Assembly: GCA_002421425.1 (NCBI GenBank)
Contig: DIJZ01000024.1
Location: 349-64,348, forward strand
DNA length: 64,000 nt
DNA from: a candidate division WOR-3 bacterium UBA5631
GTDB lineage: Bacteria; Hydrothermota; Hydrothermia; UBA1063
Direction: 5' to 3'
Shown here: positions 1 to 64,000 of the stretch, in pieces
How the letters are laid out: the number at the start of each line of letters is the position of its first letter
How positions within the stretch are numbered: position 1 is the stretch's first letter
Position numbers and translations under genes: made by a program
The notes under the pieces: generated by a model
What the model saw: the letters and a program-made list of their open reading frames with translations, nothing else
What the model was told of the DNA's origin: nothing
Databases searched by the model: none

Positions 1-52
1 GACAGTACAGTTAAAATAACTAATAATTCTACCATAACACGGAGGTTTAGAA

Positions 53-229
53 ATGCCAAAGGAAGAAGAGGGGAAGAAAGGGTCAGGGTTCAAGGTTGGA
101 TATATACTTATACCGATTCTCATTGCAGTAATTGCATTTATTGTCTATACTTTGATTCAGTACCTCCAATGGACCTCAGAATCCACAAAAGAAATTGAAT
201 GGTCTGAAAAGGACATTAATATAGGGTAA
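53..229 (+). CDS. small hypothetical single-pass membrane protein (58 aa), not in ORF track
   Basis: ATG at 53 lies 8 nt after GGAGG (41-45). It translates to MPKEEEGKKGSGFKVGYILIPILIAVIAFIVYTLIQYLQWTSESTKEIEWSEKDINIG*, with one clear hydrophobic helix and a charged N-terminus. It sits in otherwise empty sequence upstream of tRNA-Phe. Confidence 0.3.
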   Translation: MPKEEEGKKGSGFKVGYILIPILIAVIAFIVYTLIQYLQWTSESTKEIEWSEKDINIG

Positions 230-296
230 CACCGAGAAATATTTCAAAAAATTCAGCAGTCTCGATTTAAGTCAAACTTTGTTGTGAAATAAAAAA

Positions 297-369
297 TGCC
301 GGGGCCCAGAATTGAACTGGGGACACCAGGATTTTCAGTCCTGTGCTCTACCTACTGAGCTACCCCGGC
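297..369 (-). tRNA. tRNA-Phe (anticodon GAA)
   Basis: The reverse complement reads GCCGGGGTAGCTCAGTAGGTAGAGCACAGGACTGAAAATCCTGGTGTCCCCAGTTCAATTCTGGGCCCCGGCA. It has a 7-bp acceptor stem, GTTCAAT T-loop, anticodon loop cT-GAA-AA and discriminator A. CCA is not encoded. Confidence 0.9.
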
Positions 370-458
370 ATAATGTGTAAGTTCTCTTATTCTATTATAT
401 ACATCTGGTAAAGTCAAGAAAGTAGAACCGGAATAGCATAACTCGAGATGGCACTGAT

Positions 459-1067
459 CTAAAAATTGTAGTAGAATCCTATGCCCATTCCGACGCCTGC
501 ATAATTATACTCGTAGAAGTAATCACGAGTCCAGGGCCTTCCTCCTATAAGCTTTCTATAGTAAAGATTTAGAAGTTCAATCTGCAGTGTGAAATCATCT
601 TCTATATCTGTAGCCTTTCTCCTGAGTCTAGACGATTCCTCAAACAGTCCTTTTAAAAAGGAAAAAGGATAAATGTAAAGTCCAACGCCACCAATGCCAC
701 CGAGAGTTTTGTACTGGTAAGATTCCCAAAATAGAGAATCTTCGTTGAATACCCAGGCTTTCTCTGATGTACCTCCAACTCCAAAGGTTACATAAGGTCG
801 AATCCCTTTCTTTACCCCAAAGGGATACTCTACACGAAATTCGCCCTTTGCCCAGTGAAACTGCCCAACAGTGTCATAACTCGTATAGGAAGTGTCGTCC
901 AATGCGTTCCAACTAACGTAATTCCTTTCCCCCGCTCTTCCAGAAAGAATGAGTGCAAAGGTCCATCCTCCTGAACTGGAATATTTCACTGTTGCGCCTT
1001 GAGCAATAGGATCTGCAAAGACTCCAAGGGACCACCTCGAGACTATATATAATAATATCAAGCCCAT
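459..1067 (-). CDS. hypothetical secreted protein, putative outer-membrane beta-barrel
   Basis: The N-terminus is signal-peptide-like (…GVFA/DP). The sequence is Gly/Tyr/aromatic-rich with alternating hydrophobic residues, and it ends in YYNF with a terminal Phe typical of OMP beta-barrels. Confidence 0.45.
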   Translation of the reverse strand: MGLILLYIVSRWSLGVFADPIAQGATVKYSSSGGWTFALILSGRAGERNYVSWNALDDTSYTSYDTVGQFHWAKGEFRVEYPFGVKKGIRPYVTFGVGGTSEKAWVFNEDSLFWESYQYKTLGGIGGVGLYIYPFSFLKGLFEESSRLRRKATDIEDDFTLQIELLNLYYRKLIGGRPWTRDYFYEYNYAGVGMGIGFYYNF

Positions 1068-1154
1068 TTCTACCTCCCGATGAGATAATATAAACTAAAC
1101 CTGTTGAATCTTAAAAATCTTAAATTTTAGAATTTGCGACTTTTGAATGAAAAT

Positions 1155-1949
1155 ATGACGTTGATGAAAGGGAACAAAAGTATCAAAGCACTGCAGAAGA
1201 AAATGTTAGATAGCATCAGAAAAGCGGATATTTACTTTGAGTTTTTCGAAAAAGAATCTAATTTCGTCGCAGGAATATCTGGTGGATTCGACAGCCTTGT
1301 AATGGTTGACCTGATCGCTCACTACAAAGATAAGTACCTAAAAAACGTTAACTTTTTCGCACTTTTCGTGGAAAATGGACTGAAACCGCTTAAGAATCCC
1401 GAAATGGTAAGAAATTTTGTTGAGGAAAGAGGCTTCTCTTTCCATATTATTAAAGACACGGAGACCGCTGACAATATACTTCAGAAGAAAAAGCCCTTCA
1501 ACCCGTGTTTCATCTGCTCAAGAAAGCGCAGGAAAATCCTTCTGGAATTTGCGAGCTCGGTCCAGTCACACAGAGTTCTTCTGGCCCATAACCTGGATGA
1601 TGTGATAGAGACTCTCCTGCTCAATATATTTTATTCCAGAGAAATTAGTACTATGATGCCCATTCAGCCCCTATTCCAGGGACGTTACTTTATCGTAAGA
1701 CCTCTATCACTAATTGAAAGAAACTTAATCATGAAATACGCTTTAGCTCTGGGGATATCTGAAAAACTGGAAGGCACTTGCACTTTTGAAAATTCGAATA
1801 AACGCAAACTGATAAGAGATTATCTTATGACTCTGTATAAGATAGATCCTCGAATTCACACAAACCTGAAGCATTCTTTGTTTAACTGCAACTTTGACTT
1901 TCTATGGTGCAAGTATAAGAATGAAAAGCAACAAATCCATAGCGTTTAA
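1155..1949 (+). CDS. ttcA: PP-loop ATPase, tRNA 2-thiocytidine synthetase TtcA-like
   Basis: It carries the SGGFDS PP-loop and the motif C-x-x-C-SRKRRK, which matches the TtcA CxxC-SR(L/K)RRG signature. The first in-frame ATG is at 1155; the ORF track starts at an upstream TTG at 1134. Confidence 0.65.
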   Translation: MTLMKGNKSIKALQKKMLDSIRKADIYFEFFEKESNFVAGISGGFDSLVMVDLIAHYKDKYLKNVNFFALFVENGLKPLKNPEMVRNFVEERGFSFHIIKDTETADNILQKKKPFNPCFICSRKRRKILLEFASSVQSHRVLLAHNLDDVIETLLLNIFYSREISTMMPIQPLFQGRYFIVRPLSLIERNLIMKYALALGISEKLEGTCTFENSNKRKLIRDYLMTLYKIDPRIHTNLKHSLFNCNFDFLWCKYKNEKQQIHSV

Positions 1950-1984
1950 TTGATTGGTCGATCCCTTGGAATTAAAATATATCG

Positions 1985-2782
1985 ATGAAAAGGATCTACA
2001 ATGTAATAATCACATCGAACTCCGGGGACTTTGTTAGATCTTATTCTATAACTCACAGTAAGTGGAAAGTAATCCGTATTTTACTGTGCATTCTTGCAGT
2101 ACTTATTTTTGTATCTGCACTCTTCTACGGAAGACTATATCTAATGGCGCTCCGAGTTCGAAGTCTTGAGGTTGAAAACAAAATCCTCAGAGAGGAAAAT
2201 GCCAAAGTGAAGGAGCTTCAGAAACAGCTTTATGCTCTGGAAGAACTCAGGGTTAAAATTTACAACATGTTAGGCATTGACAAAACACCAACGATGGAAA
2301 CCGTTTTTACGTTCACTAACCCGGAAAAGCCAAATGAACAGAATATACAGATCACTCAGGAAGACTATGCAAAGGTCTCTTCAGAATTTCAGAAGTACGC
2401 AAAAATTCTTTACGATGAAGAAAGATATGTCCCTCGAGGGATGCCAACTGATGGTTTTGTTTCCCAGAAATATGGAAGCACCCACCGAGGGCTGGACCTT
2501 GTAGCTCCCATAGGTACACCTGTATTGGCCCCCGCCGATGGAATAGCAAAGGATATCAGAGAAGACCGATACCTGGGCCTCGTCTTGACATTGAGCCACG
2601 GTTCAAAATATGAAACCCTATATGGGCATCTGAAGGAAGTTTTAGTGAAAAGAGGGCAGATTGTCAAAAAAGGCGATGTTATAGCCCTCACCGGGAACAG
2701 TGGAATCAGCACCGGACCTCATCTTCATTATGAGATCAAATATATGGGCGAAAACGTAAATCCTGAAAATTACACGCACTAA
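1985..2782 (+). CDS. M23/LytM family metallopeptidase with N-terminal TM and coiled coil
   Basis: The C-terminus carries M23 motifs HRGLDLVAPIGTPVLAPADG and GNSGISTGPHLHYEI. The N-terminal half has a TM helix and a coiled coil (LEVENKILREENAKVKELQKQL). Confidence 0.75.
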   Translation: MKRIYNVIITSNSGDFVRSYSITHSKWKVIRILLCILAVLIFVSALFYGRLYLMALRVRSLEVENKILREENAKVKELQKQLYALEELRVKIYNMLGIDKTPTMETVFTFTNPEKPNEQNIQITQEDYAKVSSEFQKYAKILYDEERYVPRGMPTDGFVSQKYGSTHRGLDLVAPIGTPVLAPADGIAKDIREDRYLGLVLTLSHGSKYETLYGHLKEVLVKRGQIVKKGDVIALTGNSGISTGPHLHYEIKYMGENVNPENYTH

Positions 2783-2787
2783 TCCAG

Positions 2788-4245
2788 ATGAAAATCTTTA
2801 CAGCTGCAAAAATTTTTCTTAATGGAAGCTTTGTTGAGAATCACTCAATCGTTGTAATTAGAGATTTTATTGAAGATATTGTCCCGTCACAAGAATTGGC
2901 CAATTTAAAACAATTTGCCGAAATTTACGATTTCGGAGATTCCTTTATAATTCCTGGATTTATCGACACTCACACTCATATGATCGGCCACGGCCTCAAT
3001 CAGCTCTCCAGCCTAAGCAATTTTAGTTCCTTTAAGGAAGTGAAGGATTATATCTCAGACGCGATCAGACAGCGAGAGGAAGAAGTTTTTATTTTTACGG
3101 ATTTCGATGAGTCCCGATGGAAGGAGCGGAAATTCCCGGAAAAGAAAGATCTCGATGAAATATCAGAAAAGCCTATATTTCTCAGGAGAATCTGCGGTCA
3201 TATCGGAATTGGGAACTCAGCATTTATCGAAATGCTTTCAAAAATGTATCCTTCCGTTGCAGTGAAGCTGAACTACGAAAAAGGTATTTTCTGGGAAGAC
3301 GTCCCACTTCAGATTCATTCATTGTTCCCTCCATCTTCAGAAGCTCTGGAGATGGCCTTTCAGAATGCTCAGAGCGAATTTATCAGGAATGGAATTACAA
3401 CCATCCACGAAATCGGTTCCCTTAGAAATTTCAGATTTTTCCAGGAAATGATGAGAAAGGGAAAGCTCAAATTAAGGTCCAGGTACTACGTTTCCGGAGC
3501 ATCTCCAGAAGATTATAAAAGATGTGGCATAGAATATGGCTTCGGAAATGCTCTTTTTAAGTTTCAAGGATTGAAATACTTTGCAGACGGCTCTGTAGGT
3601 GCTGAGTCTGCACTTTTTTCCTTCGAGTACGGAAGCAAAAAAGAAAAAGGGATGTGGCTTCTACCTGAAAATATGGAAAATATCTTAAGAGAAGCTGTAA
3701 GAGCCAATCTTCAGGTTGCAATCCACGCCATAGGGAACCTTGCAATAAGAGAAGTACTTAATCTTATTGAGAAAATCAACAACGTGAACCTGGTTCGAAT
3801 TGAACACTTCGAATTTCCTGACATGGAGGACATCGAAAGAGCTGCAAAAATGAGCATCAAAATTTCTGTGCAACCAAATTTTGCTCTTAATTGGGGCACT
3901 GAAAATGGCTTATATCAGTCAAAAATTGCTGAACATTACAAGAAAAACAATCCACTGAATACTTTGAAGGAGAAAAACGTGAACTTCGCTTTTGGTTCAG
4001 ACGCAATGCCTCCGTCGCCCCTGTTTGGAATACAGGCTGCTACTGAGCATCCAAACAGAGCTGAGGCAATTGATCTGACAGAAGCCATTCTCAGATATAC
4101 TGCATGGGGCGCATACCTTACAGAGGAAACTAACACGTTGGGAAAAATCGAAAGGGGATACGCAGCAGACTTCGTTGTGACGGATACTGAAATCAAAAAA
4201 ATCAAAGCAACGGTTATTAGCGGAGAAATTATTTCTAATGGATGA
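2788..4245 (+). CDS. amidohydrolase-family metal-dependent hydrolase
   Basis: It has the FIIPGFIDTHTHM metal-binding motif (HxH) and an amidohydrolase-like C-terminus (…FGSDAMP…). Its size of 485 aa fits the family. Confidence 0.65.
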   Translation: MKIFTAAKIFLNGSFVENHSIVVIRDFIEDIVPSQELANLKQFAEIYDFGDSFIIPGFIDTHTHMIGHGLNQLSSLSNFSSFKEVKDYISDAIRQREEEVFIFTDFDESRWKERKFPEKKDLDEISEKPIFLRRICGHIGIGNSAFIEMLSKMYPSVAVKLNYEKGIFWEDVPLQIHSLFPPSSEALEMAFQNAQSEFIRNGITTIHEIGSLRNFRFFQEMMRKGKLKLRSRYYVSGASPEDYKRCGIEYGFGNALFKFQGLKYFADGSVGAESALFSFEYGSKKEKGMWLLPENMENILREAVRANLQVAIHAIGNLAIREVLNLIEKINNVNLVRIEHFEFPDMEDIERAAKMSIKISVQPNFALNWGTENGLYQSKIAEHYKKNNPLNTLKEKNVNFAFGSDAMPPSPLFGIQAATEHPNRAEAIDLTEAILRYTAWGAYLTEETNTLGKIERGYAADFVVTDTEIKKIKATVISGEIISNG

Positions 4246-5269
4246 AGTAATTCAATATCTTGAAAAATACGCAAGCATTGTTGAAATTCAGGATAACATC
4301 TTCACAGTAATTTTCCACGAAAATCCCGACAACTCGATACGAAAGCTCAAGAAGGATCTAAGTAAAAAAGATATTATTTTCAGAGTTACAAGAGAAGGGG
4401 ATTATTATCGTCTGACCTTTGTAGAGTGGAAAGCTCCTAAGAATAATATTCTCGTCCCATTGCTACTCCTCCTCGGCACTATTTTTACAACCCTCGTGGC
4501 AGGGGCGCTGCAGCAGGGTTACATTCCATGGAAGAACTGGTCATATCTTGCAAAAGGTGTACCTTTTTCATTCTCAGTAATTCTTGTTCTCGGTACTCAT
4601 GAACTTGCCCACTTTCTTACCTCCAAAAAGAATGGTATTGCAGCAACGTTACCGTACTTCATACCCTTTCCAAACCCTCTAATTGGAACTATGGGTGCAT
4701 TTATAAGGGTAAAGGCACCGCTTTCTGATAGAAAAGCTCTCTTAGAAATCGGCTCCTCTGGGCCAATAGCGGGGTTTATTATGTCGATCCCGCTTTCAAT
4801 CATTGGATTGCTCCACAGCAAAATAGGAGAAATACGGGAAGGAATGATATCCCTTGGAACGCCGGTTATTTTTCAAATCCTGTCAAGACTATGCCTTGGA
4901 AAGATTCCAGAGTCTTCCTCATTAATCCTGCACCCGATGGCTTTCGCTGGATGGCTTGGATTTTTCGTTACGTCTCTGAACCTAATTCCCATCGGACAGC
5001 TTGATGGAGGTCACATCTTATTTGGAATACTTGGTAAAAAATACCACAATATCTTCTCCCGAATCCTGCTTCTGGCCCTTGTTCCCCTCGGTTTTCTGTG
5101 GAGTGGCTGGTGGATGTGGGCAATTCTTTTACTAATACTTGGGACCAGACATCCAGAACCTCTGTACACCGAGGAAAAACTATCTACTTCGGGATATATT
5201 CTTGCAATGCTATCTATGCTAATATTCGGGCTCACTTTTACCCCAACACCAATCAGGGTGGTACCATGA
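4238..5269 (+). CDS. site-2 protease (M50) family membrane metalloprotease
   Basis: It has an HELAH (HExxH) motif inside a TM helix and an NLIPIGQLDGGH (LDG) motif. It is polytopic. It overlaps the amidohydrolase stop by 8 nt. Confidence 0.65.
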   Translation: MDEVIQYLEKYASIVEIQDNIFTVIFHENPDNSIRKLKKDLSKKDIIFRVTREGDYYRLTFVEWKAPKNNILVPLLLLLGTIFTTLVAGALQQGYIPWKNWSYLAKGVPFSFSVILVLGTHELAHFLTSKKNGIAATLPYFIPFPNPLIGTMGAFIRVKAPLSDRKALLEIGSSGPIAGFIMSIPLSIIGLLHSKIGEIREGMISLGTPVIFQILSRLCLGKIPESSSLILHPMAFAGWLGFFVTSLNLIPIGQLDGGHILFGILGKKYHNIFSRILLLALVPLGFLWSGWWMWAILLLILGTRHPEPLYTEEKLSTSGYILAMLSMLIFGLTFTPTPIRVVP

Positions 5270-5787
5270 AAGTTGCCTGGTGCATTACCGGTGCAGAAAT
5301 GTTCCTCAATGATGTCATTAGCCTAATCCTCGAAATCGGGCCTGAACGGGCAGAAGTTTTCACATCAAAAGCAGCTGAGGAACTCCTTCTGCGATATAAA
5401 CTCATGGAAAAATTCGCACACTTCAAAGTCCATCCCGACGAACAAACGTCGTACTTTCAAGTTAGAAGACTGTTTTCAGGGAAATTCGACATCGTTGTGA
5501 TTGCTCCATGTTCTACAAATACCATCGCAAAAATGGTCCATGGTATTAGCGACAACCTGGTAACCAACATATTCAGCCAGGCAGGAAAAATAAGGTTACC
5601 AATCTACATACTACCAAGTGATACTGCCGAGGTAATGCAGTTTTCAACAAAAAGCGGCAAAACCCATATTCTCTATTTGAGAGAAATTGACAAAGAAAAC
5701 CTCAGAAAATTGAAAAACTTTGAAGGTGTTAAGGTCCTGGACTCATTTATATCTTTCAGAAACGCAGTAATCGAGGCAATACTATGA
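5266..5787 (+). CDS. flavoprotein, UbiX/PAD1/CoaC-like (FMN-binding decarboxylase/prenyltransferase fold)
   Basis: Motifs MKVAWCITGAE and IAPCSTNTIAKMVHGISDNL resemble the flavoprotein family PCSANTLAK signature. I start the CDS at the internal ATG 5266 (ATGA overlap with the upstream gene stop), not at the upstream frame start 5098. Confidence 0.55.
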   Translation: MKVAWCITGAEMFLNDVISLILEIGPERAEVFTSKAAEELLLRYKLMEKFAHFKVHPDEQTSYFQVRRLFSGKFDIVVIAPCSTNTIAKMVHGISDNLVTNIFSQAGKIRLPIYILPSDTAEVMQFSTKSGKTHILYLREIDKENLRKLKNFEGVKVLDSFISFRNAVIEAIL

Positions 5788-7064
5788 AGAAAATTCCTGA
5801 GGTGTGCATTGTAGGGCGTGTGAATACCGGAAAGTCAACTCTTTTTAACAAACTGATTAAGAAACCTCTTGCCATTACTGACTCAAAACCTGGGTTAACC
5901 AGGGACAGGATTAGAAAACTTGTTTCGTACGCCGATGTTCCTTTTTATCTTACTGACACCGGAGGGTTGTATCCACCCGAAGAGGACAGTCTTTGGGAAA
6001 AGGTTCGTGAGAAAATCGAGAAAACTGTTGAAAGCTCAGAGATTGTGCTTTTCGTCGTGGATGCTTCCCAGGGCGTGCTTCCCCATGACTTTGAAATTGC
6101 AGAATGGCTAAGGAAAAAATCTAAAGAAGTAATTGTTGTTGCAAATAAAATTGACATTAAGAAACAGGACCTCCTTTCATTTTATTCGCTGGGCGTTGGA
6201 GATCCCGTGGGGGTATCAGCAACACATAGCACAGGTCTTCAGGATCTTATTGATGCCATTACTCAAAAACTACAAAAGTTGGGATATACCGGTACAACAT
6301 CGGAAGCCACATCTGAAAAACCAAGATTATCTATCCTCGGGAAACCAAATGTGGGTAAAACTTCCCTCTTTAATGCATTATGTGGAGAAGAAATAAATAT
6401 CATATCATCTGTTCCTGGAACCACAAGGGATTCTGTTGACGTTGAAACTGAGGATTTTATTATAGTAGATACTGCTGGGATCCGCAGAAAGTACGACGAT
6501 GCTGTGGAACTTTACGGAGCTATTAGAAGCGAAAGGTCCCTCAGATTTTCAGAGATTGCAATTCTGGTAATCGATGCCTCACAGGAAATTGCAAACATTG
6601 ATAAGAAAATTGCAAACCTTATCGTGAAAGAGGGTAAAGGAATTGTAATTGCCCTCAATAAAGCAGATCTCATCGAGAAGAAGAAAAGGTCATCAGTGCT
6701 GGACTACATGAAAAGAGAGTTTTCTTTTGTAAATTATGCTCCAATGCTTTTTACATCAGCAATTACCGGTGAGGGACTGAATTTGCTCAAAGAAGTGGTG
6801 AGGAATGGGAAAAAATCGTGGGAGAAACAGTTAACAAAAAGGGAAATACAGGGTTTCATGAGAGAGCTCTCTGAAAAATTCCCTTTTTCTGCGTCGGTTA
6901 TCCGAATCAGGCAAGAAGGAATAAGGCCTCCTACCTTCTCGATTCTCACCAACAAGAAGCTGAGAGGAAATGAGCTGAAATTTATTGAGAACCGACTCAG
7001 GGAAATGTACGGATTTTACGGATCGCCACTTAAGTTAAAAAACATAGTACCAGAGAAAAAGTGA
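5784..7064 (+). CDS. der: ribosome-biogenesis GTPase Der (EngA), tandem GTPase domains + KH-like domain
   Basis: It has two P-loops (GRVNTGKSTLFN and GKPNVGKTSLFN), two DTAG/DTGG motifs and NKID/NKAD motifs. ATGA overlap with the upstream gene. Confidence 0.85.
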   Translation: MKKIPEVCIVGRVNTGKSTLFNKLIKKPLAITDSKPGLTRDRIRKLVSYADVPFYLTDTGGLYPPEEDSLWEKVREKIEKTVESSEIVLFVVDASQGVLPHDFEIAEWLRKKSKEVIVVANKIDIKKQDLLSFYSLGVGDPVGVSATHSTGLQDLIDAITQKLQKLGYTGTTSEATSEKPRLSILGKPNVGKTSLFNALCGEEINIISSVPGTTRDSVDVETEDFIIVDTAGIRRKYDDAVELYGAIRSERSLRFSEIAILVIDASQEIANIDKKIANLIVKEGKGIVIALNKADLIEKKKRSSVLDYMKREFSFVNYAPMLFTSAITGEGLNLLKEVVRNGKKSWEKQLTKREIQGFMRELSEKFPFSASVIRIRQEGIRPPTFSILTNKKLRGNELKFIENRLREMYGFYGSPLKLKNIVPEKK

Positions 7065-7132
7065 ACCCCTCTTCATTTTGCGAGTTATGATCAAGATTTC
7101 CTGCCCAAATTCTAGGGGAAATTGGAAAGTAA

Positions 7133-7161
7133 TTGACTTTTATTCAGTGTGAAATTAAAAT
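7133..7161 (+). promoter_or_regulatory. sigma70-like promoter: TTGACT, 17 nt spacer, TAAAAT; 9 nt before pilT ATG
   Basis: TTGACT is at 7133-7138, followed by an exact 17-nt spacer and TAAAAT at 7156-7161. The ATG is at 7171 and there is no SD sequence. Confidence 0.45.
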
Positions 7162-7170
7162 TAATACACT

Positions 7171-8325
7171 ATGGCAATTGACCTTGAGAGATTGTTGCTT
7201 GATGCAAAAGACAAAGAAGCTTCTGATGTCCATATAAAAGTTGGACATCCTCCAATATTCAGAATTTATGGAAAGCTTTACATGAGAGAAAACTATTCAG
7301 TCGTTACGAAAGAAGATACTGAAGAACTTATCAGGCTATATCTTTCTCCAGCAAAGCAGAAAGAACTGAGAGAGCGTTACAGCGTCGATGTAGCTTTTAG
7401 TTTTCCCAACATTGGACGTTTCAGGGTAAATATATACAGTCAGAGAGGAACCTGGTCCTTCGCTATAAGGGCAATCCCTCCACTTATTAAGAACGTTCAA
7501 GATCTGAACTTACCACCGGTACTTGAGAAAATCGCGCTGGAAGATAGGGGACTAATCCTTGTCACAGGTGTCGCAGGATCGGGAAAATCTACAACCCTTG
7601 CAGCAATTTTGAATCACATCAATATGAACAAAACATCACACGTTGTGACAATTGAAGACCCTATCGAATACCTCCTCCGAGATATGAAGAGCATCATAAG
7701 TCAGAGGGAGGTGGGGCTTGATGTTATGAGTTTTGCAGACGGACTGAGAGAAGCCCTCAGACAGGACCCTAACGTAATTATGGTTGGAGAAATTCGAGAT
7801 CAGGAAACTGCTGAAATAGCTCTTCTTGCAGCGGAAACGGGACACCTTGTGATGTCAACACTTCACACATTGGATGCACGTGAAACAATAAACAGAATAG
7901 TAAGCATCTTCCCAGCTCATCAACAGGAGCAGATTCGTCATCAAATGGCATCAGTTCTAAAAGCTATTATCTCGCAGCGCCTTATTCCGAGGGATGATAT
8001 GCCAGGAAGAATCCCGGCCTGTGAAGTGATGATAAATACAGCACGAATCAAGGAAATGATCCTTGATCCAAAGAAAACCCATGAAATCTTTGATGCCATC
8101 GCAGATGGGTACATACCTTATGGTATGCAGACCTTTGACCAATCTCTTTACTATTGGTATAAATTGGGTTACATTTCCGAAGACACGGCCCTGTCCTATG
8201 CAACAAAGAGAGAAGTACTTGAACTCAGAATGAAAGGGATAGCATCAGGAGGAGAGGGCGGTCGCAACTGGGAAATCTTTGAAAGAATGGCATTGAGAAA
8301 AATTAAGGAGAAAGGAGGCATTTAA
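7171..8325 (+). CDS. pilT: type IV pilus retraction ATPase PilT
   Basis: It carries FRVNIYSQRG…AIRAIP, Walker A GVAGSGKSTTLAAIL, Walker B/Asp box, and a His box VMSTLHT. Its length of 384 aa fits PilT. Confidence 0.8.
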   Translation: MAIDLERLLLDAKDKEASDVHIKVGHPPIFRIYGKLYMRENYSVVTKEDTEELIRLYLSPAKQKELRERYSVDVAFSFPNIGRFRVNIYSQRGTWSFAIRAIPPLIKNVQDLNLPPVLEKIALEDRGLILVTGVAGSGKSTTLAAILNHINMNKTSHVVTIEDPIEYLLRDMKSIISQREVGLDVMSFADGLREALRQDPNVIMVGEIRDQETAEIALLAAETGHLVMSTLHTLDARETINRIVSIFPAHQQEQIRHQMASVLKAIISQRLIPRDDMPGRIPACEVMINTARIKEMILDPKKTHEIFDAIADGYIPYGMQTFDQSLYYWYKLGYISEDTALSYATKREVLELRMKGIASGGEGGRNWEIFERMALRKIKEKGGI

Positions 8326-8327
8326 AA

Positions 8328-8696
8328 ATGGCAAAAATTGATGATGTGATGCAGGAATTCCTCGGAAACGTAGATGAAGTCCTCATGTCGATGATTGTAA
8401 ATATGGACGATGCAATCCCAATTACCGGCCATACTACCGATGAATCTATTGATGTCACAGTTCCTCTCGCATTCCTTACAGAAGTTGCAAGGAAAGCTAT
8501 GTCAGCTACTGATAGTTCGGGTCTTGGTTCCTGTGAAGACGTTCTCTTAACCACAAACGAGTATTTCATAATCATACGCATAATCCCTAATTCGAACTAT
8601 GCGCATATTGTCGTTCTAACGAGAAAAGGAAACTGGGGAGTAACGAAAATTTTGATGGGTAAATTCGCGACGAAGTTCAGGGAAGCTTTACCTTAA
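8328..8696 (+). CDS. Roadblock/LC7 domain protein, MglB-like
   Basis: At 122 aa it has an alpha-beta-beta-alpha-like pattern (…VLMSMIVNMDDAIPITGHT…HIVVLTRKG…) typical of the roadblock/LC7 fold. It starts 2 nt after the pilT stop and lies next to mglA. Confidence 0.5.
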   Translation: MAKIDDVMQEFLGNVDEVLMSMIVNMDDAIPITGHTTDESIDVTVPLAFLTEVARKAMSATDSSGLGSCEDVLLTTNEYFIIIRIIPNSNYAHIVVLTRKGNWGVTKILMGKFATKFREALP

Positions 8697-8776
8697 GAAT
8701 TATAGAGAATATAGAACAATTTAAACCCTTCTTTTCTCTGATTATTAACTTTAATAAGCGCTGAATTAAATTTTAA

Positions 8777-9409
8777 TTATTTCTTTTGCTGCTGCTGTTG
8801 CTGATGAATCAGGAAGTTCAGTTGTTGCTGTCTTAAAGAATACTTAACTACTTCGTTGATCATTTGTTGAAGGCACTGAAATACACCCTTCCCCTCGGTA
8901 GCGATGGAGAGAACGTATGGATATTTGTAGATGTTAACTTTCTCCTCCATGACCGGAACAGGAAGAGCATTTGGATCGTCTCTTTTGTTATACTGAACAA
9001 TTATCGGAACTTTTTTAGTAGCAGACCACATCCCAAATTCCGTAAGGGAATCGTGCATTTCCTTGTATATCGCTATGTTTTCTTCAAATCTTTCTGGGTT
9101 CGAGTCAGCGACAAAAATAACTCCATCAGCACCCTTAAGGACCAGTTTCCTTGCTTGTTTATAGAATACTTGACCTGGAACAGTATAAAGGCTGAAGATC
9201 GTCTTATAGCCCTTTAATATAGGAAGTTCTAAGGGCAGTAGATCGAAAAATAGAGTTCTTTCTCCTTTGGTATCAATAGACAGAAGCTGCCCCTTTTTGC
9301 CTGAAAATCTCTCATAAATTCTCTTGATGTTTGTCGTTTTCCCGCTCAAACCAGGACCATAGTATACGATCTTGAACTTTATTTCGTGCTTTTTAAAGTC
9401 AATTAACAC
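8777..9409 (-). CDS. mglA: Ras-like small GTPase MglA with Gln-rich C-terminal tail
   Basis: KIVYYGPGLSGKTTN is the characteristic MglA P-loop, and TKGERTLFFDLLP the switch region (MglA RTLFFDFLP). It has an NKRD G4 motif and a C-terminal QQQLNFLIHQQQQQQKK. Confidence 0.8.
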   Translation of the reverse strand: MLIDFKKHEIKFKIVYYGPGLSGKTTNIKRIYERFSGKKGQLLSIDTKGERTLFFDLLPLELPILKGYKTIFSLYTVPGQVFYKQARKLVLKGADGVIFVADSNPERFEENIAIYKEMHDSLTEFGMWSATKKVPIIVQYNKRDDPNALPVPVMEEKVNIYKYPYVLSIATEGKGVFQCLQQMINEVVKYSLRQQQLNFLIHQQQQQQKK

Positions 9410-9450
9410 AAGAACTCCCCAGATAAATTATAATGTGATTCGAAGGAACT

Positions 9451-10908
9451 TTACAGTACCTTTGCGATCTCTGTAATGAGCTCTTTGATCTTAATCTTCA
9501 CCAGTGCAATCTTCATGCTCTTAACAGGGATAACTGCAACGATAATCAAACTGCCGTTCCTAGCGTCTGTAATGAGAATATGATACTTATCTGAAGCAAG
9601 AGTAATATCTTTTATCGTGCCAATTGATGTCCTGGAAGCAGATTGGATAATGTTCTTGAAAGCAGGTGCCCAAATCTTGAGTACCTGTGTGACACCCGTA
9701 GAAATCCGTTCTGAGATATTTAAAATGTTCCCTTCTCCATCAATGGCAACAAGGGCCTGAATGTCAGATATTTCTTTTACGACACTGGCACACTTATCTC
9801 GCAATTCCTGACTTAGTTTCGATGTTACAACTTTGGCTTCTTCTGAGGGTCCTTCGATTTTTCTTTCTGTGACATGTTCTATTTCCTGAACTGGAATCTC
9901 AATCTCTTCCCTTTCTAACTCCTCAGAGGCTGGGGCTACTTCCTTTTCTTCTTTCTCAGCATGTTCTTCAATTTTCTCAACATGAGAAACTTCCAGTGGA
10001 ACCTCTTCACCCATACCCTCAAGCAAACTCTCAACTTCCTCTAAAGTCACCACAGGCTCTTCTTTTTCCGGTTCTTCAATAGAAGGTTTGACTTCAGGAA
10101 CTTCTTCTATCGGGACAACAAAACTCTCTTCCTCAATAGGAACTTCCGCCTTAGGTGCCTCTGCCTCCTCGGAAACTCCCTCATCTTTAAAGAGCTCCGA
10201 GAGTGCCTGTAGATCTATCCCAGATATTTCCTCCTGAACTGCTACCTCTTCATCCTTTTGGACGGCAGCAGAGAGAAGCAAAGCGTGAAAAGGTTTTTCG
10301 ATTTCCCTCTTAACCTTCGGGCTACCCCACTTTACTTTAAAGGAGCTATCCGGTTCCCTTAGTATCCTGTTGAATGCCTCTTCACCTCTTAATTTCCCTA
10401 TGGAAGCATTAACTACCTCACCCTCCTCAAGGAAAATTTTTCCTTCTCCCTCAGAGGTATTTACCATTACTTCACAGGATTTGCCTTCCATCGATACAAG
10501 TTGCAGGAACTGTTGTAACGTAAGGTTCTTCAGTGTTTCTTCCTCTCCACCTTTCTCTTTCTCAACTATAACCCCAAGAATCTGGTCGAAATCAAAGGGT
10601 TTCTCCAAGTAGCTTATTGCACCTTTTGCCATTACGTCTTGCCTTATCTCGTCGGAACCATAGGCAGTCATAACGATCACTTTAATTTCTGGCTGTACTT
10701 TTCTGGTCTCCATGAGAAGCTCCACGCCGCTTAGACCCGGCATTCTAATATCCGTTATCAAAAAATCAAACTGTTTCTTCTTTATTTTCTCGAGGGCCTC
10801 AAGTCCGTTTGATGCCGTATCCACATCTATCTTATTTCGGCTAAGTTCTTCGGAAAGTCCCCAGAGAATGTCCTCTTCATCATCAACGATAAGAACCCTG
10901 ATGGGCAT
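9451..10908 (-). CDS. response-regulator receiver / DUF4388-like / poly-Glu linker / C-terminal Roadblock-LC7 hybrid protein
   Basis: The N-terminal REC domain has VLIVDDEE, DIRMPGLSG and a VMTAYG-type motif. The middle region (TLQQFLQLVSMEGKSCEVMV…) resembles DUF4388/PATAN-like domains. A roughly 150-aa E/P/V-rich acidic low-complexity stretch follows. The C-terminal ~110 aa (ALVAIDGEGNILNISE…) is roadblock-like. Confidence 0.6.
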   Translation of the reverse strand: MPIRVLIVDDEEDILWGLSEELSRNKIDVDTASNGLEALEKIKKKQFDFLITDIRMPGLSGVELLMETRKVQPEIKVIVMTAYGSDEIRQDVMAKGAISYLEKPFDFDQILGVIVEKEKGGEEETLKNLTLQQFLQLVSMEGKSCEVMVNTSEGEGKIFLEEGEVVNASIGKLRGEEAFNRILREPDSSFKVKWGSPKVKREIEKPFHALLLSAAVQKDEEVAVQEEISGIDLQALSELFKDEGVSEEAEAPKAEVPIEEESFVVPIEEVPEVKPSIEEPEKEEPVVTLEEVESLLEGMGEEVPLEVSHVEKIEEHAEKEEKEVAPASEELEREEIEIPVQEIEHVTERKIEGPSEEAKVVTSKLSQELRDKCASVVKEISDIQALVAIDGEGNILNISERISTGVTQVLKIWAPAFKNIIQSASRTSIGTIKDITLASDKYHILITDARNGSLIIVAVIPVKSMKIALVKIKIKELITEIAKVL

Positions 10909-10920
10909 AATTACACCTCC

Positions 10921-12303
10921 TTATCCTTTTTTCAAACAACCCATTGCTTCGGGTGTTATAGTATGAAAGTATAGCACAAAACTCGTGCCTTTTCCAACTT
11001 CTGAAAACACCCTAATCAAACCCTTGTTTTCCTTCACCATTTTGTCCACTACATATAGCCCAAGCCCCCATCCCTCAGCCTTCGTGGAGAAACCAAGGTT
11101 AAAAATCCTCTCAATATCTTCCTTCTTTATACCTGGTCCTGTATCTCTGACAGCTATTTCCAGAAAGTTGCTACCACAGTAAGGGCATCTCGTATCACTC
11201 CTCTTAGCAACAACCTGAATCTTACGTAACCCCCTGACATTCTTCATCGCATCAATTGCATTCTGCACAAGATCGGAAAGGATCTGCTGGAAATGAACCT
11301 CATCGGCATATATAGAGTCATTTCCATCCTGGGCAAACTCAAAAATAATTCCATTGTTAATAATGTCATTGCTCAGGAGGGATTTTACCCTATCAACGAC
11401 CTTTTTCACGTTACACTTCTTGAATTCAGTGGGTTTGGTCTTTACTCTGCTATAAAACGCCCTTACATGATGATTAATCTTATCGATATGCTTTATCATT
11501 CTATCGACCATTTCAAGGTGTACCGGCGAATCCAGTTGCCTCTTCAGGTTTAATGCTGTGAATTTCAAAGGAGTAAGTAGATTTTTTATGTGATGAGTAT
11601 AAATAGAAACCAGATCTACATATGAAAAATAACCCCCTGGTCCACCTGCAGATTTTTCAAAATTCTTTTCTTCGGTAATATCCTTCAACTTGATAATATA
11701 GCCTTTCAATTCGGCCTGCTCCAGATGGTATACATTTACTCCCACATACTGCCCGGGAACATATTCCAGATCAATGTTTTTCTGACCGAGACGTATTCTC
11801 TCAATTAACTTATTTCCGAGACCAAAGGGCAGTTGTTCGAGATGAACAAAGGTGTGTCTCTGAAAATAACTTGAAATGAAATTGTTATGAAACAAAACTC
11901 TGAAGTCCTTGTCTACGACTATTATTCCAAAATCCAGGTAATCAAGTACGGCTTTTTCTGGCCCTTCAGACTCTTCCTTTTTCAGGAACAAGAATATCTT
12001 TTCACCAGAAGCAAAAAACGTCATTACGTAAGGAACGTAAGTGTTTTCTCTGCTCCTCAAAATCACCCTCTGTCCAAAGAAAATTCTGTTCGTAGCCTCA
12101 TTTAGCTTCCTCTCCACTAAAGGTCTGACATGCCCCGCAACAAAATTCATGAAGTTATTGCTGAGGACCTCTTCTTCCGAATATCCAAGTGCCTTAATGC
12201 CATCACTTGCATAAAGAATGTATTTCTTTCCATCAAGAATAAGGTATATATCGGAACTTAATGAGAGTAACCTGTCTATTTCGCTGGTGCCAACAATTTC
12301 CAT
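10921..12303 (-). CDS. cytoplasmic PAS-domain sensor histidine kinase
   Basis: No TM segments. It has N-terminal PAS-like repeats, an H-box THHIKNLLTPL, an N-box LVQNAIDAM, G1 VRDTGPGI and G2 GWGLGLYV. Confidence 0.75.
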   Translation of the reverse strand: MEIVGTSEIDRLLSLSSDIYLILDGKKYILYASDGIKALGYSEEEVLSNNFMNFVAGHVRPLVERKLNEATNRIFFGQRVILRSRENTYVPYVMTFFASGEKIFLFLKKEESEGPEKAVLDYLDFGIIVVDKDFRVLFHNNFISSYFQRHTFVHLEQLPFGLGNKLIERIRLGQKNIDLEYVPGQYVGVNVYHLEQAELKGYIIKLKDITEEKNFEKSAGGPGGYFSYVDLVSIYTHHIKNLLTPLKFTALNLKRQLDSPVHLEMVDRMIKHIDKINHHVRAFYSRVKTKPTEFKKCNVKKVVDRVKSLLSNDIINNGIIFEFAQDGNDSIYADEVHFQQILSDLVQNAIDAMKNVRGLRKIQVVAKRSDTRCPYCGSNFLEIAVRDTGPGIKKEDIERIFNLGFSTKAEGWGLGLYVVDKMVKENKGLIRVFSEVGKGTSFVLYFHTITPEAMGCLKKG

Positions 12304-12312
12304 TAATATAAC

Positions 12313-13593
12313 CTATTCAGATAAGATCTGCAGCGCAAAGGAGGAATTATGAAACCATTTATACTCTGGTTTAGGCCTCAAGAATTCGCCAAAAGTCGTA
12401 AATCCAATAACAGGAACTGCAAGTTTCCTCTGAAACAAGTTCACCTCAGAGAAGAAATCCGCCCCAAGAGAAAAATAGCGATGAAGGCTCTCCATTACAA
12501 TCGCACCAAGGGGTTTATGTTGATCAACATAAGTAAAAGCTTCATCTATACTCTGAGATACTGCTTCCGTCATCCTGTCTTTTCTCGCTTCCATTAACCA
12601 AACTGTTGAATTCTCTGGTATGTCTCCCGCTAACTTGATCCCACCTTCTCTCGTAATCCCGACAGCAATCCTCACTTTTGGATATTTTGGAAAATTCGGA
12701 TCTGGAACCCCAAACTGGTATCTACCAAGAAATTGTGTAGGATCTTTAATAATTTCTGCCTCTGATATTCCTTTCTTAACGAGGAACTCTTTCCAGACCT
12801 CAAAGGCAGGGCGGTCATCCAGGTGATATATTATGTTTCCGCCAACTTTTGTGGCTCTCTTGGGAACTATCGGATGCAGACCGTGACCGTATCCCATAGC
12901 TGCTGGATTCTTCGAATAAATCCCAATGCATACGATTCCACCGTTTACAACCTGGTTGGCAACGTGTAACTGACATTCCTTCGATAGCTCGGCAAAATCT
13001 AAAATTCCTCCATAGAACGAAATACCCGGGTCATACCTGTCTACAATCCTTGACAACTCGGTGACAAGGACATCTCCATTAATGTATGAATCCATTAACA
13101 GGAAAAGATTTAAGAATTCGTAACCTTCTGCTTTTCTTGCCCTGATCTGGTCGAGTATGGGTAAGCACGCCTTTTCCAGCGCAGAGTGAAGGCCCTGGTG
13201 TATATTAGCACCAAAAGAGTATATAATCCTGAAAGAATCACTCTTCACTACAGCAGCAATCACTCCTGAAGATACTATCTGCCCCTCATTAAAGATCACT
13301 CCGAGCGTCTTTACACCAACGTAAGGCACATCCTTTCCAACAGATTGCAGCACGCCTTTTACAACAGGTTCAAGTTCATAACCAGCCGTTGCACCAATCA
13401 GAACAAAATCTGGTTTTGCCCTTGAAAGTTTTTCCCACGCACTCTTACCAGCTTGAACTCCAGCCTTCCAGGGCGAGGGATCTTCTGAAATACCAGTAGT
13501 CATTCCAGTCACATAAATAGGCCGTTCAGATGTTACTTCCCCCTCTGCCCCTTTACCCACGCCTATTTTAGGGGCAGTAGGTTCTCTTTGCAT
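12313..13593 (-). CDS. FIST-domain sensory protein (FIST_N + FIST_C)
   Basis: It is a roughly 400-aa soluble protein whose C-terminus PVIGFTTFGEF matches the FIST_C GFY(S/T)YGEI signature. The N-terminal region is FIST_N-like. It sits 10 nt upstream of the histidine kinase. Confidence 0.55.
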   Translation of the reverse strand: MQREPTAPKIGVGKGAEGEVTSERPIYVTGMTTGISEDPSPWKAGVQAGKSAWEKLSRAKPDFVLIGATAGYELEPVVKGVLQSVGKDVPYVGVKTLGVIFNEGQIVSSGVIAAVVKSDSFRIIYSFGANIHQGLHSALEKACLPILDQIRARKAEGYEFLNLFLLMDSYINGDVLVTELSRIVDRYDPGISFYGGILDFAELSKECQLHVANQVVNGGIVCIGIYSKNPAAMGYGHGLHPIVPKRATKVGGNIIYHLDDRPAFEVWKEFLVKKGISEAEIIKDPTQFLGRYQFGVPDPNFPKYPKVRIAVGITREGGIKLAGDIPENSTVWLMEARKDRMTEAVSQSIDEAFTYVDQHKPLGAIVMESLHRYFSLGADFFSEVNLFQRKLAVPVIGFTTFGEFLRPKPEYKWFHNSSFALQILSE

Positions 13594-13696
13594 TTTCTTC
13601 CACCAATCATCGTTCAGGAAAATTTTCTAATCCTCCTTTTAGTCACTCTATATTAATAAAGCAAATTCAGTCAAAAGTCAAGAAGTCCCGTTTGTT

Positions 13697-16192
13697 TTAT
13701 TTATTTGACGCGGAAAGCCAGCTGTCCCCCACTCCAATCTCTACTCTCAGAGGGACACTAAGAGTTACATTTGCTTCCATTTTTTCCTTCACTATTTCCT
13801 TAGCTGCCTCTACCTCTGTCTCGGGCACTTCCAGGAGCAATTCATCGTGAACCTGCAATATTATGCGGGAATTCATCGATTTTCTTTTAAACTCCTCATA
13901 TATTTCTACCATACCGAGCTTGATAATATCGGCAGCCGTCCCCTGAATAGGCGTATTGATGGCGATTCTTCTACCCTGTTCAAATAGATTTGGGTCTCCA
14001 GAATTCAAATACGGAATACGGCGTATCCTACCGAATAGTGTCTTCACGAAACCGTTCTTCTGTGCGAAATCGACATTCAGCTGAATCCACTTCATTACAC
14101 CCGGGAAAGATGCAAAGAAGTTTTGAATAATTGCCTCTGCCTCACTTTGAGTCACATTTAATTCTTTGGCAAGTCCGTAGGGAGAAATGCCATAAATAAT
14201 TCCAAAGTTTACGGTTTTTGCTTTCCTCCTCTCACTTTCTGTGATCTCCTGGATCCGTTTGCGAAAAATATAGGAGGCAGTCATAGAATGAACATCCAGA
14301 TTATTCTCAAAGATCTCCTTAAGATTCTTATCTCCCGAAAAATGAGCAAGGATTCGCAGCTCAATCTGAGAGTAGTCAGCGGTCATAATCTTGTAACCCT
14401 TTTCAGGTACAATAATGTCCCTAACACTTCTTCCAAGTTCTGACCTCACAGGGATAGTCTGAAAGTTTGGATTTACGCAGGAAATCCTTCCCGTTGCTGC
14501 GCCTACCTGATTGTACGTAGGAAAAATCCGGTGACTCTTTTGATCCACGAGGTTTATAAACGCGTCAACATAGGCACTCTTCAGTTTAAAAACCTCCCTG
14601 TAATCGAGGATCGCTGCAGGAAGGGGATGAATCTCGGCGAGTTTTGCGAGAGTCTCCTCATCAGTAGAGTATCCTGTTTTTGTCTTCTTCACGGGCTTCA
14701 ATTTATGCTTCGTAAAAAGGACTTCTGCGATCTGCTTGGGTGAATTAATGTTAAACTTCGTTCCCGCCAAATCGTAAATCTTCTCCTTAATCTCCTCTAG
14801 ATTTCTGGCCATCTCTTCGCTCATTTTTTCTATTTTGTCGACATCAATCTTAATTCCAACTTCTTCCATATCCGCAAGGACTTTCTGGAGTGGGAGTTCG
14901 ATCTTCTCCAGAACTTCCTGAAGGCACCACCGCTGAATTTCCTTTTGAAGTAAATTATAGGCAATTCTAGAGGCAGCGCAAATCTCTGCGACCCTTCGTT
15001 CTTCGTTATCCCGAGAAAGTCCGATACCTGAATATTCGAGAAAAATTGTCTCCGGGTCGAATTTTGGTCTATCACTGTCAAGCAAAAATGCGGAAATCAG
15101 AATATCAAAATCAAAATGAATGGTCTTCTTTATTTTTTTGAACTGCTTCTTCGTTTCGAAGGATATAATTCTACCACGGAATTTGTCAAGGAATTGAATA
15201 CCAGCATCTAGAGGAATCCTGTAGACCACCTTTCCATTAGAAGAAATTAAGACATTTTCATTGAAACATTCAACAGAAATTACCTCTGCATTCAGCAAAT
15301 CCATAGGAATGAATGTTGTTTCAACCAACTCTACACTGGGTTTTTGAGCAATTTCTCGCATAAGTGAGTAAAATTCCATTTCACCAAAAACCTTGAAAAG
15401 CTTCTCCTTATTCCACTCCCTGACTCTTAAATCCTCTAGATCGAATTCTATTGGGATGTTATCCCTGAGTTTAACAAGGCTAAGTGCCTCAAAGAACCTA
15501 TCCTTGTAGGACTTTATGTGTTCAATTATCTCGTCTTTTACGTCAGGACTTTCCATCCTTTCAATGATGTTTCCATAGTTTCTTATGAGTTCTGCAGCAG
15601 TTTTTTCTCCTATGCCCGGGATTCCCGGGACGTTATCAATCTTATCACCTGTTAGAGCAAGAAGAATCGGAATGTCCTGAGGTTTAACACCAAACCTATC
15701 TTCAATGTCTTTTTCAGTTAGAATCTTAACTTCTCCCTGCCTCGTGTCAACGATTTTTATGCGCTCACTCACAAGCTGAAAAAGATCTTTATCCAAAGAA
15801 GCAATGAAGACCTCCATTCCCCGTCGTTCAGCCTCTTTACCGAGAGAAGCAATCACATCATCAGCTTCCACCTCAGGAATTTCAAATCTCTTTATGTTGA
15901 ATCCATCAAGTATTTCTTTAATATAGGACAACTGTATTACAAGGTCAAGAGGTGTCTTTGGCCTCTGGGCCTTATAGTCTTCAAAGATCTCGTGCCGGAA
16001 AGTTTTACCCTTTGCATCAAATATAACAGCAATATGTGTCGGCTTTATCTCATTCAGGAGCTTGAGCAAAGAGTTTGTAAAAGCGTAGGGCGCACTGGTT
16101 TTGATTCCCTTGCTACTTATGAGTGGTTTGTCTTTAAATGCAAAATAGGATCTGTAAGCCAGCGAAGCACCATCAATCAAGAGTAATCTCAT
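13697..16192 (-). CDS. polA: DNA polymerase I
   Basis: The N-terminus is a 5'-3' exonuclease (MRLLLIDGASLAYRSYFA). The C-terminal polymerase domain has motifs DYSQIELRILAH, RRKAKTVNFGIIYG and QVHDELL. Confidence 0.9.
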   Translation of the reverse strand: MRLLLIDGASLAYRSYFAFKDKPLISSKGIKTSAPYAFTNSLLKLLNEIKPTHIAVIFDAKGKTFRHEIFEDYKAQRPKTPLDLVIQLSYIKEILDGFNIKRFEIPEVEADDVIASLGKEAERRGMEVFIASLDKDLFQLVSERIKIVDTRQGEVKILTEKDIEDRFGVKPQDIPILLALTGDKIDNVPGIPGIGEKTAAELIRNYGNIIERMESPDVKDEIIEHIKSYKDRFFEALSLVKLRDNIPIEFDLEDLRVREWNKEKLFKVFGEMEFYSLMREIAQKPSVELVETTFIPMDLLNAEVISVECFNENVLISSNGKVVYRIPLDAGIQFLDKFRGRIISFETKKQFKKIKKTIHFDFDILISAFLLDSDRPKFDPETIFLEYSGIGLSRDNEERRVAEICAASRIAYNLLQKEIQRWCLQEVLEKIELPLQKVLADMEEVGIKIDVDKIEKMSEEMARNLEEIKEKIYDLAGTKFNINSPKQIAEVLFTKHKLKPVKKTKTGYSTDEETLAKLAEIHPLPAAILDYREVFKLKSAYVDAFINLVDQKSHRIFPTYNQVGAATGRISCVNPNFQTIPVRSELGRSVRDIIVPEKGYKIMTADYSQIELRILAHFSGDKNLKEIFENNLDVHSMTASYIFRKRIQEITESERRKAKTVNFGIIYGISPYGLAKELNVTQSEAEAIIQNFFASFPGVMKWIQLNVDFAQKNGFVKTLFGRIRRIPYLNSGDPNLFEQGRRIAINTPIQGTAADIIKLGMVEIYEEFKRKSMNSRIILQVHDELLLEVPETEVEAAKEIVKEKMEANVTLSVPLRVEIGVGDSWLSASNK

Positions 16193-16227
16193 AAAAATAT
16201 TATAAAGTCTTGATCACAATCACTATT

Positions 16228-16626
16228 TTAATTGAAAAACCTGCTTTTTAGGAGTCCATAAAAAATCTGGGCTGCAACAAGCGAAATTGCAAGGATTCCG
16301 TAAATTCTGTGAACATTTCTACTCAACTTTCTTCTTCTGAAAAGAATCCCACTGAGCAACGTAAAGGAAACGTATATGTATATAGCTAATCCAAGAATGC
16401 AATGAACATTCGCTAAACCCCTAAAGAGAACGAGCATAAAACCTACCGCAAAGGTCATCAGTACAATTGTTACAAAAATAAAGAAATGGTGCCTTCTTAG
16501 ATTGTGCCTCTTCGCAAAGATAACTGCCATAATTACCGAAAACAACGCTAACAAATTTGCTACCAGATGAAGGACAATCAAGATATCACCTCCCAATCTG
16601 AATTGTAGTTGAACCCTTGAACACAT
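16228..16626 (-). CDS. hypothetical 4-TM membrane protein (His-rich, possible b-type cytochrome partner)
   Basis: It has four hydrophobic helices with conserved His/Arg at the helix ends. It overlaps the upstream secreted protein gene, so the start is probably internal. Confidence 0.3.
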   Translation of the reverse strand: MCSRVQLQFRLGGDILIVLHLVANLLALFSVIMAVIFAKRHNLRRHHFFIFVTIVLMTFAVGFMLVLFRGLANVHCILGLAIYIYVSFTLLSGILFRRRKLSRNVHRIYGILAISLVAAQIFYGLLKSRFFN

Positions 16627-17164
16627 CGTGCTTTCTTTTCAGATTGCTGTCCCTGGCAGAGGCAAAGATGATTTTAACCTTTTTCCCCTCAGCAACGGGC
16701 CTGTCAAAGGGATCTCTGGTATCAAGGAGCCTTTTGAACTCCACCACTACATATAGAGAATCTCTTTTCCCAGCTGAAACAATCAAATCCTCCCTCCCTC
16801 CAAAATCGGTATCTGCCTTGTGAGGACCGTAGATTCCTCTGGAATATGCATCTATGATCTTCACCTTACTCCCTTCGTCATATGCAATAATCATATCCGC
16901 ACCTTTCATTGCCACCTCGGGATCTATTCCGAGACCGACCCATCCCTTGCTTTTCACCTTTACTGCAGCATAGATATAAAGGCTATCGATAAAATAGTAA
17001 AAAAAGAATTCACCCGGTTTCAGTTCCACAACATACTTGTATTCAGTTTTTCCAATAATGCCATCAGCCTTCCAGCCAGCCCCATTGCCCTCCTGTCCCC
17101 AGGATAATGAACATGTTGCAGCACACAAAATATACATAGTTACCTTTCTCAGGTCCACTCTCAT
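16586..17164 (-). CDS. secreted hypothetical protein, DOMON-like beta-sandwich (tentative)
   Basis: It has a signal peptide (MRVDLRKVTMYILCAATCSLSWG). The pattern of beta strands and a conserved Met/His is consistent with DOMON/ethylbenzene-dehydrogenase-like heme-binding domains. Similarity is weak. Confidence 0.35.
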   Translation of the reverse strand: MRVDLRKVTMYILCAATCSLSWGQEGNGAGWKADGIIGKTEYKYVVELKPGEFFFYYFIDSLYIYAAVKVKSKGWVGLGIDPEVAMKGADMIIAYDEGSKVKIIDAYSRGIYGPHKADTDFGGREDLIVSAGKRDSLYVVVEFKRLLDTRDPFDRPVAEGKKVKIIFASARDSNLKRKHDVFKGSTTIQIGR

Positions 17165-17278
17165 ACTTCCTCCTCAATATTGATACTAATTTTAAAGCAC
17201 AGACCAAGACTTCATTTGAAAAAGAAAAAAGGCACGGAACGTATAACTTTCCCTGTATTGCATTATACTTATATTACT

Positions 17279-17764
17279 ATGATTAAAAGGTCGCTGTTTA
17301 TAATACTGATTGGAGTTTCGGTGCTCTCAGCCCGCACAGCGGGCTCCATGTTTCGAATTGGTGCAAACACATCCGTGCTATTTGAAAACGGAAATGCATA
17401 CCCCGTCATTGGCATTACCGCTGGATTCTACCCAGTAAACTTCTTCTTCATGGAGGGGAGTGGGGAATATGTTTTCAGAAATGATTATAAAGAATTCGCT
17501 CTTCCGGTCACAGCAAACTTAGCATATAAAACCAGATACTTTCAGCCCTATGCAGGGGCTGGCATTGCCTACCATCTTTACGACTATTCAGATCATGATG
17601 AACATTCCTTCGGAGCGAGGGTCAAAACGGGTGTGACACTTTTCGATACCAAGGGGGCTTCAGGTTCCTTCGAAGTAACTTACGATGTCCCAGACCTGAA
17701 AGGCTCTAAAGGCAGATGGTACTTCACAGGAAGACTTGATAAGAGTTTTAACCTGCAATTTTGA
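17279..17764 (+). CDS. putative outer-membrane beta-barrel protein (OmpW/opacity-like)
   Basis: I start at internal ATG 17279 (MIKRSLFIILIGVSVLSA signal peptide). It has alternating aromatic/Gly beta-strands and a C-terminal …SFNLQF. Confidence 0.45.
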   Translation: MIKRSLFIILIGVSVLSARTAGSMFRIGANTSVLFENGNAYPVIGITAGFYPVNFFFMEGSGEYVFRNDYKEFALPVTANLAYKTRYFQPYAGAGIAYHLYDYSDHDEHSFGARVKTGVTLFDTKGASGSFEVTYDVPDLKGSKGRWYFTGRLDKSFNLQF

Positions 17765-17772
17765 GAAAACAG

Positions 17773-17801
17773 TTGAATTAACGAATATAAGCTCTTAACA
17801 T
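17773..17801 (+). promoter_or_regulatory. sigma70-like promoter TTGAAT, 17 nt spacer, TAACAT; 8 nt before ATG 17810
   Basis: TTGAAT is at 17773-17778, followed by a 17-nt spacer and TAACAT at 17796-17801. The first ATG is at 17810 and there is no SD sequence. Confidence 0.35.
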
Positions 17802-17809
17802 TGATACAT

Positions 17810-18652
17810 ATGAAAGAGAGTGTTCGCGTTGGACTTGCGCAGATCTCTGCACGACTTGGGGATATAGAATATAACAAGTCTCAAATAATAAATTCCCTGA
17901 AGATAGCAAAGAACGAAGGTGCTGAGATTGTTATATTTCCTGAACTTGCAACAATCGGGTACGGTTCTGGGGATATCTACCTGGACAAAGTGGATGAGAA
18001 TCTTGACGCACTTGCACACATCGTGGAAGAGGCTGGCAGAATCGGCATCTGGGCGGTCGTGGGATATGTAGAGAAGGATGAGCGTGGTTTCTTCTATAAC
18101 GCAGCGGCTTTGATTGGTGAAGGAAGAATTCAGGGAAGATTCGCAAAAACCCAGCTGGTGAACTACAGATTGTTTGACGAAAAGAAATACTTTAAACCGG
18201 GATCTTTACTTCCGGTATTTGAGACCCCTTTTGGAAAGATTGGGATTCTCATAAGCGAGGATGTTTGGTTCCCTGAAGCTGCAAGAGCTTTAACCTTTAG
18301 GGGAGCCCAGCTGATTTTTGTTCTCTCTGCATCTCCCTTCGATAGAGGAAAAGTCGAAATCTGGGAGGATTTTCTCAAAGTAAGGGTACTTGACAACATC
18401 CTTCCAATTGTCTTCGTGAATATGAGCGGTGTCCAGGAAGGAGTTACTTATTGGGGTGGTAGTGCAGTATATTCAGCCTCAGGGAAAGTTGTAAAAAGGT
18501 TAAAGATTATAGAAACTGATTACGATACCGTCACCGTGGACCTCGAGGAATCCAAAAGGTTACGAAGAAGAGATATCAGAATCCGCGAAGTCAGAAAAGA
18601 AATCCTTGAAGAAGTACTTAGGGCCTTTGAGGAGATGACACGATGGATATAG
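17810..18652 (+). CDS. carbon-nitrogen hydrolase (nitrilase superfamily), glutaminase subunit of a split glutamine-dependent NAD synthetase
   Basis: It has the catalytic Glu context VIFPELATIGY and the Lys context RFAKTQL. The expected Cys motif reads GILISEDVWFPE, with Ser where Cys is expected. It overlaps nadE by 10 nt. Confidence 0.65.
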   Translation: MKESVRVGLAQISARLGDIEYNKSQIINSLKIAKNEGAEIVIFPELATIGYGSGDIYLDKVDENLDALAHIVEEAGRIGIWAVVGYVEKDERGFFYNAAALIGEGRIQGRFAKTQLVNYRLFDEKKYFKPGSLLPVFETPFGKIGILISEDVWFPEAARALTFRGAQLIFVLSASPFDRGKVEIWEDFLKVRVLDNILPIVFVNMSGVQEGVTYWGGSAVYSASGKVVKRLKIIETDYDTVTVDLEESKRLRRRDIRIREVRKEILEEVLRAFEEMTRWI

Positions 18653-19494
18653 ACATTTACCTGAAGGAAGAAGAGCTTGAGCTTTACAGGAAAATTATAG
18701 TTCATTCAATTAAAGACCGTCTTGAAAAACTCAGAGTCTCCCTTGGGATAGTGGCCCTTTCAGGAGGAGTTGATTCTTCCCTTGTTGCTGTTTTGAGCAA
18801 AGAAGCCCTAAAAGATAAATTACTCTGCTTAATAATGCCTGAAACCGGCGTTTCAAGTCAAGAGGATATCGACCATGCAATGGAACTGGTTAGAAAATTT
18901 GATATAAATTACCGCATCATTCCGATTAACGGAGCTATTGAGTGGTTTAACCAGCGTTATGAAGAAATCAAAGGACCCAACAAAAACGAAAGACTCGCAA
19001 TTGCGAACGTAAAACCAAGAATTAGAATGATAATGAATTATCTCTACGCCAATACGTTAAACGGATTCGTAATCGGCACTTCCAACAAAACCGAACTCTT
19101 GCTTGGATATGGCACAAAATATGGCGATATTGCAGTTGATTTCTATCCAATTGGAGATCTTTACAAAACCCAGGTATGGCAGCTTTCAGACTATGTTGGA
19201 ATCCCAACGGAAATTATAAGGAAGAAACCCACTGCAGGTCTGTGGGTCGGTCAAACCGACGAAGACGAACTTGGCCACACCTACTATGAGATTGACAGGG
19301 TTCTTTACTGCCTCGTAGAACTGGAACTCTCCGTTCGCGAAACTTGCAAAGTCCTTGGTATTCCGAGAGATGCAGTAATGGACATCTATAGAAGAGTGGT
19401 TTCTTCTGAGCACAAAAGAAAGATCCCCACAATTACCAGGCTATCCCGTATGTGCCTTGACAAAGACTGGAAATATCCCAGTGACCGACACTGA
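18643..19494 (+). CDS. nadE: NAD+ synthetase (PP-loop amidotransferase domain)
   Basis: It has the SGGVDSS PP-loop, NYLYANTLNGFVIGTSNKTE and YGDIAVDF motifs. Confidence 0.85.
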   Translation: MDIDIYLKEEELELYRKIIVHSIKDRLEKLRVSLGIVALSGGVDSSLVAVLSKEALKDKLLCLIMPETGVSSQEDIDHAMELVRKFDINYRIIPINGAIEWFNQRYEEIKGPNKNERLAIANVKPRIRMIMNYLYANTLNGFVIGTSNKTELLLGYGTKYGDIAVDFYPIGDLYKTQVWQLSDYVGIPTEIIRKKPTAGLWVGQTDEDELGHTYYEIDRVLYCLVELELSVRETCKVLGIPRDAVMDIYRRVVSSEHKRKIPTITRLSRMCLDKDWKYPSDRH

Positions 19495-20047
19495 GAAAAG
19501 AAATCTCACCAGAAGCTGGGTGTTCTTTCTTCTTGCCGTAATTCTGTATCAAATTCTTCATGAAGGTTCTCACCTCCTAACATCCCTTTTTTTCGACGAA
19601 TTTGAAGGACTTAGATTTGCGACTATTGGTCCAGAAGTGGTTTACAAAACACCGGTCCCTGAGAGAAGCGGGTTTCACTGGACTTTAATCTCGGGAATGA
19701 GTAGTATCATAACAATAATCCTCGGATATATTTTGCTCATTAACTCAGAAAAAACAGCTTCTTTAAGAAATGTTAACCTTAAGGCTCTGTTGTTCTACAC
19801 AACGCTAGTTCTGCTCATTACAGATCCTTTAAATCTTTCTGTCGGACCCTTCCTCTACGGAGGAGATGCTCCGGGAGTAGCAAAAGGTATGAATGTTCCT
19901 GTGTATCTCGTTCAGGGGCTGTTCTTTGTGATTTTCCTGATAAATAGGGAACTTGTTGCATCGATTCTGCTTTCAACATACAAAATAGAGACAAAGCATT
20001 TCCTTTTTAGGAGCTGGCTTAGAAAATCCCCCAGAGTCGGAAGATAA
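19457..20047 (+). CDS. hypothetical polytopic membrane protein with HExxH (HEGSH) motif, putative zincin-like
   Basis: HEGSHLL lies in the first TM region and there are 4-5 predicted helices. The start is uncertain because the ORF overlaps the nadE 3' end by 38 nt. Confidence 0.35.
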   Translation: MTKTGNIPVTDTEKRNLTRSWVFFLLAVILYQILHEGSHLLTSLFFDEFEGLRFATIGPEVVYKTPVPERSGFHWTLISGMSSIITIILGYILLINSEKTASLRNVNLKALLFYTTLVLLITDPLNLSVGPFLYGGDAPGVAKGMNVPVYLVQGLFFVIFLINRELVASILLSTYKIETKHFLFRSWLRKSPRVGR

Positions 20048-20117
20048 CTGGAAAAAGTCTTTAGATTCGCGTAGCAGAGATTCATTCATCAAATCTTCAA
20101 AAAATCTCTATGAATGA

Positions 20118-22553
20118 CTATTCTAAGGGGGCTTTTTCAAACTTCACTTCCCCATCGTAATCTATTACAATCCTGTCTCCTGCTTTGAACTCACCCGCAA
20201 GAATTTTATCAGCTATCGGATTTTCGACATACACCTGGATAGATCTCCTCAAAGGCCTTGCGCCAAGGTCAGGATTGTAGCCCGCTTCGGATAGGTACTC
20301 CACTAATTTTTCTGTCCAGGATACTTCAATTCCATTTTCTTTGAGACTGTCCTGCACTTCTTTAAGCTGAAGTTCCACAATCTCTTTAACTTCTTTGTGA
20401 CCGAGGGCGTTAAAGAACACGAATTCGTCTATCCTGTTCAAGAATTCAATCTTGAAGAATTTTAGAAGTTCTGGCATTATTGAATTTACCCTGGACTGAT
20501 GAACCTTCGTAAGTTCAGAATCTTTCTTAATAAATCCAATCTGAGGCCCTTCGGAGAACTGATATTGAATGTTGGATGTCATAATTATCAGGGTATTTTT
20601 GAAATCTACAACATGTCCCTGTGCATCGGTCAGTCTGCCGGCATCGAAAATCTGAAGCATTATGTTAAATACGTCTGGATGTGCCTTCTCAATCTCATCA
20701 AAAAGGATCACCTGATAGGGTCTTCGTCTGACAGCCTCCGTGAGCTGCCCACCTCTCTCAAAGCCAATGTATCCTGGAGGCGCTCCGATAAGCCTTGAAA
20801 CGGCGTGCTTTTCCATATACTCAGACATATCAATACGAAGGAGCGCATCTTCGTCGTTGAAAAGGAACCATGCAAGCTGTCTGGCGAGGTGGGTTTTTCC
20901 AACACCGGTGGGGCCAAGGAACATAAAAACGCCAATGGGTCTGTTTCTCTGACCAAGTCCGGCTCTTGAACGCCTTATAGCCTCTGCAACTACCTTTATA
21001 GCATAATCCTGTCCCTTCACTTTCTTCTTGAGTTCATCCTCTACATAAAGCAACCTCTTTGCCTCATCTTCAAGAAGCCTCATGGCAGGAATACCCGTCC
21101 ATCTGGAGACTACGTAAGCGATGTCATTTTCGTCAACAAAATCATCCATGTTCTTTTCCCTTAACCATGTTTCCTTCTTCCCTTCAAGCTCTTTTTCCAG
21201 GAATTCTACCTGTTTCTTCAGATTCTCAACCTCTCCTCTGTTGCTGAACTGATCCATTAGAGTTATCTGATCCCTCAATGAGGCAATTCTATTCTGCAGA
21301 GCCTTTATGTCCTCTGGCATATCTGAAAGTTTTATCCTTAAATACGAACAGGCTTCATCCAGAAGATCTATTGCCTTATCTGGTAACTTCCTGCCCTGAA
21401 CATATCTATCTGCAAGTTTCGCCGAAGCGATTATTGCAGAGTCAAGAATTTTAACTCTGTGATGTTCCTCAAATTTGTTTTTCAACCCTCTTAATATCTC
21501 TACCGTTTCCTCAATAGAAGGTTCCTTTACATAGACAGGCTGAAATCTCCTTTCCAGCGCGCCATCTTTTTCTATTCGCTCCCTGTACTCGTCAAGAGTG
21601 GTCGCTCCAATAACTCTGAGCTCCCCCGATGCAAGCCACGGCTTCAATAAGTTGGCAGCATCTATAGCTCCCTCTGCACCGCCTGCTCCAACTATCGTAT
21701 GAAGTTCATCTATGAAAAGAATGATACGGTCTTTCTGCCGCTTCACTTCATCTATCACCGCCTTCAATCTCTCTTCAAACTCACCCCTGAACTTCGAACC
21801 TGCAAGGAGAGCACCCATATCAAGCATAAGAATTCTTTTATCTCTTAAAAAATCAGGTACTTTCTTCTCATGGATTCTCTGGGCGAGCCCATGTACAATG
21901 GCAGTCTTCCCCACACCCGGTTCACCAATTAGAACAGGATTGTTTTTGGTTTTTCTCAGAATAATTTGAATTACCCTTTCTATTTCATCATTTCGACCTA
22001 TTACAGGATCAAGTTTCCCGGTTTCCGAAAGTTTTGTAACATCGACGGTATACTTCACAAGAGCATTGTATTTACTTTCAGCGGTGGGTTCAGTAACCCT
22101 CTGACTGCCGCGAATCTCGTAAAGAGCTTTGTAAATCTTTTCACGGTCGATCCCAAATTCCTTCAGAATCCTTGCTGAAGGGCCACCAGCTGAATTTTCA
22201 ATTGCGAGAAGAAAATGCTCCTGGGCAACATACTCGTCCTTCAGTTTTTCGGCTTCCACGAATGCCTGTTGGAGGACGTCCTGTGCTCTTGGTGTGATAT
22301 AAATCTGAACGGGCCTGGATCCCTGAATCTCCGTCTGTGGTACCTTTAAAAGAGCCTCTTTCAGTTTTTCCTTAACCAATACAGGATGTATATTTAGCTT
22401 CTCAAATATTTGAGAAACCACCCCTCCTTCTTCCTCCAGAAGCCCGTAAAAAATGTGTTCAACATCCAGTTGATTGTGCTTGAATTTTACCAGCGCCTCC
22501 TGTGCCCGTATAAGAGCCTCCTGAGCGCCCTCAGTAAATTTGTCCATTCTCAT
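20118..22553 (-). CDS. clpB: AAA+ disaggregase ClpB
   Basis: It has Clp_N repeats, two AAA modules ([22 protein letters not shown]) and a long coiled-coil M-domain between them. Confidence 0.85.
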
Positions 22554-22693
22554 TATTCAAAAACCTCCAGAACTGTTTATTGAATTAATAGCATCATAAA
22601 GGCGAACTGTAAAGGAAGAACGTTTCTCGCGAGTGGATTTAATGCTATTTCGTGCGTTTTCCCAGGTGTATCGATTAAAATTAATACACTACA

Positions 22694-23539
22694 ATGAAAG
22701 TGTTTAAGTATTTTGTTTTTTGCGGACTTTTTATATTTTTTCTGTATCTTTTTGCATATCCATTTCTTTTCAGGGTAAAATCTCTGGAGTCTGAGAATCC
22801 TGTTCAAACGGCTCTGATGATCTACAGGATCCATCAGTGGAAATCGCAGGGGAAAAATATTAGGATATCCCATACATGGGTGCCACTAAAGAGAATATCA
22901 CCATACCTGGTAAAAGCAGTTTTGATCTCAGAAGATGATAAATTTTTCCAGCATGAAGGATTTGACCTTGAAGGAATCAAACTCGCCATAGAGAAGAATA
23001 TTAAGAAAAAGAAATTAAAATATGGAGGGAGTACTATAAGCCAGCAACTCGCGAAGAATCTGTTTCTTGGACCACGAAAAAGTCTCGTAAGAAAAATTCA
23101 CGAAGCGATTCTGACAGTGAGGATTGAGAAAACTCTGTCCAAACGAAGAATCCTAGAGCTTTATCTTAATGTTGCCGAATGGGGTCCGGGTATATTTGGT
23201 ATTGAAGCTGCATCAGAATACTACTTTTCAAAACCAGCAATTACCCTCACCCCTGAGGAAGCTGCTTTACTTGCTGCTGTTTTACCAAACCCGCAGAAAT
23301 ATTCTCCCGTTAACCCATCAAGATACATAAGTCAAAGGGCAGAAAAGATTCTTTACATAATGAAATTGAGGAATATCATTTCAGAAGAGTATGACAGTAA
23401 TGTAACAAAATCTACACATGATTCACTTTCTAAAGATTCACTCGGTATATATCATGAAACACCACAGGACACATTGAACGTTTACGACACACTGCCAGGC
23501 GCCTCAAGCACCACGAACCTTCAAAATTCAGAAAATTGA
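22694..23539 (+). CDS. mtgA: monofunctional peptidoglycan glycosyltransferase (GT51)
   Basis: It has an N-terminal TM helix and GT51 motifs ISEDDKFFQHEGFD and GGSTISQQLAKNLFL…RK. There is no transpeptidase domain. Confidence 0.75.
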   Translation: MKVFKYFVFCGLFIFFLYLFAYPFLFRVKSLESENPVQTALMIYRIHQWKSQGKNIRISHTWVPLKRISPYLVKAVLISEDDKFFQHEGFDLEGIKLAIEKNIKKKKLKYGGSTISQQLAKNLFLGPRKSLVRKIHEAILTVRIEKTLSKRRILELYLNVAEWGPGIFGIEAASEYYFSKPAITLTPEEAALLAAVLPNPQKYSPVNPSRYISQRAEKILYIMKLRNIISEEYDSNVTKSTHDSLSKDSLGIYHETPQDTLNVYDTLPGASSTTNLQNSEN

Positions 23540-24606
23540 ATTCCTGATTTCTTTAAATGCCCAAGAAACTCATGGGAAAATTCATCATTTAAGCCAAGCA
23601 GTTCCAGAGGCAAAACACCACTTTGATTAATCTTTCCATCTAAAAACATCTTCGTAAGAATAGCTGGCGGAATCCCGGTTAACTCACTCATAGCAGTTCG
23701 CTTTCTATCCATGTTATAGTAGTGAATTAGTTCAAAACCACTTACAGTACCATCTCTCCAGAACTCAATCCTTAAAATAGCAAGATCCTCCTCGCTACCC
23801 TGTTTCAACCTATCCCAAAGCCAATCCCGAAATACTTCGTAAATTGGGCAATCCTTATTCAGAAGACCAATTTCTACTAATACTCTAAAAATTTCAGCAT
23901 GTCCTCTGTAACGAACCGTTTTCTCTTCCAGATTAGGAACATCAGAAATCGTCCTTAATAGCGTTCTCAAACCATCGGTATAGAAGGATTCGAATTTCCC
24001 GCCTATCCCTGCGAAAACCTCCTCTTTAACTCCGGAGAGGGCAGGAACAACCTGAATGGTCCCTCCAATCCTTATCCTAGCAGGCCTTCTGTACTCCTCC
24101 AGCAGGTCTTCTGGCGACCACGTCAAATAATAATTAAAGGGAGGAATCGGTTTGGCAGGAATCCCGCCCACTTTTATAGTGATCCTGTCAAATACACCTC
24201 CGAATTTTCTGTATCCCTAACCAATTAGAAAATTTGAGACCCCTGGAGCAAAACCGGCGTCAACTATAAACTTTAGACCCATCCTCAAGGCATCCTCTTC
24301 ATAATCAAAAGGGTCTTCCTCCATATATGAGATATCAATGCAATGCGCCTTCCTGGAAGCAGCAAACTTCAGAACTTTGTCTCCAAATCTTGCAGGAAGA
24401 CAATTAAGGATCAGGTCACCTTCTTTTACAACTTTGCTGATTTCTGGAGAATCGAAAGAACTGCCTATTACTCTGTATCCGAGAGCCTGCGCCTGGGCTG
24501 CGTTTTTTTCATCCCTCTCCACAGCTATCACATCATATATTCCAAGATCTTTTAAAGTCTCAAGGGTCACGTATCCCTGCCTTCCAGCTCCAAAAAGATA
24601 AATCAT
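23521..24606 (-). pseudogene. saccharopine dehydrogenase / carboxynorspermidine dehydrogenase family gene interrupted by an in-frame TAG (at 24217-24219)
   Basis: The N-terminal part (24220-24606) is an NAD(P)-binding Rossmann domain ending DAGFAPGVSNFLIG (family GLDPGI motif). After the TAG the same frame continues through 15 codons into the C-terminal domain (YYLTWSPEDLLEEYRRPA… matches Sacchrp_dh_C). The total is 361 codons. Confidence 0.5.
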
Positions 24607-25013
24607 CCGAACCTCCAGTGCAACTATTCTAAAGCAATGAAGTTATTCACAAAATCCAATAGTCTCCGGATGCTGAATTGTCACTCAACAGGCTCCACTC
24701 ACGGCGAGTTTAATTTTCTGGCGGAGAAACATTTATACATGCTTAAAAAATGGAGTAATCCTGGATTCTCTGAAAATTCATTTTTAGGTCTGCGACTGAA
24801 AACAAGGTGCATTCTCAATCTTCGCATAAAATTGCCTTAAGCAGTTAAAGGTCTTCACAGGTTTATGGTGTGGGGCATCGGAAATATTCGAAGTTATGGT
24901 TTATGAACAACCATAGGCATATTCAAGAAACACTATTTCTGGACGTTAGCCAGGACGCAGCTCCACCACCCAAGGAAAACTAATAAAGACTAATTTTATT
25001 GATTATGTAGCTA

Positions 25014-25042
25014 TTGACTTTCTGAAAGAGTGATGTTATAAT
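25014..25042 (+). promoter_or_regulatory. consensus sigma70 promoter TTGACT, 17 nt spacer, TGn-TATAAT; 6 nt before ATG
   Basis: TTGACT is at 25014-25019, followed by an exact 17-nt spacer ending in TGT, then TATAAT at 25037-25042. The ATG is at 25049. Confidence 0.5.
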
Positions 25043-25048
25043 CCTAAT

Positions 25049-27202
25049 ATGGACCTGAGAAATGTTATTGAGAAAGTTGAGGATCTTAAGGAAAAACACA
25101 GCTCTGTTACCAGAGCCCTTTCAAAACTTAACGAATTTTACAACAAAGGTGAGATTACCGAGAAACAATTCAAGATCCTCAAGGGCGATTACGAGAAAGA
25201 AATCAACTTTCTGGGAAAGGAATTGGAAGACTTACTGACATCAGTGAAACAGCAACTTGAAGATCTGGAAAGAACTTTGAAAGACCTTAACATGGAGTAT
25301 AATAAAACGAAAATTGATATTCTTCTCGGCGAAATCCCCACAGAGAAAGGAAAAGCAGAACTTGCCAAGATCGCCAAGCAAATTGCCCTTTCACAACATA
25401 CGTACAATCAATGTAAAGCTATTCTCGAAGCGGAAACCGAAGAAGATTTTGAGAGCATAAAGAAAATGGCACCTCCAGCGAGTATAAAAGTTGAAAACGT
25501 TGTATCGGTGCAGGAGTTACTTCACCAGGAAGAGGAACTTAGAAACAAGCGTTTTGAAGGAAAAGCACAGGCTTATTTAAAACCCCTCGAAGAACTTTAC
25601 AATAGACTGGAAAAAATAAGAGATTTCATCTCTGAAAGCATCAAAGAAGTTGAGTCCCAAAAGAACTCTCTGGAAGAAGAAGCGGGGAAACTGGTAATCA
25701 AAATCCGAATGGGAGGCACCGAGGAGCAAGCAGCGCGAAACAGATTAATGGAAGTTATAAAGAAAGTTAAAGAATACGACGAACTCCTGGCAAAAATGAG
25801 TAAAACAGCAGAACAGATTAATCAAAGGCTCGGCATAAAAGAAACTGTACTGGTGGGTGCAGAAGAAGATGCTTCAAAAATAGGACAGATCGAAGAAATA
25901 AACCTTGAGGAAGCCTCAAAAATACTTGAAGAACTCGAAAAACAGGGTCTTGAAATCATTAGTACGGAAACTGTAGAACCTTTAGAAGAAAAACTTATGG
26001 AAGAAGAAAAGGAAGTTGTCGAAACCGAAGCTCCGTCTTCGATTAAGACGGTAAAAATAAAGAAAAAGTCTCCCGTACCCGTTATTGCAGCAGCAGTTCT
26101 TGTAGTTTTGGGAATTCTTTTCGGAGTTTACAGGAAGTTCTTTTTTGCACCCGAAGAAAAAGCCCAGGTCATTTACCCAGTTTATATGGGGAATCCTGCG
26201 CACAACTACGACGTTAGAGCTCAGATTTCCACTCAACCACCAAGAATTGAATGGTCCAGAAATTTTCAGGGCACTCCAGCTCAGCCAGCTGTAAGCAACG
26301 GAACCATATACGCGGGAACAGCTGATGGCAAGCTCTACGCCATTGATTTTTCGGGAAATATCCTCTGGAACGTAAGTCTTAAGGGGTCAATATTGCACAC
26401 CCCTGTGATTGCCAATAACAACATCATTGTCGGAACCCTTGAGGGAATTTTGTACGTCCTCAATACATCTGGTCAAATTATTAGAACAAAAACCTTTACA
26501 GGGGGAATTGCTTCTCCTCCTGTCGCTTTTGGTGAGGTAATCTATGTTCCAGTATTCCAGGAAGGCGTCTATGCTTACAACATAAATCAGGATAAGGTCG
26601 AATGGAAATTCACTACAGAAGGAATGGTTAAAAACATTCCCATTGTTGACGAAGCGAACCTTTATATTGCAGACCTTTCCGGGAAACTTTACGTGGTAAA
26701 TCGTTCTAATGGTATTGAAATCAATAATTTCAAGACTTCAGGACCGATCGAAAGCTATCCGGTACTGTACGAAGGAAAAATTTTCTATGGGAATAATACT
26801 GGAGAGATAGGTTGCTACGATGCAAAGAAAAACGTGTTGCTCTGGTCTTTCAACCTGATGGAACCCGTTGTGGGAAGCCCCACTATCCAGGATTCCTTCT
26901 CCATTTATACTACTGCCTTCGGCAGGGTATTTTGCCACAACAATAGAACAGGTATGAGGATCTGGGATTTCAATACTGGAAATCTGATTTTCTCTACCGC
27001 AGTTATAGTAGATTCGTTTGTTTTTGTAACAACCACAACCGGTGCAGGAGACTTTGGAGAGCTCTACTGTCTTAGCGTTCGGAGTGGAAACCTTGTGTGG
27101 GTACTCCCAATACCCAGAATTCTCGAGACAGCACCTGTCTTCTGGGGAAACCGTCTATTCCTGGCAGCAAGAGACGGCACCTTCTATGCCATGAGTTTTT
27201 GA
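25049..27202 (+). CDS. type-II membrane protein: long N-terminal coiled coil, single TM, C-terminal PQQ-repeat beta-propeller
   Basis: About 330 aa of heptad-rich E/K sequence is followed by a TM helix (VPVIAAAVLVVLGILFGVY). After that come repeated GxLYA(I/L)D…G…W motifs typical of PQQ/BamB-like propeller blades. Confidence 0.6.
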   Translation: MDLRNVIEKVEDLKEKHSSVTRALSKLNEFYNKGEITEKQFKILKGDYEKEINFLGKELEDLLTSVKQQLEDLERTLKDLNMEYNKTKIDILLGEIPTEKGKAELAKIAKQIALSQHTYNQCKAILEAETEEDFESIKKMAPPASIKVENVVSVQELLHQEEELRNKRFEGKAQAYLKPLEELYNRLEKIRDFISESIKEVESQKNSLEEEAGKLVIKIRMGGTEEQAARNRLMEVIKKVKEYDELLAKMSKTAEQINQRLGIKETVLVGAEEDASKIGQIEEINLEEASKILEELEKQGLEIISTETVEPLEEKLMEEEKEVVETEAPSSIKTVKIKKKSPVPVIAAAVLVVLGILFGVYRKFFFAPEEKAQVIYPVYMGNPAHNYDVRAQISTQPPRIEWSRNFQGTPAQPAVSNGTIYAGTADGKLYAIDFSGNILWNVSLKGSILHTPVIANNNIIVGTLEGILYVLNTSGQIIRTKTFTGGIASPPVAFGEVIYVPVFQEGVYAYNINQDKVEWKFTTEGMVKNIPIVDEANLYIADLSGKLYVVNRSNGIEINNFKTSGPIESYPVLYEGKIFYGNNTGEIGCYDAKKNVLLWSFNLMEPVVGSPTIQDSFSIYTTAFGRVFCHNNRTGMRIWDFNTGNLIFSTAVIVDSFVFVTTTTGAGDFGELYCLSVRSGNLVWVLPIPRILETAPVFWGNRLFLAARDGTFYAMSF

Positions 27203-27237
27203 TAGTACGGAACGCCCCCTTTATAATCTAACTTTGC

Positions 27238-27310
27238 GGGCCGTTAGCTCAGGAGGTAGAGCACCGGATTTTTAATCCGGTGGCCGCAGGTTCGAGTCCT
27301 GCACGGCCCA
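27238..27310 (+). tRNA. tRNA-Lys (anticodon UUU)
   Basis: Sequence GGGCCGTTAGCTCAGGAGGTAGAGCACCGGATTTTTAATCCGGTGGCCGCAGGTTCGAGTCCTGCACGGCCCA, with anticodon loop TT-TTT-AA and a 7-bp acceptor stem. Confidence 0.9.
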
Positions 27311-27353
27311 GTTTAGTTCTGTTCTAAGCATCGTTTTTTTAGAAGGAGGTTTT

Positions 27354-27833
27354 ATGCCCCTCGCTGTAATAATAATGGGCTCCAAAGCGGACATTCCCCA
27401 TTGCGGGGCGATCAGGAAAGAGCTTGAGAAGTTTGGAATTCCCTCCATCATGAGGATTGCTTCCGCTCACAAAACTCCTATAAAGGTTCTTGAAATATTA
27501 AACGAATACGAAAAAGAAGCAGATGTTTTCATTACTGTTGCGGGAAAAAGCAACGCGCTCAGTGGATTCGTTGATTCACATACTTCTAAACCTGTAATTG
27601 CTTGTCCACCATATTCTGAGCAGTTCTCCGGAGTGGACCTGTACTCCTCTCTTAGAATGCCAAAAGGAGTAGCTCCAATGGTGGTTTTAGAGCCCGATCA
27701 GGCTGCCCTTGCCGCTGCAAAAATTATTGGACTGAAAAGCGACGAAGTCAGAGAGGCAGTTCGACAGTATAGAAAAAAACTTCAGGAAGAAATTGAGAAA
27801 GCCGATAAGGAGCTTTTCGATGGGCAGCGTTAA
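27354..27833 (+). CDS. purE: N5-carboxyaminoimidazole ribonucleotide mutase PurE
   Basis: It has VIIMGSKAD, the AHKTP (AHRTP) motif and a 159-aa size. A GGAGG SD lies 7 nt upstream. Confidence 0.85.
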   Translation: MPLAVIIMGSKADIPHCGAIRKELEKFGIPSIMRIASAHKTPIKVLEILNEYEKEADVFITVAGKSNALSGFVDSHTSKPVIACPPYSEQFSGVDLYSSLRMPKGVAPMVVLEPDQAALAAAKIIGLKSDEVREAVRQYRKKLQEEIEKADKELFDGQR

Positions 27834-28854
27834 GGACCTGAAAATTATACGAACTCCATCAGAAGATTCTCCAGGAATTGGGAGATTCGTTTTCTCTGAC
27901 AGATACTCGGTCTTCGACTGGGGGGAAATGCCCGATCTCATTCCAGATAAGGGAAAAGCTATCTGTCTAGTTACCTGTCACTTTTTTGAAGTTGTAGAAC
28001 GCCTTGGAATCAAAACCCATTATATTGGCATCGTTGAAGATGAGCGGGTGAAAAAACTATGTGAACTTACCGAACCAACCAACGTAATGGAATTCAAAAT
28101 GGTCAGAGTTATAAAGCCCAAATTTGACGGCATTAATTATGATTATTCACCTTTCAAATATCTAAAATCTAACTTCCTAATCCCCCTTGAAGTGATCTAC
28201 AGAAACAGCATCCCGGAGGGCTCTTCACTCCTCAAGAGGCTACGGTCCGGTGAGATAGCCCCAGAAGATGTGGGATTAAAGGGAATACCCGAACCAAATA
28301 CGAGACTGGAAAGACCAATTCTTGACTTCTCAACAAAACTCGAAATCACAGACAGGTATCTCAAGGAAGACGAAGCATATAATATCAGCGGCCTTAGCGA
28401 GGGCGAATTCATGGAACTTAAGAGGGTAGCCTTGAGGCTAAATGAACTTATTTCAGAGAAAGCAGGAACTCTCGGGCTTTACAACGAAGATGGCAAATTC
28501 GAATTTGGACTGGATGAGAACAGAAATCTGATGTTGGTGGATGCCATAGGGGCCTTAGACGAATGTAGATTTACTTATGAAGGGATTCCTTTCAGTAAGG
28601 AAGTGCTGAGAATATATTACCGCTCTACTCGATGGTACAGCGAAATTGAAAACGCAAAGAAGGAAGATAGGCAGAACTGGAAGAAACTTGTTGGAGAAAA
28701 CCCTCCTCCGCTTCCTCCTGAGTGGAAGCAACTAATTAGCGATATGTACAAAAGTTATGCCAACGAAATTACCGGACGTCGTTTTTTCGATACAAAACCC
28801 ATCAATGAAGTTCTTGTCGAACTAAAAAATCTAATACAATTTTTCAAGAATTAG
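27820..28854 (+). CDS. purC: SAICAR synthetase PurC (long form)
   Basis: GSVKDL…DRYSVFDW matches the PurC GKVRD/DRISAFD motifs. I start at ATG 27820; the ORF-track start 27793 is upstream in the same frame. Confidence 0.65.
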   Translation: MGSVKDLKIIRTPSEDSPGIGRFVFSDRYSVFDWGEMPDLIPDKGKAICLVTCHFFEVVERLGIKTHYIGIVEDERVKKLCELTEPTNVMEFKMVRVIKPKFDGINYDYSPFKYLKSNFLIPLEVIYRNSIPEGSSLLKRLRSGEIAPEDVGLKGIPEPNTRLERPILDFSTKLEITDRYLKEDEAYNISGLSEGEFMELKRVALRLNELISEKAGTLGLYNEDGKFEFGLDENRNLMLVDAIGALDECRFTYEGIPFSKEVLRIYYRSTRWYSEIENAKKEDRQNWKKLVGENPPPLPPEWKQLISDMYKSYANEITGRRFFDTKPINEVLVELKNLIQFFKN

Positions 28855-28867
28855 AGTCATTGCTGCT

Positions 28868-30769
28868 TCACTGAAATTTTTGATCAAATTGTTCCTGTTC
28901 TTCAAGAATCTTGATTACGATCTCCACAAGATCGGGGTCAAACTGCTTTCCCTGCTCTCTTTTCAATTCGTGGATCACCTGTTCGCGATTCAAAGCGCCT
29001 CTATATGGCCTATCAGAGCGCATAGTTACAACTGCATCAGCGATGCCAAGGATTCTTGCGCCTAATGGAATCCCCTTTCCGCGCAGGCCAAGCGGATAAC
29101 CGGTCCCATCAAACCTTTCATGATGAGACTCGACATATATTGAAACCTGCTCAAGGCCCGGAACGCTTTTGAGAATCTCTTTTCCAATATTTGGATGCCC
29201 CTTAATTTCCTCCCACTCTACATCATTAAGAGGACCGTCCTTCAACAGGATTGATTTCTCTACAATAACTTTCCCAATGTCGTGCAAAAGACCTGCAAGG
29301 TAAATGTTCTTCTTTTCCTCGCTTGTCAAACCTAACTTCTCTGCAATCCTGAGCGAAAACTCTGCTACATCCCGGGAATGACTCGCAGTGAAAATGTCTT
29401 TCTTACTTTCCAGTTGAGAAAGTACATCTATAATACGATCGAGAGTCTCCACACTCTTCTCATAAAGAGAAAGATTTTTCATAGCAATCCCGAGGGAATT
29501 CCACAGAACTTTCACGTACTCAACATCCTCGCTGCTCATAATTTCCTTACTTTTAGAACCAATAAGGGCAATAATCTCAGGGCGAGTATCGATAATCAAG
29601 GGGATCGTCAGAAGCAACTTGTAGCCGCATTCATTGGCCACGGACTTATTAATGCATCCGAATCTCAATTGTTCTTCCGTATTGAATTTTACAAGTTCCC
29701 GGAGGCATTCATTGCGGATTTCGAATCTATCAAGGTCCTTCCGATTAAAGCCATGATTATAAAGTAAATGAAGCTCCATTTCATCAAATTTGAAAAAGGC
29801 ACAATTTTCCATTTTCAGAATCTCCTTACAATATTCTCTTGCAATATCAAAAATCTTTCCGAGGTTTGTCTCAGTCAGGATATCCTCAGAGAGGGTTTTC
29901 ACGAAAAGTAGAGCTTTTAGTCTTCGGATTGAATCCTCCTGATACCTAAGTAATTTTAGAACGCCCAGAAGATAAGGAATAGAAATCCTCAAAACTTCAA
30001 TATCATCATCAACATAAGAAGGTAACCCTTGAAATCGTCCAAGATAAATGAAACCAAAAAGCTCTTCTTCCACAAAAAGTGGAACAACGATAACCCTTGC
30101 AACTTTGTAGTACTCAACGAACTTCTTCAAGATTCTCCTTTCGCTCCAAGTATCGTTTATTACCAGAATATCCCTCAATTCAAGAGCTGTTGCAGCAGCA
30201 GTATCAGGAATAAGGGGAAAGTTAAAGTAGTTCTCTATATCAACATTCCCATGAAGTTCTGTATTAATGTAACCGCTTGCTTTACCAAACAGCATATTAC
30301 TTGACTTATCGTATACCGTCAACGCCCCAATTGTTGAATAGGTCAACTTGCAAATATCAGAAATAATCCTGCTGTAGATTTCATAGTAATCGCGCACATC
30401 ACCAAGACTCTTTATCAGATCGTTGATACTCAACAAAACAAAACGACTCTTAAGAATGTCAATTATGAACTCTACAAAGCTAGAATGCCTGTTAAGCCAT
30501 TGAATAAGCTTTTCCTTATCAGAAGGCCCTCGGAAAATAAGAGATCTCGGCCAGGAAATGTAAACCACAGATTCTCCCAGTGCAAAAGCTCCTTCAGTAT
30601 CGTGTTGAACACCATGCAAGTCCTGATTCAGCTTTGAAAAAAGAATATTGTGCACATAATCCACTCCCTCAACGTCAATGCCCGAAGATTTCAAAAGCCT
30701 CATTAAACGAATTTCGGAGTAAAACATGAGGTAATTATAACAAGGTTGATTAAGTAAATCAAACTCCAT
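28868..30769 (-). CDS. tandem-GAF / HD-GYP domain c-di-GMP phosphodiesterase-type signalling protein
   Basis: The C-terminus has HD-GYP motifs LLHDIGKV and HHERFDGTGYP. The N-terminal two-thirds has GAF-like repeats. Confidence 0.75.
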   Translation of the reverse strand: MEFDLLNQPCYNYLMFYSEIRLMRLLKSSGIDVEGVDYVHNILFSKLNQDLHGVQHDTEGAFALGESVVYISWPRSLIFRGPSDKEKLIQWLNRHSSFVEFIIDILKSRFVLLSINDLIKSLGDVRDYYEIYSRIISDICKLTYSTIGALTVYDKSSNMLFGKASGYINTELHGNVDIENYFNFPLIPDTAAATALELRDILVINDTWSERRILKKFVEYYKVARVIVVPLFVEEELFGFIYLGRFQGLPSYVDDDIEVLRISIPYLLGVLKLLRYQEDSIRRLKALLFVKTLSEDILTETNLGKIFDIAREYCKEILKMENCAFFKFDEMELHLLYNHGFNRKDLDRFEIRNECLRELVKFNTEEQLRFGCINKSVANECGYKLLLTIPLIIDTRPEIIALIGSKSKEIMSSEDVEYVKVLWNSLGIAMKNLSLYEKSVETLDRIIDVLSQLESKKDIFTASHSRDVAEFSLRIAEKLGLTSEEKKNIYLAGLLHDIGKVIVEKSILLKDGPLNDVEWEEIKGHPNIGKEILKSVPGLEQVSIYVESHHERFDGTGYPLGLRGKGIPLGARILGIADAVVTMRSDRPYRGALNREQVIHELKREQGKQFDPDLVEIVIKILEEQEQFDQKFQ

Positions 30770-30831
30770 AGGACATCCAACATCTTTACTTGTCCTTTCA
30801 GTGGTGTTGGATTATAATAATTGAATTGCAA

Positions 30832-30909
30832 GGCGCCATCGTCTAGTCTGGCTAAGGATACCTGGTTCTCAGCCAGGAGACCCGGGTTCAAATCCCGGTG
30901 GCGCTACCA
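30832..30909 (+). tRNA. tRNA-Glu (anticodon CUC), CCA encoded
   Basis: Sequence GGCGCCATCGTCTAGTCTGGCTAAGGATACCTGGTTCTCAGCCAGGAGACCCGGGTTCAAATCCCGGTGGCGCTACCA, with anticodon loop TT-CTC-AG. Confidence 0.85.
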
Positions 30910-30910
30910 C

Positions 30911-30982
30911 TGGGGGATCGTCTAACTGGCAGGACAGCTGACTCTGGATCAGCCGGTCGGGGTTCGAATCCCTGTCCCCCAG
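30911..30982 (+). tRNA. tRNA-Gln (anticodon CUG)
   Basis: Sequence TGGGGGATCGTCTAACTGGCAGGACAGCTGACTCTGGATCAGCCGGTCGGGGTTCGAATCCCTGTCCCCCAG, with anticodon loop CT-CTG-GA. It sits 1 nt after the tRNA-Glu CCA. Confidence 0.85.
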
Positions 30983-30994
30983 TATAATAAATAA

Positions 30995-32880
<1,886 letters not shown>

Positions 32881-32965
32881 AGAAATATTGTAAAGGAAAG
32901 AACCCGAAAAAAATAGGTCCTGACGAAGGAAGCCATGTGATTTGATTGTATGCCCAAATTAGAAC

Positions 32966-32994
32966 TTGAATGTAAAATACCAATGTTTTAAAAT
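32966..32994 (+). promoter_or_regulatory. sigma70-like promoter TTGAAT, 17 nt spacer, TAAAAT; 6 nt before ATG 33001
   Basis: TTGAAT is at 32966-32971, followed by a 17-nt spacer and TAAAAT at 32989-32994. The ATG is at 33001 with no SD. Confidence 0.45.
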
Positions 32995-33000
32995 TTCCAC

Positions 33001-33549
33001 ATGTCGACGATTGAAGTTACTGTTCCTTTCGACAATGAAACCGTCGGAGCTTTTAAAGCAGGCCAACGCCTTTTACTCTCGGGTATAATATATACTGCAA
33101 GAGACGCAGCTCACCGGAGGATACAGCAACAATTGCTCAGCAATGAATTTAACGCTTTCCCCCTCCATGGATCTGTAATCTACTACTGTGGACCAACACC
33201 TACGCCTCCTGGAAAAGTGATAGGTTCAGCAGGACCCACCACATCCTACAGGATGGACCCTTTCGTACCACTTCTCCTGGAAAACGGAGTTAAGGGATTT
33301 ATTGGAAAAGGGAAGAGAAGTGAAGAAGTAAAAGAGTACCTGAAAAAATTCCGGGGAGTTTACCTGATCGCCACAGGCGGTGCCGGAGCTCTGCTCTCCA
33401 CAAGAATAAATTCGTGTAGAATAGTAGCCTACCCAGAACTTGGTCCTGAAGCTATATACGAGCTCACAGTCCAGGATTTCCCTGTCATTGTGGGTATCGA
33501 CGTCTTCGGAAATGACGTCTACGAAATAGGTCCCTTCGCACGAGTTTAG
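33001..33549 (+). CDS. Fe-S hydro-lyase beta subunit (class I fumarate hydratase / L(+)-tartrate dehydratase C-terminal domain type)
   Basis: It has GPTPTPPGKVIGSAGPTTSYRMDPF and FIGKGKRSEEV motifs and a 182-aa size. No alpha subunit is adjacent. Confidence 0.6.
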   Translation: MSTIEVTVPFDNETVGAFKAGQRLLLSGIIYTARDAAHRRIQQQLLSNEFNAFPLHGSVIYYCGPTPTPPGKVIGSAGPTTSYRMDPFVPLLLENGVKGFIGKGKRSEEVKEYLKKFRGVYLIATGGAGALLSTRINSCRIVAYPELGPEAIYELTVQDFPVIVGIDVFGNDVYEIGPFARV

Positions 33550-33550
33550 T

Positions 33551-34516
33551 TTATTCTTGAAAAAACCTTGAAAAACCCTCCGAAAGGTAGGTGGAATCGT
33601 CAGTAATAATGTAATACTCCATTCCCTCAAAACTCTTCTGCAAATCTTTAGCCTTTTCGGGTCCCAGCACAAATATTGCTGTCGCCAGCGCGTCACAAAG
33701 TGTCGCATCCTTATATATTACTGTAACGCTCCGAACACCACTCGAAACCGGGTACCCCGTGAAGGGAGAGAAAATGTGACTGTACCTTTGTCCGCCCTGT
33801 TCAACGTACCTTTCGTAATCTCCAGAAGTGCAGCATGCTACATTTGAAAGGAAAATAACCCTATTAATTTCCTCTTCATGGGGATCTCGAATACCCACAC
33901 GCCATTTCGCTCCGTCCTTACTTCCCAGGAGGTACAGGTCACCTCCAGCATCTATTATACCTGACAACGTACCTTTTGATTTCAGATATTCCGCCGCAAG
34001 CTGAATTGCATAACCCTTCGCGATGCCAGCCAATGTGATTCGCTGATGTGGTCCGAGGGCAATCTTTCCGTCAGAGATTCTGATGTTTCTGTAATTAATG
34101 TATTTTTGGTATTTTAATATGGAATCTTCTTCAGGAAATACGTACTTTCCCTGTTCATCGAAGTGCCAGAGATGAACAATGGCTCCAACTGTTATGTCAA
34201 AGGCGCCCCCTGTAGCTTCCGATACTTGAATGGCTTTTCTTATGCACTCAAGTGTGTAAGGGTGCACTGCGACCAGGCTTCTGGAGCTGTTTATCCTGTA
34301 AACATCAGACCAGGGCTTTATCGGATTCATGAGGGAATCAATGGTCTTGAAGATCTGAAATACGGAGTCACACAGGGTTGAGCAGGAATCGGGCAGAGTT
34401 ACATTCAAGACTGTTCCCATTACAAGATAAGTTTTCGTAACGAAGTCCTGTTTTCTTTTGCAACCTGTATAATGAACCAGGAAAACCAGAAGAAAGAATC
34501 TCAGAAATCTCCTCAT
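33551..34516 (-). CDS. apbE: FAD:protein FMN transferase (ApbE/Ftp)
   Basis: It has a signal/lipoprotein-like N-terminus and ApbE motifs GGAFDITVG, GIAKGYA, AGGDLYLLG and TSGDYERY. Confidence 0.8.
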   Translation of the reverse strand: MRRFLRFFLLVFLVHYTGCKRKQDFVTKTYLVMGTVLNVTLPDSCSTLCDSVFQIFKTIDSLMNPIKPWSDVYRINSSRSLVAVHPYTLECIRKAIQVSEATGGAFDITVGAIVHLWHFDEQGKYVFPEEDSILKYQKYINYRNIRISDGKIALGPHQRITLAGIAKGYAIQLAAEYLKSKGTLSGIIDAGGDLYLLGSKDGAKWRVGIRDPHEEEINRVIFLSNVACCTSGDYERYVEQGGQRYSHIFSPFTGYPVSSGVRSVTVIYKDATLCDALATAIFVLGPEKAKDLQKSFEGMEYYIITDDSTYLSEGFSRFFQE

Positions 34517-35946
34517 TTAGAAGGCAATACCTGTACATTTGTAAATTTACAAGGTGGACTCCCGTGCCCCACTCTCATTACCTGCCCAGGTTCACCTTTA
34601 CCACATCCCGTAATTCCATACATTTCAAACTCTCCCTCGTTACCAACCATCACCAGATTATTCCAGAAAACCGGGGTAATTCCAGTATAGGAAGGATTTC
34701 TGACCATACTCTTGACTTTTCCATTTACAACAAGATACCCCAATTCTGTTCCAAATTGAAAGTTGAGACGCTTATCATCTATGGACCACGATTTGTTGGT
34801 TTTGAGCAAAACACCATACTTTGTGCTGTCAATCATACGTTCCAGCGATGATTCTCCAGGTTGAAGATTAATGTTGGTCATCCTCACAATGGGAATTCTT
34901 GACCAGTCCTGAGCCCTCGCAGCGCCAGAGCTTCTCTTTTTGATATGAAACGCACTTTCCCTTGAGGAGAGGTACCCCCTCAGTATACCATTCTCAATCA
35001 GTTGCAGTTTCTGCGCCTTTACACCTTCATCATCATAACCAAAGGTTCCAAGGCCATATTGAATAGTTGAATCCTGAAATACATTAAGGATATCGGAACC
35101 ATACTTGAAAGTACCCAGCTTATCAATGGAGGCAAAACTTGTACCCGCATACGATGCTTCAAACCCCAGCACCCTATCAAGTTCCAGAGCATGACCAATA
35201 GACTCATGAATTTGCAGGGCCATCTGATCAGGTGCAATGATGACGTCCATTTCGCCAGAAGGGCAGACCGGAGCAAAGAGTAGCTCCTGAACCTCCTCAA
35301 CAAGTCTCCCGGCAATCTCAGTAAGATTAAGTTCCTCTACATATTCGTAGCCCCTTCTTAATACATTAGAAAAGGATCGCTGCTGTAATTCATTGCGCCT
35401 TGCTGCGAGAACAGTTAACGATGCCCCAGAATCCACAAATCTCTGATCAATAAGGCTACTTTCGGTATTTGCAAAAACCTGTTTGAAATCGCGGAATTCA
35501 AGGGATGAAATCCTTTGCTTCACGTACCTTCCCCTCTTCATAACTTCATCCACTGCAAGTAGCAACGCGATTTTGTCATCAAGAACTACTTTAAAGGGGT
35601 TTATCCGAAACTTACTAACGTAAGAGTCTACATATACGTCTTCTTTGCTCAGATATGCTTCTCTTCCTACTTTTGATAGCGACGTGGCTATTTCAATTGC
35701 GCGTGTCAAAGCTTCCTCTGCGTCTTTTATGGAAAGAGAGCTTACCGCCGCAAATCCCCACCTGTTATTTACAAGAACTCTTATGCCAATACCTTCCGTC
35801 TCACTTCGAGAAATGTCCTCAACAATCCCATCCTTCACGGAGATATATTCATTCACTATTTTTACAATCCTGACATCACCATAGAAAACTTTTTTGAGTT
35901 TTAGAAGATCAATTATGTTAAGGGCCAGCTCTTTCATTTTAACCAC
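34513..35946 (-). CDS. tldD: TldD/PmbA family metalloprotease
   Basis: It is 477 aa with GIRVLVNNRWGFA and a C-terminal HESIGHALE…GTSF region typical of TldD. Confidence 0.75.
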   Translation of the reverse strand: MVKMKELALNIIDLLKLKKVFYGDVRIVKIVNEYISVKDGIVEDISRSETEGIGIRVLVNNRWGFAAVSSLSIKDAEEALTRAIEIATSLSKVGREAYLSKEDVYVDSYVSKFRINPFKVVLDDKIALLLAVDEVMKRGRYVKQRISSLEFRDFKQVFANTESSLIDQRFVDSGASLTVLAARRNELQQRSFSNVLRRGYEYVEELNLTEIAGRLVEEVQELLFAPVCPSGEMDVIIAPDQMALQIHESIGHALELDRVLGFEASYAGTSFASIDKLGTFKYGSDILNVFQDSTIQYGLGTFGYDDEGVKAQKLQLIENGILRGYLSSRESAFHIKKRSSGAARAQDWSRIPIVRMTNINLQPGESSLERMIDSTKYGVLLKTNKSWSIDDKRLNFQFGTELGYLVVNGKVKSMVRNPSYTGITPVFWNNLVMVGNEGEFEMYGITGCGKGEPGQVMRVGHGSPPCKFTNVQVLPSK

Positions 35947-36721
35947 CTATAACCACATTTTTCCCAATACTCTTCAAAATTTCAAGGCAGGATAGAGCAG
36001 CAAGAAAGCTGGTTTTAGGATTACTGGGGAAAGGAACATTTTTCAGAACTATCTTCAAATTTCCAGCCTCCGATTTAACTTCGATGGTGTGCTCATTAGA
36101 TTTAACCTTCGGATCTGCTATAATCACAACCTCAAGCTTTTCCAGCATATCACCAGCAAGGCCAAGGGCAACTGCCACATTTATATTCTGCGGAAAAAGT
36201 CGCGCAGCATCAACGGCAGACCCGCTGAAAAGAATTTCTGGTTTCGTGAGCGACCTTCCAAGAGTAGCTGGCGGCTTTCTCGTTGTGAGCTTTGCGCTCC
36301 TGATCTTTACATTAGAAAGAGCCTTAAGACCGTCCAGTCCTGCAACAGCTCCAGAAGGAACGTAGATTTTCCTTCCCTTTCGCTTTACGTATTCAAACAA
36401 ACGACCTCTGAACTCGTCATCGGCAAGAGCCCCAGCACTCATAACTACGAGGTCCTTCCCTGCGTCAATAATCTTGAATGCATAAGCCCTGAGGGCTTCC
36501 TGGGAGGCTGCTTCCAGAACAACGTCAATATCACCCTTCAAGAACTCTTCAAAACTCTCCGCAATTACAGGACGCTTTTCAAGGGAAGAGTAGAGCCAGA
36601 AGGCTTTATCAACCTGAGTATCGTAAATTACGTTAAGGACCACGTTCTCCACGTTGCCTTTGTCTATTTCCTGGGCAATATAGGAACCAATGGCTCCGCA
36701 GCCAATAATTCCAAGCCTCAT
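35939..36721 (-). CDS. nadX: L-aspartate dehydrogenase NadX-like
   Basis: It starts [16 protein letters not shown] (Rossmann), is 260 aa, and sits immediately downstream of nadC as in Thermotoga-type nad operons. Confidence 0.65.
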   Translation of the reverse strand: MRLGIIGCGAIGSYIAQEIDKGNVENVVLNVIYDTQVDKAFWLYSSLEKRPVIAESFEEFLKGDIDVVLEAASQEALRAYAFKIIDAGKDLVVMSAGALADDEFRGRLFEYVKRKGRKIYVPSGAVAGLDGLKALSNVKIRSAKLTTRKPPATLGRSLTKPEILFSGSAVDAARLFPQNINVAVALGLAGDMLEKLEVVIIADPKVKSNEHTIEVKSEAGNLKIVLKNVPFPSNPKTSFLAALSCLEILKSIGKNVVIGG

Positions 36722-37596
36722 AACTCCACCTCAAGACTGACATCACAGCTTCTGACAGTTTTCGTTAAAATTCCAGCGGAAATCACGTTCACTCCCGTCT
36801 TTGCATATTCCTCCACGTTATCGAAATCTATTCCTCCAGACGCTTCCAGAATTACACTTCCGTAGTATCCTCGGCTTTTATATGCTGCCACCACCTTTGA
36901 AACTTCTTCGGGATTCATGTTGTCGAGCATTACGATACTCGCACCCATCTCTGCTGCTTTCATGGCGTCTTCAAAGGTTTCAACTTCCATTTCTATCTTG
37001 TGGGCGAAACTTGACGCCCTTGTTGCTGCTTTCAATGCACTCTCAATACCTCCAAGTATTCTCAGATGATTATCCTTCAACATTACCTGATCCGAAAGCG
37101 AGAAGCGGTGAGTATCTCCTCCTCCAGCCTCAAAAGCCATTTTCTCAAAGTACCTCAAACCTGGAGTAGTTTTTCGAGTGCATGCTATTTTGACTTCTGG
37201 ATTAATTGCCTTTGCTTTCATTACAAAAAAAGCGACCTGCGTCGTTATTCCAGAAAGGTGAGAAATAACGTTAAGGACAGTTCGTTCTACACTGAGGATT
37301 TTTCGCGCATCACCTGTTATGTGAACAAGAATATCACCCTTTACCACCCAGTCCCCATCCCTCTTATTGAGTTCAGCCCTGATTCCAAGATAGTCCAGCA
37401 AAACCTTAGAATAGTAAAGGCCAAAGACCTTGAAGTTTTCCCTGGCCTCAATTCGGGCCTTGCAGATTGTATGTTCAGGGATCAACTTTGATGAAATATC
37501 ATCAAAGGGCAGATCCTCGTCCAGAAAATCAAGCATTTTCTTTAAAATTCTGTGTTCCATCGTTATAATTATTAAACTTGTTACTGGAATAAGCAA
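36718..37596 (-). CDS. nadC: nicotinate-nucleotide pyrophosphorylase (quinolinate phosphoribosyltransferase)
   Basis: It is 292 aa with typical QPRTase regions (…MLKDNH…, …VMLDNM…, EASGGI). Confidence 0.8.
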
Positions 37597-37605
37597 GGAG
37601 GAATT

Positions 37606-38475
37606 ATGGCTATACTTGTGAACAGGAATTCAAGAGTCGTAGTTCAGGGAATCACAGGAAGAGATGGGGCTTTTCATGCAAAACTTATGAAAGATTACGG
37701 CACCCGGGTTGTCGCGGGTGTAACGCCGGGAAAAGGTGGAAATTTTGTTGAAGGAATTCCTGTCTTTAATACAGTAAGTGAAGCAGTTGAAAAGGAAGGC
37801 GCAGATGTTTCTTGTATTTTTGTGCCTGCGCCCTTTGCTGCGGACGCCATAATGGAGTCTGCAGATGCTGGTATAAAGCTCATCGTAGCAATTACGGAAG
37901 GGATACCAGTTCAGGACATGGTGAAAGTTGTTGCTTTTGTAGAAGAAAAGGGAGCAAGGTTAATAGGACCAAATTGTCCTGGTTTAATTACACCGAAAGA
38001 AGCTAAGGTAGGGATCCTCCCGGGTCATATATTCTCTAGGGGACCTGTGGGTGTAATTTCGAGGAGTGGTACCCTAACATATGAAATAGTCAGCCACCTT
38101 ACTGCCTATGGAATTGGGCAATCTACTGCGGTAGGAATTGGTGGAGATCCGATTATTGGTACGAAGTTCATTGATCTTCTGAAAATCTTTAAAGAAGACA
38201 GGGAAACCGAAGCAGTGGTCCTGGTTGGAGAAATAGGAGGAACCGACGAACAGGATGCAGCCCTCTACATCAAAAACGAATTTGGAAAACCCGCAGTAGC
38301 CTTCATTGCAGGAAGAACTGCGCCGAAAGAAAAAAGGATGGGACATGCAGGGGCAATTATTTCGGGAAGTGAAGGGACTGCTGAAGAGAAAACCAGAGCT
38401 TTCAATGAAGCGAACGTAGCTGTTGCGAAGGAGCCGCAGGAAGTTGCAATACTAGTGAAAGATTTGCTGAAATGA
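37606..38475 (+). CDS. sucD: succinate-CoA ligase alpha subunit (CoA-binding, phospho-His MGHAGAI)
   Basis: It has [26 protein letters not shown] and the active-site His loop [11 protein letters not shown]. An AAGGAGG SD is upstream. Confidence 0.8.
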
Positions 38476-38969
38476 CCTTACTTTTGGCCATCCTATTATC
38501 ACTTACCTCAGACAGCCTTTTCTCGAATTTAAAGGATTTAGATTTTCAGACGGGTTTCGTGGAAACAGTTACCTACAAAAATTCTCAAACTGTTGATACC
38601 TTCAAAGGAAATCTCAAGCGCAAAGGATCAAAATTAGTGATGGAAGTAAAATATCCTTATGAAGAAAAATACGAGATTCGTGGTGACACCCTTTATGTTT
38701 ACAGTGATGGGAAGATTTCTTACTATCCCCTGGAAGAAGATGCCATAAGTCTTTTGAACTTCAATTTCTTATTGGACTCGACTCGCTTCTATACTAAAAT
38801 ACATGGGGACGTAATAGAACTCCGTCCAAAGCAGGATGCATGGTTTAATTCTGCAAAACTTTTTATTTCAAAGGACTTACCGAGGGCCATTGAAGTCGAG
38901 GACAATGAAAAAATAATAAAGTTTACGTTCAGGAACTGGAAGTTTTATGACAGAAAAACTGGAGAGTAA
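38472..38969 (+). CDS. LolA-like periplasmic beta-clam protein (tentative)
   Basis: It is 165 aa with a signal-like N-terminus and beta-rich sequence with LolA-like spacing. Evidence is weak. Confidence 0.35.
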
Positions 38970-39357
38970 TCCTTTTTGCTTCGTTTGCGGACAGGAAAAT
39001 CCCAGGGGACTTAAGGCAAAAATTGCAAAACAAGCGGACGGATGTTCCATAAGTATTACACTTGAGAATACACTGGAGGGATACCGAGGGATAATCCACG
39101 GTGGAATCCTCGTAAGTCTTATGGATGAAGTGATGGCCTACGCCGTTTCCAATGACAATTTGTGGGGTGTTACAGCATCCCTTGAAGTGAAATTCAAGAA
39201 GAAAGTGAGTTCAGAAAAACAAATAATCGTGACTGGCAAGGTTATCGAAAGAAAAGGCTCCTGGGCAAAGGCTTATGCTCAGATAAAATACGAAAACGAT
39301 GAAGAAATCCTTGCCGAAGCAAAGGGCCTTTTCAAATTACTCCCACTGAAACAATAG
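38947..39357 (+). CDS. hotdog-fold acyl-CoA thioesterase (PaaI/YiiD-like)
   Basis: It has CFVCGQENPRGL and HGGILVSLMDEVMAYA motifs typical of the PaaI family. Confidence 0.7.
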   Translation: MTEKLESNPFCFVCGQENPRGLKAKIAKQADGCSISITLENTLEGYRGIIHGGILVSLMDEVMAYAVSNDNLWGVTASLEVKFKKKVSSEKQIIVTGKVIERKGSWAKAYAQIKYENDEEILAEAKGLFKLLPLKQ

Positions 39358-39407
39358 ATTACCTTCAAGCTTCCGTATTCTTATGAGGACATTGTTAATA
39401 TTTCAGT

Positions 39408-40355
39408 TCACCAGAGAGTTAAAACCTTTCCAGATCTCAATATGATGCGCAGAAAACTCTGGTGGTTTTCATCATCATACTCATATTTTCTGCCCTGTAC
39501 ATCGCCAATTTCTGTATTGTTCCCAAAAAAGATGCCTGAAATCGTACGATAACGCCTTTCCGTAGTATCAAGTTTTACTCCAGAAACCGCAGCATGGAGA
39601 ACGAAATTTACCCCAAAACGTACAAAACCAACAACTACCCCTCTTGTTGAGTCCTGAAGGCAGTTAGCAGTTACTACAATCGTATCTCCTTGATGGGCTC
39701 CTCCAATCCTGATCGCTTCACCTGCAATTGTACCAACAAATCCGGGGCTTTTCCCTGTTGGAGTTGCACCAACATGACAGTGAACCACATCTTTAATTTC
39801 ATACTCCAATCCAAGAACGTTCTCAACGATAGAAAAAGATGACGTATACAAGCTTACATGACCCTTTTCAAGAATGAGGCCTCCCTGCAAAACGTGCAAA
39901 TATTGACCTTCCTCTATGTACTCATCAACGGAAAGTGTCAGATTCAAGGTATCACCACTAACATTTATCCACGTAAGAACAATCACCGAAGAGTCCCACC
40001 TCTGGGTAGTGACCCATCCTGTGTCACTATAGAAATATTGCCCAAAGGAATAATAATCCCTCAAATACAGATTTCTGTAAAGGTTAACGACATTTATAAA
40101 TGGGGTTGGATCCGTGGGGTCTTCGACCGGGTAACCTTTATCTATCCCAACAAGAATGGGAATGCCTTCAGGTTCGGGAAGTTGCGCAAGCTGAATATGA
40201 GCTTCACTGCTATCTATATCATTAATAAGCTGCCCAAGTTCACCTGTTGCAACTTCTGCTTCGTCCTCGTAAGGAAGTGAAGCCTTTTTACAGGAAAGAG
40301 TAAGCAGCAACAAAGCTATCAATATCACCAAAGATTTTTTCATTTTCACCTCCAT
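39408..40355 (-). CDS. hypothetical lipoprotein
   Basis: It has a signal peptide with lipobox LTLSC, followed by a beta-rich sequence without recognisable motifs. Confidence 0.4.
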   Translation of the reverse strand: MEVKMKKSLVILIALLLLTLSCKKASLPYEDEAEVATGELGQLINDIDSSEAHIQLAQLPEPEGIPILVGIDKGYPVEDPTDPTPFINVVNLYRNLYLRDYYSFGQYFYSDTGWVTTQRWDSSVIVLTWINVSGDTLNLTLSVDEYIEEGQYLHVLQGGLILEKGHVSLYTSSFSIVENVLGLEYEIKDVVHCHVGATPTGKSPGFVGTIAGEAIRIGGAHQGDTIVVTANCLQDSTRGVVVGFVRFGVNFVLHAAVSGVKLDTTERRYRTISGIFFGNNTEIGDVQGRKYEYDDENHQSFLRIILRSGKVLTLW

Positions 40356-40382
40356 AAATTTATTTTACTCTTCACAGGGTTA

Positions 40383-43300
40383 TCAGTCAAGATTTTTATT
40401 TACCACCCGAAGAACGCCCAGTAAAAGGTGCGCCCCCTGCTCTCTCAGCATCCCAAACAGATAGCCTCTTGCTTTGGCGTCCGGTATCTTTGGGAACACA
40501 TCGATACTGCAAATCAACTTCAGATTCTCCTCATGGAGCAGCGAATGAAGCTCACTGGATCTCTCACCGCCCTGTAGAGCAAAAAGGGTCAACCATGAGA
40601 GCCTTATCTCGAGAGAAGCATTTCTTATTAAATCCAGCCACTGCATAAGGTTGTTCGGCTCAAGAAATGAAACCTTTCCATTACAAAGATATTCAAGCAT
40701 TCCAGCATTTATTAAGGATTCAACGTACCTCAACCCCTGTTCGGAAGAAGAATATTCTTTTACTTCCTTTATTATCTTTTCAGTTATCTGACAATCTCCT
40801 TTTAGTCCTCTGACTACTGCAATGTATACTCTTGCCTGCAGAACTCTTCCTGGATTGTTGAGCTTCAAAAATATCTCCTCCGCCCGCGTGAGCATATCAA
40901 TTGCCTGATCGAATTCCATTCTTTTATAAGCAATTATTCCTCGAAGCAGATATGCAATCCCAAGCCTTGAAGGAGCAAGCTCTGAAGCACTTAACATTAC
41001 TTCGTCCAGTAGAGACTCCGCCTTGTCAAATTCATGCAATTCTAAATTTATTCCAGCAAGATTAATTCTTGCTTCAGAATAGTAGTCGGGAGACTTCAAA
41101 TCCTTGAAGATCCTCATCGCTTCTTCATAATGCTGTCTCGCCTCATTAATCTTTCTCCGATTCACGAATACACGGCCAAGATTATTCAAGACCACAGCCA
41201 GAAGAAACCTGCTCCCGGATTTTTTCACGATTGCAAGGGCCTGATTTAAGGACTCCTCAGCACCATCGAGATCCCAGTTCCCAAGATAAATCTGGCTAAC
41301 ATTAATCAATATCTTCGCTCTGGAAATTAGCTCGCCGAGCTCCTCAAAAATTGACATGGCTTTTTCGTAATATGCGAGAGCACTACTAAAGTTGCCGTTA
41401 ATTTGCTCAATGTTACCAAGGAGGTTGAAATCTGCCCCAAGGGTTTTCAGTGACTCTCTCGAACTCAGTCCTGCCTTTTCAATAGCCTTAATACTCAATT
41501 GTGCGAAATGTAGAGCGTTTTTGTAATCACCTAATCTCCAGTATACCCAGGCCTTCTTGTAGCCGGCATAAGCCTGCAGCTCCGGGTCCGCAGACTTTGC
41601 GGGCTCCTCGAGATATTTGAATGCTTCTTCAAATCTCGACTGTTTCTCATAAATACTCGAAACAAGAATTTCGTACTTAAGTTTAATTGCAGAGTTTTCT
41701 TGAAGACCGTCCATATTCGCGTAAAGAATTTCCAGTGCGCTGTCATACTCTCCCAGACCCTCGAGACACTGAGCTATTTTGTAGGCTACCTCCTCATTCA
41801 TTCCAAGATTCCTGTAAGCCCTCAGAGCATAGCCATAAAACCCTTTTGAAAAGGCAAGATCACCAGCTTTTTCGTAGTATTCGAGAGCCTTTTCTTCGTC
41901 ACCAGAGTTTTCGAAATGGAAGCCAACCAGATAAAGCAAATGCTCATCCTTGGTTTTTACTCTCTCAAGTTCATGAGCCACAAGGCCATGCAGTCTCTCT
42001 CTTTCCCGCCTTGTTAGCAACGAATACACCGCATCTTTAAGTAATTCATTTTTAAAAATATATTCAAAATCCCCTTCAATGAATGTGGATCCCTGGGAAA
42101 TAATGAAACCTTCCTTTTCAAGAATGTTAAGGTCCTCCTCTACACTTCGATCCAGTATCTTTACAAGAATACCCTTCCAGAAATGTTTGCCAATCACCGA
42201 GGCAGCTTTCAGGACGTCTTTCTCTCTTTCAGGCAGGCTATCAATAGACTCCACAAGCAAGCCACTAATAGTTTCAGGCAGATGAAATTCTTCTGCTTTG
42301 AGCCTCAGAGGTCCATACTGGAGAAGGTCCTTGACCCTCAGGAAGAACACCAATTCTTCGATAAAGTAGGGATTACCTCGAGTCTTAGACAGCAGTGTCT
42401 CAACAAACTCCTGTGAAACATCTTCCTGGGCCATCTGAAGAATAGTTCGGCAAACGTCTCTTACGAAACCCTCTCCCATACCCGTAAGTTCAATCAAATA
42501 ATCAAATGGAATTGCCTCCATCGATTCTCTGGAAACAAAAACAAATATCATGGAACCCGATTGAATTTTCTCCCTGAACCCGAGGAAGAATTTTCGAGAT
42601 TCTCTATCCAGGAACTGCGCGTCATCCAGAAAAACCACCACTCTCTGCAAATCCTTCAACAATACTTCAACAATCCAGGACATTTGAGCTTCCACATCTT
42701 TCAAAATCTCCGGGGAGAAACGAACCTCACCGCTAAGGACACTTAAAATTCTAGAAGACAGCAAATCTGCATCATTTTTAGAAAAATTATGCATAGACTC
42801 GAGATATCTTGATATACTCTCAGAATCTAGTACTCCTTCCGTGACTATAGTAAATATGTCCTCTACGACCTTCCTGAAGCCATAAAGGGGAGTTTGCTTT
42901 ATGGGATCACACCTGAGATAGGTCTGCTTCACATTTTCAAGTTCTGTAGCAATATTGTTTCTTAATTCCGCGCAAAATCTGGTTTTTCCAATACCTGCAT
43001 CCCCGTAAATATTTACAAAGTAAATCCCACTATTCTTAAAAGCACCCCGCAGCCAACGGGAAACCGATTCAAGTTCTTCTTTCCTACCTGAAAAAGGGGT
43101 CTTAAACCTGCCACGAATGGAAAACTCACTCTCCACAGGCTTTTCTCCAAGCACCTCAAAAACCCTGATAGGCTCCTCTCTTCCTTTAACCTTTACCTGC
43201 CCAAATTCCCTGAAGAAGAAAAACTGGAAAGTAAGATTAACCATCGCCTCTGTAACATAAATCTTCCCGGGTTCTGCGAGTTCTTCTATCCTCTGCGCGA

Positions 43301-43712
43301 CATTTACAGTATCACCAAGCACCGTAGGCTTTTCTCCTGCGATTGAAGACCACAAAACTTCACCCGTATTTATCCCAATTCTCATTTTTATATCTACGCC
43401 TCTTTTTGCGTTCACTTCCTCTAGGTATTTCTGCATCGCCATAGCAGTGGCTATAGCTCTTCGCGGGTCATCACCGTGGGCAACAGGTGCCCCGAACACG
43501 GCCATCACAGCGTCACCGATGAATTTGTCCAGGTACCCTCCATTTTTCTCGATAATTTCCTTAAATTCTTTAAAAATCTCGTCAATCAGTTCCTGCAGGT
43601 CTTCTGGATCCAGGAATTCGGAGAGGCTTGTAAAACCCTTAATGTCCCCAAAGATCACCGTAACGCTTCTTCGTTCAGGCTTAACCTGCTTGCTTGAATA
43701 CATAGATGCCAT
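40383..43712 (-). CDS. class III adenylate/guanylate cyclase fused to STAND-type NTPase and C-terminal TPR array
   Basis: The N-terminal cyclase has VTVIFGDIKGFTSL…FIGDAVMAVFG. The NTPase has Walker A GDAGIGKTRF and Walker B VVVFLDDAQ. About 500 aa of TPR-like repeats follow. Confidence 0.75.
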   Translation of the reverse strand: MASMYSSKQVKPERRSVTVIFGDIKGFTSLSEFLDPEDLQELIDEIFKEFKEIIEKNGGYLDKFIGDAVMAVFGAPVAHGDDPRRAIATAMAMQKYLEEVNAKRGVDIKMRIGINTGEVLWSSIAGEKPTVLGDTVNVAQRIEELAEPGKIYVTEAMVNLTFQFFFFREFGQVKVKGREEPIRVFEVLGEKPVESEFSIRGRFKTPFSGRKEELESVSRWLRGAFKNSGIYFVNIYGDAGIGKTRFCAELRNNIATELENVKQTYLRCDPIKQTPLYGFRKVVEDIFTIVTEGVLDSESISRYLESMHNFSKNDADLLSSRILSVLSGEVRFSPEILKDVEAQMSWIVEVLLKDLQRVVVFLDDAQFLDRESRKFFLGFREKIQSGSMIFVFVSRESMEAIPFDYLIELTGMGEGFVRDVCRTILQMAQEDVSQEFVETLLSKTRGNPYFIEELVFFLRVKDLLQYGPLRLKAEEFHLPETISGLLVESIDSLPEREKDVLKAASVIGKHFWKGILVKILDRSVEEDLNILEKEGFIISQGSTFIEGDFEYIFKNELLKDAVYSLLTRRERERLHGLVAHELERVKTKDEHLLYLVGFHFENSGDEEKALEYYEKAGDLAFSKGFYGYALRAYRNLGMNEEVAYKIAQCLEGLGEYDSALEILYANMDGLQENSAIKLKYEILVSSIYEKQSRFEEAFKYLEEPAKSADPELQAYAGYKKAWVYWRLGDYKNALHFAQLSIKAIEKAGLSSRESLKTLGADFNLLGNIEQINGNFSSALAYYEKAMSIFEELGELISRAKILINVSQIYLGNWDLDGAEESLNQALAIVKKSGSRFLLAVVLNNLGRVFVNRRKINEARQHYEEAMRIFKDLKSPDYYSEARINLAGINLELHEFDKAESLLDEVMLSASELAPSRLGIAYLLRGIIAYKRMEFDQAIDMLTRAEEIFLKLNNPGRVLQARVYIAVVRGLKGDCQITEKIIKEVKEYSSSEQGLRYVESLINAGMLEYLCNGKVSFLEPNNLMQWLDLIRNASLEIRLSWLTLFALQGGERSSELHSLLHEENLKLICSIDVFPKIPDAKARGYLFGMLREQGAHLLLGVLRVVNKNLD

Positions 43713-44086
43713 TATTATATAGGATTATGTGGGTTTTGTGGGGTGTAATCACAGGTTTAATTGCGGGCATTGTGAGTGGATTTTTTGGCGTCGGTGGTGC
43801 CACTGTAATCACTCCCATTCTGATTTATTTTTTTAAGATGTCGCAACACAAAGCCCAAGGAACTTCTCTTGCTGCTTTGCTGCTCCCTGTAGGCCTGCTC
43901 GCCTTTCTTCAATATTACAAAGCAGGAAACGCCGACATCAAACTCGGTCTATCCATCGCCGTTGGAGTCTTTATGGGTGGGCTTCTGGGGGGGTCCCTGG
44001 CTCAGAAAATAAACCCTGTTGACCTCAGAAAAGCTTTTGCAATTTTCCTAATACTTGTAGGAATTCAGTTGTTCTTCAAAAAATAG
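43706..44086 (+). CDS. half-size TSUP (TauE/SafE-like) 4-TM membrane protein
   Basis: It has four helices and a Gly-rich GFFGVGGATVITP motif. The probable start is ATG 43727 (MWVLWG). Confidence 0.45.
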   Translation: MPLLYRIMWVLWGVITGLIAGIVSGFFGVGGATVITPILIYFFKMSQHKAQGTSLAALLLPVGLLAFLQYYKAGNADIKLGLSIAVGVFMGGLLGGSLAQKINPVDLRKAFAIFLILVGIQLFFKK

Positions 44087-44618
44087 GACTGACTTCAAAT
44101 TTGTTCCGTATCTTGTAGAAAATCTTCCCACTTGCGTATCCAAGTATTGCACCACATAAAACATCGGTGGGCCAATGTCTCCTCAAGTAAACCCTTGAAA
44201 GGGAAACCCCGCCTGCCCATAGGTACAGGGGTACGCTGTATTTGGGGTGCAGCGAGCTGAAGTAGGAAGCCACATAAAAAGCCGCAGTTGCATGCCCTGA
44301 GGGAAAAGAGGAATTGCTCCTTGAAGTGAAATTATCAGGTCTCTCCCTGTTTGTGATATATTTTAGAGACTGAACGATAAGGGAAGTGGCGCCAAATCCT
44401 ACAGCATAAGATCTCATTGACTTCATATCCATTGGTTCGTCAAAAGACCAGTACACGAGGGAACAAAAGAGCACGACTTCACCCTCGCCGCTTTTCGTCA
44501 GAGATTTAAATACTGCATCAGAAAATGGAGAATTAAGCCCCACTGATATTCTTTCAAGACCGATGGAATCAGCCCTGGCGAAGGAGAATAGAAGCAAAAA
44601 CTCCATAAGAATCTTCAT
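44076..44618 (-). CDS. PAP2-family lipid phosphatase
   Basis: It has the motifs KxxxxxxRP (KYITNRERPD), PSGH (FPSGHATAAF) and SRxxxxxHxxxD (SRVYLRRHWPTDV). Confidence 0.7.
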   Translation of the reverse strand: MKILMEFLLLFSFARADSIGLERISVGLNSPFSDAVFKSLTKSGEGEVVLFCSLVYWSFDEPMDMKSMRSYAVGFGATSLIVQSLKYITNRERPDNFTSRSNSSFPSGHATAAFYVASYFSSLHPKYSVPLYLWAGGVSLSRVYLRRHWPTDVLCGAILGYASGKIFYKIRNKFEVSPIF

Positions 44619-44878
44619 AAACTAAGCCTCCTTTTTAGCTCTTCATGCGAAATATCTTCAAGTATTTCTAAAATTTTCCTCCTGGACCTCAGACCCGAGA
44701 CTATTCTTATATTTTCTCTTCTAACTCCTATTTTCTTTGCAATAAAATCTAAGAGGCCGTTGTTGGCTTTCCCCTGAATCGGCGGTTCTTTTACCATAAC
44801 CGTAATCTTTGAACCCTTGAATTGCATACCATATCTTTTTGAAGAGGGGATCACCTCAACCTCCAGACTAACTCCCAT
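44615..44878 (-). CDS. DUF167/YggU-family small protein
   Basis: It is 87 aa with …VKEPPIQGKANNGLLDFIAKKIGV… typical of UPF0235. Confidence 0.55.
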   Translation of the reverse strand: MGVSLEVEVIPSSKRYGMQFKGSKITVMVKEPPIQGKANNGLLDFIAKKIGVRRENIRIVSGLRSRRKILEILEDISHEELKRRLSL

Positions 44879-44987
44879 TTTAGTATTATAATGTAAAAAA
44901 TTCGAATTCGGGCTTTAAATCAAATGAATTTCCGGTCGATTTTTAATACTTGCTTTTGAACCATTTTTCATTTAAAATATTTTTAAT

Positions 44988-47900
44988 ATGGAAGAACTGT
45001 TTTTGGTAGACCCCTTAACTCAGCTGTACCATCACAATTATTTCATCGTAAGAATTGGGGAAGAAGTTGCGAGAGCCAAAAGAAAAGGTACTCCACTTTG
45101 TCTGCTTTTCATAGATTTGGACTTCTTCAAGATGATCAACGATAACTTTGGCCACCCTGTAGGGGATGAGGTCTTGAAGCAGTTCGCAATTTCTCTGAAA
45201 AATGCTGTGAGAGAATCTGACCTGATCTTTCGCTATGGAGGAGATGAATTCACCATAATTCTTCCGGAGACTTCTAAGGACGATGCAATAAAAATTGCCC
45301 AGAGGATCAAGGAGACCCTTGAGGATCAGGGATACGGCCCTTCAAAGAATCTGAAACTGTCTTTAAGTATCGGGATTTCACAATTTCCCCTTGATGGAGT
45401 AAATGCCGATGAGATCCTTCAAAAAGCAGATGAAAGAACGTTGAGCAGCAAAAAAACAGGAAGAGGAAAGATAGTATATACCAGCGATATAAGAGAAGAA
45501 ACGCTCAATATATCCCTTTCCGCTGCCCGCATTATTGGGAGGGAAAAGGAAATTAGCAGCTTTACGCAGCTTCTCACAGAGTTCAAGAACACTTCAAAAA
45601 GATTTATTGCCCTCCTGAAAGGCGTAAGGGGCGTGGGGTTAACCAGGCTCCTCGAAGAAATTTCGAAAGTTGCCGATATTCTTGGCATAAGGACATTACA
45701 TGTAACCGTCAAGGAGAAGGATGTAAAAGAGCCTTTCCCGCTCTTGAAAGCAATGCTTCGCGAGCTTATACGCGACGAACACCAGCTGGTCCTGGATGAG
45801 GCGCAGAAGAATATTGTTGCATACTTGATCCCAGAGGCTTTCCCTGGGGAATCCCTTAGAACTATCACCATAAGTGAACACAAAGTAATCCCTGTAGTTT
45901 TAGATTTACTCTGCGCAAAGAAGGCAGAAGATAAGTTACTCTTAAACATCGACAATGGGCAGAATATTACAAAGAGATGTATCCTCCAGCTAATTCATAT
46001 CCTGAAAGAAGAAAGCGCGAGAGACATATCTCTCATTATTGCGAAGACGAGCAGAAATATGTTTGAAGAAGAACTGAAAACCCTTTATGGTGACCTCTAC
46101 AATTTCGAGATCCTGCCACTAAAACGCGAAGAGATAAAGACAATCCTGTGGCAAATCCTGAGATTCGAGCCTGAAGATGAATTCCTTGATTGGATAATGG
46201 CAAAAACTGGGGGAAGGCCACTCTATGTCGATAGAGTCCTGAATACCCTGTTACTTTCCAAGAAACTGTTCCCGGGAGAGACGCACTGGATACTTAGTGA
46301 GTCATATTACTCAGGTGTTGAGGACATTTCGCTACCTCTTGCCGAAGAAATTACAAGCCTTGCACCTCAGGAACGTGAAGTCCTTGAGTTCTGTGCAGTT
46401 TACAACCTCGACTTTTCCACCTCTGTGATAGCAGCCCTTACAGAATTAACCATTACACAGGTTCTGGAGATATTTGATAATCTAACAAGAAATGGATACC
46501 TCGAAGAAATAATTCCTTACAATTTATATAGATTTGCAAACCCCTTTGTCAGGGAGATCATCTATTCACAAATTCCAAAAGAGAAGCGTACAAAGATGCA
46601 CTTCAGAATTGCAAGAATCCTCGACAATAATCCTGATGAAACGGCCAGACTGAACCCACAGATATTATATGAGCACTATATTCAGGGCGGTATGGAGAGT
46701 AAAGCAATCCCGTATATGGAGCTCATGGTAAAGAATGCCATTAAGAAGAGGGAATTCAAGAAAGCAATTCGTCTGATTCAAAGAATATTCGAAATTGCCG
46801 AATATAAACTCCAGATTTCAGAAAAAATAAGATTGTTGAGGGAATTGGCTGTTTGTTTAAGAAACGAAGGTGAAATAGAAGATAGTATTACAAAATTGAA
46901 GATGGCTCTGGAACTAGCAGAAAAATATAACGAAAAATATGAAGAAGCTCTGGTAAGGCTTGAGATTGCATGGATTCAGCATGAGAAGTACGAATCTAAA
47001 GAGCTTTTTATTAACATAGAAGAAATTCAGCAAATAGCGAATCAGATAAAGGACAAAGAAATTCTCGCAAGAGCCTTAATTTACAAAGCATTATATTATA
47101 TAGACTTTGAAAACAATAAGACAAAAGCAGTACTCACCCTTGATGAAGTACTAAACCTCGTAAAAGAGGAAGAGAATCACGAGATTCTTGCACAGGTGTA
47201 TGGAAATCTCGGGAAATGCTATTCACAGCTGAAACAGAACAATAAAGCAAAGGAGAGCTTTGAAATCGCGCTTTATCATGCAAGATTGTGCGAAAATCCG
47301 GATTACCTTGCGTCAATAATGCTGAACTATGGAACTACGCAGTATATTATGCAAGATGTCGAAAGCAGCCGGAAAACCTTCGAAAAAACTCTCGAATTAA
47401 TAAGAAGGGAAAATATCAGGCATCTTATGCCTCATCTTTATTCGAACCTCGCAATGATTTACGTCAACTATGGTGAATATCCAATATCCATAAACTATCT
47501 GGAACAGGCTTTGGATTATGCAAAGGATATGAATCTTGAAGCAGAGGCGCTCACATATTCAGCATACCTTTATGGAGTGAGGGCGTATCTGGGTGATCAC
47601 CAATACTATGAGTCCAAACTTCGTGAGGTTGCGGAAACCGCAAAATACAAGAACTATATGCAAGCATGGGAACGTGCAAATATGTATCTCGTTCACATTT
47701 ATTCCTTCCTCGGCGACTTCACCAATCTTGGGAAGGTAATTAAGAACATCGAGAGCTTCAGGAACCCGAGATCGAAAATGCTCGCAGAAATTGCTGTTTT
47801 GGAAAACCTCGTTGTTTTCTTAAAGGATCCTCGTAAAATAAGAGAACCTTTAATTAATAGAAGAAGGGAAGCCATTGAAAAGGGAGACTTCACCAGTGAA

Positions 47901-48344
47901 ATTGGGTGCAGTGTAGCCTCCTATCTCTATTATTTGCTTACTGGAGATCCAATAGAAATCAACCTCGAAAAGGTACTGGAATCCTCAAAAGCCGCAAAAG
48001 TGACAAAGTGTTACATTGATGCGATTCTTTACGAGCTAGTTTTAGGTAACGCCAGTCGAAAGTACCTTGAAGAGGCAAAATCCCTTGAAAGTCACTTCAA
48101 TCTTAAACAAAAACTACTTTTTGATATTGCCAGTCTGAGGGTGGAGCTGGTAAGTGGCGAAGTAGAAAATCCTGTAGAAAAGCTTGATGAGCTTGAGAAA
48201 AAACTGAAAGAAGTAAAAGCCAGATTATTGATGAATTTTCTTTACAGAGTTGCCATCAAATACTTCAGCGATATTGATGCTTCTCTGGCCTCATCCTTCA
48301 GTGAAAAATTGCAACCACTACTTACGAATCAGATGGCCCCGTAA
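44988..48344 (+). CDS. GGDEF diguanylate cyclase fused to degenerate STAND-type NTPase and TPR array
   Basis: The GGDEF domain has an RYGGDEF A-site and an RESD I-site. The NTPase-like region has GVRGVGLT in the Walker A position (Lys replaced by Leu) and LLLNIDN in the Walker B position. A long TPR region follows. Confidence 0.75.
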   Translation: MEELFLVDPLTQLYHHNYFIVRIGEEVARAKRKGTPLCLLFIDLDFFKMINDNFGHPVGDEVLKQFAISLKNAVRESDLIFRYGGDEFTIILPETSKDDAIKIAQRIKETLEDQGYGPSKNLKLSLSIGISQFPLDGVNADEILQKADERTLSSKKTGRGKIVYTSDIREETLNISLSAARIIGREKEISSFTQLLTEFKNTSKRFIALLKGVRGVGLTRLLEEISKVADILGIRTLHVTVKEKDVKEPFPLLKAMLRELIRDEHQLVLDEAQKNIVAYLIPEAFPGESLRTITISEHKVIPVVLDLLCAKKAEDKLLLNIDNGQNITKRCILQLIHILKEESARDISLIIAKTSRNMFEEELKTLYGDLYNFEILPLKREEIKTILWQILRFEPEDEFLDWIMAKTGGRPLYVDRVLNTLLLSKKLFPGETHWILSESYYSGVEDISLPLAEEITSLAPQEREVLEFCAVYNLDFSTSVIAALTELTITQVLEIFDNLTRNGYLEEIIPYNLYRFANPFVREIIYSQIPKEKRTKMHFRIARILDNNPDETARLNPQILYEHYIQGGMESKAIPYMELMVKNAIKKREFKKAIRLIQRIFEIAEYKLQISEKIRLLRELAVCLRNEGEIEDSITKLKMALELAEKYNEKYEEALVRLEIAWIQHEKYESKELFINIEEIQQIANQIKDKEILARALIYKALYYIDFENNKTKAVLTLDEVLNLVKEEENHEILAQVYGNLGKCYSQLKQNNKAKESFEIALYHARLCENPDYLASIMLNYGTTQYIMQDVESSRKTFEKTLELIRRENIRHLMPHLYSNLAMIYVNYGEYPISINYLEQALDYAKDMNLEAEALTYSAYLYGVRAYLGDHQYYESKLREVAETAKYKNYMQAWERANMYLVHIYSFLGDFTNLGKVIKNIESFRNPRSKMLAEIAVLENLVVFLKDPRKIREPLINRRREAIEKGDFTSEIGCSVASYLYYLLTGDPIEINLEKVLESSKAAKVTKCYIDAILYELVLGNASRKYLEEAKSLESHFNLKQKLLFDIASLRVELVSGEVENPVEKLDELEKKLKEVKARLLMNFLYRVAIKYFSDIDASLASSFSEKLQPLLTNQMAP

Positions 48345-48747
48345 GTTTAGCCTCGAATCGAAACAGTAAATTCCTTAATCTCGCATCGAAAAGTCTCAGC
48401 ACAAGGAAGTACACAGCCATTAGTATAAACCCTGAAATAGCACTAAAAACTTCTTTGAATCCAAGCCATTGACCAGTATAGTAACCTGCAACAAAGGCAA
48501 AAATTGGAAAAATAAAAATTAGTGCCGCTGCAATTAGAATTCCTATTGTGTTTTCTTCAACGATAACAATATCTGCAGTCTTCAAGTCGCGACCTCTAAC
48601 TTCGATTACGTCCTCACTTTCCGTCTTACGCCCAAGGCTACAGAATTTCGCGAGAGTACAGGACGAGCAGGAACTGTCCTTAAAGACCTTAACCTGATAT
48701 TTCCCACTTGAAAGTTCTGACAATACAATTCCTTTGATTTCCGCCAT
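48322..48747 (-). CDS. rseC: RseC/MucC-family protein (Rnf-associated)
   Basis: It has an N-terminal Cys cluster (CSSCTLAKFC) and C-terminal TM helices. It is adjacent to rnfB. Confidence 0.55.
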   Translation of the reverse strand: MAEIKGIVLSELSSGKYQVKVFKDSSCSSCTLAKFCSLGRKTESEDVIEVRGRDLKTADIVIVEENTIGILIAAALIFIFPIFAFVAGYYTGQWLGFKEVFSAISGFILMAVYFLVLRLFDARLRNLLFRFEAKLTGPSDS

Positions 48748-49575
48748 CTATAATGTCTTAACCTCCGCAAACTTACTGTCCAGCGCAATAGCACCCGTTG
48801 GACAAACTCCAATCACCTTTTCAGCCACTTCATCGACTTTATGTGAATCGATTATATACGCAAGATTGTTTTCAAGCTTCATCGATCCTTCGGGTGCTTG
48901 CTTTACACAAAGGCCACAACCAATGCAGGCAACCTTACAGTAGCTCTTCGCCACAGGGCCTCTATCCAGGCTCTTGCAGAACACAAAGACCTTTCGGTCC
49001 TGAGGCACGAGTTCAATAATTTCCCTCGGGCATGCCTCCACACACTTTCCGCAAGCAGTGCACTTCTCTTCAATAATGTGAGGCAATCCATCATCACCAA
49101 GATACATAGCACCAAATTTGCATGCTTTTACACAGTCACCAAAACCGAGGCATCCGTATATGCAGCCCTTATCACCTTTTATCGTCATATCTGCAACTCT
49201 GCACGAGTTTATTCCGTTGTACTCAGCTCTCCTAATTGCATTCTCAAGAGACCCATTGCACATCAGCTTTGCAACTCTCTTTTCAACACTCACTGCATCA
49301 AGACCGAGGATATGGGCAACTTTATTGGCAACATCCTGACCGCCAGGTGCACACTTCCCGGGATTTTTTTCCTGGCCACTGGCAAGAGCTTCTGCATACC
49401 CTGCGCATCCTGCATACCCGCAAGCACCACAGTTTGCACCAGGAAGTGCATCAAGAAGTATTTCAACTCGAGGGTCTTCGTGAACTGAAAGTTTTTTGTA
49501 TGAAATCACAAGGAACAATCCGAAAAAAAGACCGAGACCAAGGGTAAGCAAAAGGCTTATAAGAATAATGTTCAT
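48748..49575 (-). CDS. rnfB: Rnf complex subunit B (polyferredoxin)
   Basis: It has an N-terminal TM helix, CGACGYAGCAGYAEA and multiple CxxCxxCxxxCP ferredoxin motifs. Confidence 0.8.
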   Translation of the reverse strand: MNIILISLLLTLGLGLFFGLFLVISYKKLSVHEDPRVEILLDALPGANCGACGYAGCAGYAEALASGQEKNPGKCAPGGQDVANKVAHILGLDAVSVEKRVAKLMCNGSLENAIRRAEYNGINSCRVADMTIKGDKGCIYGCLGFGDCVKACKFGAMYLGDDGLPHIIEEKCTACGKCVEACPREIIELVPQDRKVFVFCKSLDRGPVAKSYCKVACIGCGLCVKQAPEGSMKLENNLAYIIDSHKVDEVAEKVIGVCPTGAIALDSKFAEVKTL

Positions 49576-49586
49576 TTCTTGCCTCC

Positions 49587-50171
49587 TTACTGTAATGTAA
49601 TAATTCCAGAAAACCCCATAAACGCAAAAGCCATTAATCCTGCAATGAGGAGGGTTATTGGCGCACCCTTTAGGGCTTTTGGAACATCCCGTACTTCCAG
49701 TTCTTCTCTAATTCCCGAAATTAACAAAAGGGCTATGGTGAAACCAACACCAGCGCCAAATCCAAAGAACGTGTTCTCTATTAAATTGTAATTTCTCATC
49801 GCACCAAGGAGAGCCAGACCCAGAACAATACAATTGGTTGTAATGAGCGGCAGAAAAATGCCAAGGGCCTTATAAAGAGAAGGAGATGCCTTCTTGATGA
49901 CCATCTCCACAAACTGCACCAGCACAGCAATAACAAAAATGAAAACAATCATCTGAAGAAAATCCAAATGTAGAGGCCTTAAGATAAGATGGTCAACAAC
50001 ATTCGTAATAATTGCCGTCATTGTCATCACAAAAGTTGCTGCAAAACCCATACCTATAGCCGAAGAAACTTTGGCTGACACACCCAGAAACGGACACAAA
50101 CCTAAGAAGTATGTGAGAATAAAGTTGTTGGTGATCGCTGCAGCTATAAAGATAATCAATGGTCTTACCAT
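49587..50171 (-). CDS. rnfA: Rnf complex subunit A
   Basis: It is a 194-aa polytopic protein with a typical RnfA/NqrE N-terminus (…LGLCPFLGVS…). Confidence 0.85.
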   Translation of the reverse strand: MVRPLIIFIAAAITNNFILTYFLGLCPFLGVSAKVSSAIGMGFAATFVMTMTAIITNVVDHLILRPLHLDFLQMIVFIFVIAVLVQFVEMVIKKASPSLYKALGIFLPLITTNCIVLGLALLGAMRNYNLIENTFFGFGAGVGFTIALLLISGIREELEVRDVPKALKGAPITLLIAGLMAFAFMGFSGIITLQ

Positions 50172-50183
50172 GGTGTTGCCTCC

Positions 50184-50789
50184 TTATTCCTTCCTTGTTA
50201 TGAAGTTCATAAAGCCTATAAGCATTGCAAGGGTCAAAAATGCTCCGGGAGGAAGAATCATCACCAGGATTGGTTTGAAAGAAGAACCAAAAATCCTAAA
50301 TCCCAGGATACTGCCAAACCCAAGTATTTCTCTGATGATCCCCATAAGCAGTATAGCGATCAAATAACCAGCACTCATGCCTAATGCATCCATTATGGAA
50401 GGTAATAACTTATTCTTTTTCGTGAAGGCTTCTTGTCTTCCAAGAATTATGCAGTTCACAACAATAAGCGGGATGTAAGGCCCAAGAGCTTTAGAGATGT
50501 CAGGAAACTTGGCCTTCAGGAACAGGTCAGCAATAGTAACAAACGTGGCGATTACAACAATGAAAGCAGGGATTCTCACTTCAGAAGGTATCAAATCCTT
50601 TACAAGTCCAATTACAAAAGAAGAGAAGAAAAGCACAAACAACACTGCAATTCCCATGGAAATGCTGTTTACGACAGTATTCGAGACTGCAAGGACTGAG
50701 CACAATCCCAGAAGCTGCACCAACACAGGGTTTTCCTTAAAAAACCCCTTGAAAAATTCAAAACCGAGATTTCTGTTATTTGATGCCAT
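50184..50789 (-). CDS. rnfE: Rnf complex subunit E
   Basis: It has the RnfE/NqrD-type sequence …NPVLVQLLGLCSVLAVS…. I start at internal ATG 50789, just after the rnfG stop. Confidence 0.85.
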   Translation of the reverse strand: MASNNRNLGFEFFKGFFKENPVLVQLLGLCSVLAVSNTVVNSISMGIAVLFVLFFSSFVIGLVKDLIPSEVRIPAFIVVIATFVTIADLFLKAKFPDISKALGPYIPLIVVNCIILGRQEAFTKKNKLLPSIMDALGMSAGYLIAILLMGIIREILGFGSILGFRIFGSSFKPILVMILPPGAFLTLAMLIGFMNFITRKE

Positions 50790-51741
50790 TTTTGATCTCC
50801 TTTTTGAGGATTTCAAACCCCGTGTTCACTGCGGAAATGATAGCATCCTGAGTTACTGTTGCACCGGTCACTACCTCTACCCCTTTAATGTTCAGTGGCA
50901 GAGCCTTTCCCTTCAATTTCTGAGAAAACTCTTCGAATTTTGTTCTATTGACAGCCACTTCAGAACCATCAAGAACCAGCAGGTCTTCAATTCTCGAAAC
51001 TTTTGTGTCTACGCAAAGAAAAACTGCGACACTATCACTGTACCCAAGCCCTCTTGCAATTATTCCATAGCCAAGAATTTCGCCTTCCTCTTCTAAGAAA
51101 TACAAGGACCCTCTTTTCTCCATTCTGACTCCTGGCATTACTTTCTGCAGGTATCCTTCCACTTTTACCTCCAGACTATCTTTCCCAGTCTCACCTGATA
51201 AATTCTCCTTCAGCACCTTTTGAGCATTATTCACTATCGCCGCCACAGATTTCGAAGATATAGTAGCCCCAGTAATAGCCTGTACTTGCGATTTCTTTTC
51301 AGGCTTCTGACCCTTTAACACCTCAATAGGTGGGGTAGTCCCCTCAAACTGCTTTTTGAAGCCATCCTCTACTATTCTATTCCCAAGCCCAGGAGTCTCA
51401 ACGTTTTCAAGAACTTCGATTCCAAGCACCGTGTCTCCACTGGGGTTGAATCCCACCATTAGCTTTATCGCGCCCTGAAATCCTCCACCGGTTATCATAA
51501 CACCGTAACCCAGAACTGAACCGTCGCTCCCTTTTGCAGTTAGAATTGAAGTCTTGTCATCAATCACCTGCTCCTCGTAGCTCTCAGTTCCCTTCACCAC
51601 TGAAAGGAGTGCCGTTTTCTTCGAATTATCCAGATTTCGCTGAATGGCTTCCTGGGTAGAGACATATGTGTATGCAAGAATACTTCCAGCAAAAGCGATA
51701 ATCACAGTAAGAACGATGATCATCCTGTATTCTTTTCTCAT
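50776..51741 (-). CDS. rnfG: Rnf complex subunit G with two FMN-binding domains
   Basis: It has an N-terminal TM helix. The first FMN_bind domain has ETPGLG and AITGATISS. The second FMN_bind-like domain ends VVTGATVTQ. I start at ATG 51741, adjacent to the rnfD stop. Confidence 0.7.
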   Translation of the reverse strand: MRKEYRMIIVLTVIIAFAGSILAYTYVSTQEAIQRNLDNSKKTALLSVVKGTESYEEQVIDDKTSILTAKGSDGSVLGYGVMITGGGFQGAIKLMVGFNPSGDTVLGIEVLENVETPGLGNRIVEDGFKKQFEGTTPPIEVLKGQKPEKKSQVQAITGATISSKSVAAIVNNAQKVLKENLSGETGKDSLEVKVEGYLQKVMPGVRMEKRGSLYFLEEEGEILGYGIIARGLGYSDSVAVFLCVDTKVSRIEDLLVLDGSEVAVNRTKFEEFSQKLKGKALPLNIKGVEVVTGATVTQDAIISAVNTGFEILKKEIKNGIK

Positions 51742-52694
51742 CTTCGAACCTCCCCAAGAATTCTTGGCTCCGTAAGCCTGTCTATCCATGGTCTTATCGT
51801 ATTCATTATAAGAATACTGAACATTACCCCCTCAGGGTAACCTGAGAAGAGTCTTATTAACACCACAAAAAATCCTGCGAATATCCCGTAGATAACCCTT
51901 CCCTTAGAAGTAATAGGAGAAGTAACCATATCCGTAATCATGTAAAAGGCTCCGAGCATTAGACCTCCTGACAGGATGTGGAAGAGCGGGTCTGGATACT
52001 TCGCTGGATTAATTAGCCACATAATCCCTCCGAAGAAGAAGACCGATGCGATGTAAGAAAGAGGAAGCCTGAAATCGACATAACCCTTCAATATTAGAAT
52101 TAATCCACCAATAATCAAAAGGAGTGCGGATGTTTCCCCCATAGACCCTGAGACATTTCCGAAAAAGAGATCTTTGTAAGGAGTGAGTACCTTCATAAAT
52201 TTGAAAGTAGCAAGAGGAGTGGCACCTGTAAAAGTGTCGGGAGCCATAAGTCGCGTTGGCACCCAGGTAGTACCATCAACTGGGAAAGCTGCCATCAGAA
52301 ACGCCCTTCCAATTAGAGCAGGATTGAAGATATTCTGACCTATGCCACCGAAAAACTGTTTAGCAAAGACAATTGCAAAAGCCGACCCAAGGGCTGCTTC
52401 CCATAAAGGAAATCTCGGAGGAAGCGTAAGGGCGAGAAGGATTCCAGTAATTACTGCGCTTCCGTCAAGGCACTGTGAGACATCTCTTCCTCTTAATTTG
52501 AGAAAGATGGCTTCCACGACTACTGCTGTCGCAGCACTTACAAGCATCACAAGAATAGGATAAAATCCAAAGAAATAAACAGCCCCAGCAGCGGGAAACA
52601 GCAGTGTAAAAACGGTAAACCACATCACCCTTTTAACACTTTCTGAAGTTCTAATATGAGGTGATACAGATAAAATGAAATTTGGCTCACTCAT
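51738..52694 (-). CDS. rnfD: Rnf complex subunit D
   Basis: It is a polytopic NqrB/RnfD-like protein with the flavinylation-region motif …TGATPL…. I start at ATG 52694, adjacent to the rnfC stop. Confidence 0.85.
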   Translation of the reverse strand: MSEPNFILSVSPHIRTSESVKRVMWFTVFTLLFPAAGAVYFFGFYPILVMLVSAATAVVVEAIFLKLRGRDVSQCLDGSAVITGILLALTLPPRFPLWEAALGSAFAIVFAKQFFGGIGQNIFNPALIGRAFLMAAFPVDGTTWVPTRLMAPDTFTGATPLATFKFMKVLTPYKDLFFGNVSGSMGETSALLLIIGGLILILKGYVDFRLPLSYIASVFFFGGIMWLINPAKYPDPLFHILSGGLMLGAFYMITDMVTSPITSKGRVIYGIFAGFFVVLIRLFSGYPEGVMFSILIMNTIRPWIDRLTEPRILGEVRR

Positions 52695-54007
52695 GAGGCC
52701 CTCCTCAATTCCTGCTTCCCGTATTTGATCCACTGCACATGATTAATCTTTGAAGGACAGGCATAGGCACAGGATCCACACTCAATGCAATCCAGAAGCC
52801 CGTACTTTTCCTTCGCATCAAAATATCTTCCTGCTTTGACATACTCCACCAACATAAGTGGCAATAACCCCATTGGACATACGTCAACACATTTTGAACA
52901 CCTAATGCAATTGTATTCCTCAAATTTTTTAGCAGTCTTATGAGTGAAAAGCAATATTCCTGAGGTGCCCTTAATTACCGGGACATCCAGAGTATACTGA
53001 GCTATGCCCATCATAGGTCCACCATTTATAACCTTAACAACCTTTTCTTCCATACCACCTGTCATTTCGATGACATCAAGGAATTTCGTCCCGATCCTTA
53101 CAAGGTAGTTACCAGCGCCCCGGGCACCATCTCCCGAAAGAGTTAACACTCTCTCTATTAGAGGCTTCCCGTACCTCACAGCTTCGTAGATTGCAAGGGC
53201 TGTCTGAACGTTCTGAACGAGACACTTCACATCCATTGGCAAACCGCCCCTGGGAACTTCCCTTTTTGTAAGAGCCTTTATTAGCTGTTTCTCAGCACCC
53301 TCCGGGTACTTTGTCTTCACGATTTTGAGTTCAAACCCGTCAAATTCACCAATAACCTCGCTTACCTTCCCTGCAGCTTCTGGCTTGTTATCCTCTATGG
53401 CAACTATAACTCTACCCGCCCCCAAAGCCTTCTTTATAAGATATGCACCCAAAAGTACCTCTTTAGCCCTTTCCTGCAAAATTCTATCATCAGCTGTGAG
53501 AAATGGCTCGCATTCCGCACCATTAATAATTACCGTATCTATTGGCTTATCTTTAGGTGGAGATAGCTTCACATGCGTGGGAAAAGCAGCACCGCCCAAT
53601 CCAACTATTCCAGCCTCCTTTACAGCACTTACAATATCCTCAGGGCTGGATTCCTGCCAGTTAGCTCTTTCTGCAGGCTCCTCAAACCACTCATCCTTTC
53701 CATCAGGCTCAATCACAATAACCGGGGAAGAAGTCAGAAGAACTGGATGAGGATGTTCAATTATCGTTCTGATTTTACCGGAGGTTGGAGCATGGATATT
53801 TGCTGAAATAAAACCATCAGCCTCGGCTATCTTCTGGCCTTTCTTTACGTCATCTCCCCTTTTTACCAGGGGTTTTGCTGGCTTTCCCGTATGCTGGCAC
53901 AGAGGTATGAACAGAGCAGACGGGACTTGAAGCCTTTCAATTGCTTTACCAGTGGTTACCTTATGATAAGGGGGATGAATTCCTCCTGGAAATGTGTATT
54001 TCGCCAT
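52691..54007 (-). CDS. rnfC: Rnf complex subunit C (NADH-binding, 2x[4Fe-4S])
   Basis: It has GLGGAAFPTHVK, a C-terminal CIRCSKCVDVCP and CIECGSCAYACP. Confidence 0.85.
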   Translation of the reverse strand: MAKYTFPGGIHPPYHKVTTGKAIERLQVPSALFIPLCQHTGKPAKPLVKRGDDVKKGQKIAEADGFISANIHAPTSGKIRTIIEHPHPVLLTSSPVIVIEPDGKDEWFEEPAERANWQESSPEDIVSAVKEAGIVGLGGAAFPTHVKLSPPKDKPIDTVIINGAECEPFLTADDRILQERAKEVLLGAYLIKKALGAGRVIVAIEDNKPEAAGKVSEVIGEFDGFELKIVKTKYPEGAEKQLIKALTKREVPRGGLPMDVKCLVQNVQTALAIYEAVRYGKPLIERVLTLSGDGARGAGNYLVRIGTKFLDVIEMTGGMEEKVVKVINGGPMMGIAQYTLDVPVIKGTSGILLFTHKTAKKFEEYNCIRCSKCVDVCPMGLLPLMLVEYVKAGRYFDAKEKYGLLDCIECGSCAYACPSKINHVQWIKYGKQELRRAS

Positions 54008-54021
54008 ATTTAAGGCTCCTT

Positions 54022-54612
54022 TTAAGTCTTTTTATAATCTCTTCCAAGTTTAAAGGCTCTCAGGTTTGCATCTACAGTTTCTTTCTTCACACTTTCAGAA
54101 ATTACTTTCTGCCAGCTGTCTTCGCTAAAAGGCAAGTAGTTTGAGAGTGCACCAAGAAGCACTGTGTTAGCCGTTCTCGGGTCTCCTGCTTTCTTTGCAA
54201 GATCAGTAGCAGGAACAATAATGACATCAGCATTAACCTTTCCCCTGATGATACTCTCGATATCCTGCGGATATACGTCAAGTTTCATAGAAACCGTGAT
54301 TGGAACGATTTCAAGGTCATTAATAATCACTCTCGCACCATCTTTTTTAAGATAGTGAATCCACCGAAGAGCTTCAGATTTTTCAAAGGAAAGAATCAAA
54401 TCGCAGGAACCCTTTTCCACTAGAGGCGAGTATACTTTTGGACCCAGCCTCACATGACTTACGACACTTCCGCCTCTTTGAGACATACCATGAACTTCGC
54501 TCTTCTTCGCATCTAAGCCGGATTCCATTGCAACTTTCGAGAGAAGCTCAGAAGCAGTTAGAATCCCCTGACCACCTACGCCTGAAATAATTACGTTCAA
54601 AACCCTTTCCAT
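54022..54612 (-). CDS. iorB: indolepyruvate:ferredoxin oxidoreductase beta subunit (2-oxoacid:Fd oxidoreductase gamma-type domain)
   Basis: It has VIISGVGGQGILTASELL and is about 196 aa from internal ATG 54612. It lies directly downstream of iorA. Confidence 0.7.
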   Translation of the reverse strand: MERVLNVIISGVGGQGILTASELLSKVAMESGLDAKKSEVHGMSQRGGSVVSHVRLGPKVYSPLVEKGSCDLILSFEKSEALRWIHYLKKDGARVIINDLEIVPITVSMKLDVYPQDIESIIRGKVNADVIIVPATDLAKKAGDPRTANTVLLGALSNYLPFSEDSWQKVISESVKKETVDANLRAFKLGRDYKKT

Positions 54613-54625
54613 TTCCCTTACCCCC

Positions 54626-56368
54626 TTAAGAGATTGCCCCGAAGGGACAGACCTGAATACAAAGATCACAACCGACGCAAAGGAGCTCCGAAATGAACGC
54701 TTTTCCATCCTTGATACTAATGGCAGGACAACCAAGCTTCACACAACCAAGGCACTTTTCTCCCCTGCAGATATCAGCATTAACTTTCCTTTTCGGTCTT
54801 AAAGACTGAATCTTTCTCTCTTCAGGTAGCAAAGCACACGGCCTTTTTGAAATTATTACTGCAGGCTCATCAAGCTCCATAACTTCCTTCAGCACTTCCC
54901 TTGTACCCCTTAAATCGTGGGGATCAACTTCATAGACTTTCTGAATACCGCAAGCTCTGACAATTTCTTCAATCTTTATAGCCCTGGTGGGCTCACCTTT
55001 CGCCGTTTTTCCAGTACCCGGATGATCTTGATGCCCCGTCATCGCAGTGATGCGGTTATCAAGGATTATTATTTTGGTAACTCCTTTATTGTAAACTACA
55101 TCAATCAAGCCGGGAATGCCAGTGTGCAGAAACGTCGAATCGCCAATTACACCAAATACCTTCTTCGAAAACTCCTTGCCCCTCGCCAGTTCAAAACCAA
55201 AAGCGTTGGTAATTCCTGCGCCCATACATATCGTAGTGTCAATGGATTCATAAGGTGGAAGCGCTCCAAGAGTATAACATCCGATATCACCGGTTACTGT
55301 GGCCTTCAGCCTCCAGAGGTTGTAAAAAATTCCAGTGTGTGGGCAACCGGCACAGAACACTGGAGGTCTCATAACCGACTTTATTGGTTCCGGGTGTGGA
55401 AGTTCCTCTCCCAGAACACCCTTTCTCACAACTTCCGGTGAAAGCTCATCGCAAAGGGGAATGTATTTCTTTCCTTCTACGCTAAAACCGAGGATTTTGA
55501 TTTCCTCTTCTATAAAAGGTTCATTTTCTTCAATTACAATAATTCTATCAACCATTTCTGAAAACTTCTTAAATAAATCAACTGGGAATGGATATGACAT
55601 ACCCAGCTTCAAGTACGTCGCATCTGGAAACACTTCTCTGGCGTACTGATAGGAAATCCCGCTGGTAACAATCCCGAGGGCGTGACTTCCTTTCTCAATC
55701 CGATTAAGTTTTGTAGAACAAGAAAATTCCTGCAGTTTCTTCAGACGCTCCTCAACAACGTAGTGCCTTACCCTGGCATTAGCGGGTAGGATCACGTATT
55801 TCTTAAAATTCTTCACGTACTCTTTTATCTCAGCTTCTTCCCTATCGCCAAGTTCCACTACGGATTTTGAATGAGAAAGTCTTGTCGTCATCCTGAACAG
55901 TACGGGAGTATCAAACATCTCGGAAATACTGAAGGCTTCCTTCAGGAAATCCTTTGCTTCCTGAGAATCTGATGGCTCTATAAGTGGGAGTTTTGCAAAT
56001 TTCGCGTACCTTCTATTATCCTGTTCATTTTGAGAAGAATGCATTCCAGGATCATCACAGGTAACCACAACAAATCCCGCATTGATTCCAGTGTAAGAGG
56101 AAGTGAAAAGCGGATCAGCAGCAACGTTGAGACCAACGTGCTTCATAGAAGTAATACTTCGAGCACCAGCGATAGCTGCTCCCATAGCTACCTCAAAGGC
56201 AACCTTCTCATTAGTGGACCACTCAGCGTAGATTTCCTTATATTTTGCTATATTTTCAAGGATTTCCGTGGAGGGTGTGCCAGGGTAGGCAGTAGCAACT
56301 TTTACACCAGCTTCCCACGCTCCTCTAGCAACGGCCTCATTGCCTGACATTAAATCTCTAACTGGCAT
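54626..56368 (-). CDS. iorA: indolepyruvate:ferredoxin oxidoreductase alpha subunit (TPP-binding, C-terminal 2x[4Fe-4S])
   Basis: It is 580 aa with a TPP motif GDIGCYTLG…GDSTFLHTG and a C-terminal CxxCxxCxxxCP pair. Confidence 0.8.
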   Translation of the reverse strand: MPVRDLMSGNEAVARGAWEAGVKVATAYPGTPSTEILENIAKYKEIYAEWSTNEKVAFEVAMGAAIAGARSITSMKHVGLNVAADPLFTSSYTGINAGFVVVTCDDPGMHSSQNEQDNRRYAKFAKLPLIEPSDSQEAKDFLKEAFSISEMFDTPVLFRMTTRLSHSKSVVELGDREEAEIKEYVKNFKKYVILPANARVRHYVVEERLKKLQEFSCSTKLNRIEKGSHALGIVTSGISYQYAREVFPDATYLKLGMSYPFPVDLFKKFSEMVDRIIVIEENEPFIEEEIKILGFSVEGKKYIPLCDELSPEVVRKGVLGEELPHPEPIKSVMRPPVFCAGCPHTGIFYNLWRLKATVTGDIGCYTLGALPPYESIDTTICMGAGITNAFGFELARGKEFSKKVFGVIGDSTFLHTGIPGLIDVVYNKGVTKIIILDNRITAMTGHQDHPGTGKTAKGEPTRAIKIEEIVRACGIQKVYEVDPHDLRGTREVLKEVMELDEPAVIISKRPCALLPEERKIQSLRPKRKVNADICRGEKCLGCVKLGCPAISIKDGKAFISELLCVGCDLCIQVCPFGAIS

Positions 56369-56440
56369 GAAAACCTCCTGGGGAATTTCTAAAGTTATAA
56401 TAAATATTTAAGAAATGAACAAATCGGTGAAAAACAGAAT

Positions 56441-56469
56441 GCGAAAGGCTGACTCCGTCAGCCTTTCGC
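56441..56469 (-). terminator. rho-independent terminator downstream of rplQ (13-bp perfect stem, 3-nt loop, U-tract on minus strand)
   Basis: GCGAAAGGCTGAC-tcc-GTCAGCCTTTCGC is a perfect 13-bp stem with a 3-nt loop. On the minus strand it is followed by ATTCTGTTTTTC. It overlaps the rplQ stop. Confidence 0.6.
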
Positions 56470-56847
56470 ATTAATCTCAAAAGGTTTTTGTGGCTTCTCG
56501 AGCAATTCCAGTATTGCCATCTGTGCATTGTCTCCCTTCCTAGGTGGGAGCCGCATTATCCTCGTATAACCCCCATTTCGTCCAGCGAAAAGGGGAGCAA
56601 TATCTTTAAACAATCTTTCCAAAACTTTCTTATTGCTAATAAATCTCGCAGCGTATCTAACAGCAGAAAGATCGTTATCTTTAGCGATGCTGATTAATCT
56701 TTCAGCTATCTTTTTTGCCTCTCTTGCCTTAGGTAACGTAGTCACAATTCTGCCATTAATAAATAAAGAAACAACTTGGTTCCGAAACACGGCTTCTCTA
56801 TGCTCTTTGACCATTCCGAGTTTTTTCACTTTCTTCAGGTGCCTCAT
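56458..56847 (-). CDS. rplQ: 50S ribosomal protein L17
   Basis: MRHLKKVKKLG…RYAARFI is typical L17. Confidence 0.9.
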   Translation of the reverse strand: MRHLKKVKKLGMVKEHREAVFRNQVVSLFINGRIVTTLPKAREAKKIAERLISIAKDNDLSAVRYAARFISNKKVLERLFKDIAPLFAGRNGGYTRIMRLPPRKGDNAQMAILELLEKPQKPFEINAKG

Positions 56848-56858
56848 TCTCCGTCCTC

Positions 56859-57875
56859 CTAGTCCTCAAAATCCTTAAGATTCATTCCAAAGGATAAGCC
56901 AAAAGCGTCAAGCTTTTCCTCAATTTCCTTAATAGATTTTTCTCCGAGATTACGCATCTTCGCTAAATGCTCTTTGTTCAGGGTTACGAGTTCTTTTATC
57001 TTTGTAATACCCTCATCCTTCAAGACATTAAGAAGTCTGCGAGGCAACTCCAGCTCGTCAATATCCTTTCCGAGGAGCTCTTTAATTTTCAGTTTTCTTT
57101 CCAGGTCAACGGTTGGCTTAATCTCTTTGAATAGTTCGGTCTCTTTCTGGAATCTTGAGAATACATCAAGTAGAAGATCAACAGAGTACTTCAACACCGT
57201 TTCCGGGGAGAGGGTTCCATCTGTCCATATCTCTAGTACGAGTTTCTCAAAATCGGTCCTTGCCTTTACCCTCACATTCTCAACGCTGAAATTCGCTTTG
57301 GTCACAGGAGTGAATAGGCCATCCATCATTATGTAACCAAGAGGCAAATCTGGAAGCTGTATCTCTTCCGCGGGGACGTACCCACGACCTCTAATGGCGA
57401 TCAGTTCCATATTTACTACAACATCATCCCCGGTAATAGTGAAAAGATGCTGTTCAGGATTTACGATAGTTACGTACGCTGGGAGTTTAATATCTTTCGC
57501 TCTATACTCTCTCTTCTCTGTTGCAGTAAGTCTGAGGGTAGCGACTGGTTCAATTTCGGGATCAAACTTCACTCTCACTTTCTTAAGATTCAATATGATT
57601 TGCGTTACATCTTCAAGCACACCCTCGATTGTGGAAAACTCATGAGCAACTCCATCAATCTTCACAGCAACAAGAGCATACCCGGGAATAGACGAAAGCA
57701 TCACTCTTCTCAGCACGTTCCCAATAGTATGGCCGTAACCCCTCTCGAGAGGTGAGAAAACAAATCTTCCAAAATCGTTTGTAAGCTCCTCTTTATACAC
57801 TCCGAGAGGAAACACATACTTTATTTCTTTAACAAAACTAAAATCTATTACTTCCAGTGGCTTATATTCCGGCAT
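56859..57875 (-). CDS. rpoA: DNA-directed RNA polymerase alpha subunit
   Basis: It has N-terminal and C-terminal alpha subunit domains (…LRRVMLSSIPG…, C-terminal …NCLK-type HhH region). Confidence 0.9.
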   Translation of the reverse strand: MPEYKPLEVIDFSFVKEIKYVFPLGVYKEELTNDFGRFVFSPLERGYGHTIGNVLRRVMLSSIPGYALVAVKIDGVAHEFSTIEGVLEDVTQIILNLKKVRVKFDPEIEPVATLRLTATEKREYRAKDIKLPAYVTIVNPEQHLFTITGDDVVVNMELIAIRGRGYVPAEEIQLPDLPLGYIMMDGLFTPVTKANFSVENVRVKARTDFEKLVLEIWTDGTLSPETVLKYSVDLLLDVFSRFQKETELFKEIKPTVDLERKLKIKELLGKDIDELELPRRLLNVLKDEGITKIKELVTLNKEHLAKMRNLGEKSIKEIEEKLDAFGLSFGMNLKDFED

Positions 57876-57884
57876 ATTCTTACC

Positions 57885-58514
57885 TCACTTAGAGTATAAC
57901 TCAACTATCAATGTTTCATTAATGGGGAAGGTAACATCGCTTCTTTCTGGCAACCTTACAACCCTGCCCCTAAAATGTTCTTTATCAAGTTCAAGCCAGG
58001 TGGGAACATCAAAAGCGTTCCTTTCCTCAAGACTGTCAACAACGAAGGCTACTTCTCTCGATGTCTCGCGAATTTCAATGAGGTCGTTTACGTTTACAAG
58101 ATAAGAAGGTATATTTACTTTCTTTCCGTTAAGAAGGATGTGACCATGTCTCACAAGCTGCCTTGCCTGATTCCTGGATTTCGCAAAACCGAGGAGATAA
58201 CAAACATTATCCAGTCTTCTTTCCAACAGACTCAGCAAATTCTCACCCGTATTTCCTGGCATCTTTCTGGCAATTTCAAAATATTTTCTGAACTGTGATT
58301 CAAGAACCCCGTAAATCCTCTTTACTTTCTGTTTTTCTCTGAGCTGTATTCCATATATGGAAAGCTTCTTTCTCATTGCGTTAGGTGGAGAACCCGGAGC
58401 TGATTTTCTTCTCTCAAGGGCACACTTGTTTGTTTTACAACGGTCTCCTCTCAAAAAGAGTTTGTTACCTTCGCGTCTGCACAATCTGCATTTCGAAGAA
58501 GTATAACGTGCCAT
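57885..58514 (-). CDS. rpsD: 30S ribosomal protein S4
   Basis: [16 protein letters not shown]…, zinc-ribbon type S4. Confidence 0.9.
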
Positions 58515-58519
58515 TTCTA

Positions 58520-58930
58520 CTAAACCCTCCTTCTCTTAGGTGGTCTGCATCCATTATGAGGAATAGGCGTCACATCTCTAATACCAATTACCTCAATTCC
58601 CGCCGATTGAATGGCTCTTATTGCCGTCTCTCTTCCCGGTCCGGGACCCTTCACCCACACTTCCACTTTCTGTAACCCAAGGTCTTTTGCCTCTTTCGCA
58701 GCCTTCTGAGCCGCTGCGCCTGCAGCGAATGGCGTACCTTTCCTTGTTCCCGAAAAACCAACAGTGCCGCCACTTGCCCAGGTAATCGTATTACCCTTCA
58801 GATCGGTGAAACTAATAATCGTATTGTTAAAAGTTGAATAAACATGCACTATTCCAACAGGTTCAACACTTCTCGCCTTTCTTTTGCGCTTTTGAGCCTG
58901 GGATTCTCTTGGATTCTTTGGCGCCGCCAT
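58520..58930 (-). CDS. rpsK: 30S ribosomal protein S11
   Basis: …[18 protein letters not shown]…[13 protein letters not shown]…. Confidence 0.9.
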
Positions 58931-58947
58931 ATAAATCGCACCTCCCC

Positions 58948-59325
58948 TTATTTACCAGCAACCTTTTTCTTCTTGAACATGTTGCCTCTTGGACCTTTTC
59001 GTGTCCTCGCGTTGCATCTCGTCCTCTGTCCTCTCACAGGTAAACCAGCCTTGTGCCTCAATCCGCGATAGCATCCAATATCAATCAACCTCTTAATATT
59101 CCGCTGTACCTCAGCCCTGAGTGCACCCTCGACCTTAAACTTTGAAACTTCGTCCCTGAGTTTTGCCACTTCTTCAGGGGTAAGGTCTTTTGTCCTCTTT
59201 TCAGGAGAAACTTGAGCAGCTTCAAGAATTTTCTTTGCAGTAGAAAAACCGATACCGTAAATGTAAGTCAGCGCAACAAAAACCTTTTTATCCCTCGGTA
59301 AATCAACTCCAGCTATTCTTGCCAT
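58948..59325 (-). CDS. rpsM: 30S ribosomal protein S13
   Basis: [15 protein letters not shown]…CYRGLRH…. Confidence 0.9.
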
Positions 59326-59333
59326 CTTTCCTC

Positions 59334-59447
59334 CTAACCCTGCCTCTGCTTGTGCTTAGGATTCTGACAAATAACCATAACTCGTCCTTTTCTCTTAATT
59401 ATCTTACATTTATCACAAATTTTCTTTACAGAAGATCTAACTTTCAT
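59334..59447 (-). CDS. rpmJ: 50S ribosomal protein L36 (not in ORF track)
   Basis: The minus strand translates to [37 protein letters not shown]. It ends with TAG. Confidence 0.8.
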
Positions 59448-59515
59448 TAACAAAACCTCCCTTCGTAAAGTTTAAGAATTTTACAGCAAAAGCCTCAGAG
59501 TGTCAAAACAAATCC

Positions 59516-59734
59516 TTACTTATACCTAAATACAATTCGCCCTCTGGTAAGATCGTAAGGGGACAACTCCACCACCACCCTATCTCCTGGTAAAATCTTA
59601 ATGAAATTCATTCTCATCTTACCAGAAACGTGTGCAAGTACAATTACACCATTATCAAGGGCAACCCGAAACATAGCGTTGGGCAACACCTCTTTAATTG
59701 TTCCTTCCATTCTAATTACATTTTTCTTATCCAT
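59516..59734 (-). CDS. infA: translation initiation factor IF-1
   Basis: The 72-aa S1-like sequence …[14 protein letters not shown]…RIVFRYK. Confidence 0.9.
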
Positions 59735-60488
59735 ATACCACCTTGGTCAAATTTTCAAAGCCTTCCCGTGTCACGAGAACCGTCTCTTCAAAATGAGCAG
59801 CCCAGGAGCCATCACGGGTAACGATCGTCCAGCCATTTTCTCTTTCCAGAACATCACCGTTTCCGAGAGTAAACATAGGCTCAATGGCAATAATTACTCC
59901 GTTGTTTAAAATAGGACCCGTCCCCGGCTCGCCATAATTTGGCACAAAAGGGTCTTCGTGAAGCCTCAGCCCTACGCCATGGCCACCCAGTGCCTTCACC
60001 ACACCCAGTCTGAACCTATCTGCAGTACTTTCAATGGCACTGGAAATATCACTAACGTGAATACCTTCTTTTAGTGCCATCATTCCATTTAAGAGTGCCA
60101 ACTTAGTCCCGCTAATGAGTCTGTTAATATTCAGGTCACTCTCGCCATTATTGAGAAAATAGGTCTTGGCTGCATCACTGAAATACCCCTTGTAATTCAC
60201 TCCAATGTCAACTTTTACAAGGTCTCCCTGCTCAAACTTCCTTTCATCGGGGATACCATGAACAACCTCGTCATTTAGGGAGATGCAACTGGATGCAGGG
60301 AATCCCCTGTATCCAAGAAATGCGGGTTCCGCACCCATTTTCGTAATTGACTCGTAAATGTATTCATCAAGATCCCTTGACCTGACTCCAACTTTGACAA
60401 ACTGATCCACCTTTTCGAAAACTACTCTTAGAATTTCAGCCGATTCTTTAACCATCTCAATTTCATGTCTCTTTTTAATATAGATCAT
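59727..60488 (-). CDS. map: methionine aminopeptidase type I
   Basis: It has metal ligands in …[13 protein letters not shown]…HGVG…IAIEP… contexts. Confidence 0.9.
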
Positions 60489-61129
60489 ATCTTCAAAACC
60501 TCAAGCAGATTATGATAGACTTCGTCTGGCATCTTGTTTCCATCAATTCTCGTAATAGTTCCTCTTTCCTCATAATACTCTAAAAGAGGAAGGGTTTGCT
60601 CATAATAGACCTTAAGTCTGTTCTCAACAGTTTCTTCGTTATCATCGGCTCTGGTTACAAGAGATATTTTACATATATCACAGATCTCATCCTTTGAAGG
60701 GGGATCTGTTATCATATTATACACTTTATTACATTTAGGACACACTCTTCGTGCAAGAAGTCTTCTCTTAACTTCCGCATCAGAAACCTCAAAATAAAAG
60801 ACATGCGTGAGCTTTTTCCCAAGAACTTCGAGTAACCTGTCAAGGCCCTCAGCCTGGTTAACATTTCTCGGAAATCCGTCAAGGGTGAAGTCTCTCAAAT
60901 TAACGATCTTTTCTCTTACGAGCCCAATTATAATATCGTCAGGGACCAGTTCTCCCCTGTCCATATAAAGCTTGGCGACCTCCCCAAGCGTAGTCCCCAG
61001 TGAGACCGCTTCACGGAGAATATCCCCAGTGGAAATCTTCACAATACCAAAAGATTCTTGCAGCTTTGCTGCCTGAGTGCCTTTCCCTGCTCCAGGGGGT
61101 CCAAGGAAAACCAGTCTTAACCCCTCCAT
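60485..61129 (-). CDS. adk: adenylate kinase (Zn-lid type)
   Basis: It has a GPPGAGKGTQA P-loop and a Cys4 lid CPKC…CDIC. Confidence 0.9.
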   Translation of the reverse strand: MEGLRLVFLGPPGAGKGTQAAKLQESFGIVKISTGDILREAVSLGTTLGEVAKLYMDRGELVPDDIIIGLVREKIVNLRDFTLDGFPRNVNQAEGLDRLLEVLGKKLTHVFYFEVSDAEVKRRLLARRVCPKCNKVYNMITDPPSKDEICDICKISLVTRADDNEETVENRLKVYYEQTLPLLEYYEERGTITRIDGNKMPDEVYHNLLEVLKI

Positions 61130-62430
61130 CCTCTTATCTTTCCCTTCTTGAGAAGACCTTCGTACTGATTCATAATGAGGTAGGAGTTGATTTGCTGCAT
61201 CAGTTCAAGGGCAACACCCACTACAATTAGAATCCTCGTTCCTCCAAAATACAGTTGCGCTCCAGTCCACTTCATAATGTGATAAGGGATAATGGCAATG
61301 ATCGCAAAAGCAATGGCGCCAGGCAGAAGGATTCTGCTCATCACTTTATCAATATATTCAGCAGTCTTCTGACCGGGTCTCACTCCCGGTATGAAACCTG
61401 AATATCTCTGCAGGTTATCAGCAAGGTCTTTTGGATTGAGAACAATTGAAGTGTAGTAATAGGCGAAGAAAATAATCATTACAGCATATACAAGATCATA
61501 GACTATGTGGCCTGGACTGAACTTCGTTGCAAAATTTTGAAGGGCATCCACCTTCGCAAACATCGCAATATTGCTGGGTATCATTAGAATTGTCTGTGCA
61601 AAGATGATTGGAATCACTCCTGCAGTATTAAGAGTAAGAGGTAAGTATGTAGATTGACCGCCGTAAACTTTCCTCCCCACAATCTTCTTTGCATATTGAA
61701 TTGGAATACGCCTCTGAGCCTCCGTAATCATAACCACGCCTGCTATTGTGAGAATAATCACTATAAGCAGGAAGAGAAATGCGAGAGGCGAAATCGAACC
61801 GGTTTTAAGCAGCTGAAATGTGTTCGCAAACTCGTAGGGAATTGAGTCCAAAGATCCTGCAAAAATAAGCACGGAAATTCCATTACCGATTCCATTATCT
61901 GTGATTTGCTCTCCCAGCCACATCAGAAATAGCGTCCCCGCAACAAGGGCAACGATGGTTTGAAACATAAAGGCAGGACCAGGGCTTGGTACAACCCTCA
62001 TTCCCGACGGTGAGGTAATGTTTGAAAGGAATATGGCGATTCCGAACGCCTGAATTCCTGCAACCACTACGGTAAAATACCTCGTGAACCTATTTATCAA
62101 CCTACGACCATGTTCACCCTCTTTTTGCAATCTCTCAAGGTAAGGCCAAGTTGTAGTTAAAAGCTGCATAATAATTGATGCAGAAATGTACGGCATGATT
62201 CCTGCACCGAAGATGGCTGCCCTCTGAAGAGCACCACCTACGAAGATGTCATAGAGTCCGAAAATAGTGCCAGTAAACTGCGTTTTAAAGAACTCTGCAA
62301 GAGCTTGCCCGTTAATTCCAGGTAATGGAATGTGGGTACCAATTCTATAAATGATTATGATGAAAAGGGTGAACAGGATCTTTTTCCTGAGTTCTCCTAT
62401 CTTTGGAATTGCGTTAAGATTCTTTAACAT
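61117..62430 (-). CDS. secY: preprotein translocase subunit SecY
   Basis: It is 437 aa with 10 TM helices and typical SecY motifs. Confidence 0.9.
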   Translation of the reverse strand: MLKNLNAIPKIGELRKKILFTLFIIIIYRIGTHIPLPGINGQALAEFFKTQFTGTIFGLYDIFVGGALQRAAIFGAGIMPYISASIIMQLLTTTWPYLERLQKEGEHGRRLINRFTRYFTVVVAGIQAFGIAIFLSNITSPSGMRVVPSPGPAFMFQTIVALVAGTLFLMWLGEQITDNGIGNGISVLIFAGSLDSIPYEFANTFQLLKTGSISPLAFLFLLIVIILTIAGVVMITEAQRRIPIQYAKKIVGRKVYGGQSTYLPLTLNTAGVIPIIFAQTILMIPSNIAMFAKVDALQNFATKFSPGHIVYDLVYAVMIIFFAYYYTSIVLNPKDLADNLQRYSGFIPGVRPGQKTAEYIDKVMSRILLPGAIAFAIIAIIPYHIMKWTGAQLYFGGTRILIVVGVALELMQQINSYLIMNQYEGLLKKGKIRGWRG

Positions 62431-62866
62431 TTACCTTACCGCCTGCTTTTTCAATTTTACTCTTTGCACTCTCAGAAATTTTTTCCACATCGAAGGTGAG
62501 GGCTTTGCTGATTTCGCCACGACCAAGAATTTTCACAGGCATTTTTTCATCTTTTAAAATGCCCTTCTCCAGTAAAGACTTAGTATCTACAACCTCTCCT
62601 GCACTGTAATTCCTCTCTATAGTATCAAGATTCACCACCTGGTACTCAACTCTGAAAGGATTTTTAAACCCTCTCTTTGGCAGTCTCCTGTAAAGGGGCA
62701 TCTGACCACCTTCAAACCAGATGGGTTTAGCGCCCCCACTCCTGGCCTTCTGACCCTTGTGCCCCTTACCTGAAGTCTTTCCATGGCCCGAACCGGGACC
62801 TCTGCCAACTCTTTTCTTCCCTTTCTTTGCGCCCTTGTTAGGCCTTAAAGAACTCATATCAATCAT
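62414..62866 (-). CDS. rplO: 50S ribosomal protein L15
   Basis: It has a Gly/Arg/Lys-rich N-terminus and …GGQMPLYRRLPKRGF…. Confidence 0.9.
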   Translation of the reverse strand: MIDMSSLRPNKGAKKGKKRVGRGPGSGHGKTSGKGHKGQKARSGGAKPIWFEGGQMPLYRRLPKRGFKNPFRVEYQVVNLDTIERNYSAGEVVDTKSLLEKGILKDEKMPVKILGRGEISKALTFDVEKISESAKSKIEKAGGKVNVKES

Positions 62867-63069
62867 TTCTTATCCTCCTCTATCTCCTCAACCTTCAAAA
62901 GATACTCGACCTGCTTCACCATTCCTCTAATCTGCGGTGTATCTTGATGAACTTTAGTCTTACCAATTCTTCCAAGGCCAAGGGCTTTCAATGTCAATTT
63001 GTGATTCCTGTTAACGTCAATTGAGCTCTTGATCTGCTGGATTTTCAACAGTTTTTGTGACACGGCCAA
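62863..63069 (-). CDS. rpmD: 50S ribosomal protein L30 (start uncertain, probably TTG/GTG internal to the listed ORF)
   Basis: …LKIQQIKSSIDVNRNHKLTLKALGLGRIGKTKVHQDTPQIRGMVKQVEYLLKVEE matches L30. The listed start overlaps the rpsE 3' end by about 50 nt, so a later non-ATG start is likely. Confidence 0.7.
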   Translation of the reverse strand: MAVSQKLLKIQQIKSSIDVNRNHKLTLKALGLGRIGKTKVHQDTPQIRGMVKQVEYLLKVEEIEEDKK

Positions 63070-63580
63070 ACCTCCTTAAAGCTTTTTCAGGATTTACACC
63101 CCTATCTTTCAGGATTTTCTCAGGATCTTCAAGGGTTGTCAACGCCTTATATGTTGCCTTCATAAGGTTTATTGCATTATTCGATCCCAGCGATTTTGTT
63201 AGGACGTTCTGATAACCTGCAGCTTCCAGAACGGCTCTGACAGCCTGAGTTGCGATAATTCCGGTACCGGGGGCTGCTGGTTTCAAAAGAATTACAGAGG
63301 CCCCATCCTTCATCATCACCTCATACGGGAGCGTTCCATTTTTAATGATACACTGCTTTAAATTTTTGCGAGCCCTTCTTAGTGCTTTCTGAATGGCCTC
63401 TGGAGTTTCTGCAGCCTTTCCGTGTCCAATTCCGACTCTTCCATTCCCATCGCCTACCACAACCCACACAGACATTTTTAGATTCTTGCCACCCTTCGTC
63501 ACCTTTGTTACCCGGTTAATATAAACAATATTTTCAATCAACTCCGCGGTTTCTCTTTCAAATTCGTCAAAAAGTGCCAT
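63017..63580 (-). CDS. rpsE: 30S ribosomal protein S5
   Basis: …INRVTKVTKGGKNLKMSVWVVVGDGNGRVGIGHGKA…. Confidence 0.9.
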   Translation of the reverse strand: MALFDEFERETAELIENIVYINRVTKVTKGGKNLKMSVWVVVGDGNGRVGIGHGKAAETPEAIQKALRRARKNLKQCIIKNGTLPYEVMMKDGASVILLKPAAPGTGIIATQAVRAVLEAAGYQNVLTKSLGSNNAINLMKATYKALTTLEDPEKILKDRGVNPEKALRRFGRVTKTVENPADQELN

Positions 63581-63590
63581 CCCTTACCTC

Positions 63591-63968
63591 CTAAAAATCA
63601 AGACCTGCTTCTCTCGCAGATTCTGCGAGGGCTTTGACTCTTCCGTGATACTTGTATCCGCCTCTATCAAAAACCACTCTCTTGAAGCCTTTTTCCTGAG
63701 CCCTCTTTGCAATAAGTTTACCTACCAGCTTTGCTTTCTCGATCTTGCCCTTTACAGACTTAAGCTCTTCCCTGATATCCGGTGAAAGCGTAGACGCGCC
63801 ACAAATCACCTTACATGGACCAAAGGGAGGGTCAATAACAAGCTGTGCATAAAGATGGCTTGCAGATTTGTAAACAACGAGTCTTGGCCTTTCTTCTGTA
63901 CCTTTTACGATCTTTCTCACCCTGAGATGTCTTCTTCTTCTCTTAAGAACTTTAGTCTTTCTATCCAT
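63591..63968 (-). CDS. rplR: 50S ribosomal protein L18
   Basis: …[20 protein letters not shown]…. A GGAGG SD is upstream on the minus strand. Confidence 0.85.
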
Positions 63969-64000
63969 TATTTACCTCCAGCTTTGACTCCAGCCTTTCC
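63968..64000 (-). CDS. 3' end of a ribosomal protein gene (probably rplF), truncated by the window edge
   Basis: The frame ends …[10 protein letters not shown] and its TAA overlaps the L18 ATG by 1 nt. Gene order predicts L6. Confidence 0.3.

Follow-up and report, generated by a model that had tools for sequence, protein, structure and literature searches.

The locus described here, part of a 64-kb stretch of DNA (the window), raises the question of how a soluble two-component system could be wired to a Ras-like polarity GTPase of the MglA family and to a type IV pilus ATPase, and what kinds of Roadblock proteins would take part in this connection. We consider, with a probability of about one half, that the locus represents a signalling module of two operons, conserved in WOR-3/Hydrothermia, in which a NosP-like three-component phosphorelay acts on the polarity GTPase and the type IV pilus motor.

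Organization of the locus

The features of the locus are as follows (coordinates are those of the window):

7133-7161, plus strand: candidate sigma-70-like promoter 5' of pilT (TTGACT-17-TAAAAT, 10/12)
7171-8325, plus strand: pilT, 384 aa, PilT/PilU-family type IVa pilus ATPase
8328-8696, plus strand: stand-alone Roadblock gene, 122 aa, MglC family
8777-9409, minus strand: mglA, 210 aa, GTG start, Group-1 MglA small GTPase
9451-10908, minus strand: response regulator, 485 aa, REC-PATAN-Glu-rich disordered linker-Roadblock
9454-9810, minus strand: C-terminal Roadblock/LC7 domain of the regulator (profile against PDB, own HMM)
9844-10236, minus strand: acidic disordered linker of the regulator, aa 225-355 (composition, pLDDT)
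10246-10539, minus strand: PATAN (DUF4388/PatA_N) domain of the regulator (Pfam PF14332, own HMM)
10558-10899, minus strand: REC domain of the regulator
10921-12303, minus strand: soluble PAS-type histidine kinase, 460 aa
12313-13593, minus strand: stand-alone FIST_N + FIST_C sensor protein, 426 aa
13645-13674, minus strand: candidate sigma-70-like promoter in the 103-nt polA/FIST gap (TTGACT-18-TAGAGT, 9/12)

The ORF list agrees exactly with the coordinates and strands originally predicted for all six genes and bears out the tight packing of the four minus-strand genes, with gaps of 9 nt (FIST-kinase), 12 nt (kinase-regulator) and 41 nt (regulator-mglA), against the 10-42 nt given previously. 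Judging from this spacing, the FIST protein, the soluble kinase, the REC-PATAN-acidic-Roadblock regulator and MglA are very probably encoded in one transcription unit. On the plus strand, pilT is separated from the 122-aa gene by 2 nt; a ribosome-binding site of the GGAGG type lies within the 3' end of pilT, and the 122-aa gene converges on mglA with 80 nt between them. A crude scan found no terminators between the module genes. Both promoter candidates are consensus matches alone, and a consensus scan of the region showed no enrichment of such sites (19 vs 14.3 +/- 3.7 in shuffled sequences). Transmembrane-like segments were detected in none of the six module proteins, the kinase included. 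The module is flanked by the housekeeping genes polA, der and NAD synthase. The host is an uncultured WOR-3/Hydrothermia bacterium.

Sensor, kinase, GTPase and pilus ATPase

Both domains of the FIST protein exceed the Pfam gathering scores (FIST_N, 3e-18; FIST_C, 2.2e-20); the protein has no match among the NCBIfam models, and its orthologs occupy the equivalent position in four related loci (L011, L012, L013 and L094). In the kinase, Pfam detects HATPase_c (3.9e-20), with PAS_9 (3.3e-5) and HisKA (0.008) below the gathering score; HisKA is called in the orthologs from L005/L006, L011, L012 and L013, and the H-box at H237 (HHIKNLL) as well as the G1 (DTGPG) and G2 (GWGLGL) motifs are present. 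A phmmer search of the PDB with the GTPase retrieved MglA of Thermus thermophilus (3t12, E=2.7e-59) and of Myxococcus xanthus (E=5e-52). The protein, which by sequence is assigned to Group-1 MglA, contains the P-loop GPGLSGKT, the T76VPGQ80 and NKRD motifs, the R51-T52 pair, that is, an intrinsic Arg finger beside the G2 Thr, and a Gln-rich C-terminal tail. The pilT product matches TIGR01420 (pilT_fam) of NCBIfam with 436.9 bits (5.4e-131; cut-off 319.1) and T2SSE of Pfam (3.7e-49). In the regulator, residues D9, D10, D53, T81 and K103 are invariant among 36 homologs. The catalytic and phospho-acceptor residues of the module proteins are intact.

Two types of Roadblock domains

Pfam analysis of the regulator identified Response_reg (1.9e-28) and DUF4388/PatA_N (PF14332; 3.3e-13, 50.2 bits vs a cut-off of 25), the latter scoring 122.3 bits with our own HMM, and the AlphaFold2 model consists of REC (1-120), PATAN (131-229), a disordered region (230-355) and Roadblock (356-484). 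The linker contains 43 Glu residues, with a net charge of -35 and pLDDT <50; in the orthologs, the acidic linker varies in length between 75 and 401 aa. For the C-terminal domain, Pfam gives no call; our own HMM scores it at 123 bits, the model shows an alpha-beta-beta-alpha-beta-beta-beta-alpha succession (pLDDT ~89), and Robl_LC7 is called by Pfam at the same position in distant homologs. A profile of 18 homologous C-termini (A1) retrieved 9jue (4.8e-6), CvnB5 (6.4e-6), MglB (3.8e-5) and MglC (0.087) from the PDB, and the domain itself scores 16.2 bits with the MglB HMM vs 12.2 bits with the MglC-like HMM. By these comparisons it is only weakly and ambiguously MglB-like, so that a GAP role for it would be conjectural.

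The 122-aa protein produced no match in Pfam, NCBIfam or PDB by single-sequence search. Its alignment with the C-terminal Roadblock family of the regulators has a probability of 98.3% (hhalign, E=1.3e-14), and a Foldseek search with its AlphaFold2 model (alpha-beta-beta-alpha-beta-beta-beta, pLDDT 67.5) gave Roadblock-fold proteins for 50 of the 50 PDB matches listed (Roadblock/LC7 dynein light chains, Ragulator/LAMTOR subunits). Searching the PDB with the family profile yielded a full-length match to M. xanthus MglC (7ct3, E=1.3e-11) vs E=0.24 for MglB; likewise, the protein scores 125.7 bits with the MglC-like HMM vs 2.2 bits with an HMM derived from 60 canonical MglBs. Of the FDI motif of MglC, the D and I are kept and the F is replaced by M. 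We therefore assign this protein, from profile and fold comparisons, to the MglC family of the Roadblock fold and not to MglB. PATAN proteins account, through their C-terminal domains, for half of its closest relatives (30 of 60), which ties the two Roadblock types of the locus together.

The profile searches thus upheld the original assignments of PilT, MglA, FIST, the kinase and the REC-DUF4388-acidic-Roadblock protein, the MglB label alone failing. For the gene that follows pilT, which had been called MglB-like, the 2-nt spacing, the convergence on mglA and the Roadblock fold all stand; the family does not. Because its profile favors MglC over MglB, the proposal of an MglB sharing a transcript with the retraction ATPase is, in that form, wrong.

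Conservation in related genomes

The FIST-kinase-regulator-(MglB)-MglA arrangement is present in other WOR-3/Hydrothermia lineages. All six genes occur in the same layout in L094/L095, with 66% identity of the MglC-like protein and with pilS-pilR-pilin genes adjoining the module; in L096, at 37% identity, a pilT-like gene followed by an mglC-like gene converges on mglA. FIST-kinase-regulator-MglA is found in both L011 and L012, in the latter together with an MglC-like gene in convergent orientation and with pilW/X/Y1 upstream. Genuine MglB is encoded between the regulator and mglA in sister lineages, namely, L013 (FIST-kinase-regulator-MglB-MglA), L005/L006 (kinase-regulator-MglB-MglA) and L007/L008 (pilMNOPQ, a kinase and a sigma54 regulator, then regulator-MglB-MglA-CheW-TPR), and L022 contains an independent occurrence of FIST-MglB-MglA-kinase. 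The grouping of MglA with a sensor, a kinase and a REC-Roadblock chain, as originally proposed, is accordingly both closely packed and kept in relatives; with the profile assignments holding and the neighborhood conserved, the original prediction is upheld in part.

Altogether, regulator-(MglB)-MglA adjacency is seen in 7 of the 9 sampled regulator loci; L009 and L097 contain REC-PATAN(-Roadblock) genes without an mglA neighbor. Stand-alone MglB is the upstream gene in 60 of the 80 sampled mglA loci; in the window, this classical mglB position is taken by the regulator with its fused Roadblock domain, and mglA directly follows the regulator gene in L011, L012 and L094 as well. Linkage to pilT is absent in L011, L012 and L013; pil genes adjoin the modules in varied forms, including pilT (window, L094, L096), pilWXY1 (L012), pilMNOPQ (L007) and pilC (L009).

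Predicted function and alternative explanations

In the mechanism that we favor, the FIST protein would bind a small ligand (heme/NO, by the NosP precedent) and modulate the autokinase activity of the neighboring kinase, which would phosphorylate D53 of the regulator. The regulator would join RomR features (a REC domain and a disordered acidic stretch) to a Roadblock domain whose gene position is that of mglB; this domain may dimerize and stack onto the dimer of the MglC-like protein, in the way known from the Myxococcus RomR/MglC/MglB complex, where the interface involves MglC FDI and MglB KRK (PMC10329633, PMC7949163). The resulting platform might bind MglA-GTP, inactivate it or position it, and phosphorylation would alter the assembly or localization of the platform, such that an environmental signal directly sets MglA activity. 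The PATAN domain could contact the pilus motor, as the Synechocystis PATAN domain does with PilB1 and PilC (bioRxiv 10.1101/2021.06.11.447907), and co-expression of the MglC-like protein with PilT would couple the switch to the retraction or placement of pili. Overall, this would be a phosphorylation-controlled, RomR/MglC/MglB-like Roadblock scaffold targeting MglA as well as the type IV pilus motor; that it controls pilus retraction in particular is what we infer.

Several alternatives have to be weighed. The regulator and the MglC-like protein could be polar scaffolds or adaptors only, equivalent to RomR and MglC, with the true MglB GAP encoded elsewhere in the genome and the two-component system controlling scaffold position rather than the GTPase cycle. 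The RomR-like combination of REC with an acidic disordered region fits such a role, as does the assignment of the 122-aa protein to the MglC family, and in L005, L007 and L013 the regulator Roadblock coexists with genuine MglB and does not replace it. However, canonical MglB was found neither within the 64-kb window nor in the fetched flanks (7-10 kb per side, contig permitting) of L001, L011, L012 and L094, and the place directly after the regulator would be an odd site to lose the sole GAP gene unless the loss is compensated; we regard this explanation as doubtful, if a serious one. Conversely, the 122-aa protein might itself be an MglB-type GAP moved into the pilT operon, the regulator Roadblock being an extra RomR-like recruiter. 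It is the sole stand-alone Roadblock gene within the window, JGI annotates its product with the COG 'Roadblock/LC7/MglB family', and both the fold and the convergent arrangement, kept in relatives, agree with this possibility. It is nevertheless unlikely given the profile scores and the length of the protein, which lacks the C-terminal extension of the mglA-adjacent MglBs of sister loci (135-165 aa), and MglC of Myxococcus does not bind MglA-GTP and leaves GAP activity unaffected (PMC10329633).

The phosphorylated regulator could also act mainly through PATAN on pilus motor ATPases or PilC, in the manner of cyanobacterial PatA-type regulators, with MglA and the Roadblock domains as secondary localization aids. 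The Synechocystis PATAN domain alone binds PilB1, shows membrane localization and reverses phototaxis, and pil genes recur beside the modules; yet the tight, recurrent regulator-(MglB)-MglA adjacency argues for a central place of MglA, the order is REC-PATAN as opposed to PATAN-REC, and no PilB or PilC gene was found in the window, which makes this account very unlikely. Finally, the genes might be ordinary neighbors without functional coupling, as the housekeeping flanks and an operon structure deduced from spacing would allow. This is hardly credible: order and orientation are kept across lineages with varied flanks, down to 37% protein identity, and the gaps are 2-41 nt, so that conserved synteny rules out chance adjacency and effectively refutes this explanation.

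Relation to known systems

The module of the preferred reading invites comparison with the M. xanthus polarity module (MglA, MglB, MglC, RomR/RomX), with which it shares a Group-1 MglA with the intrinsic Arg finger and TVPGQ, an MglC-family protein of ~120 aa, a receiver-domain protein that has a disordered acidic stretch, Roadblock domains adjoining mglA and the link to type IV pili. Unlike in M. xanthus, the window locus has the REC-PATAN-acidic-Roadblock fusion in place of canonical MglB, pairs the mglC-like gene with pilT and includes a dedicated FIST sensor and kinase, whereas the Myxococcus input is the Frz chemosensory system; we know of no kinase for Myxococcus RomR. Neither RomX nor RomY was identified here.

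PATAN genes adjacent to mglA/mglB have been reported repeatedly (Makarova et al. 2006; Wuichet & Sogaard-Andersen 2014; Han et al. 2021), and published genome context ties them to type IV pili as well (Makarova et al. 2006; Han et al. 2021). As in PatA-type regulators, DUF4388/PatA_N is joined to REC with the same links, but the input is a FIST/kinase pair instead of a chemotaxis-like system. In NosP/NosK(NahK)/NosR, FIST proteins control the adjacent kinase (PMC12570481, PMC8846402), and a stand-alone FIST_N+FIST_C gene likewise lies beside genes for a cytoplasmic histidine kinase and a response regulator; there, however, the output is a c-di-GMP enzyme rather than PATAN-Roadblock and a GTPase, the host phylum is distant, and heme/NO binding by the window protein is putative. 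Actinobacterial conservons (CvnA kinase, CvnB Roadblock, CvnC, CvnD GTPase) also couple a histidine kinase genetically to Roadblock and an MglA-family GTPase; their MglA is of Group 2 (GTPGQ, lacking the Arg finger), their kinase is a membrane protein, and they have CvnC and no response regulator, in contrast to the Group-1 MglA, soluble kinase and bona fide receiver domain of the window. The suggestion that the wiring had not been described was therefore overstated, given these precedents and the widespread REC+PatA_N+Robl_LC7 architecture: it is partly new, a real, uncharacterized variant of which several component links are already published. As in the canonical mglBA operon (T. thermophilus and most mglA loci), a Roadblock-domain gene lies directly 5' of mglA on the same strand, but here the Roadblock forms the C-terminal quarter of a response regulator of 485 aa and falls into another Roadblock clade.

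Organization of the locus

The six open reading frames (ORFs) of the module occupy exactly the positions that the original prediction had assigned to them, and promoter-like sites precede both pilT and the FIST gene.

Features of the module (ORFs taken from the ORF list)
7133-7161, plus strand: promoter-like site 5' of pilT (consensus match only)
7171-8325, plus strand: pilT
8328-8696, plus strand: 122-aa ORF, putative MglC-type Roadblock protein
8777-9409, minus strand: mglA, GTPase of 210 aa
9451-10908, minus strand: receiver protein (the regulator), 485 aa
10921-12303, minus strand: kinase, 460 aa
12313-13593, minus strand: FIST protein, 426 aa
13674-13645, minus strand: promoter-like site in the 103-nt polA/FIST gap (consensus match only)

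The minus-strand genes are separated by 9, 12 and 41 nt (in the order FIST-kinase-regulator-mglA), and 2 nt separate the pilT stop codon from the start of the 122-aa gene, which is preceded by a GGAGG-type site. The 122-aa gene and mglA converge with 80 nt between them; a functional terminator in this gap was considered and dropped because a scan of 8697-8776 found no terminator-like hairpin. None of the six proteins contains a transmembrane-like segment, and the 64-kb window holds no further gene for a Roadblock, PATAN or PilB-like protein. Judging by the names attached to homologues, the host belongs to candidate division WOR-3/'Candidatus Hydrothermia', and four metagenome assemblies carry identical copies of the locus. 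A der/engA double-GTPase gene (5784-7064, plus strand) lies 106 nt upstream of pilT; in L094, a homologous locus with the full layout, an ABC transporter and pilS-pilR-pilin genes fill this slot instead, so the module has shifted its position with respect to the pilus cluster. Elsewhere in the window (30832-30983, plus strand), the predicted genes for tRNA-Glu(CTC) and tRNA-Gln(CTG) adjoin with zero spacer.

PilT and MglA

The product of pilT matched T2SSE (3.7e-49) and scored 436.9 bits against the NCBIfam model TIGR01420 (cut-off 319.1), which upholds the earlier call and securely assigns the protein to the PilT/PilU-family ATPases, with a predicted role in retraction. The GTPase, likewise named correctly from the start, has as its closest matches MglA of T. 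thermophilus (E=2.7e-59) and of M. xanthus (E=5e-52), followed by Arf (1e-6), and carries the motifs E50-R51-T52, with the Arg beside the G2 Thr, T76-V-P-G-Q80 (G3) and NKRD. Group 1 MglA proteins are single-domain GTPases of <240 aa with an Arg next to the G2 Thr, a TVPGQ motif and a Roadblock/MglB homologue encoded within four genes (Wuichet & Sogaard-Andersen 2014). By size, similarity, R51-T52 and TVPGQ, the GTPase of the window is classified at the sequence level as a Group 1 MglA; as to Roadblock coupling, a Roadblock domain is encoded in the adjoining upstream gene and a Roadblock protein in the adjoining convergent gene, neither of which is a canonical MglB. The C-terminus of this MglA (8777-8854, minus strand) is a Gln-rich tail, QQQLNFLIHQQQQQQKK, that Thermus and Myxococcus MglA do not possess; the orthologue in L013 ends in SRQQQQK, and the tails in L094, L011 and L012 are basic, with no poly-Q run.

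The regulator combines receiver, PATAN and Roadblock domains

Pfam matches to Response_reg and DUF4388/PatA_N define the N-terminal part of the regulator, the PATAN domain (PF14332) reaching 50.2 bits at aa 125-221 (cut-off 25), and receiver residues D9, D10, D53, T81 and K103 do not vary among 36 homologues. As a single sequence, the C-terminus gave nothing usable in Pfam (E<=10, Robl_LC7 not being reached), NCBIfam or a phmmer search of the PDB, and BLASTP detected no match to a Robl_LC7-positive homologue. Single-sequence searches with the 122-aa protein against the same three collections (Pfam at E<=10) were equally fruitless, so that family profiles were needed for both. Pfam Robl_LC7 is present in distant full-length homologues of the regulator, and a profile built from 18 homologous C-termini matched the PDB entries 9jue (4.8e-6), CvnB5 (3leq; 6.4e-6) and MglB (3.8e-5). 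The AlphaFold2 model comprises REC (1-120), PATAN (131-229), a disordered linker (230-355) that contains 43 Glu with a net charge of -35 (the Glu-rich region being 34% acidic), and an alpha-beta-beta-alpha-beta-beta-beta-alpha domain (356-484; helices 356-379, 406-425 and 467-484, two strands after the first helix and three after the second; pLDDT about 89). Pfam matches, profile and model together bear out the REC-DUF4388-polyE-Roadblock architecture proposed originally, and the C-terminus is, on these predictions, a Roadblock/LC7 domain. This domain stands in a clade of its own, with weak similarity to MglB (16.2 bits) and to the MglC-like proteins (12.2 bits) alike.

The 122-aa protein is predicted to belong to the MglC family

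Pfam Robl_LC7 did not match the 122-aa protein even at E<=10. Nevertheless, hhalign related it to the C-terminal family of the regulator with 98.3% probability, its structural model has Roadblock topology (pLDDT only 67.5), and all 50 PDB matches listed by Foldseek for this model were Roadblock-fold proteins (Roadblock/LC7 dynein light chains and Ragulator/LAMTOR subunits; best E=8.6e-5). The modeled fold is accordingly that of Roadblock/LC7 proteins. HMMER, run exhaustively against 1.84 billion cluster representatives, recovered only 128 relatives; half of the 60 examined (30/60) form the C-terminal domain of a PATAN protein, REC also being present in 15 of these proteins, and only 3/60 reach Pfam Robl_LC7. 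These searches define a small PATAN-associated, MglC-like Roadblock subfamily that occurs both fused to PATAN and free beside pilT.

The protein had been described as a stand-alone Roadblock protein of the MglB kind; the fold stands and the MglB identity does not. The family profile A6 aligned residues 2-119 of 122 with residues 1-118 of 120 of M. xanthus MglC (7ct3) at E=1.3e-11, compared with E=0.24 for MglB in the PDB; profile A2 alone reached MglC at E=0.0032. On an HMM of 60 MglB proteins encoded directly upstream of mglA, the 122-aa protein scored 2.2 bits (E=0.1), compared with 125.7 bits on the MglC-like HMM, whereas stand-alone Roadblock proteins encoded in sister loci scored 63-138 bits as MglB. 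The latter MglBs are 135-165 aa long, with acidic tails in L005 (159 aa) and L013 (165 aa); the 122-aa protein stops at the Roadblock core, with no C-terminal extension or helix. Its length of ~120 aa with neither N- nor C-terminal extensions is that of the MglC family. The score of 2.2 bits, the disparity of E-values and the missing extension all speak against MglB, the GAP of MglA. The FDI surface motif of MglC (F25, D26, I28) binds MglB (PMC10329633, PMC7949163); in the A2 alignment, the corresponding D28 and I30 are conserved in the window protein, with F replaced by M/L, and the family consensus at this site is D-G-x-x-I. By profile and length, we assign the protein to the MglC family and predict MglC-like roles for it.

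The kinase and the FIST protein

The kinase contains HATPase_c (3.9e-20), an H-box His at H237 (HHIKNLL), the G1 box DTGPG at 387 and the G2 box GWGLGL at 411. In the window protein, the matches to PAS_9 and HisKA stay short of the gathering score; HisKA is called in orthologues. HATPase_c, the H-box and the lack of a transmembrane-like segment support the earlier description as a soluble PAS histidine kinase, the PAS_9 match being sub-threshold. The phosphorelay residues of the kinase (H-box, G1, G2) and of the regulator (acidic pocket, Asp, Thr, Lys) are intact, and gene adjacency suggests that the two may be a cognate pair. In the ATP-binding domain of the kinase, N-box and G1 box flank a CPxCG (CxxC) insertion (aa 373-376; 11176-11187, minus strand) with a weak match to Zn_ribbon_19 (E=0.0045); the kinases of the window, L011 and L094 share this insertion, and those of L012, L013 and L005 lack it.

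In the FIST protein both FIST_N and FIST_C exceed their gathering scores, as the original call implied. No NCBIfam family matched it and no homologue was detectable in the PDB; a word-indexed homologue search returned only WOR-3/Hydrothermia relatives, with no source name reading NosP.

Conservation of the gene neighborhood

The layout recurs completely in a relative (L094/L095) and partially in other genomes. In L094/L095, the six genes lie directly 3' of pilS-pilR-pilin genes, and the MglC-like protein is 66% identical to that of the window. In L096, at 37% identity, a T2SSE ATPase gene followed by an MglC-like gene converges on an mglA C-terminus. L011 encodes FIST-kinase-regulator-MglA, and L012 the same four proteins with a convergent MglC-like gene and pilW/X/Y1 upstream; L013 encodes FIST-kinase-regulator-MglB-MglA and L005/L006 kinase-regulator-MglB-MglA. 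In L007/L008, pilMNOPQ, a kinase and a sigma54 regulator precede regulator-MglB-MglA, a CheW-domain protein and a TPR protein. Loci L011-L013 had suggested that the pilT linkage is not conserved, a view overturned by the pilT-mglC-like pair converging on mglA in L094/L095 and L096.

Genes for REC-PATAN(-Roadblock) proteins lack an adjacent mglA in two loci. The 205-aa gene that follows the regulator in L009 was considered as mglA and proved not to be, so REC-PATAN-Roadblock genes are not always beside mglA; the REC-PATAN homologue P0089, labelled Caldithrix abyssi by NCBI and read in the metagenome-assembled genome (MAG) locus L097, has no mglA nearby.

We also surveyed mglA loci across many phyla, using the best 80 of 594 tblastn matches in species-representative genomes, a non-random sample whose proportions are indicative only. 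Canonical mglB lies directly upstream in 60 of these 80 loci; a PATAN gene is nearby in 13, a REC-PATAN ORF in 2 and a PATAN-Roadblock fusion in none; PilT-like genes occur in 2 and FIST-MglB-MglA-kinase in 1 (L022). Given its recurrence across loci, the pairing of this type of regulator with mglA is real and extends beyond the lineage of the window; it is nonetheless the architecture of a minority. FIST and pilT/MglC-like genes were observed together as additions only in WOR-3/Hydrothermia-type loci, with FIST beside mglA once elsewhere (L022).

Comparison with known systems and a possible mechanism

The original prediction took this wiring to be probably undescribed. This does not stand for its general elements: PATAN-mglA/mglB neighborhoods have been noted (Makarova et al. 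2006; Wuichet & Sogaard-Andersen 2014; Han et al. 2021), and in conservons a kinase is already coupled with a Roadblock/GTPase pair. The REC+PatA_N+Robl_LC7 architecture is also widespread: by precomputed Pfam annotation, 37 of the best 120 homologues listed contain all three domains, and the source names attached to these and to related REC-PATAN proteins include Calditrichota, Thermodesulfobacteriota and Desulfobulbales. Our literature search found no paper on four specific features: a REC-PATAN-Roadblock regulator that has been characterized, an MglA module with its own FIST/kinase pair, the pairing of pilT with a gene of the MglC type, and an mglA locus whose sole upstream Roadblock is fused to a receiver.

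In NosP systems, the neighboring kinase autophosphorylates at a rate set by a stand-alone, heme/NO-binding FIST protein (PMC12570481, PMC8846402). The stand-alone FIST_N+FIST_C protein beside a kinase and a regulator, kept in L011-L013 and L094, resembles NosP/NosK/NosR, although the output of the latter regulator is c-di-GMP metabolism rather than PATAN and Roadblock. With RomR the regulator shares REC and a Glu-rich region, a functional or architectural resemblance only: RomR consists of REC, a Pro-rich linker and a Glu-rich C-terminus with no other folded domain, whereas the regulator adds PATAN and Roadblock. PatA-type regulators have PATAN before REC and act in a chemotaxis-like system; here REC comes first, and the partner is the FIST/PAS kinase pair rather than CheA. 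Conservons (CvnA-D) have a Group-2 MglA (GTPGQ, no Arg finger), CvnC and no response regulator, unlike the window, where MglA has TVPGQ and R51 and a receiver protein is present.

In M. xanthus, MglC interacts with RomR and with MglB but not with MglA-GTP (PMC10329633), and MglA-GTP disrupts the contact between MglC and MglB within the RomR/MglC/MglB complex (PMC10329633, PMC7949163). PilB1 and PilC are binding partners of the PATAN domains found in cyanobacterial regulators. Because of this PATAN binding, the NosP-like triad, the likeness to RomR/MglC/MglB and the recurring pil genes, we favor a signal-gated Roadblock platform that would control MglA and the pilus motor, each mechanistic step of which we infer for an uncultured host. 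The FIST/kinase/regulator triad would, by its architecture, work like NosP/NosK/NosR; the regulator would be a RomR-like receiver and acidic disordered region joined to a Roadblock domain that takes the place of MglB in the gene order and may serve as a GAP, an anti-GAP or a scaffold only; and the separate MglC-type protein may form stacked Roadblock dimers, as in the Myxococcus complex. In its specific form, to which we give roughly one chance in four, canonical MglB would have been lost and replaced by the regulator Roadblock and an MglC-type partner co-expressed with PilT, the ligand-sensing FIST/kinase pair directly gating, by phosphorylation, GAP activity on a Ras-like GTPase or its sequestration.

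If correct, a two-component system would here be tied in one step to a small-GTPase cycle, something not known to have been demonstrated in bacteria. The locus may also bear on how the phosphorylated response regulators FrzX, FrzZ and RomR act on the MglA/MglB/MglC polarity module of Myxococcus. Here one polypeptide carries both receiver and Roadblock, a probable shared operon encodes its kinase and sensor, and mglA comes next; four or five soluble proteins could therefore suffice to reconstitute the step from phosphorylation to GTPase, and such a compact link should interest specialists in bacterial polarity. The MglC-like subfamily, both fused to PATAN and free beside pilT, offers a concrete hypothesis for the role of PATAN-MglA neighborhoods, noted since 2006 and not known to have been tested.

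Other mglA neighborhoods

Several further arrangements emerged from the comparison. A MAG labelled Thermotogota (L022:8333-11814) encodes FIST-MglB-MglA-histidine kinase with no response regulator, an independent FIST-MglA linkage that resembles the conservon-like direct kinase/GTPase arrangement. In L007 (10535-14023) and L008, the genes 3' of regulator-MglB-MglA encode a protein of 471 aa with CheW at its C-terminus, as well as two TPR proteins that might be SgmX-like MglA effectors; pilMNOPQ and a PilS/PilR-like pair precede this region. Directly 3' of mglA lie genes for AAA+ ATPases, of the MoxR/AAA_3 type in L005 (10446-11318) and of the Clp/AAA_2 type in L013 (6373-7677). Another PATAN/two-component-to-mglA wiring is found in L015 and L026 (about 8746-13900; Deltaproteobacterial/Desulfomonilaceae MAGs), where REC-PATAN, MglB, MglA, PATAN and, later, a second Roadblock gene follow a cluster of hybrid kinases and receivers. 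Finally, two or three Roadblock genes stand in tandem 5' of mglA in L024, L034, L078 and L087 (Gemmatimonadota/Longimicrobiales and unclassified MAGs), flanked by genes for duplicated-PATAN proteins.

Follow-up and report, generated by a model that had tools for sequence, protein, structure and literature searches.

In the glutaminase-type subunit of an NAD synthetase from a Hydrothermia/WOR-3 hot-spring bacterium, serine stands where the catalytic cysteine would be expected. A Glu-Lys-Cys triad is the defining feature of the nitrilase superfamily and, to our knowledge, exchange of the cysteine for serine kills or stalls the enzyme in every superfamily case studied. In an essential cofactor pathway, this exchange appears here to have arisen naturally on two or more occasions, always together with one second-shell substitution, Arg126 to Lys, and the protein has been kept under selection. 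A search of the literature for natural serine-bearing or pseudoenzyme members of the nitrilase superfamily returned nothing relevant and, as far as we found in the literature searched, a natural, recurrent and selected serine-for-cysteine exchange coupled to Arg126-to-Lys has not been described before. We lean, tentatively and a shade short of an even call, toward the view that glutaminase activity in this subunit would be attenuated or lost, and the subunit retained as the obligate partner of an enzyme driven mainly by ammonia. The genes concerned lie within a 64,000-nucleotide stretch of DNA, referred to below as the window.

The glutaminase-type subunit (G subunit) belongs to the CN_hydrolase family (PF00795; Pfam E=1e-37, residues 6-252), and its top NCBIfam match is the N-terminal half (positions 2-261) of PRK13981, the fused NAD+ synthase. 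Its best PDB matches, by sequence and by fold alike, are 5kha and 4f4h; the sequence match to these fused NAD synthetases has an E-value of 4e-34, and their glutaminase domains are the top Foldseek matches of the AF2 model, with rmsd values of 2.1-2.5 Å over ~250 residues. Foldseek probability reaches 1.00 between the model and many nitrilase superfamily structures, and the model itself has a pLDDT of 88, with low confidence in the 118-123 loop only. The partner (S subunit) is a single-domain NadE, which passes the NCBIfam PRK13980 cut-off (304.7 bits against 255), matches PF02540 NAD_synthase at a Pfam E-value of 8e-77 and has 2e18 as its top PDB match (E=4e-54). Alignment with 2e18, an archaeal single-domain NadE, stops at NadE residue 263, and the fused NadEs 5kha and 4f4h align as far as residues 279-280. 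A C-terminal loop of the S subunit, extended and in contact with the G domain, is a signature of two-component enzymes (PMC3376133). In the family alignment, the extension is strongly conserved in serine and cysteine lineages alike; its Val280 is present in 90% of cysteine lineages and is replaced by Ser, Ala, Ser and Ser in the four serine lineages.

De Ingeniis et al. (2012, PMC3376133) sorted NAD synthetases into the classes fused, clustered, remote and none. Three features of the clustered, type C enzymes are found here: G-domain similarity to the fused type, an operon with a single-domain nadE, and an S subunit with a lengthened C-terminal loop. Judged by these features, the pair is the NAD synthetase of its host, a two-subunit enzyme of the "clustered" type C. 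The sequence-only reading that preceded our analysis had proposed a split form of the glutaminase-synthetase enzyme, and the matches to PRK13981/PRK13980 and 5kha/4f4h bear this out. As for the nitrilase superfamily, the G subunit has the fold, the profile and the catalytic Glu, Lys and second Glu, but the cysteine nucleophile is missing; on sequence and predicted fold, it is best regarded as a structural member of the superfamily and not as a canonical thiol enzyme.

Both open reading frames stand as that reading had drawn them, overlapping by exactly 10 nt (ATGGATATAG), and the features of the locus are collected in Table 1. The G-subunit gene opens with ATG, and its product has the length of its homologues. 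Translational coupling, also proposed from the sequence, fits both the GAGGAG placed 8 nt upstream of the nadE ATG and the overlaps found in most relatives. The string gaggagatg recurs in close relatives, and nadE lies immediately downstream of nit in 31 of 36 related WOR-3/Hydrothermia loci, with a stop/start overlap of 4, 10 or 14 nt at most, not all, of these 31 junctions. The identical 10-nt overlap occurs in loci L001, L003, L004, L081, L083 and L086, and overlaps of 4 or 14 nt in most other relatives. A promoter and terminator scan of positions 17000-20300 gave nothing above shuffled expectation.

Table 1. Features of the G/S gene pair and of the G-subunit active site, in window coordinates
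Feature	Position	Strand	Basis
G subunit, nitrilase-fold glutaminase-type, 280 aa, no cysteine	17810..18652	+	Pfam, NCBIfam, phmmer, AF2, Foldseek
Glu45 codon GAA, general base of the E-K-C triad	17942..17944	+	invariant family column
Lys113 codon AAA, catalytic lysine	18146..18148	+	invariant in family
Tyr119-Glu124 (YRLFDE), including second glutamate Glu124	18164..18181	+	six columns invariant in family, serine lineages included
Lys126 codon AAA, in place of otherwise invariant Arg	18185..18187	+	perfect co-variation with Ser149
Ser149 codon AGC at catalytic cysteine position	18254..18256	+	phmmer, family alignment; one T-to-A transversion from TGC
GAGGAG, Shine-Dalgarno-like, for nadE	18629..18634	+	in last G-subunit codons (Glu-Glu-Met); sequence reading
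10-nt overlap of nadE start codon and G-subunit stop codon, ATGGATATAG	18643..18652	+	ORFs and sequence
S subunit, single-domain NAD synthetase NadE, 283 aa	18643..19494	+	PF02540, PRK13980, PDB match 2e18
PP-loop ATP-pyrophosphatase motif SGGVDS, NadE residues 40-45	18760..18777	+	translation; aligns with SGG[VI]DS of 2e18 and 3p52
NadE C-terminal extension, ~residues 264-283, TITRLSRMCLDKDWKYPSDRH	19432..19491	+	alignment; signature of two-component glutamine-utilising NAD synthetases

A phmmer search against all PDB sequences sets "kiGILISEDVW" of the G subunit opposite "kfGvLICEDiW" of 5kha and "kfGvvICEDvW" of 4f4h, so that Ser149 falls exactly on the catalytic cysteine by sequence and fold alignments; 5H8K aligns its engineered serine directly with the same residue. 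The sequence-only reading had recognised the Glu of FPEL (Glu45) and the Lys of AKTQL (Lys113) as members of the triad and had seen serine at the cysteine position. All three assignments hold: Glu45 and Lys113 occupy invariant family columns and are present in 176 of 176 wider representatives, and alignment to the glutamine-dependent NadE structures 5kha and 4f4h puts Ser149 at the nucleophile position. A catalytic cysteine elsewhere in the protein, which would have undone that reading, is ruled out because the G subunit contains no cysteine at all. Along with Glu45, Lys113 and Glu124, Glu150 and the gating Trp153 are also intact. The segment Tyr119-Glu124 corresponds to Tyr127-Glu132 of M. 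tuberculosis NadE, its YRE loop (for the role of the loop, see PMC6946656). With the thiol missing, use of glutamine by the G/S complex appears doubtful, and the two alternatives offered earlier, a serine nucleophile or an impaired subunit acting as a scaffold, would both seem to be live explanations.

The serine state is uncommon. In an alignment of 121 sequences (the query and its best 120 homologues), column 149 holds Cys in 110 and Ser in 11. The serine-bearing sequences come from four species-level Hydrothermia/WOR-3 lineages, 72-81% identical to the window protein, and fall into two groups: group 1 comprises the window species and a UBA1063-like species (81-100% identical to the query), and group 2 a Kamchatka hot-spring lineage and the GXS lineage (72-73% identical). 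Group 2 proteins have also acquired a cysteine at position 206, where the window protein has serine. The serine form is found on independent contigs (5 for P0001 and 47 for P0005, with seven members in the P0014 cluster), and exact or near-exact copies of the G subunit are annotated in metagenome-assembled genomes of Candidatus Hydrothermia/candidate division WOR-3. Codon 149 is AGY in all serine lineages and TGY in all cysteine lineages, a single T-to-A transversion apart.

Beyond the family, scanning 1.84 billion cluster representatives with HMMER and adding the more distant matches of the first search yielded 176 non-family sequences, each a 50%-identity representative. Their nucleophile position holds Cys in 172, Ser in 2 and Gly in 2, and both serine cases are fused NadEs. 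No deep serine clade was found among the 121 aligned homologues and these 176 representatives; natural cysteine-to-serine exchange is rare and shallow. The fused NadEs from uncultured bacteria, P0172/P0269, combine serine with a Trp153-to-Leu change, and P0172 also has Tyr119 replaced by Arg; their sister at 80% identity bears cysteine. Another fused NadE with serine, P0177, has lost the SGGxDS PP-loop. These proteins resemble the window family in carrying a natural serine, but they keep Arg126 where the window family has Lys126, and Trp153, Tyr119 and the PP-loop, all kept in the window family, have drifted among them.

Within the family, the serine is accompanied without exception by a second change. 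Position 126, two residues past the second glutamate Glu124, is Arg in 81 of 81 cysteine-bearing members and Lys (codon AAA) in 10 of 10 serine-bearing ones; Arg126 is likewise present in 125 of 127 NadE-type "CED" representatives. The adjacent Lys125, invariant in cysteine lineages, reads K, M, L and L across the four serine lineages. The M. tuberculosis/human NadE paper makes no mention of a role for Arg126, nor does the MtCPA paper for the equivalent Phe134.

Trees of flanking genes indicate that this paired change arose repeatedly. They separate a clade of the window, L001 (Ser) and L002/L086 (Cys) from a clade of L003 and L004 (Ser) and L083/L087 (Cys), with bootstrap support for the split of 100% for PolA, 88% for the FIST protein, 100% for the OMP-like protein, 87% for the HisKA kinase and 100% for the concatenated flanking genes. 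The Nit tree computed without sites 126 and 149 agrees with the split at 71%; nit, nadE and clpB alone leave the quartet unresolved (site patterns 4:4:2, 3:3:1 and 6:5:4). The serine lineages are non-monophyletic on the flanking-gene trees, and residues 149 and 126 would therefore each have changed on two or more occasions. Outgroup rooting makes two parallel gains the most parsimonious history, and on these trees we consider a single origin of the changes at 149 and 126 unlikely. A single origin spread by gene conversion is also unlikely, because the serine groups show no excess similarity across codons 120-155 (nucleotide identity of 0.74-0.76 between serine groups versus 0.75-0.76 to cysteine relatives), and because site 152, which supports the species tree, sits between the serine-linked sites 149 and 158. 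As a rough inference, the chance that two changes at 126 should share the two branches, of ~180, on which the cysteine changed is of the order of 1e-4.

Selection on the G subunit was gauged in several ways. Pairwise dS is saturated in all informative pairs, such that dN/dS gives an upper-bound argument only; between members of each serine group, where synonymous sites are saturated too, dN is 0.09-0.12. For NadE, the dN/dS values of L002, L086 and L081 are invalid owing to a 2-codon indel. At matched NadE divergence, the protein distance of the G subunit relative to that of NadE amounts to 1.41 +/- 0.33 for serine-serine pairs and 1.37 +/- 0.39 for cysteine-cysteine pairs, and neither these distance ratios nor the conserved positions reveal relaxed constraint or rate acceleration in the serine lineages. 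Among the 77 G-subunit positions at least 93% conserved in cysteine lineages, 69 are unchanged in all four serine lineages, including Glu45, Lys113, Glu124, Glu150, Tyr119 and Trp153, although five or six retained catalytic residues carry no significance per se when ~90% of conserved positions are kept. The changes at conserved positions cluster at 115, 125, 126 and 149. We read these patterns as strong purifying selection on a protein that is probably functional in some capacity, and the change in the serine lineages as focal remodelling, not decay.

How might such a subunit be used? In the scheme we tentatively favour, NadE would adenylate deamido-NAD and then amidate it, with the nitrilase-fold G subunit docked on the C-terminal loop of NadE. 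In relatives, the G subunit hydrolyses glutamine and sends the ammonia through a tunnel. The exchange of Cys149 for Ser swaps the thiol nucleophile for a hydroxyl, with Lys in place of Arg126 beside the second catalytic glutamate, and the result would be a strongly attenuated glutaminase, in which a gamma-glutamyl O-ester is perhaps formed and turnover is slow. The enzyme would then run mainly on free ammonia. Selection may have kept the G subunit in that the S subunit evolved to work only within a tight G/S complex, and the benefit conferred could be stability, assembly or shaping of the ammonia path. We infer the loss or attenuation of glutamine hydrolysis, the use of ammonia and the scaffold role from the comparisons that follow.

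Several lines of evidence point to an attenuated glutaminase. The serine falls exactly at the nucleophile position, and engineered cysteine-to-serine mutants of the same fold are inactive or blocked: reactivity is "strongly diminished" in MtCPA C158S (PDB 5H8K/5H8L; PMC4812014), and E. coli Lnt C387S forms an O-acyl intermediate whose onward transfer is blocked (PMC6828757). The clustered pair TTC1538/TTC1539 of Thermus thermophilus HB27 associates tightly at 1:1 and accepts both glutamine and ammonia (PMC3376133). Loss of glutamine use would be tolerable because this two-subunit enzyme prefers ammonia ~50-fold and its S subunit alone, which uses ammonia only, is fully active with it (PMC3376133). 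The rarity and shallowness of natural serine forms (11/121 and 2/176) and the active-site or PP-loop drift of other serine-bearing NadE lineages suggest the same, and retention of the protein is evident in low dN, similar G/S divergence ratios, and the conserved NadE loop and overlap. Set against this reading, a dead G subunit would be expected to decay or vanish if the S subunit suffices, and yet 69 of 77 conserved positions are kept. Moreover, both changes at 149 are the same T-to-A step, each with Arg126 to Lys; such repeated, paired changes are more in keeping with an active site co-adapted under selection than with inactivation at random. The serine of Lnt C387S can also acylate, and in a glutaminase acylation is the step that releases ammonia.

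The foremost alternative, a lesser yet substantial possibility, is that Ser149 may be a working nucleophile, such that glutamine is hydrolysed via a gamma-glutamyl O-ester and the ammonia fed to NadE. Glu45 would serve as the base, Lys113 and the backbone would form the oxyanion hole, and Lys126 would retune the site. A gain in resistance to thiol oxidation could have favoured the swap; the window protein is free of cysteine. Strong purifying selection with no acceleration in the serine state fits such an enzyme, as do the intact catalytic, glutamine-contacting and gating residues of all four serine lineages, which set them apart from the fused P0172. Also consistent with it are the two or more changes placed on a local species tree with good support, each coupled to Arg126 to Lys and with nothing across codons 120-155 to suggest gene conversion (site 152 lying between 149 and 158), the preserved coupling to NadE, and the O-acyl enzyme formed by Lnt C387S. 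Nevertheless, we found no serine variant of the superfamily, natural or engineered, that turns over, and no cysteine-to-serine mutant of amidase, nitrilase, DCase or Nta1 is known to do so. For re-optimising a thiol site to a hydroxyl, a mere one or two further substitutions are little, the serine lineages are shallow and rare, and retention of the catalytic residues is insignificant against 90% retention of conserved positions. On balance, it is rather unlikely that Ser149 with Glu45, Lys113 and the co-evolved Lys126 makes up a competent Ser-Glu-Lys site; with such a site, the G subunit would be the first natural enzyme in the nitrilase superfamily to employ a serine nucleophile.

It is also conceivable, albeit improbable, that the G subunit has been repurposed, either for another amide or acyl ligand or as a glutamine-sensing regulator that binds without hydrolysis and modulates NadE. 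In its favour, glutamine-binding residues and the YRE-loop residues that link the two active sites persist beside a disabled nucleophile, ligand binding survives cysteine-to-serine exchange in mutants of the same fold, and there are focal changes at 125/126 and at NadE interface-loop residue 280. Nonetheless, positive evidence for repurposing is nil, and gene order, overlap and family membership are as in the cysteine-bearing sisters. Finally, although AGC and TGC are one nucleotide apart, a sequencing or assembly artefact or a decaying pseudogene can be rejected with near certainty: the former is excluded because the serine form, present in four species-level lineages, recurs on many independent contigs and assemblies, and the latter is countered by an intact frame, dN far below saturated dS and a rate that is not accelerated.

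Either of the two leading readings would carry consequences beyond this enzyme. Were the serine form active, it would show that few changes suffice to switch nucleophile chemistry in the nitrilase fold; Cys149-to-Ser with Arg126-to-Lys would be a minimal natural recipe for turning a thiol amidase into a hydroxyl amidase, and a template for oxidation-resistant amidases and nitrilases by engineering. Were it inactive, as in the attenuated-glutaminase account that we favour, the G subunit would be a clean natural glutaminase pseudoenzyme retained as an obligate partner, and would bear on the old question, brought up by De Ingeniis et al. (2012, PMC3376133), of which nitrogen donor, glutamine or free ammonia, NAD synthetases draw on in vivo.

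Thermus thermophilus offers a precedent for the split type C arrangement, and only the serine state is new. As in the window, TTC1538/TTC1539 of that organism set a stand-alone, nitrilase-like G subunit beside a loop-bearing single-domain NadE; compared by published description in the case of Thermus, the cysteine-bearing type C enzymes are thiol glutaminases, whereas the window pair has Ser149 and Lys126. The fused enzymes 4F4H (Burkholderia thailandensis) and 5KHA (Acinetobacter baumannii) share with the window the motifs FPEL, K...NY.(F)DE.RYF and G.LICED.W, and their C-termini align with that of the window NadE. They are, however, dimeric, single-polypeptide proteins with Cys and Arg, in contrast to the two polypeptides with Ser and Lys encoded in the window. 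MtCPA C158S and Lnt C387S, for their part, were made in the laboratory and are either inactive or stalled, whereas the serine of the window family is natural and recurrent, is accompanied by Arg126 to Lys, and is maintained under selection.

The replacement of the catalytic Cys by Ser149 in the G subunit, the nitrilase-fold product of nit, is accompanied by changes elsewhere in the pair. NadE residue 280, part of the C-terminal interface loop, is Val in 90% of the Cys lineages and Thr in one of them, the related locus L083; the four Ser lineages (window, L001, L003 and L004) carry Ser/Ala/Ser/Ser. This change may represent inter-subunit co-variation with Ser149 and Lys126, the residue that co-varies with Ser149 within the G subunit. 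A second position, G-subunit residue 206, is Ala in most of the family and Ser in close relatives, including the window. In the second Ser group, formed by L003 and L004, this residue has become Cys (motif VNMCG), and it is the sole Cys of these G subunits (P0011, P0013 and P0014).

Some Cys-bearing homologues also depart from the family pattern. In the distant, stand-alone G-subunit-like representative P0122 (275 aa, 38% identity to the query), the nucleophile position holds Cys and the 126-equivalent holds Lys, so Lys126 and Cys are not mutually exclusive. At four WOR-3 loci (L015, L024, L025 and L026), a Cys-bearing, nit-type homologue is not followed by nadE, which may reflect a "remote" (type R) arrangement or another role for the gene.

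The nit-nadE pair sits inside a conserved neighbourhood of polA, the genes for a DOMON-domain and a small membrane protein, clpB and a transglycosylase gene (window 13697-17164, minus strand, and 20118-23539), whose order recurs on related Hydrothermia contigs.

Features of the window around nit-nadE
Feature	Window position	Strand	Remark
polA, 831 aa	within 13697-17164	-	first of the neighbourhood genes before nit-nadE
Small membrane protein	16228-16626	-	accompanies the DOMON-domain protein
DOMON-domain protein	16586-17164	-	nit-nadE neighbourhood
Small ORF, 194 aa as listed	17180-17764	+	immediately 5' of nit, same strand
ORF, 196 aa, TTG start	19457-20047	+	38-nt overlap with the 3' end of nadE
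NadE residue 280	19480-19482		C-terminal interface loop
clpB, 811 aa	within 20118-23539		beyond nit-nadE
Transglycosylase	22694-23539		after clpB

The small ORF upstream of nit, whose counterparts in relatives encode 160-181 aa, keeps its synteny across the clade; it may be the operon's first gene. Its only match, to Omptin, is sub-threshold (E=0.0046), and the product may be a small beta-barrel protein of the outer membrane. The ORF overlapping nadE encodes a hydrophobic, multi-pass product with an HEGSH motif (HExxH-type), for which a Pfam search returned no match. In relatives it is not kept at this position: clpB directly follows nadE in L083, and the related locus L085 has a DUF6512 gene there on the opposite strand.

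Exchange of the nucleophile Cys for Ser also occurs naturally among fused NAD synthetases. Two 575-aa NadE proteins of uncultured bacteria, P0172 and P0269, carry the nucleophile motif GVTISEDILY, in which Leu replaces the gating Trp153, and in P0172 Tyr119 of the YRE loop is Arg as well; P0270, 80% identical to them, has Cys at the nucleophile position. A third Ser variant, P0177 (550 aa), has a degenerate PP-loop, LNSDIES in place of SGGxDS, and because it combines both changes its glutaminase and synthetase domains may both be inactive.

Follow-up and report, generated by a model that had tools for sequence, protein, structure and literature searches.

A TAG codon private to one deposited assembly divides an L-lysine 6-dehydrogenase-like gene of a candidate division WOR-3 population

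Base errors in draft genomes, single-cell assemblies, and metagenome-assembled genomes create apparent pseudogenes, and benchmark single-cell assemblies carry 5 mismatches per 100 kb (PMC6122165). The gene studied here resembles such cases in that its substitution occurs in one assembly only, with every other assembly of the same population carrying the intact allele, and in that a single gene is annotated as two proteins; it differs from documented assembly errors in that the error is a probable one and in that we infer the type of the source library. An in-frame UAG inside an otherwise intact enzyme gene also recalls pyrrolysine recoding, from which the present case departs in that this UAG is unconserved, in that UAG codons are frequent genuine stops here, and in that the window, by which we mean the whole stretch of 64,000 nucleotides that was analyzed, yielded no Pyl tRNA. 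To our knowledge, pyrrolysine is not known from proteins of the L-lysine 6-dehydrogenase-like family.

On the side of the enzyme, the closest solved structure is PDB 3abi, the PH1688 protein of Pyrococcus horikoshii, which aligns from residue 3 to 358 of our query and from residue 20 to 362 of the chain (E=5.6e-50). This structure is given as the L-lysine 6-dehydrogenase of P. horikoshii in the part of PMC10413350 that cites Yoneda et al. 2010. The same paper describes the carboxyspermidine dehydrogenases (CASDH), represented by the structures 4RL6, 4INA, and BfCASDH, as a group of their own, marked by a His-Glu-Glu triad, and states that 3ABI lacks this triad (PMC10413350).

The interrupted gene and its relatives

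In the minus-strand frame that opens with the ATG at 24606, the protein reads MIYLFGAGRQG...DAGFAPGVSNFLIG up to a TAG at 24219..24217, which forms codon 130. Beyond this TAG, the frame continues unchanged through GYRKFGGVFDRITIK to a GTG at 24171 and then as GGIPAKP...YYLTWSPEDLLEEYRRPA...SEF to a TGA at 23523..23521, with GGIPAKPIPPFNYYLTWSPEDLLEEYRRPA being the residues that directly follow the V of the GTG in the C-terminal half. Together, these parts make up a gene of 361 codons (23521..24606, minus strand), which we delimit by its translation, its Pfam matches, the intact allele in other assemblies, and the alignment with PDB 3abi. In the NCBI record, it appears as two separate proteins, an N-terminal fragment of 129 codons (P0122; 24220..24606, minus strand), which comprises the Rossmann NAD(P)-binding part with its GAGRQG motif, and a C-terminal open reading frame (ORF) of 216 codons (P0123; 23521..24171, minus strand), which begins at the first possible restart, GTG 24171, and has no NAD(P)-binding domain.

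Both Pfam domains of the saccharopine dehydrogenase-like proteins are found in the conceptual product, in the order PF03435 and PF16653 and above their gathering scores. PF03435 (Sacchrp_dh_NADP) covers residues 3-106 with 47 bits (cutoff, 25.1), and PF16653 (Sacchrp_dh_C) covers residues 118-356 in a single match that runs across the stop (E=9e-37; 128 bits, with a cutoff of 31). Because there is one frame, one stop, and a PF16653 match that spans it, we regard the locus as a single interrupted gene and not as two genes that share a frame by chance. The earlier note had placed both halves in the same frame, parted by one TAG, and translation and the match across the stop bear this out. We also surveyed the window for junctions of this build, in which a single stop parts two open stretches of the same frame, each 100 codons or longer. 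The survey returned 11 junctions over the 64 kb, and one of these, the codon-130 TAG, splits one protein family; the remaining 10 lie between unrelated neighboring genes or off the coding frame.

In a collection of 5.8 billion proteins, the conceptual product has 376 relatives, nearly all of them full-length (355-380 aa), and those with a named source come mostly from candidate division WOR-3. The glycine-rich dinucleotide-binding motif at the N terminus, LFGAGRQG (residues 4-11), is well kept among 54 aligned homologs, with G11 invariant and G6, G8, and Q10 conserved in at least 90%. The likeness to PH1688 extends over a near-full-length alignment (361 versus 365 aa) and the two-domain saccharopine-dehydrogenase fold, and it includes the common motifs DAGFAPG.SN, GG.P..P.PP, Y..TWSP.DL.EEY.RPAR, and FY/ISDGLR. 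The two proteins differ in that their identity is moderate, in that the substrate and activity of the present enzyme are putative, and in that codon 130, a stop here, corresponds to Arg in 3ABI. The next PDB matches, the saccharopine dehydrogenases/reductases 2axq and 1e5l (E=1e-18 to 1e-17), extend over only about the first 260 residues; over the full length, the kinship to the L-lysine 6-dehydrogenase 3ABI is closer than that to saccharopine reductase/dehydrogenase. Several homologs carry the name "lysine 6-dehydrogenase" at JGI, whereas NCBIfam returned weak, subthreshold Rossmann-type matches only and no equivalog name. We therefore place the protein, by sequence, as most similar to L-lysine 6-dehydrogenase, and its best label would be an L-lysine 6-dehydrogenase-like member of the saccharopine-dehydrogenase fold. 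The proposal of the earlier note that this is a saccharopine/carboxynorspermidine-dehydrogenase-family gene holds for the saccharopine-dehydrogenase-like fold and not for the carboxynorspermidine dehydrogenase, since the closest characterized relative is 3ABI. Membership among the carboxy(nor)spermidine dehydrogenases (CASDH/CANSDH) appears improbable, given that the HEE tripeptide is absent from the intact protein (P0001) and that no CASDH chain is found among the PDB sequence matches at E<=1e-3.

At its 3' end, the dehydrogenase gene overlaps by 19 nt (23521..23539) with a convergent gene for a monofunctional transglycosylase (22694..23539, plus strand; PF00912). No terminator-like site was found between these two genes, and a promoter and terminator scan of 23400-25100 gave nothing above shuffled expectation. 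Farther along the window, a cluster of Rnf complex genes (RnfB/A/E/G/D/C), with an RseC-like gene at 48322..48747, lies in the region 48748..56368 on the minus strand. It adjoins a pyruvate/2-oxoacid:ferredoxin oxidoreductase pair (54022..56368, minus strand), which is itself adjoined by rplQ and rpoA of the ribosomal-protein operon. Together, the Rnf and oxidoreductase genes give this WOR-3 genome a compact energy module based on ferredoxin.

Codon 130 and a second private base

Five overlapping pieces of an 85.6-kb ENA contig (k141_2080469 of ERZ27315067) together cover the window and match it at 63,998 of its 64,000 bases, with zero indels. One of the two mismatches, at 24217, turns Tyr130 of the dehydrogenase into the stop, and the other, at 21638, turns Gly306 of ClpB into Trp (clpB, 20118..22553, minus strand; codon 306 is GGG in the others and TGG in the window). 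Every other assembly that covers 21638 or 24217 agrees with the ENA contig. Codon 130 is TAC (Tyr) in nine assemblies of the same population from other samples, namely, ENA ERZ27315067, JGI 3300002220 and 3300038387, and the Logan assemblies of SRR28822772, SRR28822773, SRR28822774, SRR636569, SRR5322458, and SRR7754706. The TAG is thus a single-base change that is private to one deposited assembly. On the coding strand, it arises by C-to-G in the third base of the Tyr codon (TAC to TAG), and base 24217 (C on the plus strand, G of the TAG on the minus strand) is the sole difference between the two codons. Compared with the intact allele, the DNA of the gene is identical at 1085 of 1086 bases and has no frameshift and no further stop. 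The proteins that carry the marks of the private bases, that is, the 129-aa P0122, the 216-aa P0123, and the Trp306 form of ClpB (P0125), occur in NCBI only, each on one 72,633-bp contig. Exact look-ups of the Trp306 ClpB, the 216-aa fragment, and a 231-aa partial fragment in an index of gene positions returned no record.

The top relative, P0001 (361 aa), is identical to the conceptual product of the window except for Tyr130, and the protein of the strain from DRR490230 (P0121) has three amino-acid differences and keeps Tyr130. In orthologs with 50-63% identity, whose genes are full-length, position 130 is Y, F, L, or M. Among the 54 aligned homologs, this column holds E in 29, Y in 8, R in 8, H in 3, F in 2, and L, M, Q, and N in one each, and never a stop or a gap. 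Thirty-three columns of the alignment are invariant, one of them being Gly129, directly before the interrupted position. The comparison of orthologs that the earlier note had proposed as a check therefore finds a sense residue in all 54 aligned homologs, with Tyr in the divergent strain. Exact-pattern scans for the stretch around the variable base, which was itself set to N, gave 0 matches in the genome and JGI metagenome contig collections, as did a scan of the metagenome contigs for the TAG allele alone; these scans are silent on allele frequency because the collections evidently do not contain this population. Likewise, a search for related loci in the genome contigs that started from P0001 returned no relative.

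The population itself is extremely clonal, in that assemblies from several unrelated submissions (NCBI, ENA, JGI, and Logan) are 100% identical over tens of kilobases; the set that is identical in this way comprises, besides the window, ENA ERZ27315067 k141_2080469, JGI 3300002220, and SRR636569. A second set of strains (SRR28822772-5 and DRR490230) is 0.2-0.8% divergent, with differences that are almost all synonymous. The SecY cluster at 90% identity or more includes proteins that bear the name candidate division WOR-3 bacterium. SRR636569, one of the samples with this population, belongs to data sets from methanogenic hydrocarbon-degrading enrichment cultures (Tan et al. 2015).

Against the natural variation of the population, the two private changes stand out. 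Among the other strains, which lie 0.2-0.8% from the window, 90 of the 106 coding variants (85%) are synonymous, the 16 replacements are mostly conservative, and transitions make up 70% of all 116 variants. The private changes, by comparison, are both non-synonymous, and both are G:C transversions (plus strand, C>A and G>C); they lie 2.6 kb apart, a closeness that two random sites in 64 kb would reach with a chance of ∼8%. Because they are close-set non-synonymous G:C transversions set against natural variants that are mostly synonymous and rich in transitions, they do not look like polymorphism filtered by selection and would be either errors or brand-new mutations. Systematic errors at methylation motifs, as in long-read assemblies, were considered and set aside, with no motif common to both sites and zero indels in 64 kb when compared with the other, independent assemblies. 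In ClpB, codon 306 falls within NLLKP-x-LA-GEL, a highly conserved motif that belongs to the first ATPase domain; the equivalent residue of Thermus ClpB is Ala, and that of ClpC1 is Lys. To take the lethality of ClpB G306W as proof of an error would be too strong, since other residues stand at this position in Thermus ClpB and ClpC1.

Contig ends in run SRR5322458

One of the nine assemblies with TAC behaves differently from the others at both private sites. Run SRR5322458 contributes five short Logan contigs to the region (ids 62, 107, 116, 128, and 139; 2.6-7.9 kb). Contig _139 spans 13793-21656 of the window, carries the common C at 21638, and ends 18 nt beyond it, and contig _62 begins at 21639, exactly one base after this private site. 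The same contig _62 carries TAC at 24217 and ends at 24241, 24 nt beyond, and contig _128 begins at 24218, again exactly one base after the private site. All other assemblies run uninterrupted through 21638 and 24217. That contigs of a single run start one base past the only two sites that are private to the window cannot be a coincidence. It points to a k-mer graph of SRR5322458 that is ambiguous or thinly covered at 21638 and 24217, as is expected if the reads disagree there. No TAG-bearing Logan contig was recovered from this run.

The numbering and lengths of the contigs suggest that the data set of SRR5322458 is small and fragmented, as would be that of, for example, a low-input, single-cell, or mini-metagenome library; the contig ids of bulk metagenomes, for comparison, range up to 451,395. 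From the coincident contig breaks alone, we infer that the NCBI assembly of the window was built from SRR5322458 or from a sister data set. A search of the literature for this run found no mention of it.

Some further features of these contigs concern other places in the window. SRR5322458_128 has two mismatches to the window, at 30955 and 30976, both in the last 28 nt of the contig and inside a tRNA-Gln gene (30910..30983) that adjoins a tRNA-Glu gene; they may come from a collapsed second tRNA copy or be an artifact of the contig end in SRR5322458. The ends of contigs from SRR636569 and SRR5322458 also coincide, exactly or almost so, at some positions (1069; 59735 and 59741), which suggests a repeat or otherwise difficult sequence at 1069 and at 59735-59741.

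Origins of the TAG and their meaning

For the stop, the earlier note had left programmed readthrough, a recent pseudogene, and a sequencing error as options. That the TAG is decoded in a programmed way to give the full-length enzyme, be it by pyrrolysine, a suppressor tRNA, or context-driven readthrough, is in our view very improbable. The two halves do lie in frame and the sequence downstream is intact, but both are equally expected after any recent one-base change, and codon 130 is Tyr TAC in nine assemblies of the same population, with a stop or gap in none of the 54 homologs, so that the TAG is not conserved. The claim of the earlier note that TAG is a genuine stop in this genome proves right: rpmJ (59334..59453, minus strand) ends in ...KHKQRQG-TAG, and TAG terminates 8 of the 50 long ORFs in the window, including those of rpmJ and the neighboring clpB. 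Nor is there a tRNA with a CUA anticodon among the window's 4 tRNAs or a pyl-like Pfam family in the genes called on the 85-kb contig. The RNA fold of the 96 nt that begin with the TAG is no more stable than that of shuffled sequences (z = -0.18), and the dehydrogenase gene is the only one in the window that is split by an in-frame TAG. Even less credible is an old, established pseudogene that decays in the lineage, for which the stop codon speaks and nothing else. We reject it because all other bases of the gene are those of the intact allele (1085 of 1086 are identical), without frameshifts or extra stops; moreover, the lesion is missing in all other assemblies, and relatives at 50-63% identity are full-length, with 33 invariant columns across the 54 homologs. 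Readthrough and an established pseudogene thus fall away, which leaves a sequencing or consensus error, somewhat favored, and a very recent null allele.

We think it somewhat better than an even chance that the TAG is a consensus or amplification error in one assembly and is absent from the DNA of the organism. We lean toward an error because TAC stands in nine other assemblies, because the TAG is private to one NCBI record, and because the contigs of SRR5322458 break at this very place. On this explanation, the gene would be normal and intact in the WOR-3 population, codon 130 would be read as Tyr in the organism, and the variant base would be missing from cellular DNA. The miscall of TAC as TAG would have entered the consensus of one deposited assembly where reads were thin, heterogeneous, or both, possibly through an error of amplification or DNA damage or through a consensus call at low coverage. 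A single early-copied molecule that carried errors would explain both the closeness of the two private changes and their nature as G:C transversions. No unusual decoding would be involved, and the two NCBI "proteins" would be artifacts of one base. At 2 per 64 kb, or ∼3 per 100 kb, the discrepancy of the window does not exceed the single-cell benchmark of 5 per 100 kb (PMC6122165).

On the other hand, the source sample may contain cells, or consist of cells, that truly carry the variant base. We give a lesser, though still substantial, chance to a real and very recent nonsense mutation, that is, a null allele in the sequenced cell, subclone, or subpopulation that is linked with ClpB G306W. Both private changes sit in a single deposited record, and polymorphism within the sample would break contigs at both sites in one run just as well as an error would. 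Bottlenecks in enrichment cultures can let unselected mutations rise, the cell could plausibly do without an accessory catabolic enzyme, and new random mutations are usually non-synonymous, which fits the pattern. For this last reason, the non-synonymous nature of the two changes, which speaks against an old polymorphism filtered by selection, speaks only weakly against a fresh, real mutation. What weighs against a null allele is that it is unseen in nine other samples and that the contigs of SRR5322458, though broken there, carry TAC; that two unlinked random mutations would be unlikely (∼8%) to fall within 2.6 kb of an otherwise identical 64 kb; that both are G:C transversions, compared to 70% transitions in the natural spectrum; and that the gene has no secondary decay. 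If the null allele were real, its 129-aa product would be without the catalytic/dimerization domain and a restart at GTG 24171 would give a protein without the NAD(P)-binding domain, so that the function of the enzyme would be lost. A more elaborate version, in which the TAG allele is kept at appreciable frequency in one enrichment subpopulation, low-level near-cognate readthrough (Tyr or Gln) makes it a leaky knockdown with a strongly lowered dose of the enzyme instead of a null, and ClpB G306W marks a selectively favored haplotype, seems to us highly unlikely.

In either case, the locus holds no new biology, as the fold is known and it is familiar that a discrepancy of one base makes a gene look split in a draft assembly. 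If the base were genuine, an accessory amino-acid dehydrogenase would have acquired a new null mutation of an ordinary kind, the interest of which would be confined to microevolution in long-term hydrocarbon-degrading enrichment cultures. The main value of the present result lies in quality control: the NCBI record splits one enzyme gene into proteins of 129 and 216 aa, which are now in protein databases, and the same record carries the Gly306Trp form of ClpB, seen nowhere else. For the WOR-3 lineage, gene loss, pseudogenization, or recoding that is inferred from that record would mislead.

Follow-up and report, generated by a model that had tools for sequence, protein, structure and literature searches.

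Translation that starts without a ribosome-binding site, known as leaderless initiation, has been amply documented for Actinobacteria, Deinococcus-Thermus and archaea. In 'group C' of GeneMarkS-2 (Lomsadze et al. 2018, PMC6028130), a Pribnow box lies 6–8 nt (~10 bp) before the first genes of operons and Shine-Dalgarno (SD) sites are used elsewhere, so that two start models coexist; 25–50% of operons are affected. For 'TA-led genes' (Zheng et al. 2011, PMC3160421), the motif reads TAtaaT in groups with 40–60% GC. A leaderless start in Mycobacterium needs ATG or GTG (Shell et al. 2015, PMC4633059), and the leaderless transcriptome of Deinococcus deserti was mapped experimentally (de Groot et al. 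2014, as cited in PMC6028130). A different arrangement is the Bacteroidota-type 'group B', where GeneMarkS-2 places 90% of FCB-group genomes and where the motif precedes internal genes too (PMC6028130). Finally, bidirectional promoters with divergent transcription start sites (TSSs) 18 bp apart have been reported (Warman et al. 2021, as described in PMC10268837).

The window analyzed here, a stretch of 64,000 nucleotides with 42% GC, belongs to an uncultured, hot-spring-type member of WOR-3 / Candidatus Hydrothermia (NCBI phylum Caldifarciminota). Judged from its sequence, the pattern in the window matches group C and the TA-led genes. Sharply localised -10 hexamers precede first genes and are absent before internal genes, with SD sites on other genes, as in group C; the motif reads TAtaaT at medium GC, as in the TA-led genes of the 40–60% GC groups. 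Unlike group C, many sites here have a strong conserved -35 (TTGACT) at 17 nt, and the SD-led leaders are often only 10–17 nt long. The host also differs from the known concentrations of leaderless genes in Actinobacteria and Deinococcus-Thermus, both of which are high-GC. With Mycobacterium (PMC4633059) and D. deserti the window shares an ATG or GTG at the predicted +1, the lack of an SD, a status conserved between orthologs despite diverged surroundings and, as a consequence, mis-called annotated starts. Those two systems rest on dRNA-seq, ribosome profiling and reporters, whereas here both the true transcription start sites and the mode of translation are inferred from sequence and comparison. 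Leaderless-type initiation is previously unnoted for the WOR-3 / Ca. Hydrothermia lineage, and a literature search on leaderless initiation with WOR-3 or Caldifarcimin- names found no paper.

According to the original prediction, near-consensus promoters close to start codons suggest frequent leaderless mRNAs that coexist with SD-led genes. Its five cited motif sets (pilT, CN-hydrolase, PQQ-repeat gene, fumB and guaB) passed a base-by-base re-check of hexamers, spacers and start codons, and the SD sites that it named at purE (27354), sucD (37606), clpB (22553, minus strand) and rplR (63968, minus strand) were found as well. The hexamers are thus present, but their resemblance to the consensus carries no weight of its own: a scan for 9/12 consensus matches returned 43 sites in 20 kb, compared to 32.1 +/- 5.5 in shuffled sequences. 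Since hexamer matches alone are not significant, closeness to the consensus was set aside as evidence, and the case was built on position and conservation instead.

To assess position, we defined a -10-like hexamer as TANNNT with at least 5/6 matches to TATAAT and scanned distances (d) of 0–40 nt before the start, with gene starts taken by a crude longest-ORF rule. Among the 61 window genes, 8 had such a hexamer at exactly d=6, and every other distance had 0–3 genes. With about 0.6 genes expected per distance, the excess has a binomial P of 5.6e-7, or 2.3e-5 after correction for the 41 distances. None of 2000 shuffles had more than 6 genes at any distance, and 8 was never reached. The peak in the window is one nucleotide wide. 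Relatives, i.e. Ca. Hydrothermia/WOR-3 metagenome contigs reached via the lineage-specific lipoprotein and polA, displayed the same peak among the 153 genes of their loci (11 genes at d=6, 5 at d=7 and 7 at d=9). A TTGnnn lies exactly 17 nt upstream of the -10 for the starts at 1985, 7171, 17810, 25049, 30727, 33001, 40355, 43727 and 44988. A sigma-70-type pair of -35 and -10 with 16–18 nt spacing was found for fumB, pilT, the PQQ-repeat gene, HD-GYP, M23, GGDEF, TauE-like and the lipoprotein gene, and no recognisable -35 was detected upstream of guaB, polA, LytR_C or DUF167.

Genes with a near -10 also differ from the others in their ribosome-binding sites and in their place within operons. 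An SD of at least 5 nt was absent from all 10 near-10 genes of the window and present in 24 of the 51 others (p=0.004); in the relatives the counts were 0 of 27 and 37 of 116, respectively. The near -10 precedes 9 of 31 first genes of operons compared to 1 of 30 internal genes in the window, and 27 of 74 first genes compared to 0 of 69 internal genes in the relatives (p=1.2e-9). This restriction to first genes favors a promoter over an RBS-like motif. The share of operons is of the same order as in group C, both in this automatic count (9/31) and in a count by hand (about half). ATG is the start codon of all genes with d=6–10 apart from LytR_C, where it is GTG; TTG does not occur.

Motif position, lack of SD, operon position, fixed start codons and ortholog conservation, all computed directly in this study, together support the view that leaderless mRNAs may be frequent in the window alongside SD-led genes. 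It is likely that the hexamers are working housekeeping (sigma-70/SigA-type) promoters, placed to start the RNA on, or 2–4 nt before, the start codon (Table 1). When the final T of the -10 is taken as position -7 (PMC10268837), a 6-nt gap would make the A of the ATG the +1. Leaderless mRNAs proper would then be made from fumB, the PQQ-repeat gene, HD-GYP, LytR_C, DUF167, M23 and perhaps polA, and gaps of 8–10 nt would give leaders of 2–4 nt that are not strictly leaderless (pilT, GGDEF, adenylate cyclase and TauE-like). Such mRNAs would have no room for an SD and would depend on leaderless initiation, with the AUG or GUG at the 5' end itself recognised by the ribosome. A canonical GGAGG site, often on a very short leader, would serve the genes inside operons and the other first genes. 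In about one third of the operons or more, a classical promoter would thereby lie so near the start codon that the expected 5' end of the mRNA is the AUG itself or a position only a few bases away.

Table 1. Candidate promoter sites and associated genes (positions in the window; elements listed in the direction of transcription).
Gene or unit	Gene coordinates	Site	Strand	Elements
M23 peptidase	1985-2782	1950..1987	+	TTGATT 1950-1955, 17 nt, TAAAAT 1973-1978, 6 nt, ATG 1985
pilT-like ATPase	7171-8325	7133..7173	+	TTGACT 7133-7138, 17 nt, TAAAAT 7156-7161, 9 nt, ATG 7171
polA	13697-16192	16190..16204	-	no -35; TATAAT 16204-16199, 6 nt, ATG
CN-hydrolase	17810-18652	17773..17812	+	TTGAAT, 17 nt, TAACAT (17796; 4/6), 8 nt, ATG
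Transglycosylase	22694-23539	22676..22696	+	TAAAAT 22676-22681, 12 nt, ATG; no SD
Coiled-coil/PQQ beta-propeller protein	25049-27202	25014..25051	+	TTGACT, 17 nt ending TGT (extended -10), TATAAT 25037-25042, 6 nt, ATG
HD-GYP/GAF protein	28868-30727	30725..30762	-	TTGATT 30762-30757, 17 nt (TGT), TATAAT 30739-30734, 6 nt, ATG 30727
tRNA-Glu/tRNA-Gln/guaB unit		30790..30997	+	promoter TTGTCC-17-TATAAT 30790-30818; tRNA-Glu 30832-30909; tRNA-Gln 30910-30983; guaB ATG 30995
LytR_C-domain membrane protein	32440-32880	32878..32892	-	no clear -35; TACAAT 32892-32887, 6 nt, GTG 32880
fumB (class I fumarate hydratase beta subunit)	33001-33549	32966..33003	+	TTGAAT 32966-32971, 17 nt, TAAAAT 32989-32994, 6 nt, ATG 33001
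Lipoprotein		40341..40390	-	TTGACT 40390-40385, 17 nt, TAAAAT 40367-40362, 6 nt, first AUG 40355, second 40343
TauE-like (119 aa), half of back-to-back pair		43690..43729	+	TTGCTT 43690-43695, 17 nt, TATTAT 43713-43718, 8 nt, ATG 43727
Adenylate cyclase-TPR (1106 aa), half of back-to-back pair		43690..43729	-	TATAAT 43719-43714, 10 nt, ATG 43703
DUF167/YggU	44615-44878	44876..44890	-	TATAAT 44890-44885, 6 nt, ATG 44878; Pfam match from residue 2
GGDEF-TPR protein	44988-48344	44950..44990	+	TTGCTT 44950-44955, 17 nt, TAAAAT 44973-44978, 9 nt, ATG

Comparison with the relatives separated the five cited genes into two sets: conservation extends to the sites of fumB, pilT and the PQQ-repeat gene but not to the guaB TATAAT or the promoter of CN-hydrolase. 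For the three conserved genes the -35, the 17-nt spacer, the -10 and the short distance to the ATG are the only conserved upstream features in syntenic relatives. The fumB promoter has only a 9/12 consensus match; in an ungapped alignment of the window with five relatives (6 sequences), TTGAA, TTAAAAT and ATG are invariant, with at most one or two isolated spacer columns besides, and the predicted TSS is the A of the ATG. The pilT alignment of the window with four relatives (5 sequences) displays invariant TAATTGACTT, TTAAAATT and ACTATG, again with one or two isolated columns at most in otherwise diverged spacers. A conserved A lies seven nucleotides after the pilT -10, and the leader is predicted to be 3 nt (ACU). 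The PQQ-repeat promoter, an 11/12 consensus match with TG, reads TTGACT-17-TATAAT-7/6-ATG in the orthologs of L094 and L095.

The pattern had been under-counted, as at least seven further cases were detected, at 1985, 16192 (minus strand), 30727 (minus), 32880 (minus), 44878 (minus), 44988 and 43703 (minus)/43727 (plus). The relatives keep the geometry for LytR_C, DUF167, GGDEF, adenylate cyclase and HD-GYP; the M23 gene lies outside the fetched loci of the relatives and was left out of this comparison. LytR_C orthologs in five relatives have TAAAAT-6/7-ATG or GTG, DUF167 has TATAAT-6/7-start in 7/7 relatives, and the -10 of GGDEF stands 6–10 nt before the start in the relatives. For HD-GYP, TTGAYT-17-TATAAT-6-ATG is common to L088, L089 and L091. 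For this gene, both the longest ORF and the 633-aa public call begin 14 codons further upstream, at 30769, which is probably too far, the real start being the ATG at 30727 on this promoter evidence. SD-centred gene finders would thus mis-place starts in such MAGs.

The back-to-back TauE-like and adenylate cyclase genes share one -10 segment on both strands, an arrangement kept in 7/7 relatives. The first ATG of the cyclase, at 43712 (d=1), was rejected as the start in favor of 43703 (d=10) on ortholog evidence. As in the bidirectional promoters of Warman et al. (2021), in so far as these are described in PMC10268837, the -10s overlap, -7T and -11A pair reciprocally at 43713-43719, and the predicted TSSs (43725 and 43707) lie 18 bp apart. 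Unlike those promoters as described there, this one would give two near-leaderless mRNAs, both from conserved protein genes, with start codons 23 bp apart, each -35 lies inside the opposite gene, and the TSSs are predictions.

Several observations count against the promoter reading. Loose hexamer pairs are common, several genes with d=6 have no -35, and three sites (polA, CN-hydrolase and guaB) are not conserved. The CN-hydrolase is the weakest cited case: its orthologs in L093–L095 are operon-internal, 3–10 nt after the upstream ORF and in some cases with an SD, and the ortholog in L092 has a TATAAT 15 nt upstream. A -10 hexamer was sought before polA in the relatives and was lacking; there polA abuts or overlaps the upstream gene. 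We therefore rejected polA and CN-hydrolase as conserved sites and kept them only as window-specific candidates.

At guaB, the TATAAT (30983-30988), 6 nt before the ATG, overlaps the last base of tRNA-Gln. Lacking conservation in the relatives, it was rejected as a conserved promoter of guaB itself, and the site was reinterpreted as a tRNA-mRNA junction. Here we lean, if only slightly, towards the reading that guaB has no promoter of its own and is expressed by read-through from the promoter at 30790-30818, with a 5' end made by cutting at the tRNA-Gln 3' end, an SD-less leader of about 11 nt, and a TATAAT that is incidental or a recent addition. Co-transcripts of tRNA and mRNA are established, e.g. 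E. coli thrU-tufB. The tRNA-Gln ends 11 nt before the guaB ATG, leaving no room for a terminator, and a -35 for guaB would be impossible except inside the tRNA. The tRNA promoter matches 10/12 consensus positions, and L085 also has its -10. The adjacency of tRNA-Gln and guaB (10–16 nt, no SD) is kept in L085, L088, L089 and L091, although the TATAAT is not. Since guaB follows tRNA-Gln at 10–16 nt in all relatives, co-transcription is probably the better explanation on this comparative evidence. On the other side, the window has a perfect TATAAT at the leaderless distance, promoters consisting of a -10 only exist, and an own promoter and tRNA read-through could operate together.

Alternatively, the hexamers might have arisen by chance, or might be a non-SD motif of the group B type that acts in ribosome binding or as an enhancer, with the real promoters further upstream and ordinary SD-less leaders. 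A/U-rich sequence upstream of starts aids initiation, and loose promoter matches barely exceed shuffles. In a guaB scan of species-representative genomes, only matches of at most 60% identity were obtained (WOR-3, Gemmatimonadota, Ignavibacteria and Firmicutes); the nearest, in WOR-3, Gemmatimonadota and Ignavibacteria MAGs, include FCB-group phyla (Gemmatimonadota and Ignavibacteria), and as in group B many window genes have no SD. However, a group-B motif would also precede internal genes (PMC6028130), where the near -10 is absent in the relatives and occurs once in the window; here the motif is promoter-like and stands before first genes alongside strong GGAGG sites. Likewise, the one-nucleotide peak, the conserved TTGnnn at exactly 17 nt in most cases and the clear use of canonical SD sites elsewhere, where they are abundant in the window, speak against this alternative. 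The same crude procedure yielded no gene at d=6 in unrelated taxa of similar GC, among 130 Bacilli, 125 Clostridia, 140 Bacteroidota, 91 Ignavibacteria and 454 Gemmatimonadota genes. The guaB-scan genomes, having no d=6 peak, served only as negative controls. Overall, we regard a chance or group-B origin of the hexamers as highly improbable.

Promoters abutting the start codon, which we favor, presuppose that the start codons are correctly placed. At the lipoprotein gene they are not: the predicted transcript begins AUGGAGGUGAAAAUG and its first AUG (40355) is in frame, but we rejected it as a leaderless start, because translation of the homologs, 311-aa proteins that begin MKK... and carry a signal peptide and a lipobox, starts at the second ATG (40343), and GGAGGTGA separates the two. 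Thus, the first in-frame ATG at a predicted 5' end need not be the real start. DUF167 calls for similar caution, as its codon 9 is an in-frame GTG with GGAGGT 4 nt ahead of it, and mini-leaders of 10–17 nt with only an SD are common in the window (9409, 24606 and 17164). Elsewhere the starts appear fixed. The first 40 codons of fumB, PQQ, M23 and CN-hydrolase contain no alternative in-frame ATG, GTG or TTG; Pfam domains begin at residues 2–7 in polA (5'-3' exonuclease domain, residue 2), DUF167, GGDEF (residue 7) and CN-hydrolase; ortholog proteins align from residue 1; and a search for SD-like strings after the start codons returned none beyond 40355 and DUF167. General mis-assignment, with transcription starting at these codons and translation at a downstream codon behind an SD inside the apparent coding 5' end, is therefore highly improbable. 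An Rfam search of the window detected nothing but four tRNAs, so that no known leader RNA or riboswitch explains any of the upstream regions.

The result leaves the current understanding of translation initiation unchanged and adds a moderately AT-rich uncultured candidate phylum to the groups with leaderless initiation. The signal is unusually clean in this lineage owing to strong conservation of the -35 and -10 boxes; promoters can be recognised from the sequence itself, and metatranscriptomes of the source sites could test them at single-base resolution. We tentatively raise the possibility that the whole clade relies on minimised 5' UTRs, by three routes: AUG-abutting promoters, SD-only leaders of 10–15 nt, and the tRNA-Gln/guaB junction, at which a cut at the 3' end of the tRNA would leave an mRNA with about 10 nt of leader and no SD. 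If true, the junction would be a promoter-independent way to a near-leaderless message, retained throughout the divergence of these genomes, and the conserved bidirectional promoter, with two near-leaderless mRNAs from one -10 segment, would reflect the same economy. The predicted 12-nt lipoprotein leader is essentially just the SD GGAGGTGA, and the relatives have TTGACT-17-TAxAAT followed by a leader of about 10–15 nt with GGAGGTG. For the transglycosylase, the 12-nt gap predicts a leader of about 5–6 nt, and in the relatives the -10 stands 10–15 nt before the start.

The original prediction held that near-consensus -35/-10 promoters lie 6-9 nt from start codons without a Shine-Dalgarno (SD) site, suggesting leaderless mRNAs. 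All five motif sets cited for it were present when checked on the window sequence and again when re-verified, and SD sites were borne out for purE (27354), sucD (37606), clpB (22553, -) and rplR (63968, -). The near-consensus hexamers do exist, but by themselves their matches are not beyond chance: a scan of positions 25001-45000 for 9-of-12 consensus matches gave 43 promoter-like sites, while shuffled sequence gave 32.1 +/- 5.5. The site at 32966, upstream of the fumarate hydratase beta subunit gene (fumB), scores just 9/12. Several further candidates had been overlooked and are included in the table.

Candidate promoters close to start codons in the window
Gene	Position	Strand	Arrangement	First listed
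pilT-like gene	-35 7133; -10 7156; ATG 7171	+	TTGACT-17-TAAAAT-9-ATG	original prediction
CN-hydrolase	-35 17773; -10 17796; ATG 17810	+	TTGAAT-17-TAACAT-8-ATG	original prediction
Coiled-coil/PQQ-propeller gene	-35 25014; -10 25037; ATG 25049	+	TTGACT-17 (ending TGT)-TATAAT-6-ATG	original prediction
fumB (Pfam Fumerase_C)	-35 32966; -10 32989; ATG 33001	+	TTGAAT-17-TAAAAT-6-ATG	original prediction
guaB	-10 30983; ATG 30995	+	TATAAT-6-ATG	original prediction
M23 peptidase	1985	+	TTGATT-17-TAAAAT-6-ATG	this analysis
polA	16192	-	TATAAT-6-ATG	this analysis
LytR_C protein	32880	-	TACAAT-6-GTG	this analysis
DUF167	44878	-	TATAAT-6-ATG	this analysis
GGDEF protein	44988	+	TTGCTT-17-TAAAAT-9-ATG	this analysis
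HD-GYP/GAF protein	ATG 30727	-	TTGATT-17 (TGT)-TATAAT-6-ATG	this analysis
Divergent pair	43703 and 43727	- and +		this analysis

We then scanned the distance d between -10 hexamer and start codon in 61 window genes, a crude set of longest non-overlapping ORFs, recording any TANNNT that agreed with TATAAT at 5/6 positions or more. A sharp excess appeared at exactly d=6, with 8/61 genes against 0-3 at every other distance in the range 0-40 (binomial P=5.6e-7; 2.3e-5 after correction for 41 distances), and in shuffled upstream regions (n=2000) the count at any distance never exceeded 6. The same procedure gave a d=6 count of zero in 130 Bacilli, 125 Clostridia, 140 Bacteroidota, 91 Ignavibacteria and 454 Gemmatimonadota genes from loci retrieved via guaB, so neither the method nor base composition accounts for the peak. 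In relatives (153 genes, eight non-redundant loci) the histogram peaked at d=6 (11), d=7 (5) and d=9 (7).

No gene with a -10 at d=5-10, in the window or in relatives, carried an SD of at least 5 nt. About half of the remaining window genes did, typically AAGGAGG or GGAGGT (window, 0/10 versus 24/51, p=0.004; relatives, 0/27 versus 37/116, p=1.5e-4), which agrees with the proposed coexistence of both initiation modes. The near -10 motif also depended on operon position: it preceded 9/31 first genes of transcription units versus 1/30 internal genes in the window, and 27/74 versus 0/69 in relatives (p=1.2e-9). First-gene restriction is how GeneMarkS-2 separates group C, where the motif is a promoter, from group B, where it is a non-SD ribosome-binding motif found before internal genes as well (PMC6028130).

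A contig identical to that of the window occurs in metagenome assemblies ENA ERZ27315067 (85.6 kb), JGI 3300040964 and JGI 3300038387. The closest named proteins belong to Candidatus Hydrothermia and candidate division WOR-3 MAGs, both under phylum Caldifarciminota in current NCBI taxonomy; GC content is 40-44%. For comparison we used eleven syntenic loci from relatives, seven retrieved via a lineage-specific lipoprotein (identity 42-51%; guaB 77-85%, fumB 63-69%) and four via polA (58-66%). fumB has TTGAAn-17-TAAAAT-6-ATG in 6/6 sequences, and the invariant columns of its ungapped alignment are TTGAA, TTAAAAT, ATG and one isolated spacer column. The pilT promoter reads TAATTGACTT-(16)-TTAAAATT-...-ACTATG in 5/5 sequences; the A seven nt past the -10 is invariant, so a 3-nt leader, ACU, is predicted. 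The PQQ gene keeps TTGACT-17-TATAAT-6/7-ATG in three sequences and DUF167 keeps TATAAT 6-7 nt from the start in 8/8. Across window and relatives LytR_C has TAAAAT or TACAAT at 6-7 nt, and in the GGDEF gene the -10 lies 6-10 nt before the start. In adenylate cyclase orthologs TATAAT lies 10-11 nt from the start, and the window start was accordingly moved to ATG 43703. Two sites were rejected as conserved: polA in relatives lacks the -10 and directly adjoins or overlaps the gene before it, and three CN-hydrolase orthologs start 3-10 nt past the upstream ORF, sometimes with an SD (the window hexamer is merely TAACAT). The fumB gene, 33001-33549(+), is solitary, flanked by convergent and divergent neighbours; no alpha-subunit gene adjoins it in the window, and relatives share the arrangement.

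For guaB alone, tRNA-linked expression is more probable than not. Its TATAAT was rejected as a conserved promoter, relatives having TTTAAA, CTTAAA or TTTAAC instead; in the window it may add a leaderless start. What is conserved is an SD-less ATG 10-16 nt past the last base of tRNA-Gln (11 nt in the window, region 30832-30997), leaving no space for a terminator, so guaB must at the least be read through from the tRNA operon. A 10/12 promoter, TTGTCC-17-TATAAT (30790-30818), precedes tRNA-Glu, and its -10 is also present in the related locus L085. The tRNA genes have no encoded CCA, and, given how tRNAs generally mature, endonucleolytic 3' processing would yield an SD-less guaB mRNA with a leader of ~11 nt. 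In region 27199-27356 the start of the SD-bearing purE lies 43 nt past tRNA-Lys, whose unit has the promoter TTGATA-17-TATAAT (27199-27227). Both tRNA units have strong promoters, and the predicted TSS of each precedes the 5' end of the mature tRNA by only a few nt.

Systematic mis-assignment of starts holds for one gene, is possible for DUF167 and is excluded for most. The one case, 40355(-), was rejected as leaderless despite its TTGACT-17-TAAAAT-6-ATG: homologs are 311-aa lipoproteins beginning MKK, and the start region reads ATGGAGGTGAAAATG, so the predicted transcript opens with an in-frame AUG, then GGAGGTGA, with the real start 12 nt downstream. In relatives the same promoter is followed by a 10-15-nt leader containing GGAGGTG. 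This gene and its relatives argue that the lineage also uses mini-leaders of little beyond the SD; similar ones are seen at 9409(-), 24606(-) and 17164(-). Elsewhere, domain boundaries and missing alternative starts speak against mis-assignment. Pfam domains of polA, DUF167, GGDEF and CN-hydrolase begin at residues 2-7, leaving no room for a downstream start; the first 40 codons of fumB, PQQ, M23 and CN-hydrolase contain no alternative in-frame ATG, GTG or TTG; and orthologous proteins align from residue 1. By longest-ORF construction no in-frame start codon lies further upstream before a stop. Candidate leaderless genes start with ATG, once with GTG and never with TTG, which fits the 5'-terminal AUG or GUG required in mycobacteria (PMC4633059).

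The longest HD-GYP ORF (28868-30769) and the public gene call (633 aa) begin at 30769(-); because the promoter inside the first 14 codons is conserved (TTGAYT-17-TATAAT-6-ATG in four sequences), the start is probably at 30727 (619 aa). A conserved peptide was rejected here, since the apparent amino-acid similarity over the 14 upstream codons comes from in-frame translation of the two promoter boxes (-35 and -10). SD-oriented gene callers are likely to mis-place starts throughout the lineage. The ORF at 17180-17764(+) (194 aa, TTG start, no Pfam match) is probably too long as well: orthologs have 149-162 aa and a -10 at 4-7 nt before ATG, and the likely window start is ATG 17279, with TATACT (17264-17269) at 9 nt. 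The lipoprotein family (window 39408-40355(-) and proteins P0001-P0014) has no Pfam match, comprises just 14 clusters among 5.8 billion database proteins and shares the core QLAQLPEPxGxPILVG and DPTDPTP; since all named members are Ca. Hydrothermia/WOR-3, it is a lineage-specific marker.

Chance hexamers, or an AU-rich non-SD ribosome-binding site, are contradicted by the restriction to first genes, a peak one nucleotide wide and the conserved -35 boxes.

Leaderless initiation is predicted from the geometry. Counted from the TSS, the final T of the -10 occupies position -7 (PMC10268837); with a 6-nt gap, transcription would therefore begin on the A of ATG, and 8-10-nt gaps would give 2-4-nt leaders. 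Among roughly 28 transcription units recognisable by hand, eight have d=6 and about seven d=8-12; conservation backs nine to eleven of these. Depending on stringency, between a third and a half of these units would have leaderless or almost leaderless transcripts, a share inside or close to the 25-50% range given for group C bacteria (PMC6028130). Group C comprises 1028/4769 bacteria, concentrated in Actinobacteria and Deinococcus-Thermus, whereas 90% of FCB-group genomes are group B (PMC6028130); FCB phyla were among the nearest matches in a species-representative genome scan (guaB identity <=60%). The lineage nevertheless departs from group B and agrees with group C in every sequence-level comparison. 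The pattern matches group C and the genes that Zheng et al. 2011 (PMC3160421) call 'TA-led'. A literature search of incomplete coverage gave no paper tying leaderless transcription to WOR-3 or Caldifarciminota. The pattern predicted for this lineage is solid in silico.

Three promoter regions showed additional features. In region 43690-43742, the adenylate cyclase-TPR (ATG 43703, -) and TauE-like (119 aa; ATG 43727, +) genes have start codons only 23 bp apart and one -10 segment in common, TATTAT 43713-43718 (+) / TATAAT 43719-43714 (-), with reciprocal -7T/-11A. Their TSSs, predicted from sequence to lie 18 bp apart, give the layout of symmetrical bidirectional promoters (PMC10268837). The arrangement is kept in 7/7 relatives' loci, and the coding sequence of the cyclase contains the TauE-like -35 (TTGCTT, 43690-43695). 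An exact 18-mer, ATTAAAATTAATACACTA, spans the -10 and initial transcribed region of both the pilT-like (7154-7171) and transglycosylase (22674-22691) genes, both on the + strand. With at most 3 mismatches it has 3 window sites, including the two exact copies, versus 0.08 expected by chance; it is absent from relatives' transglycosylase promoters and might be an operator common to the two genes or the result of a small duplication of a promoter. Finally, the FIST-domain gene (12313-13593, -) has a strongly conserved ~45-nt leader (region 13594-13660), AAAAGGAGGATTAGAAAATTTTCCTGAAyGATGATTGGTGGAA, near-identical between the window and four relatives that share only 58-66% polA identity with it. 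It matches no Rfam family, carries GGAGG ~40 nt before the ATG and stands at the front of an operon encoding FIST, histidine kinase and PatA-type response regulator proteins, where it may act as a regulatory RNA or protein-binding site.
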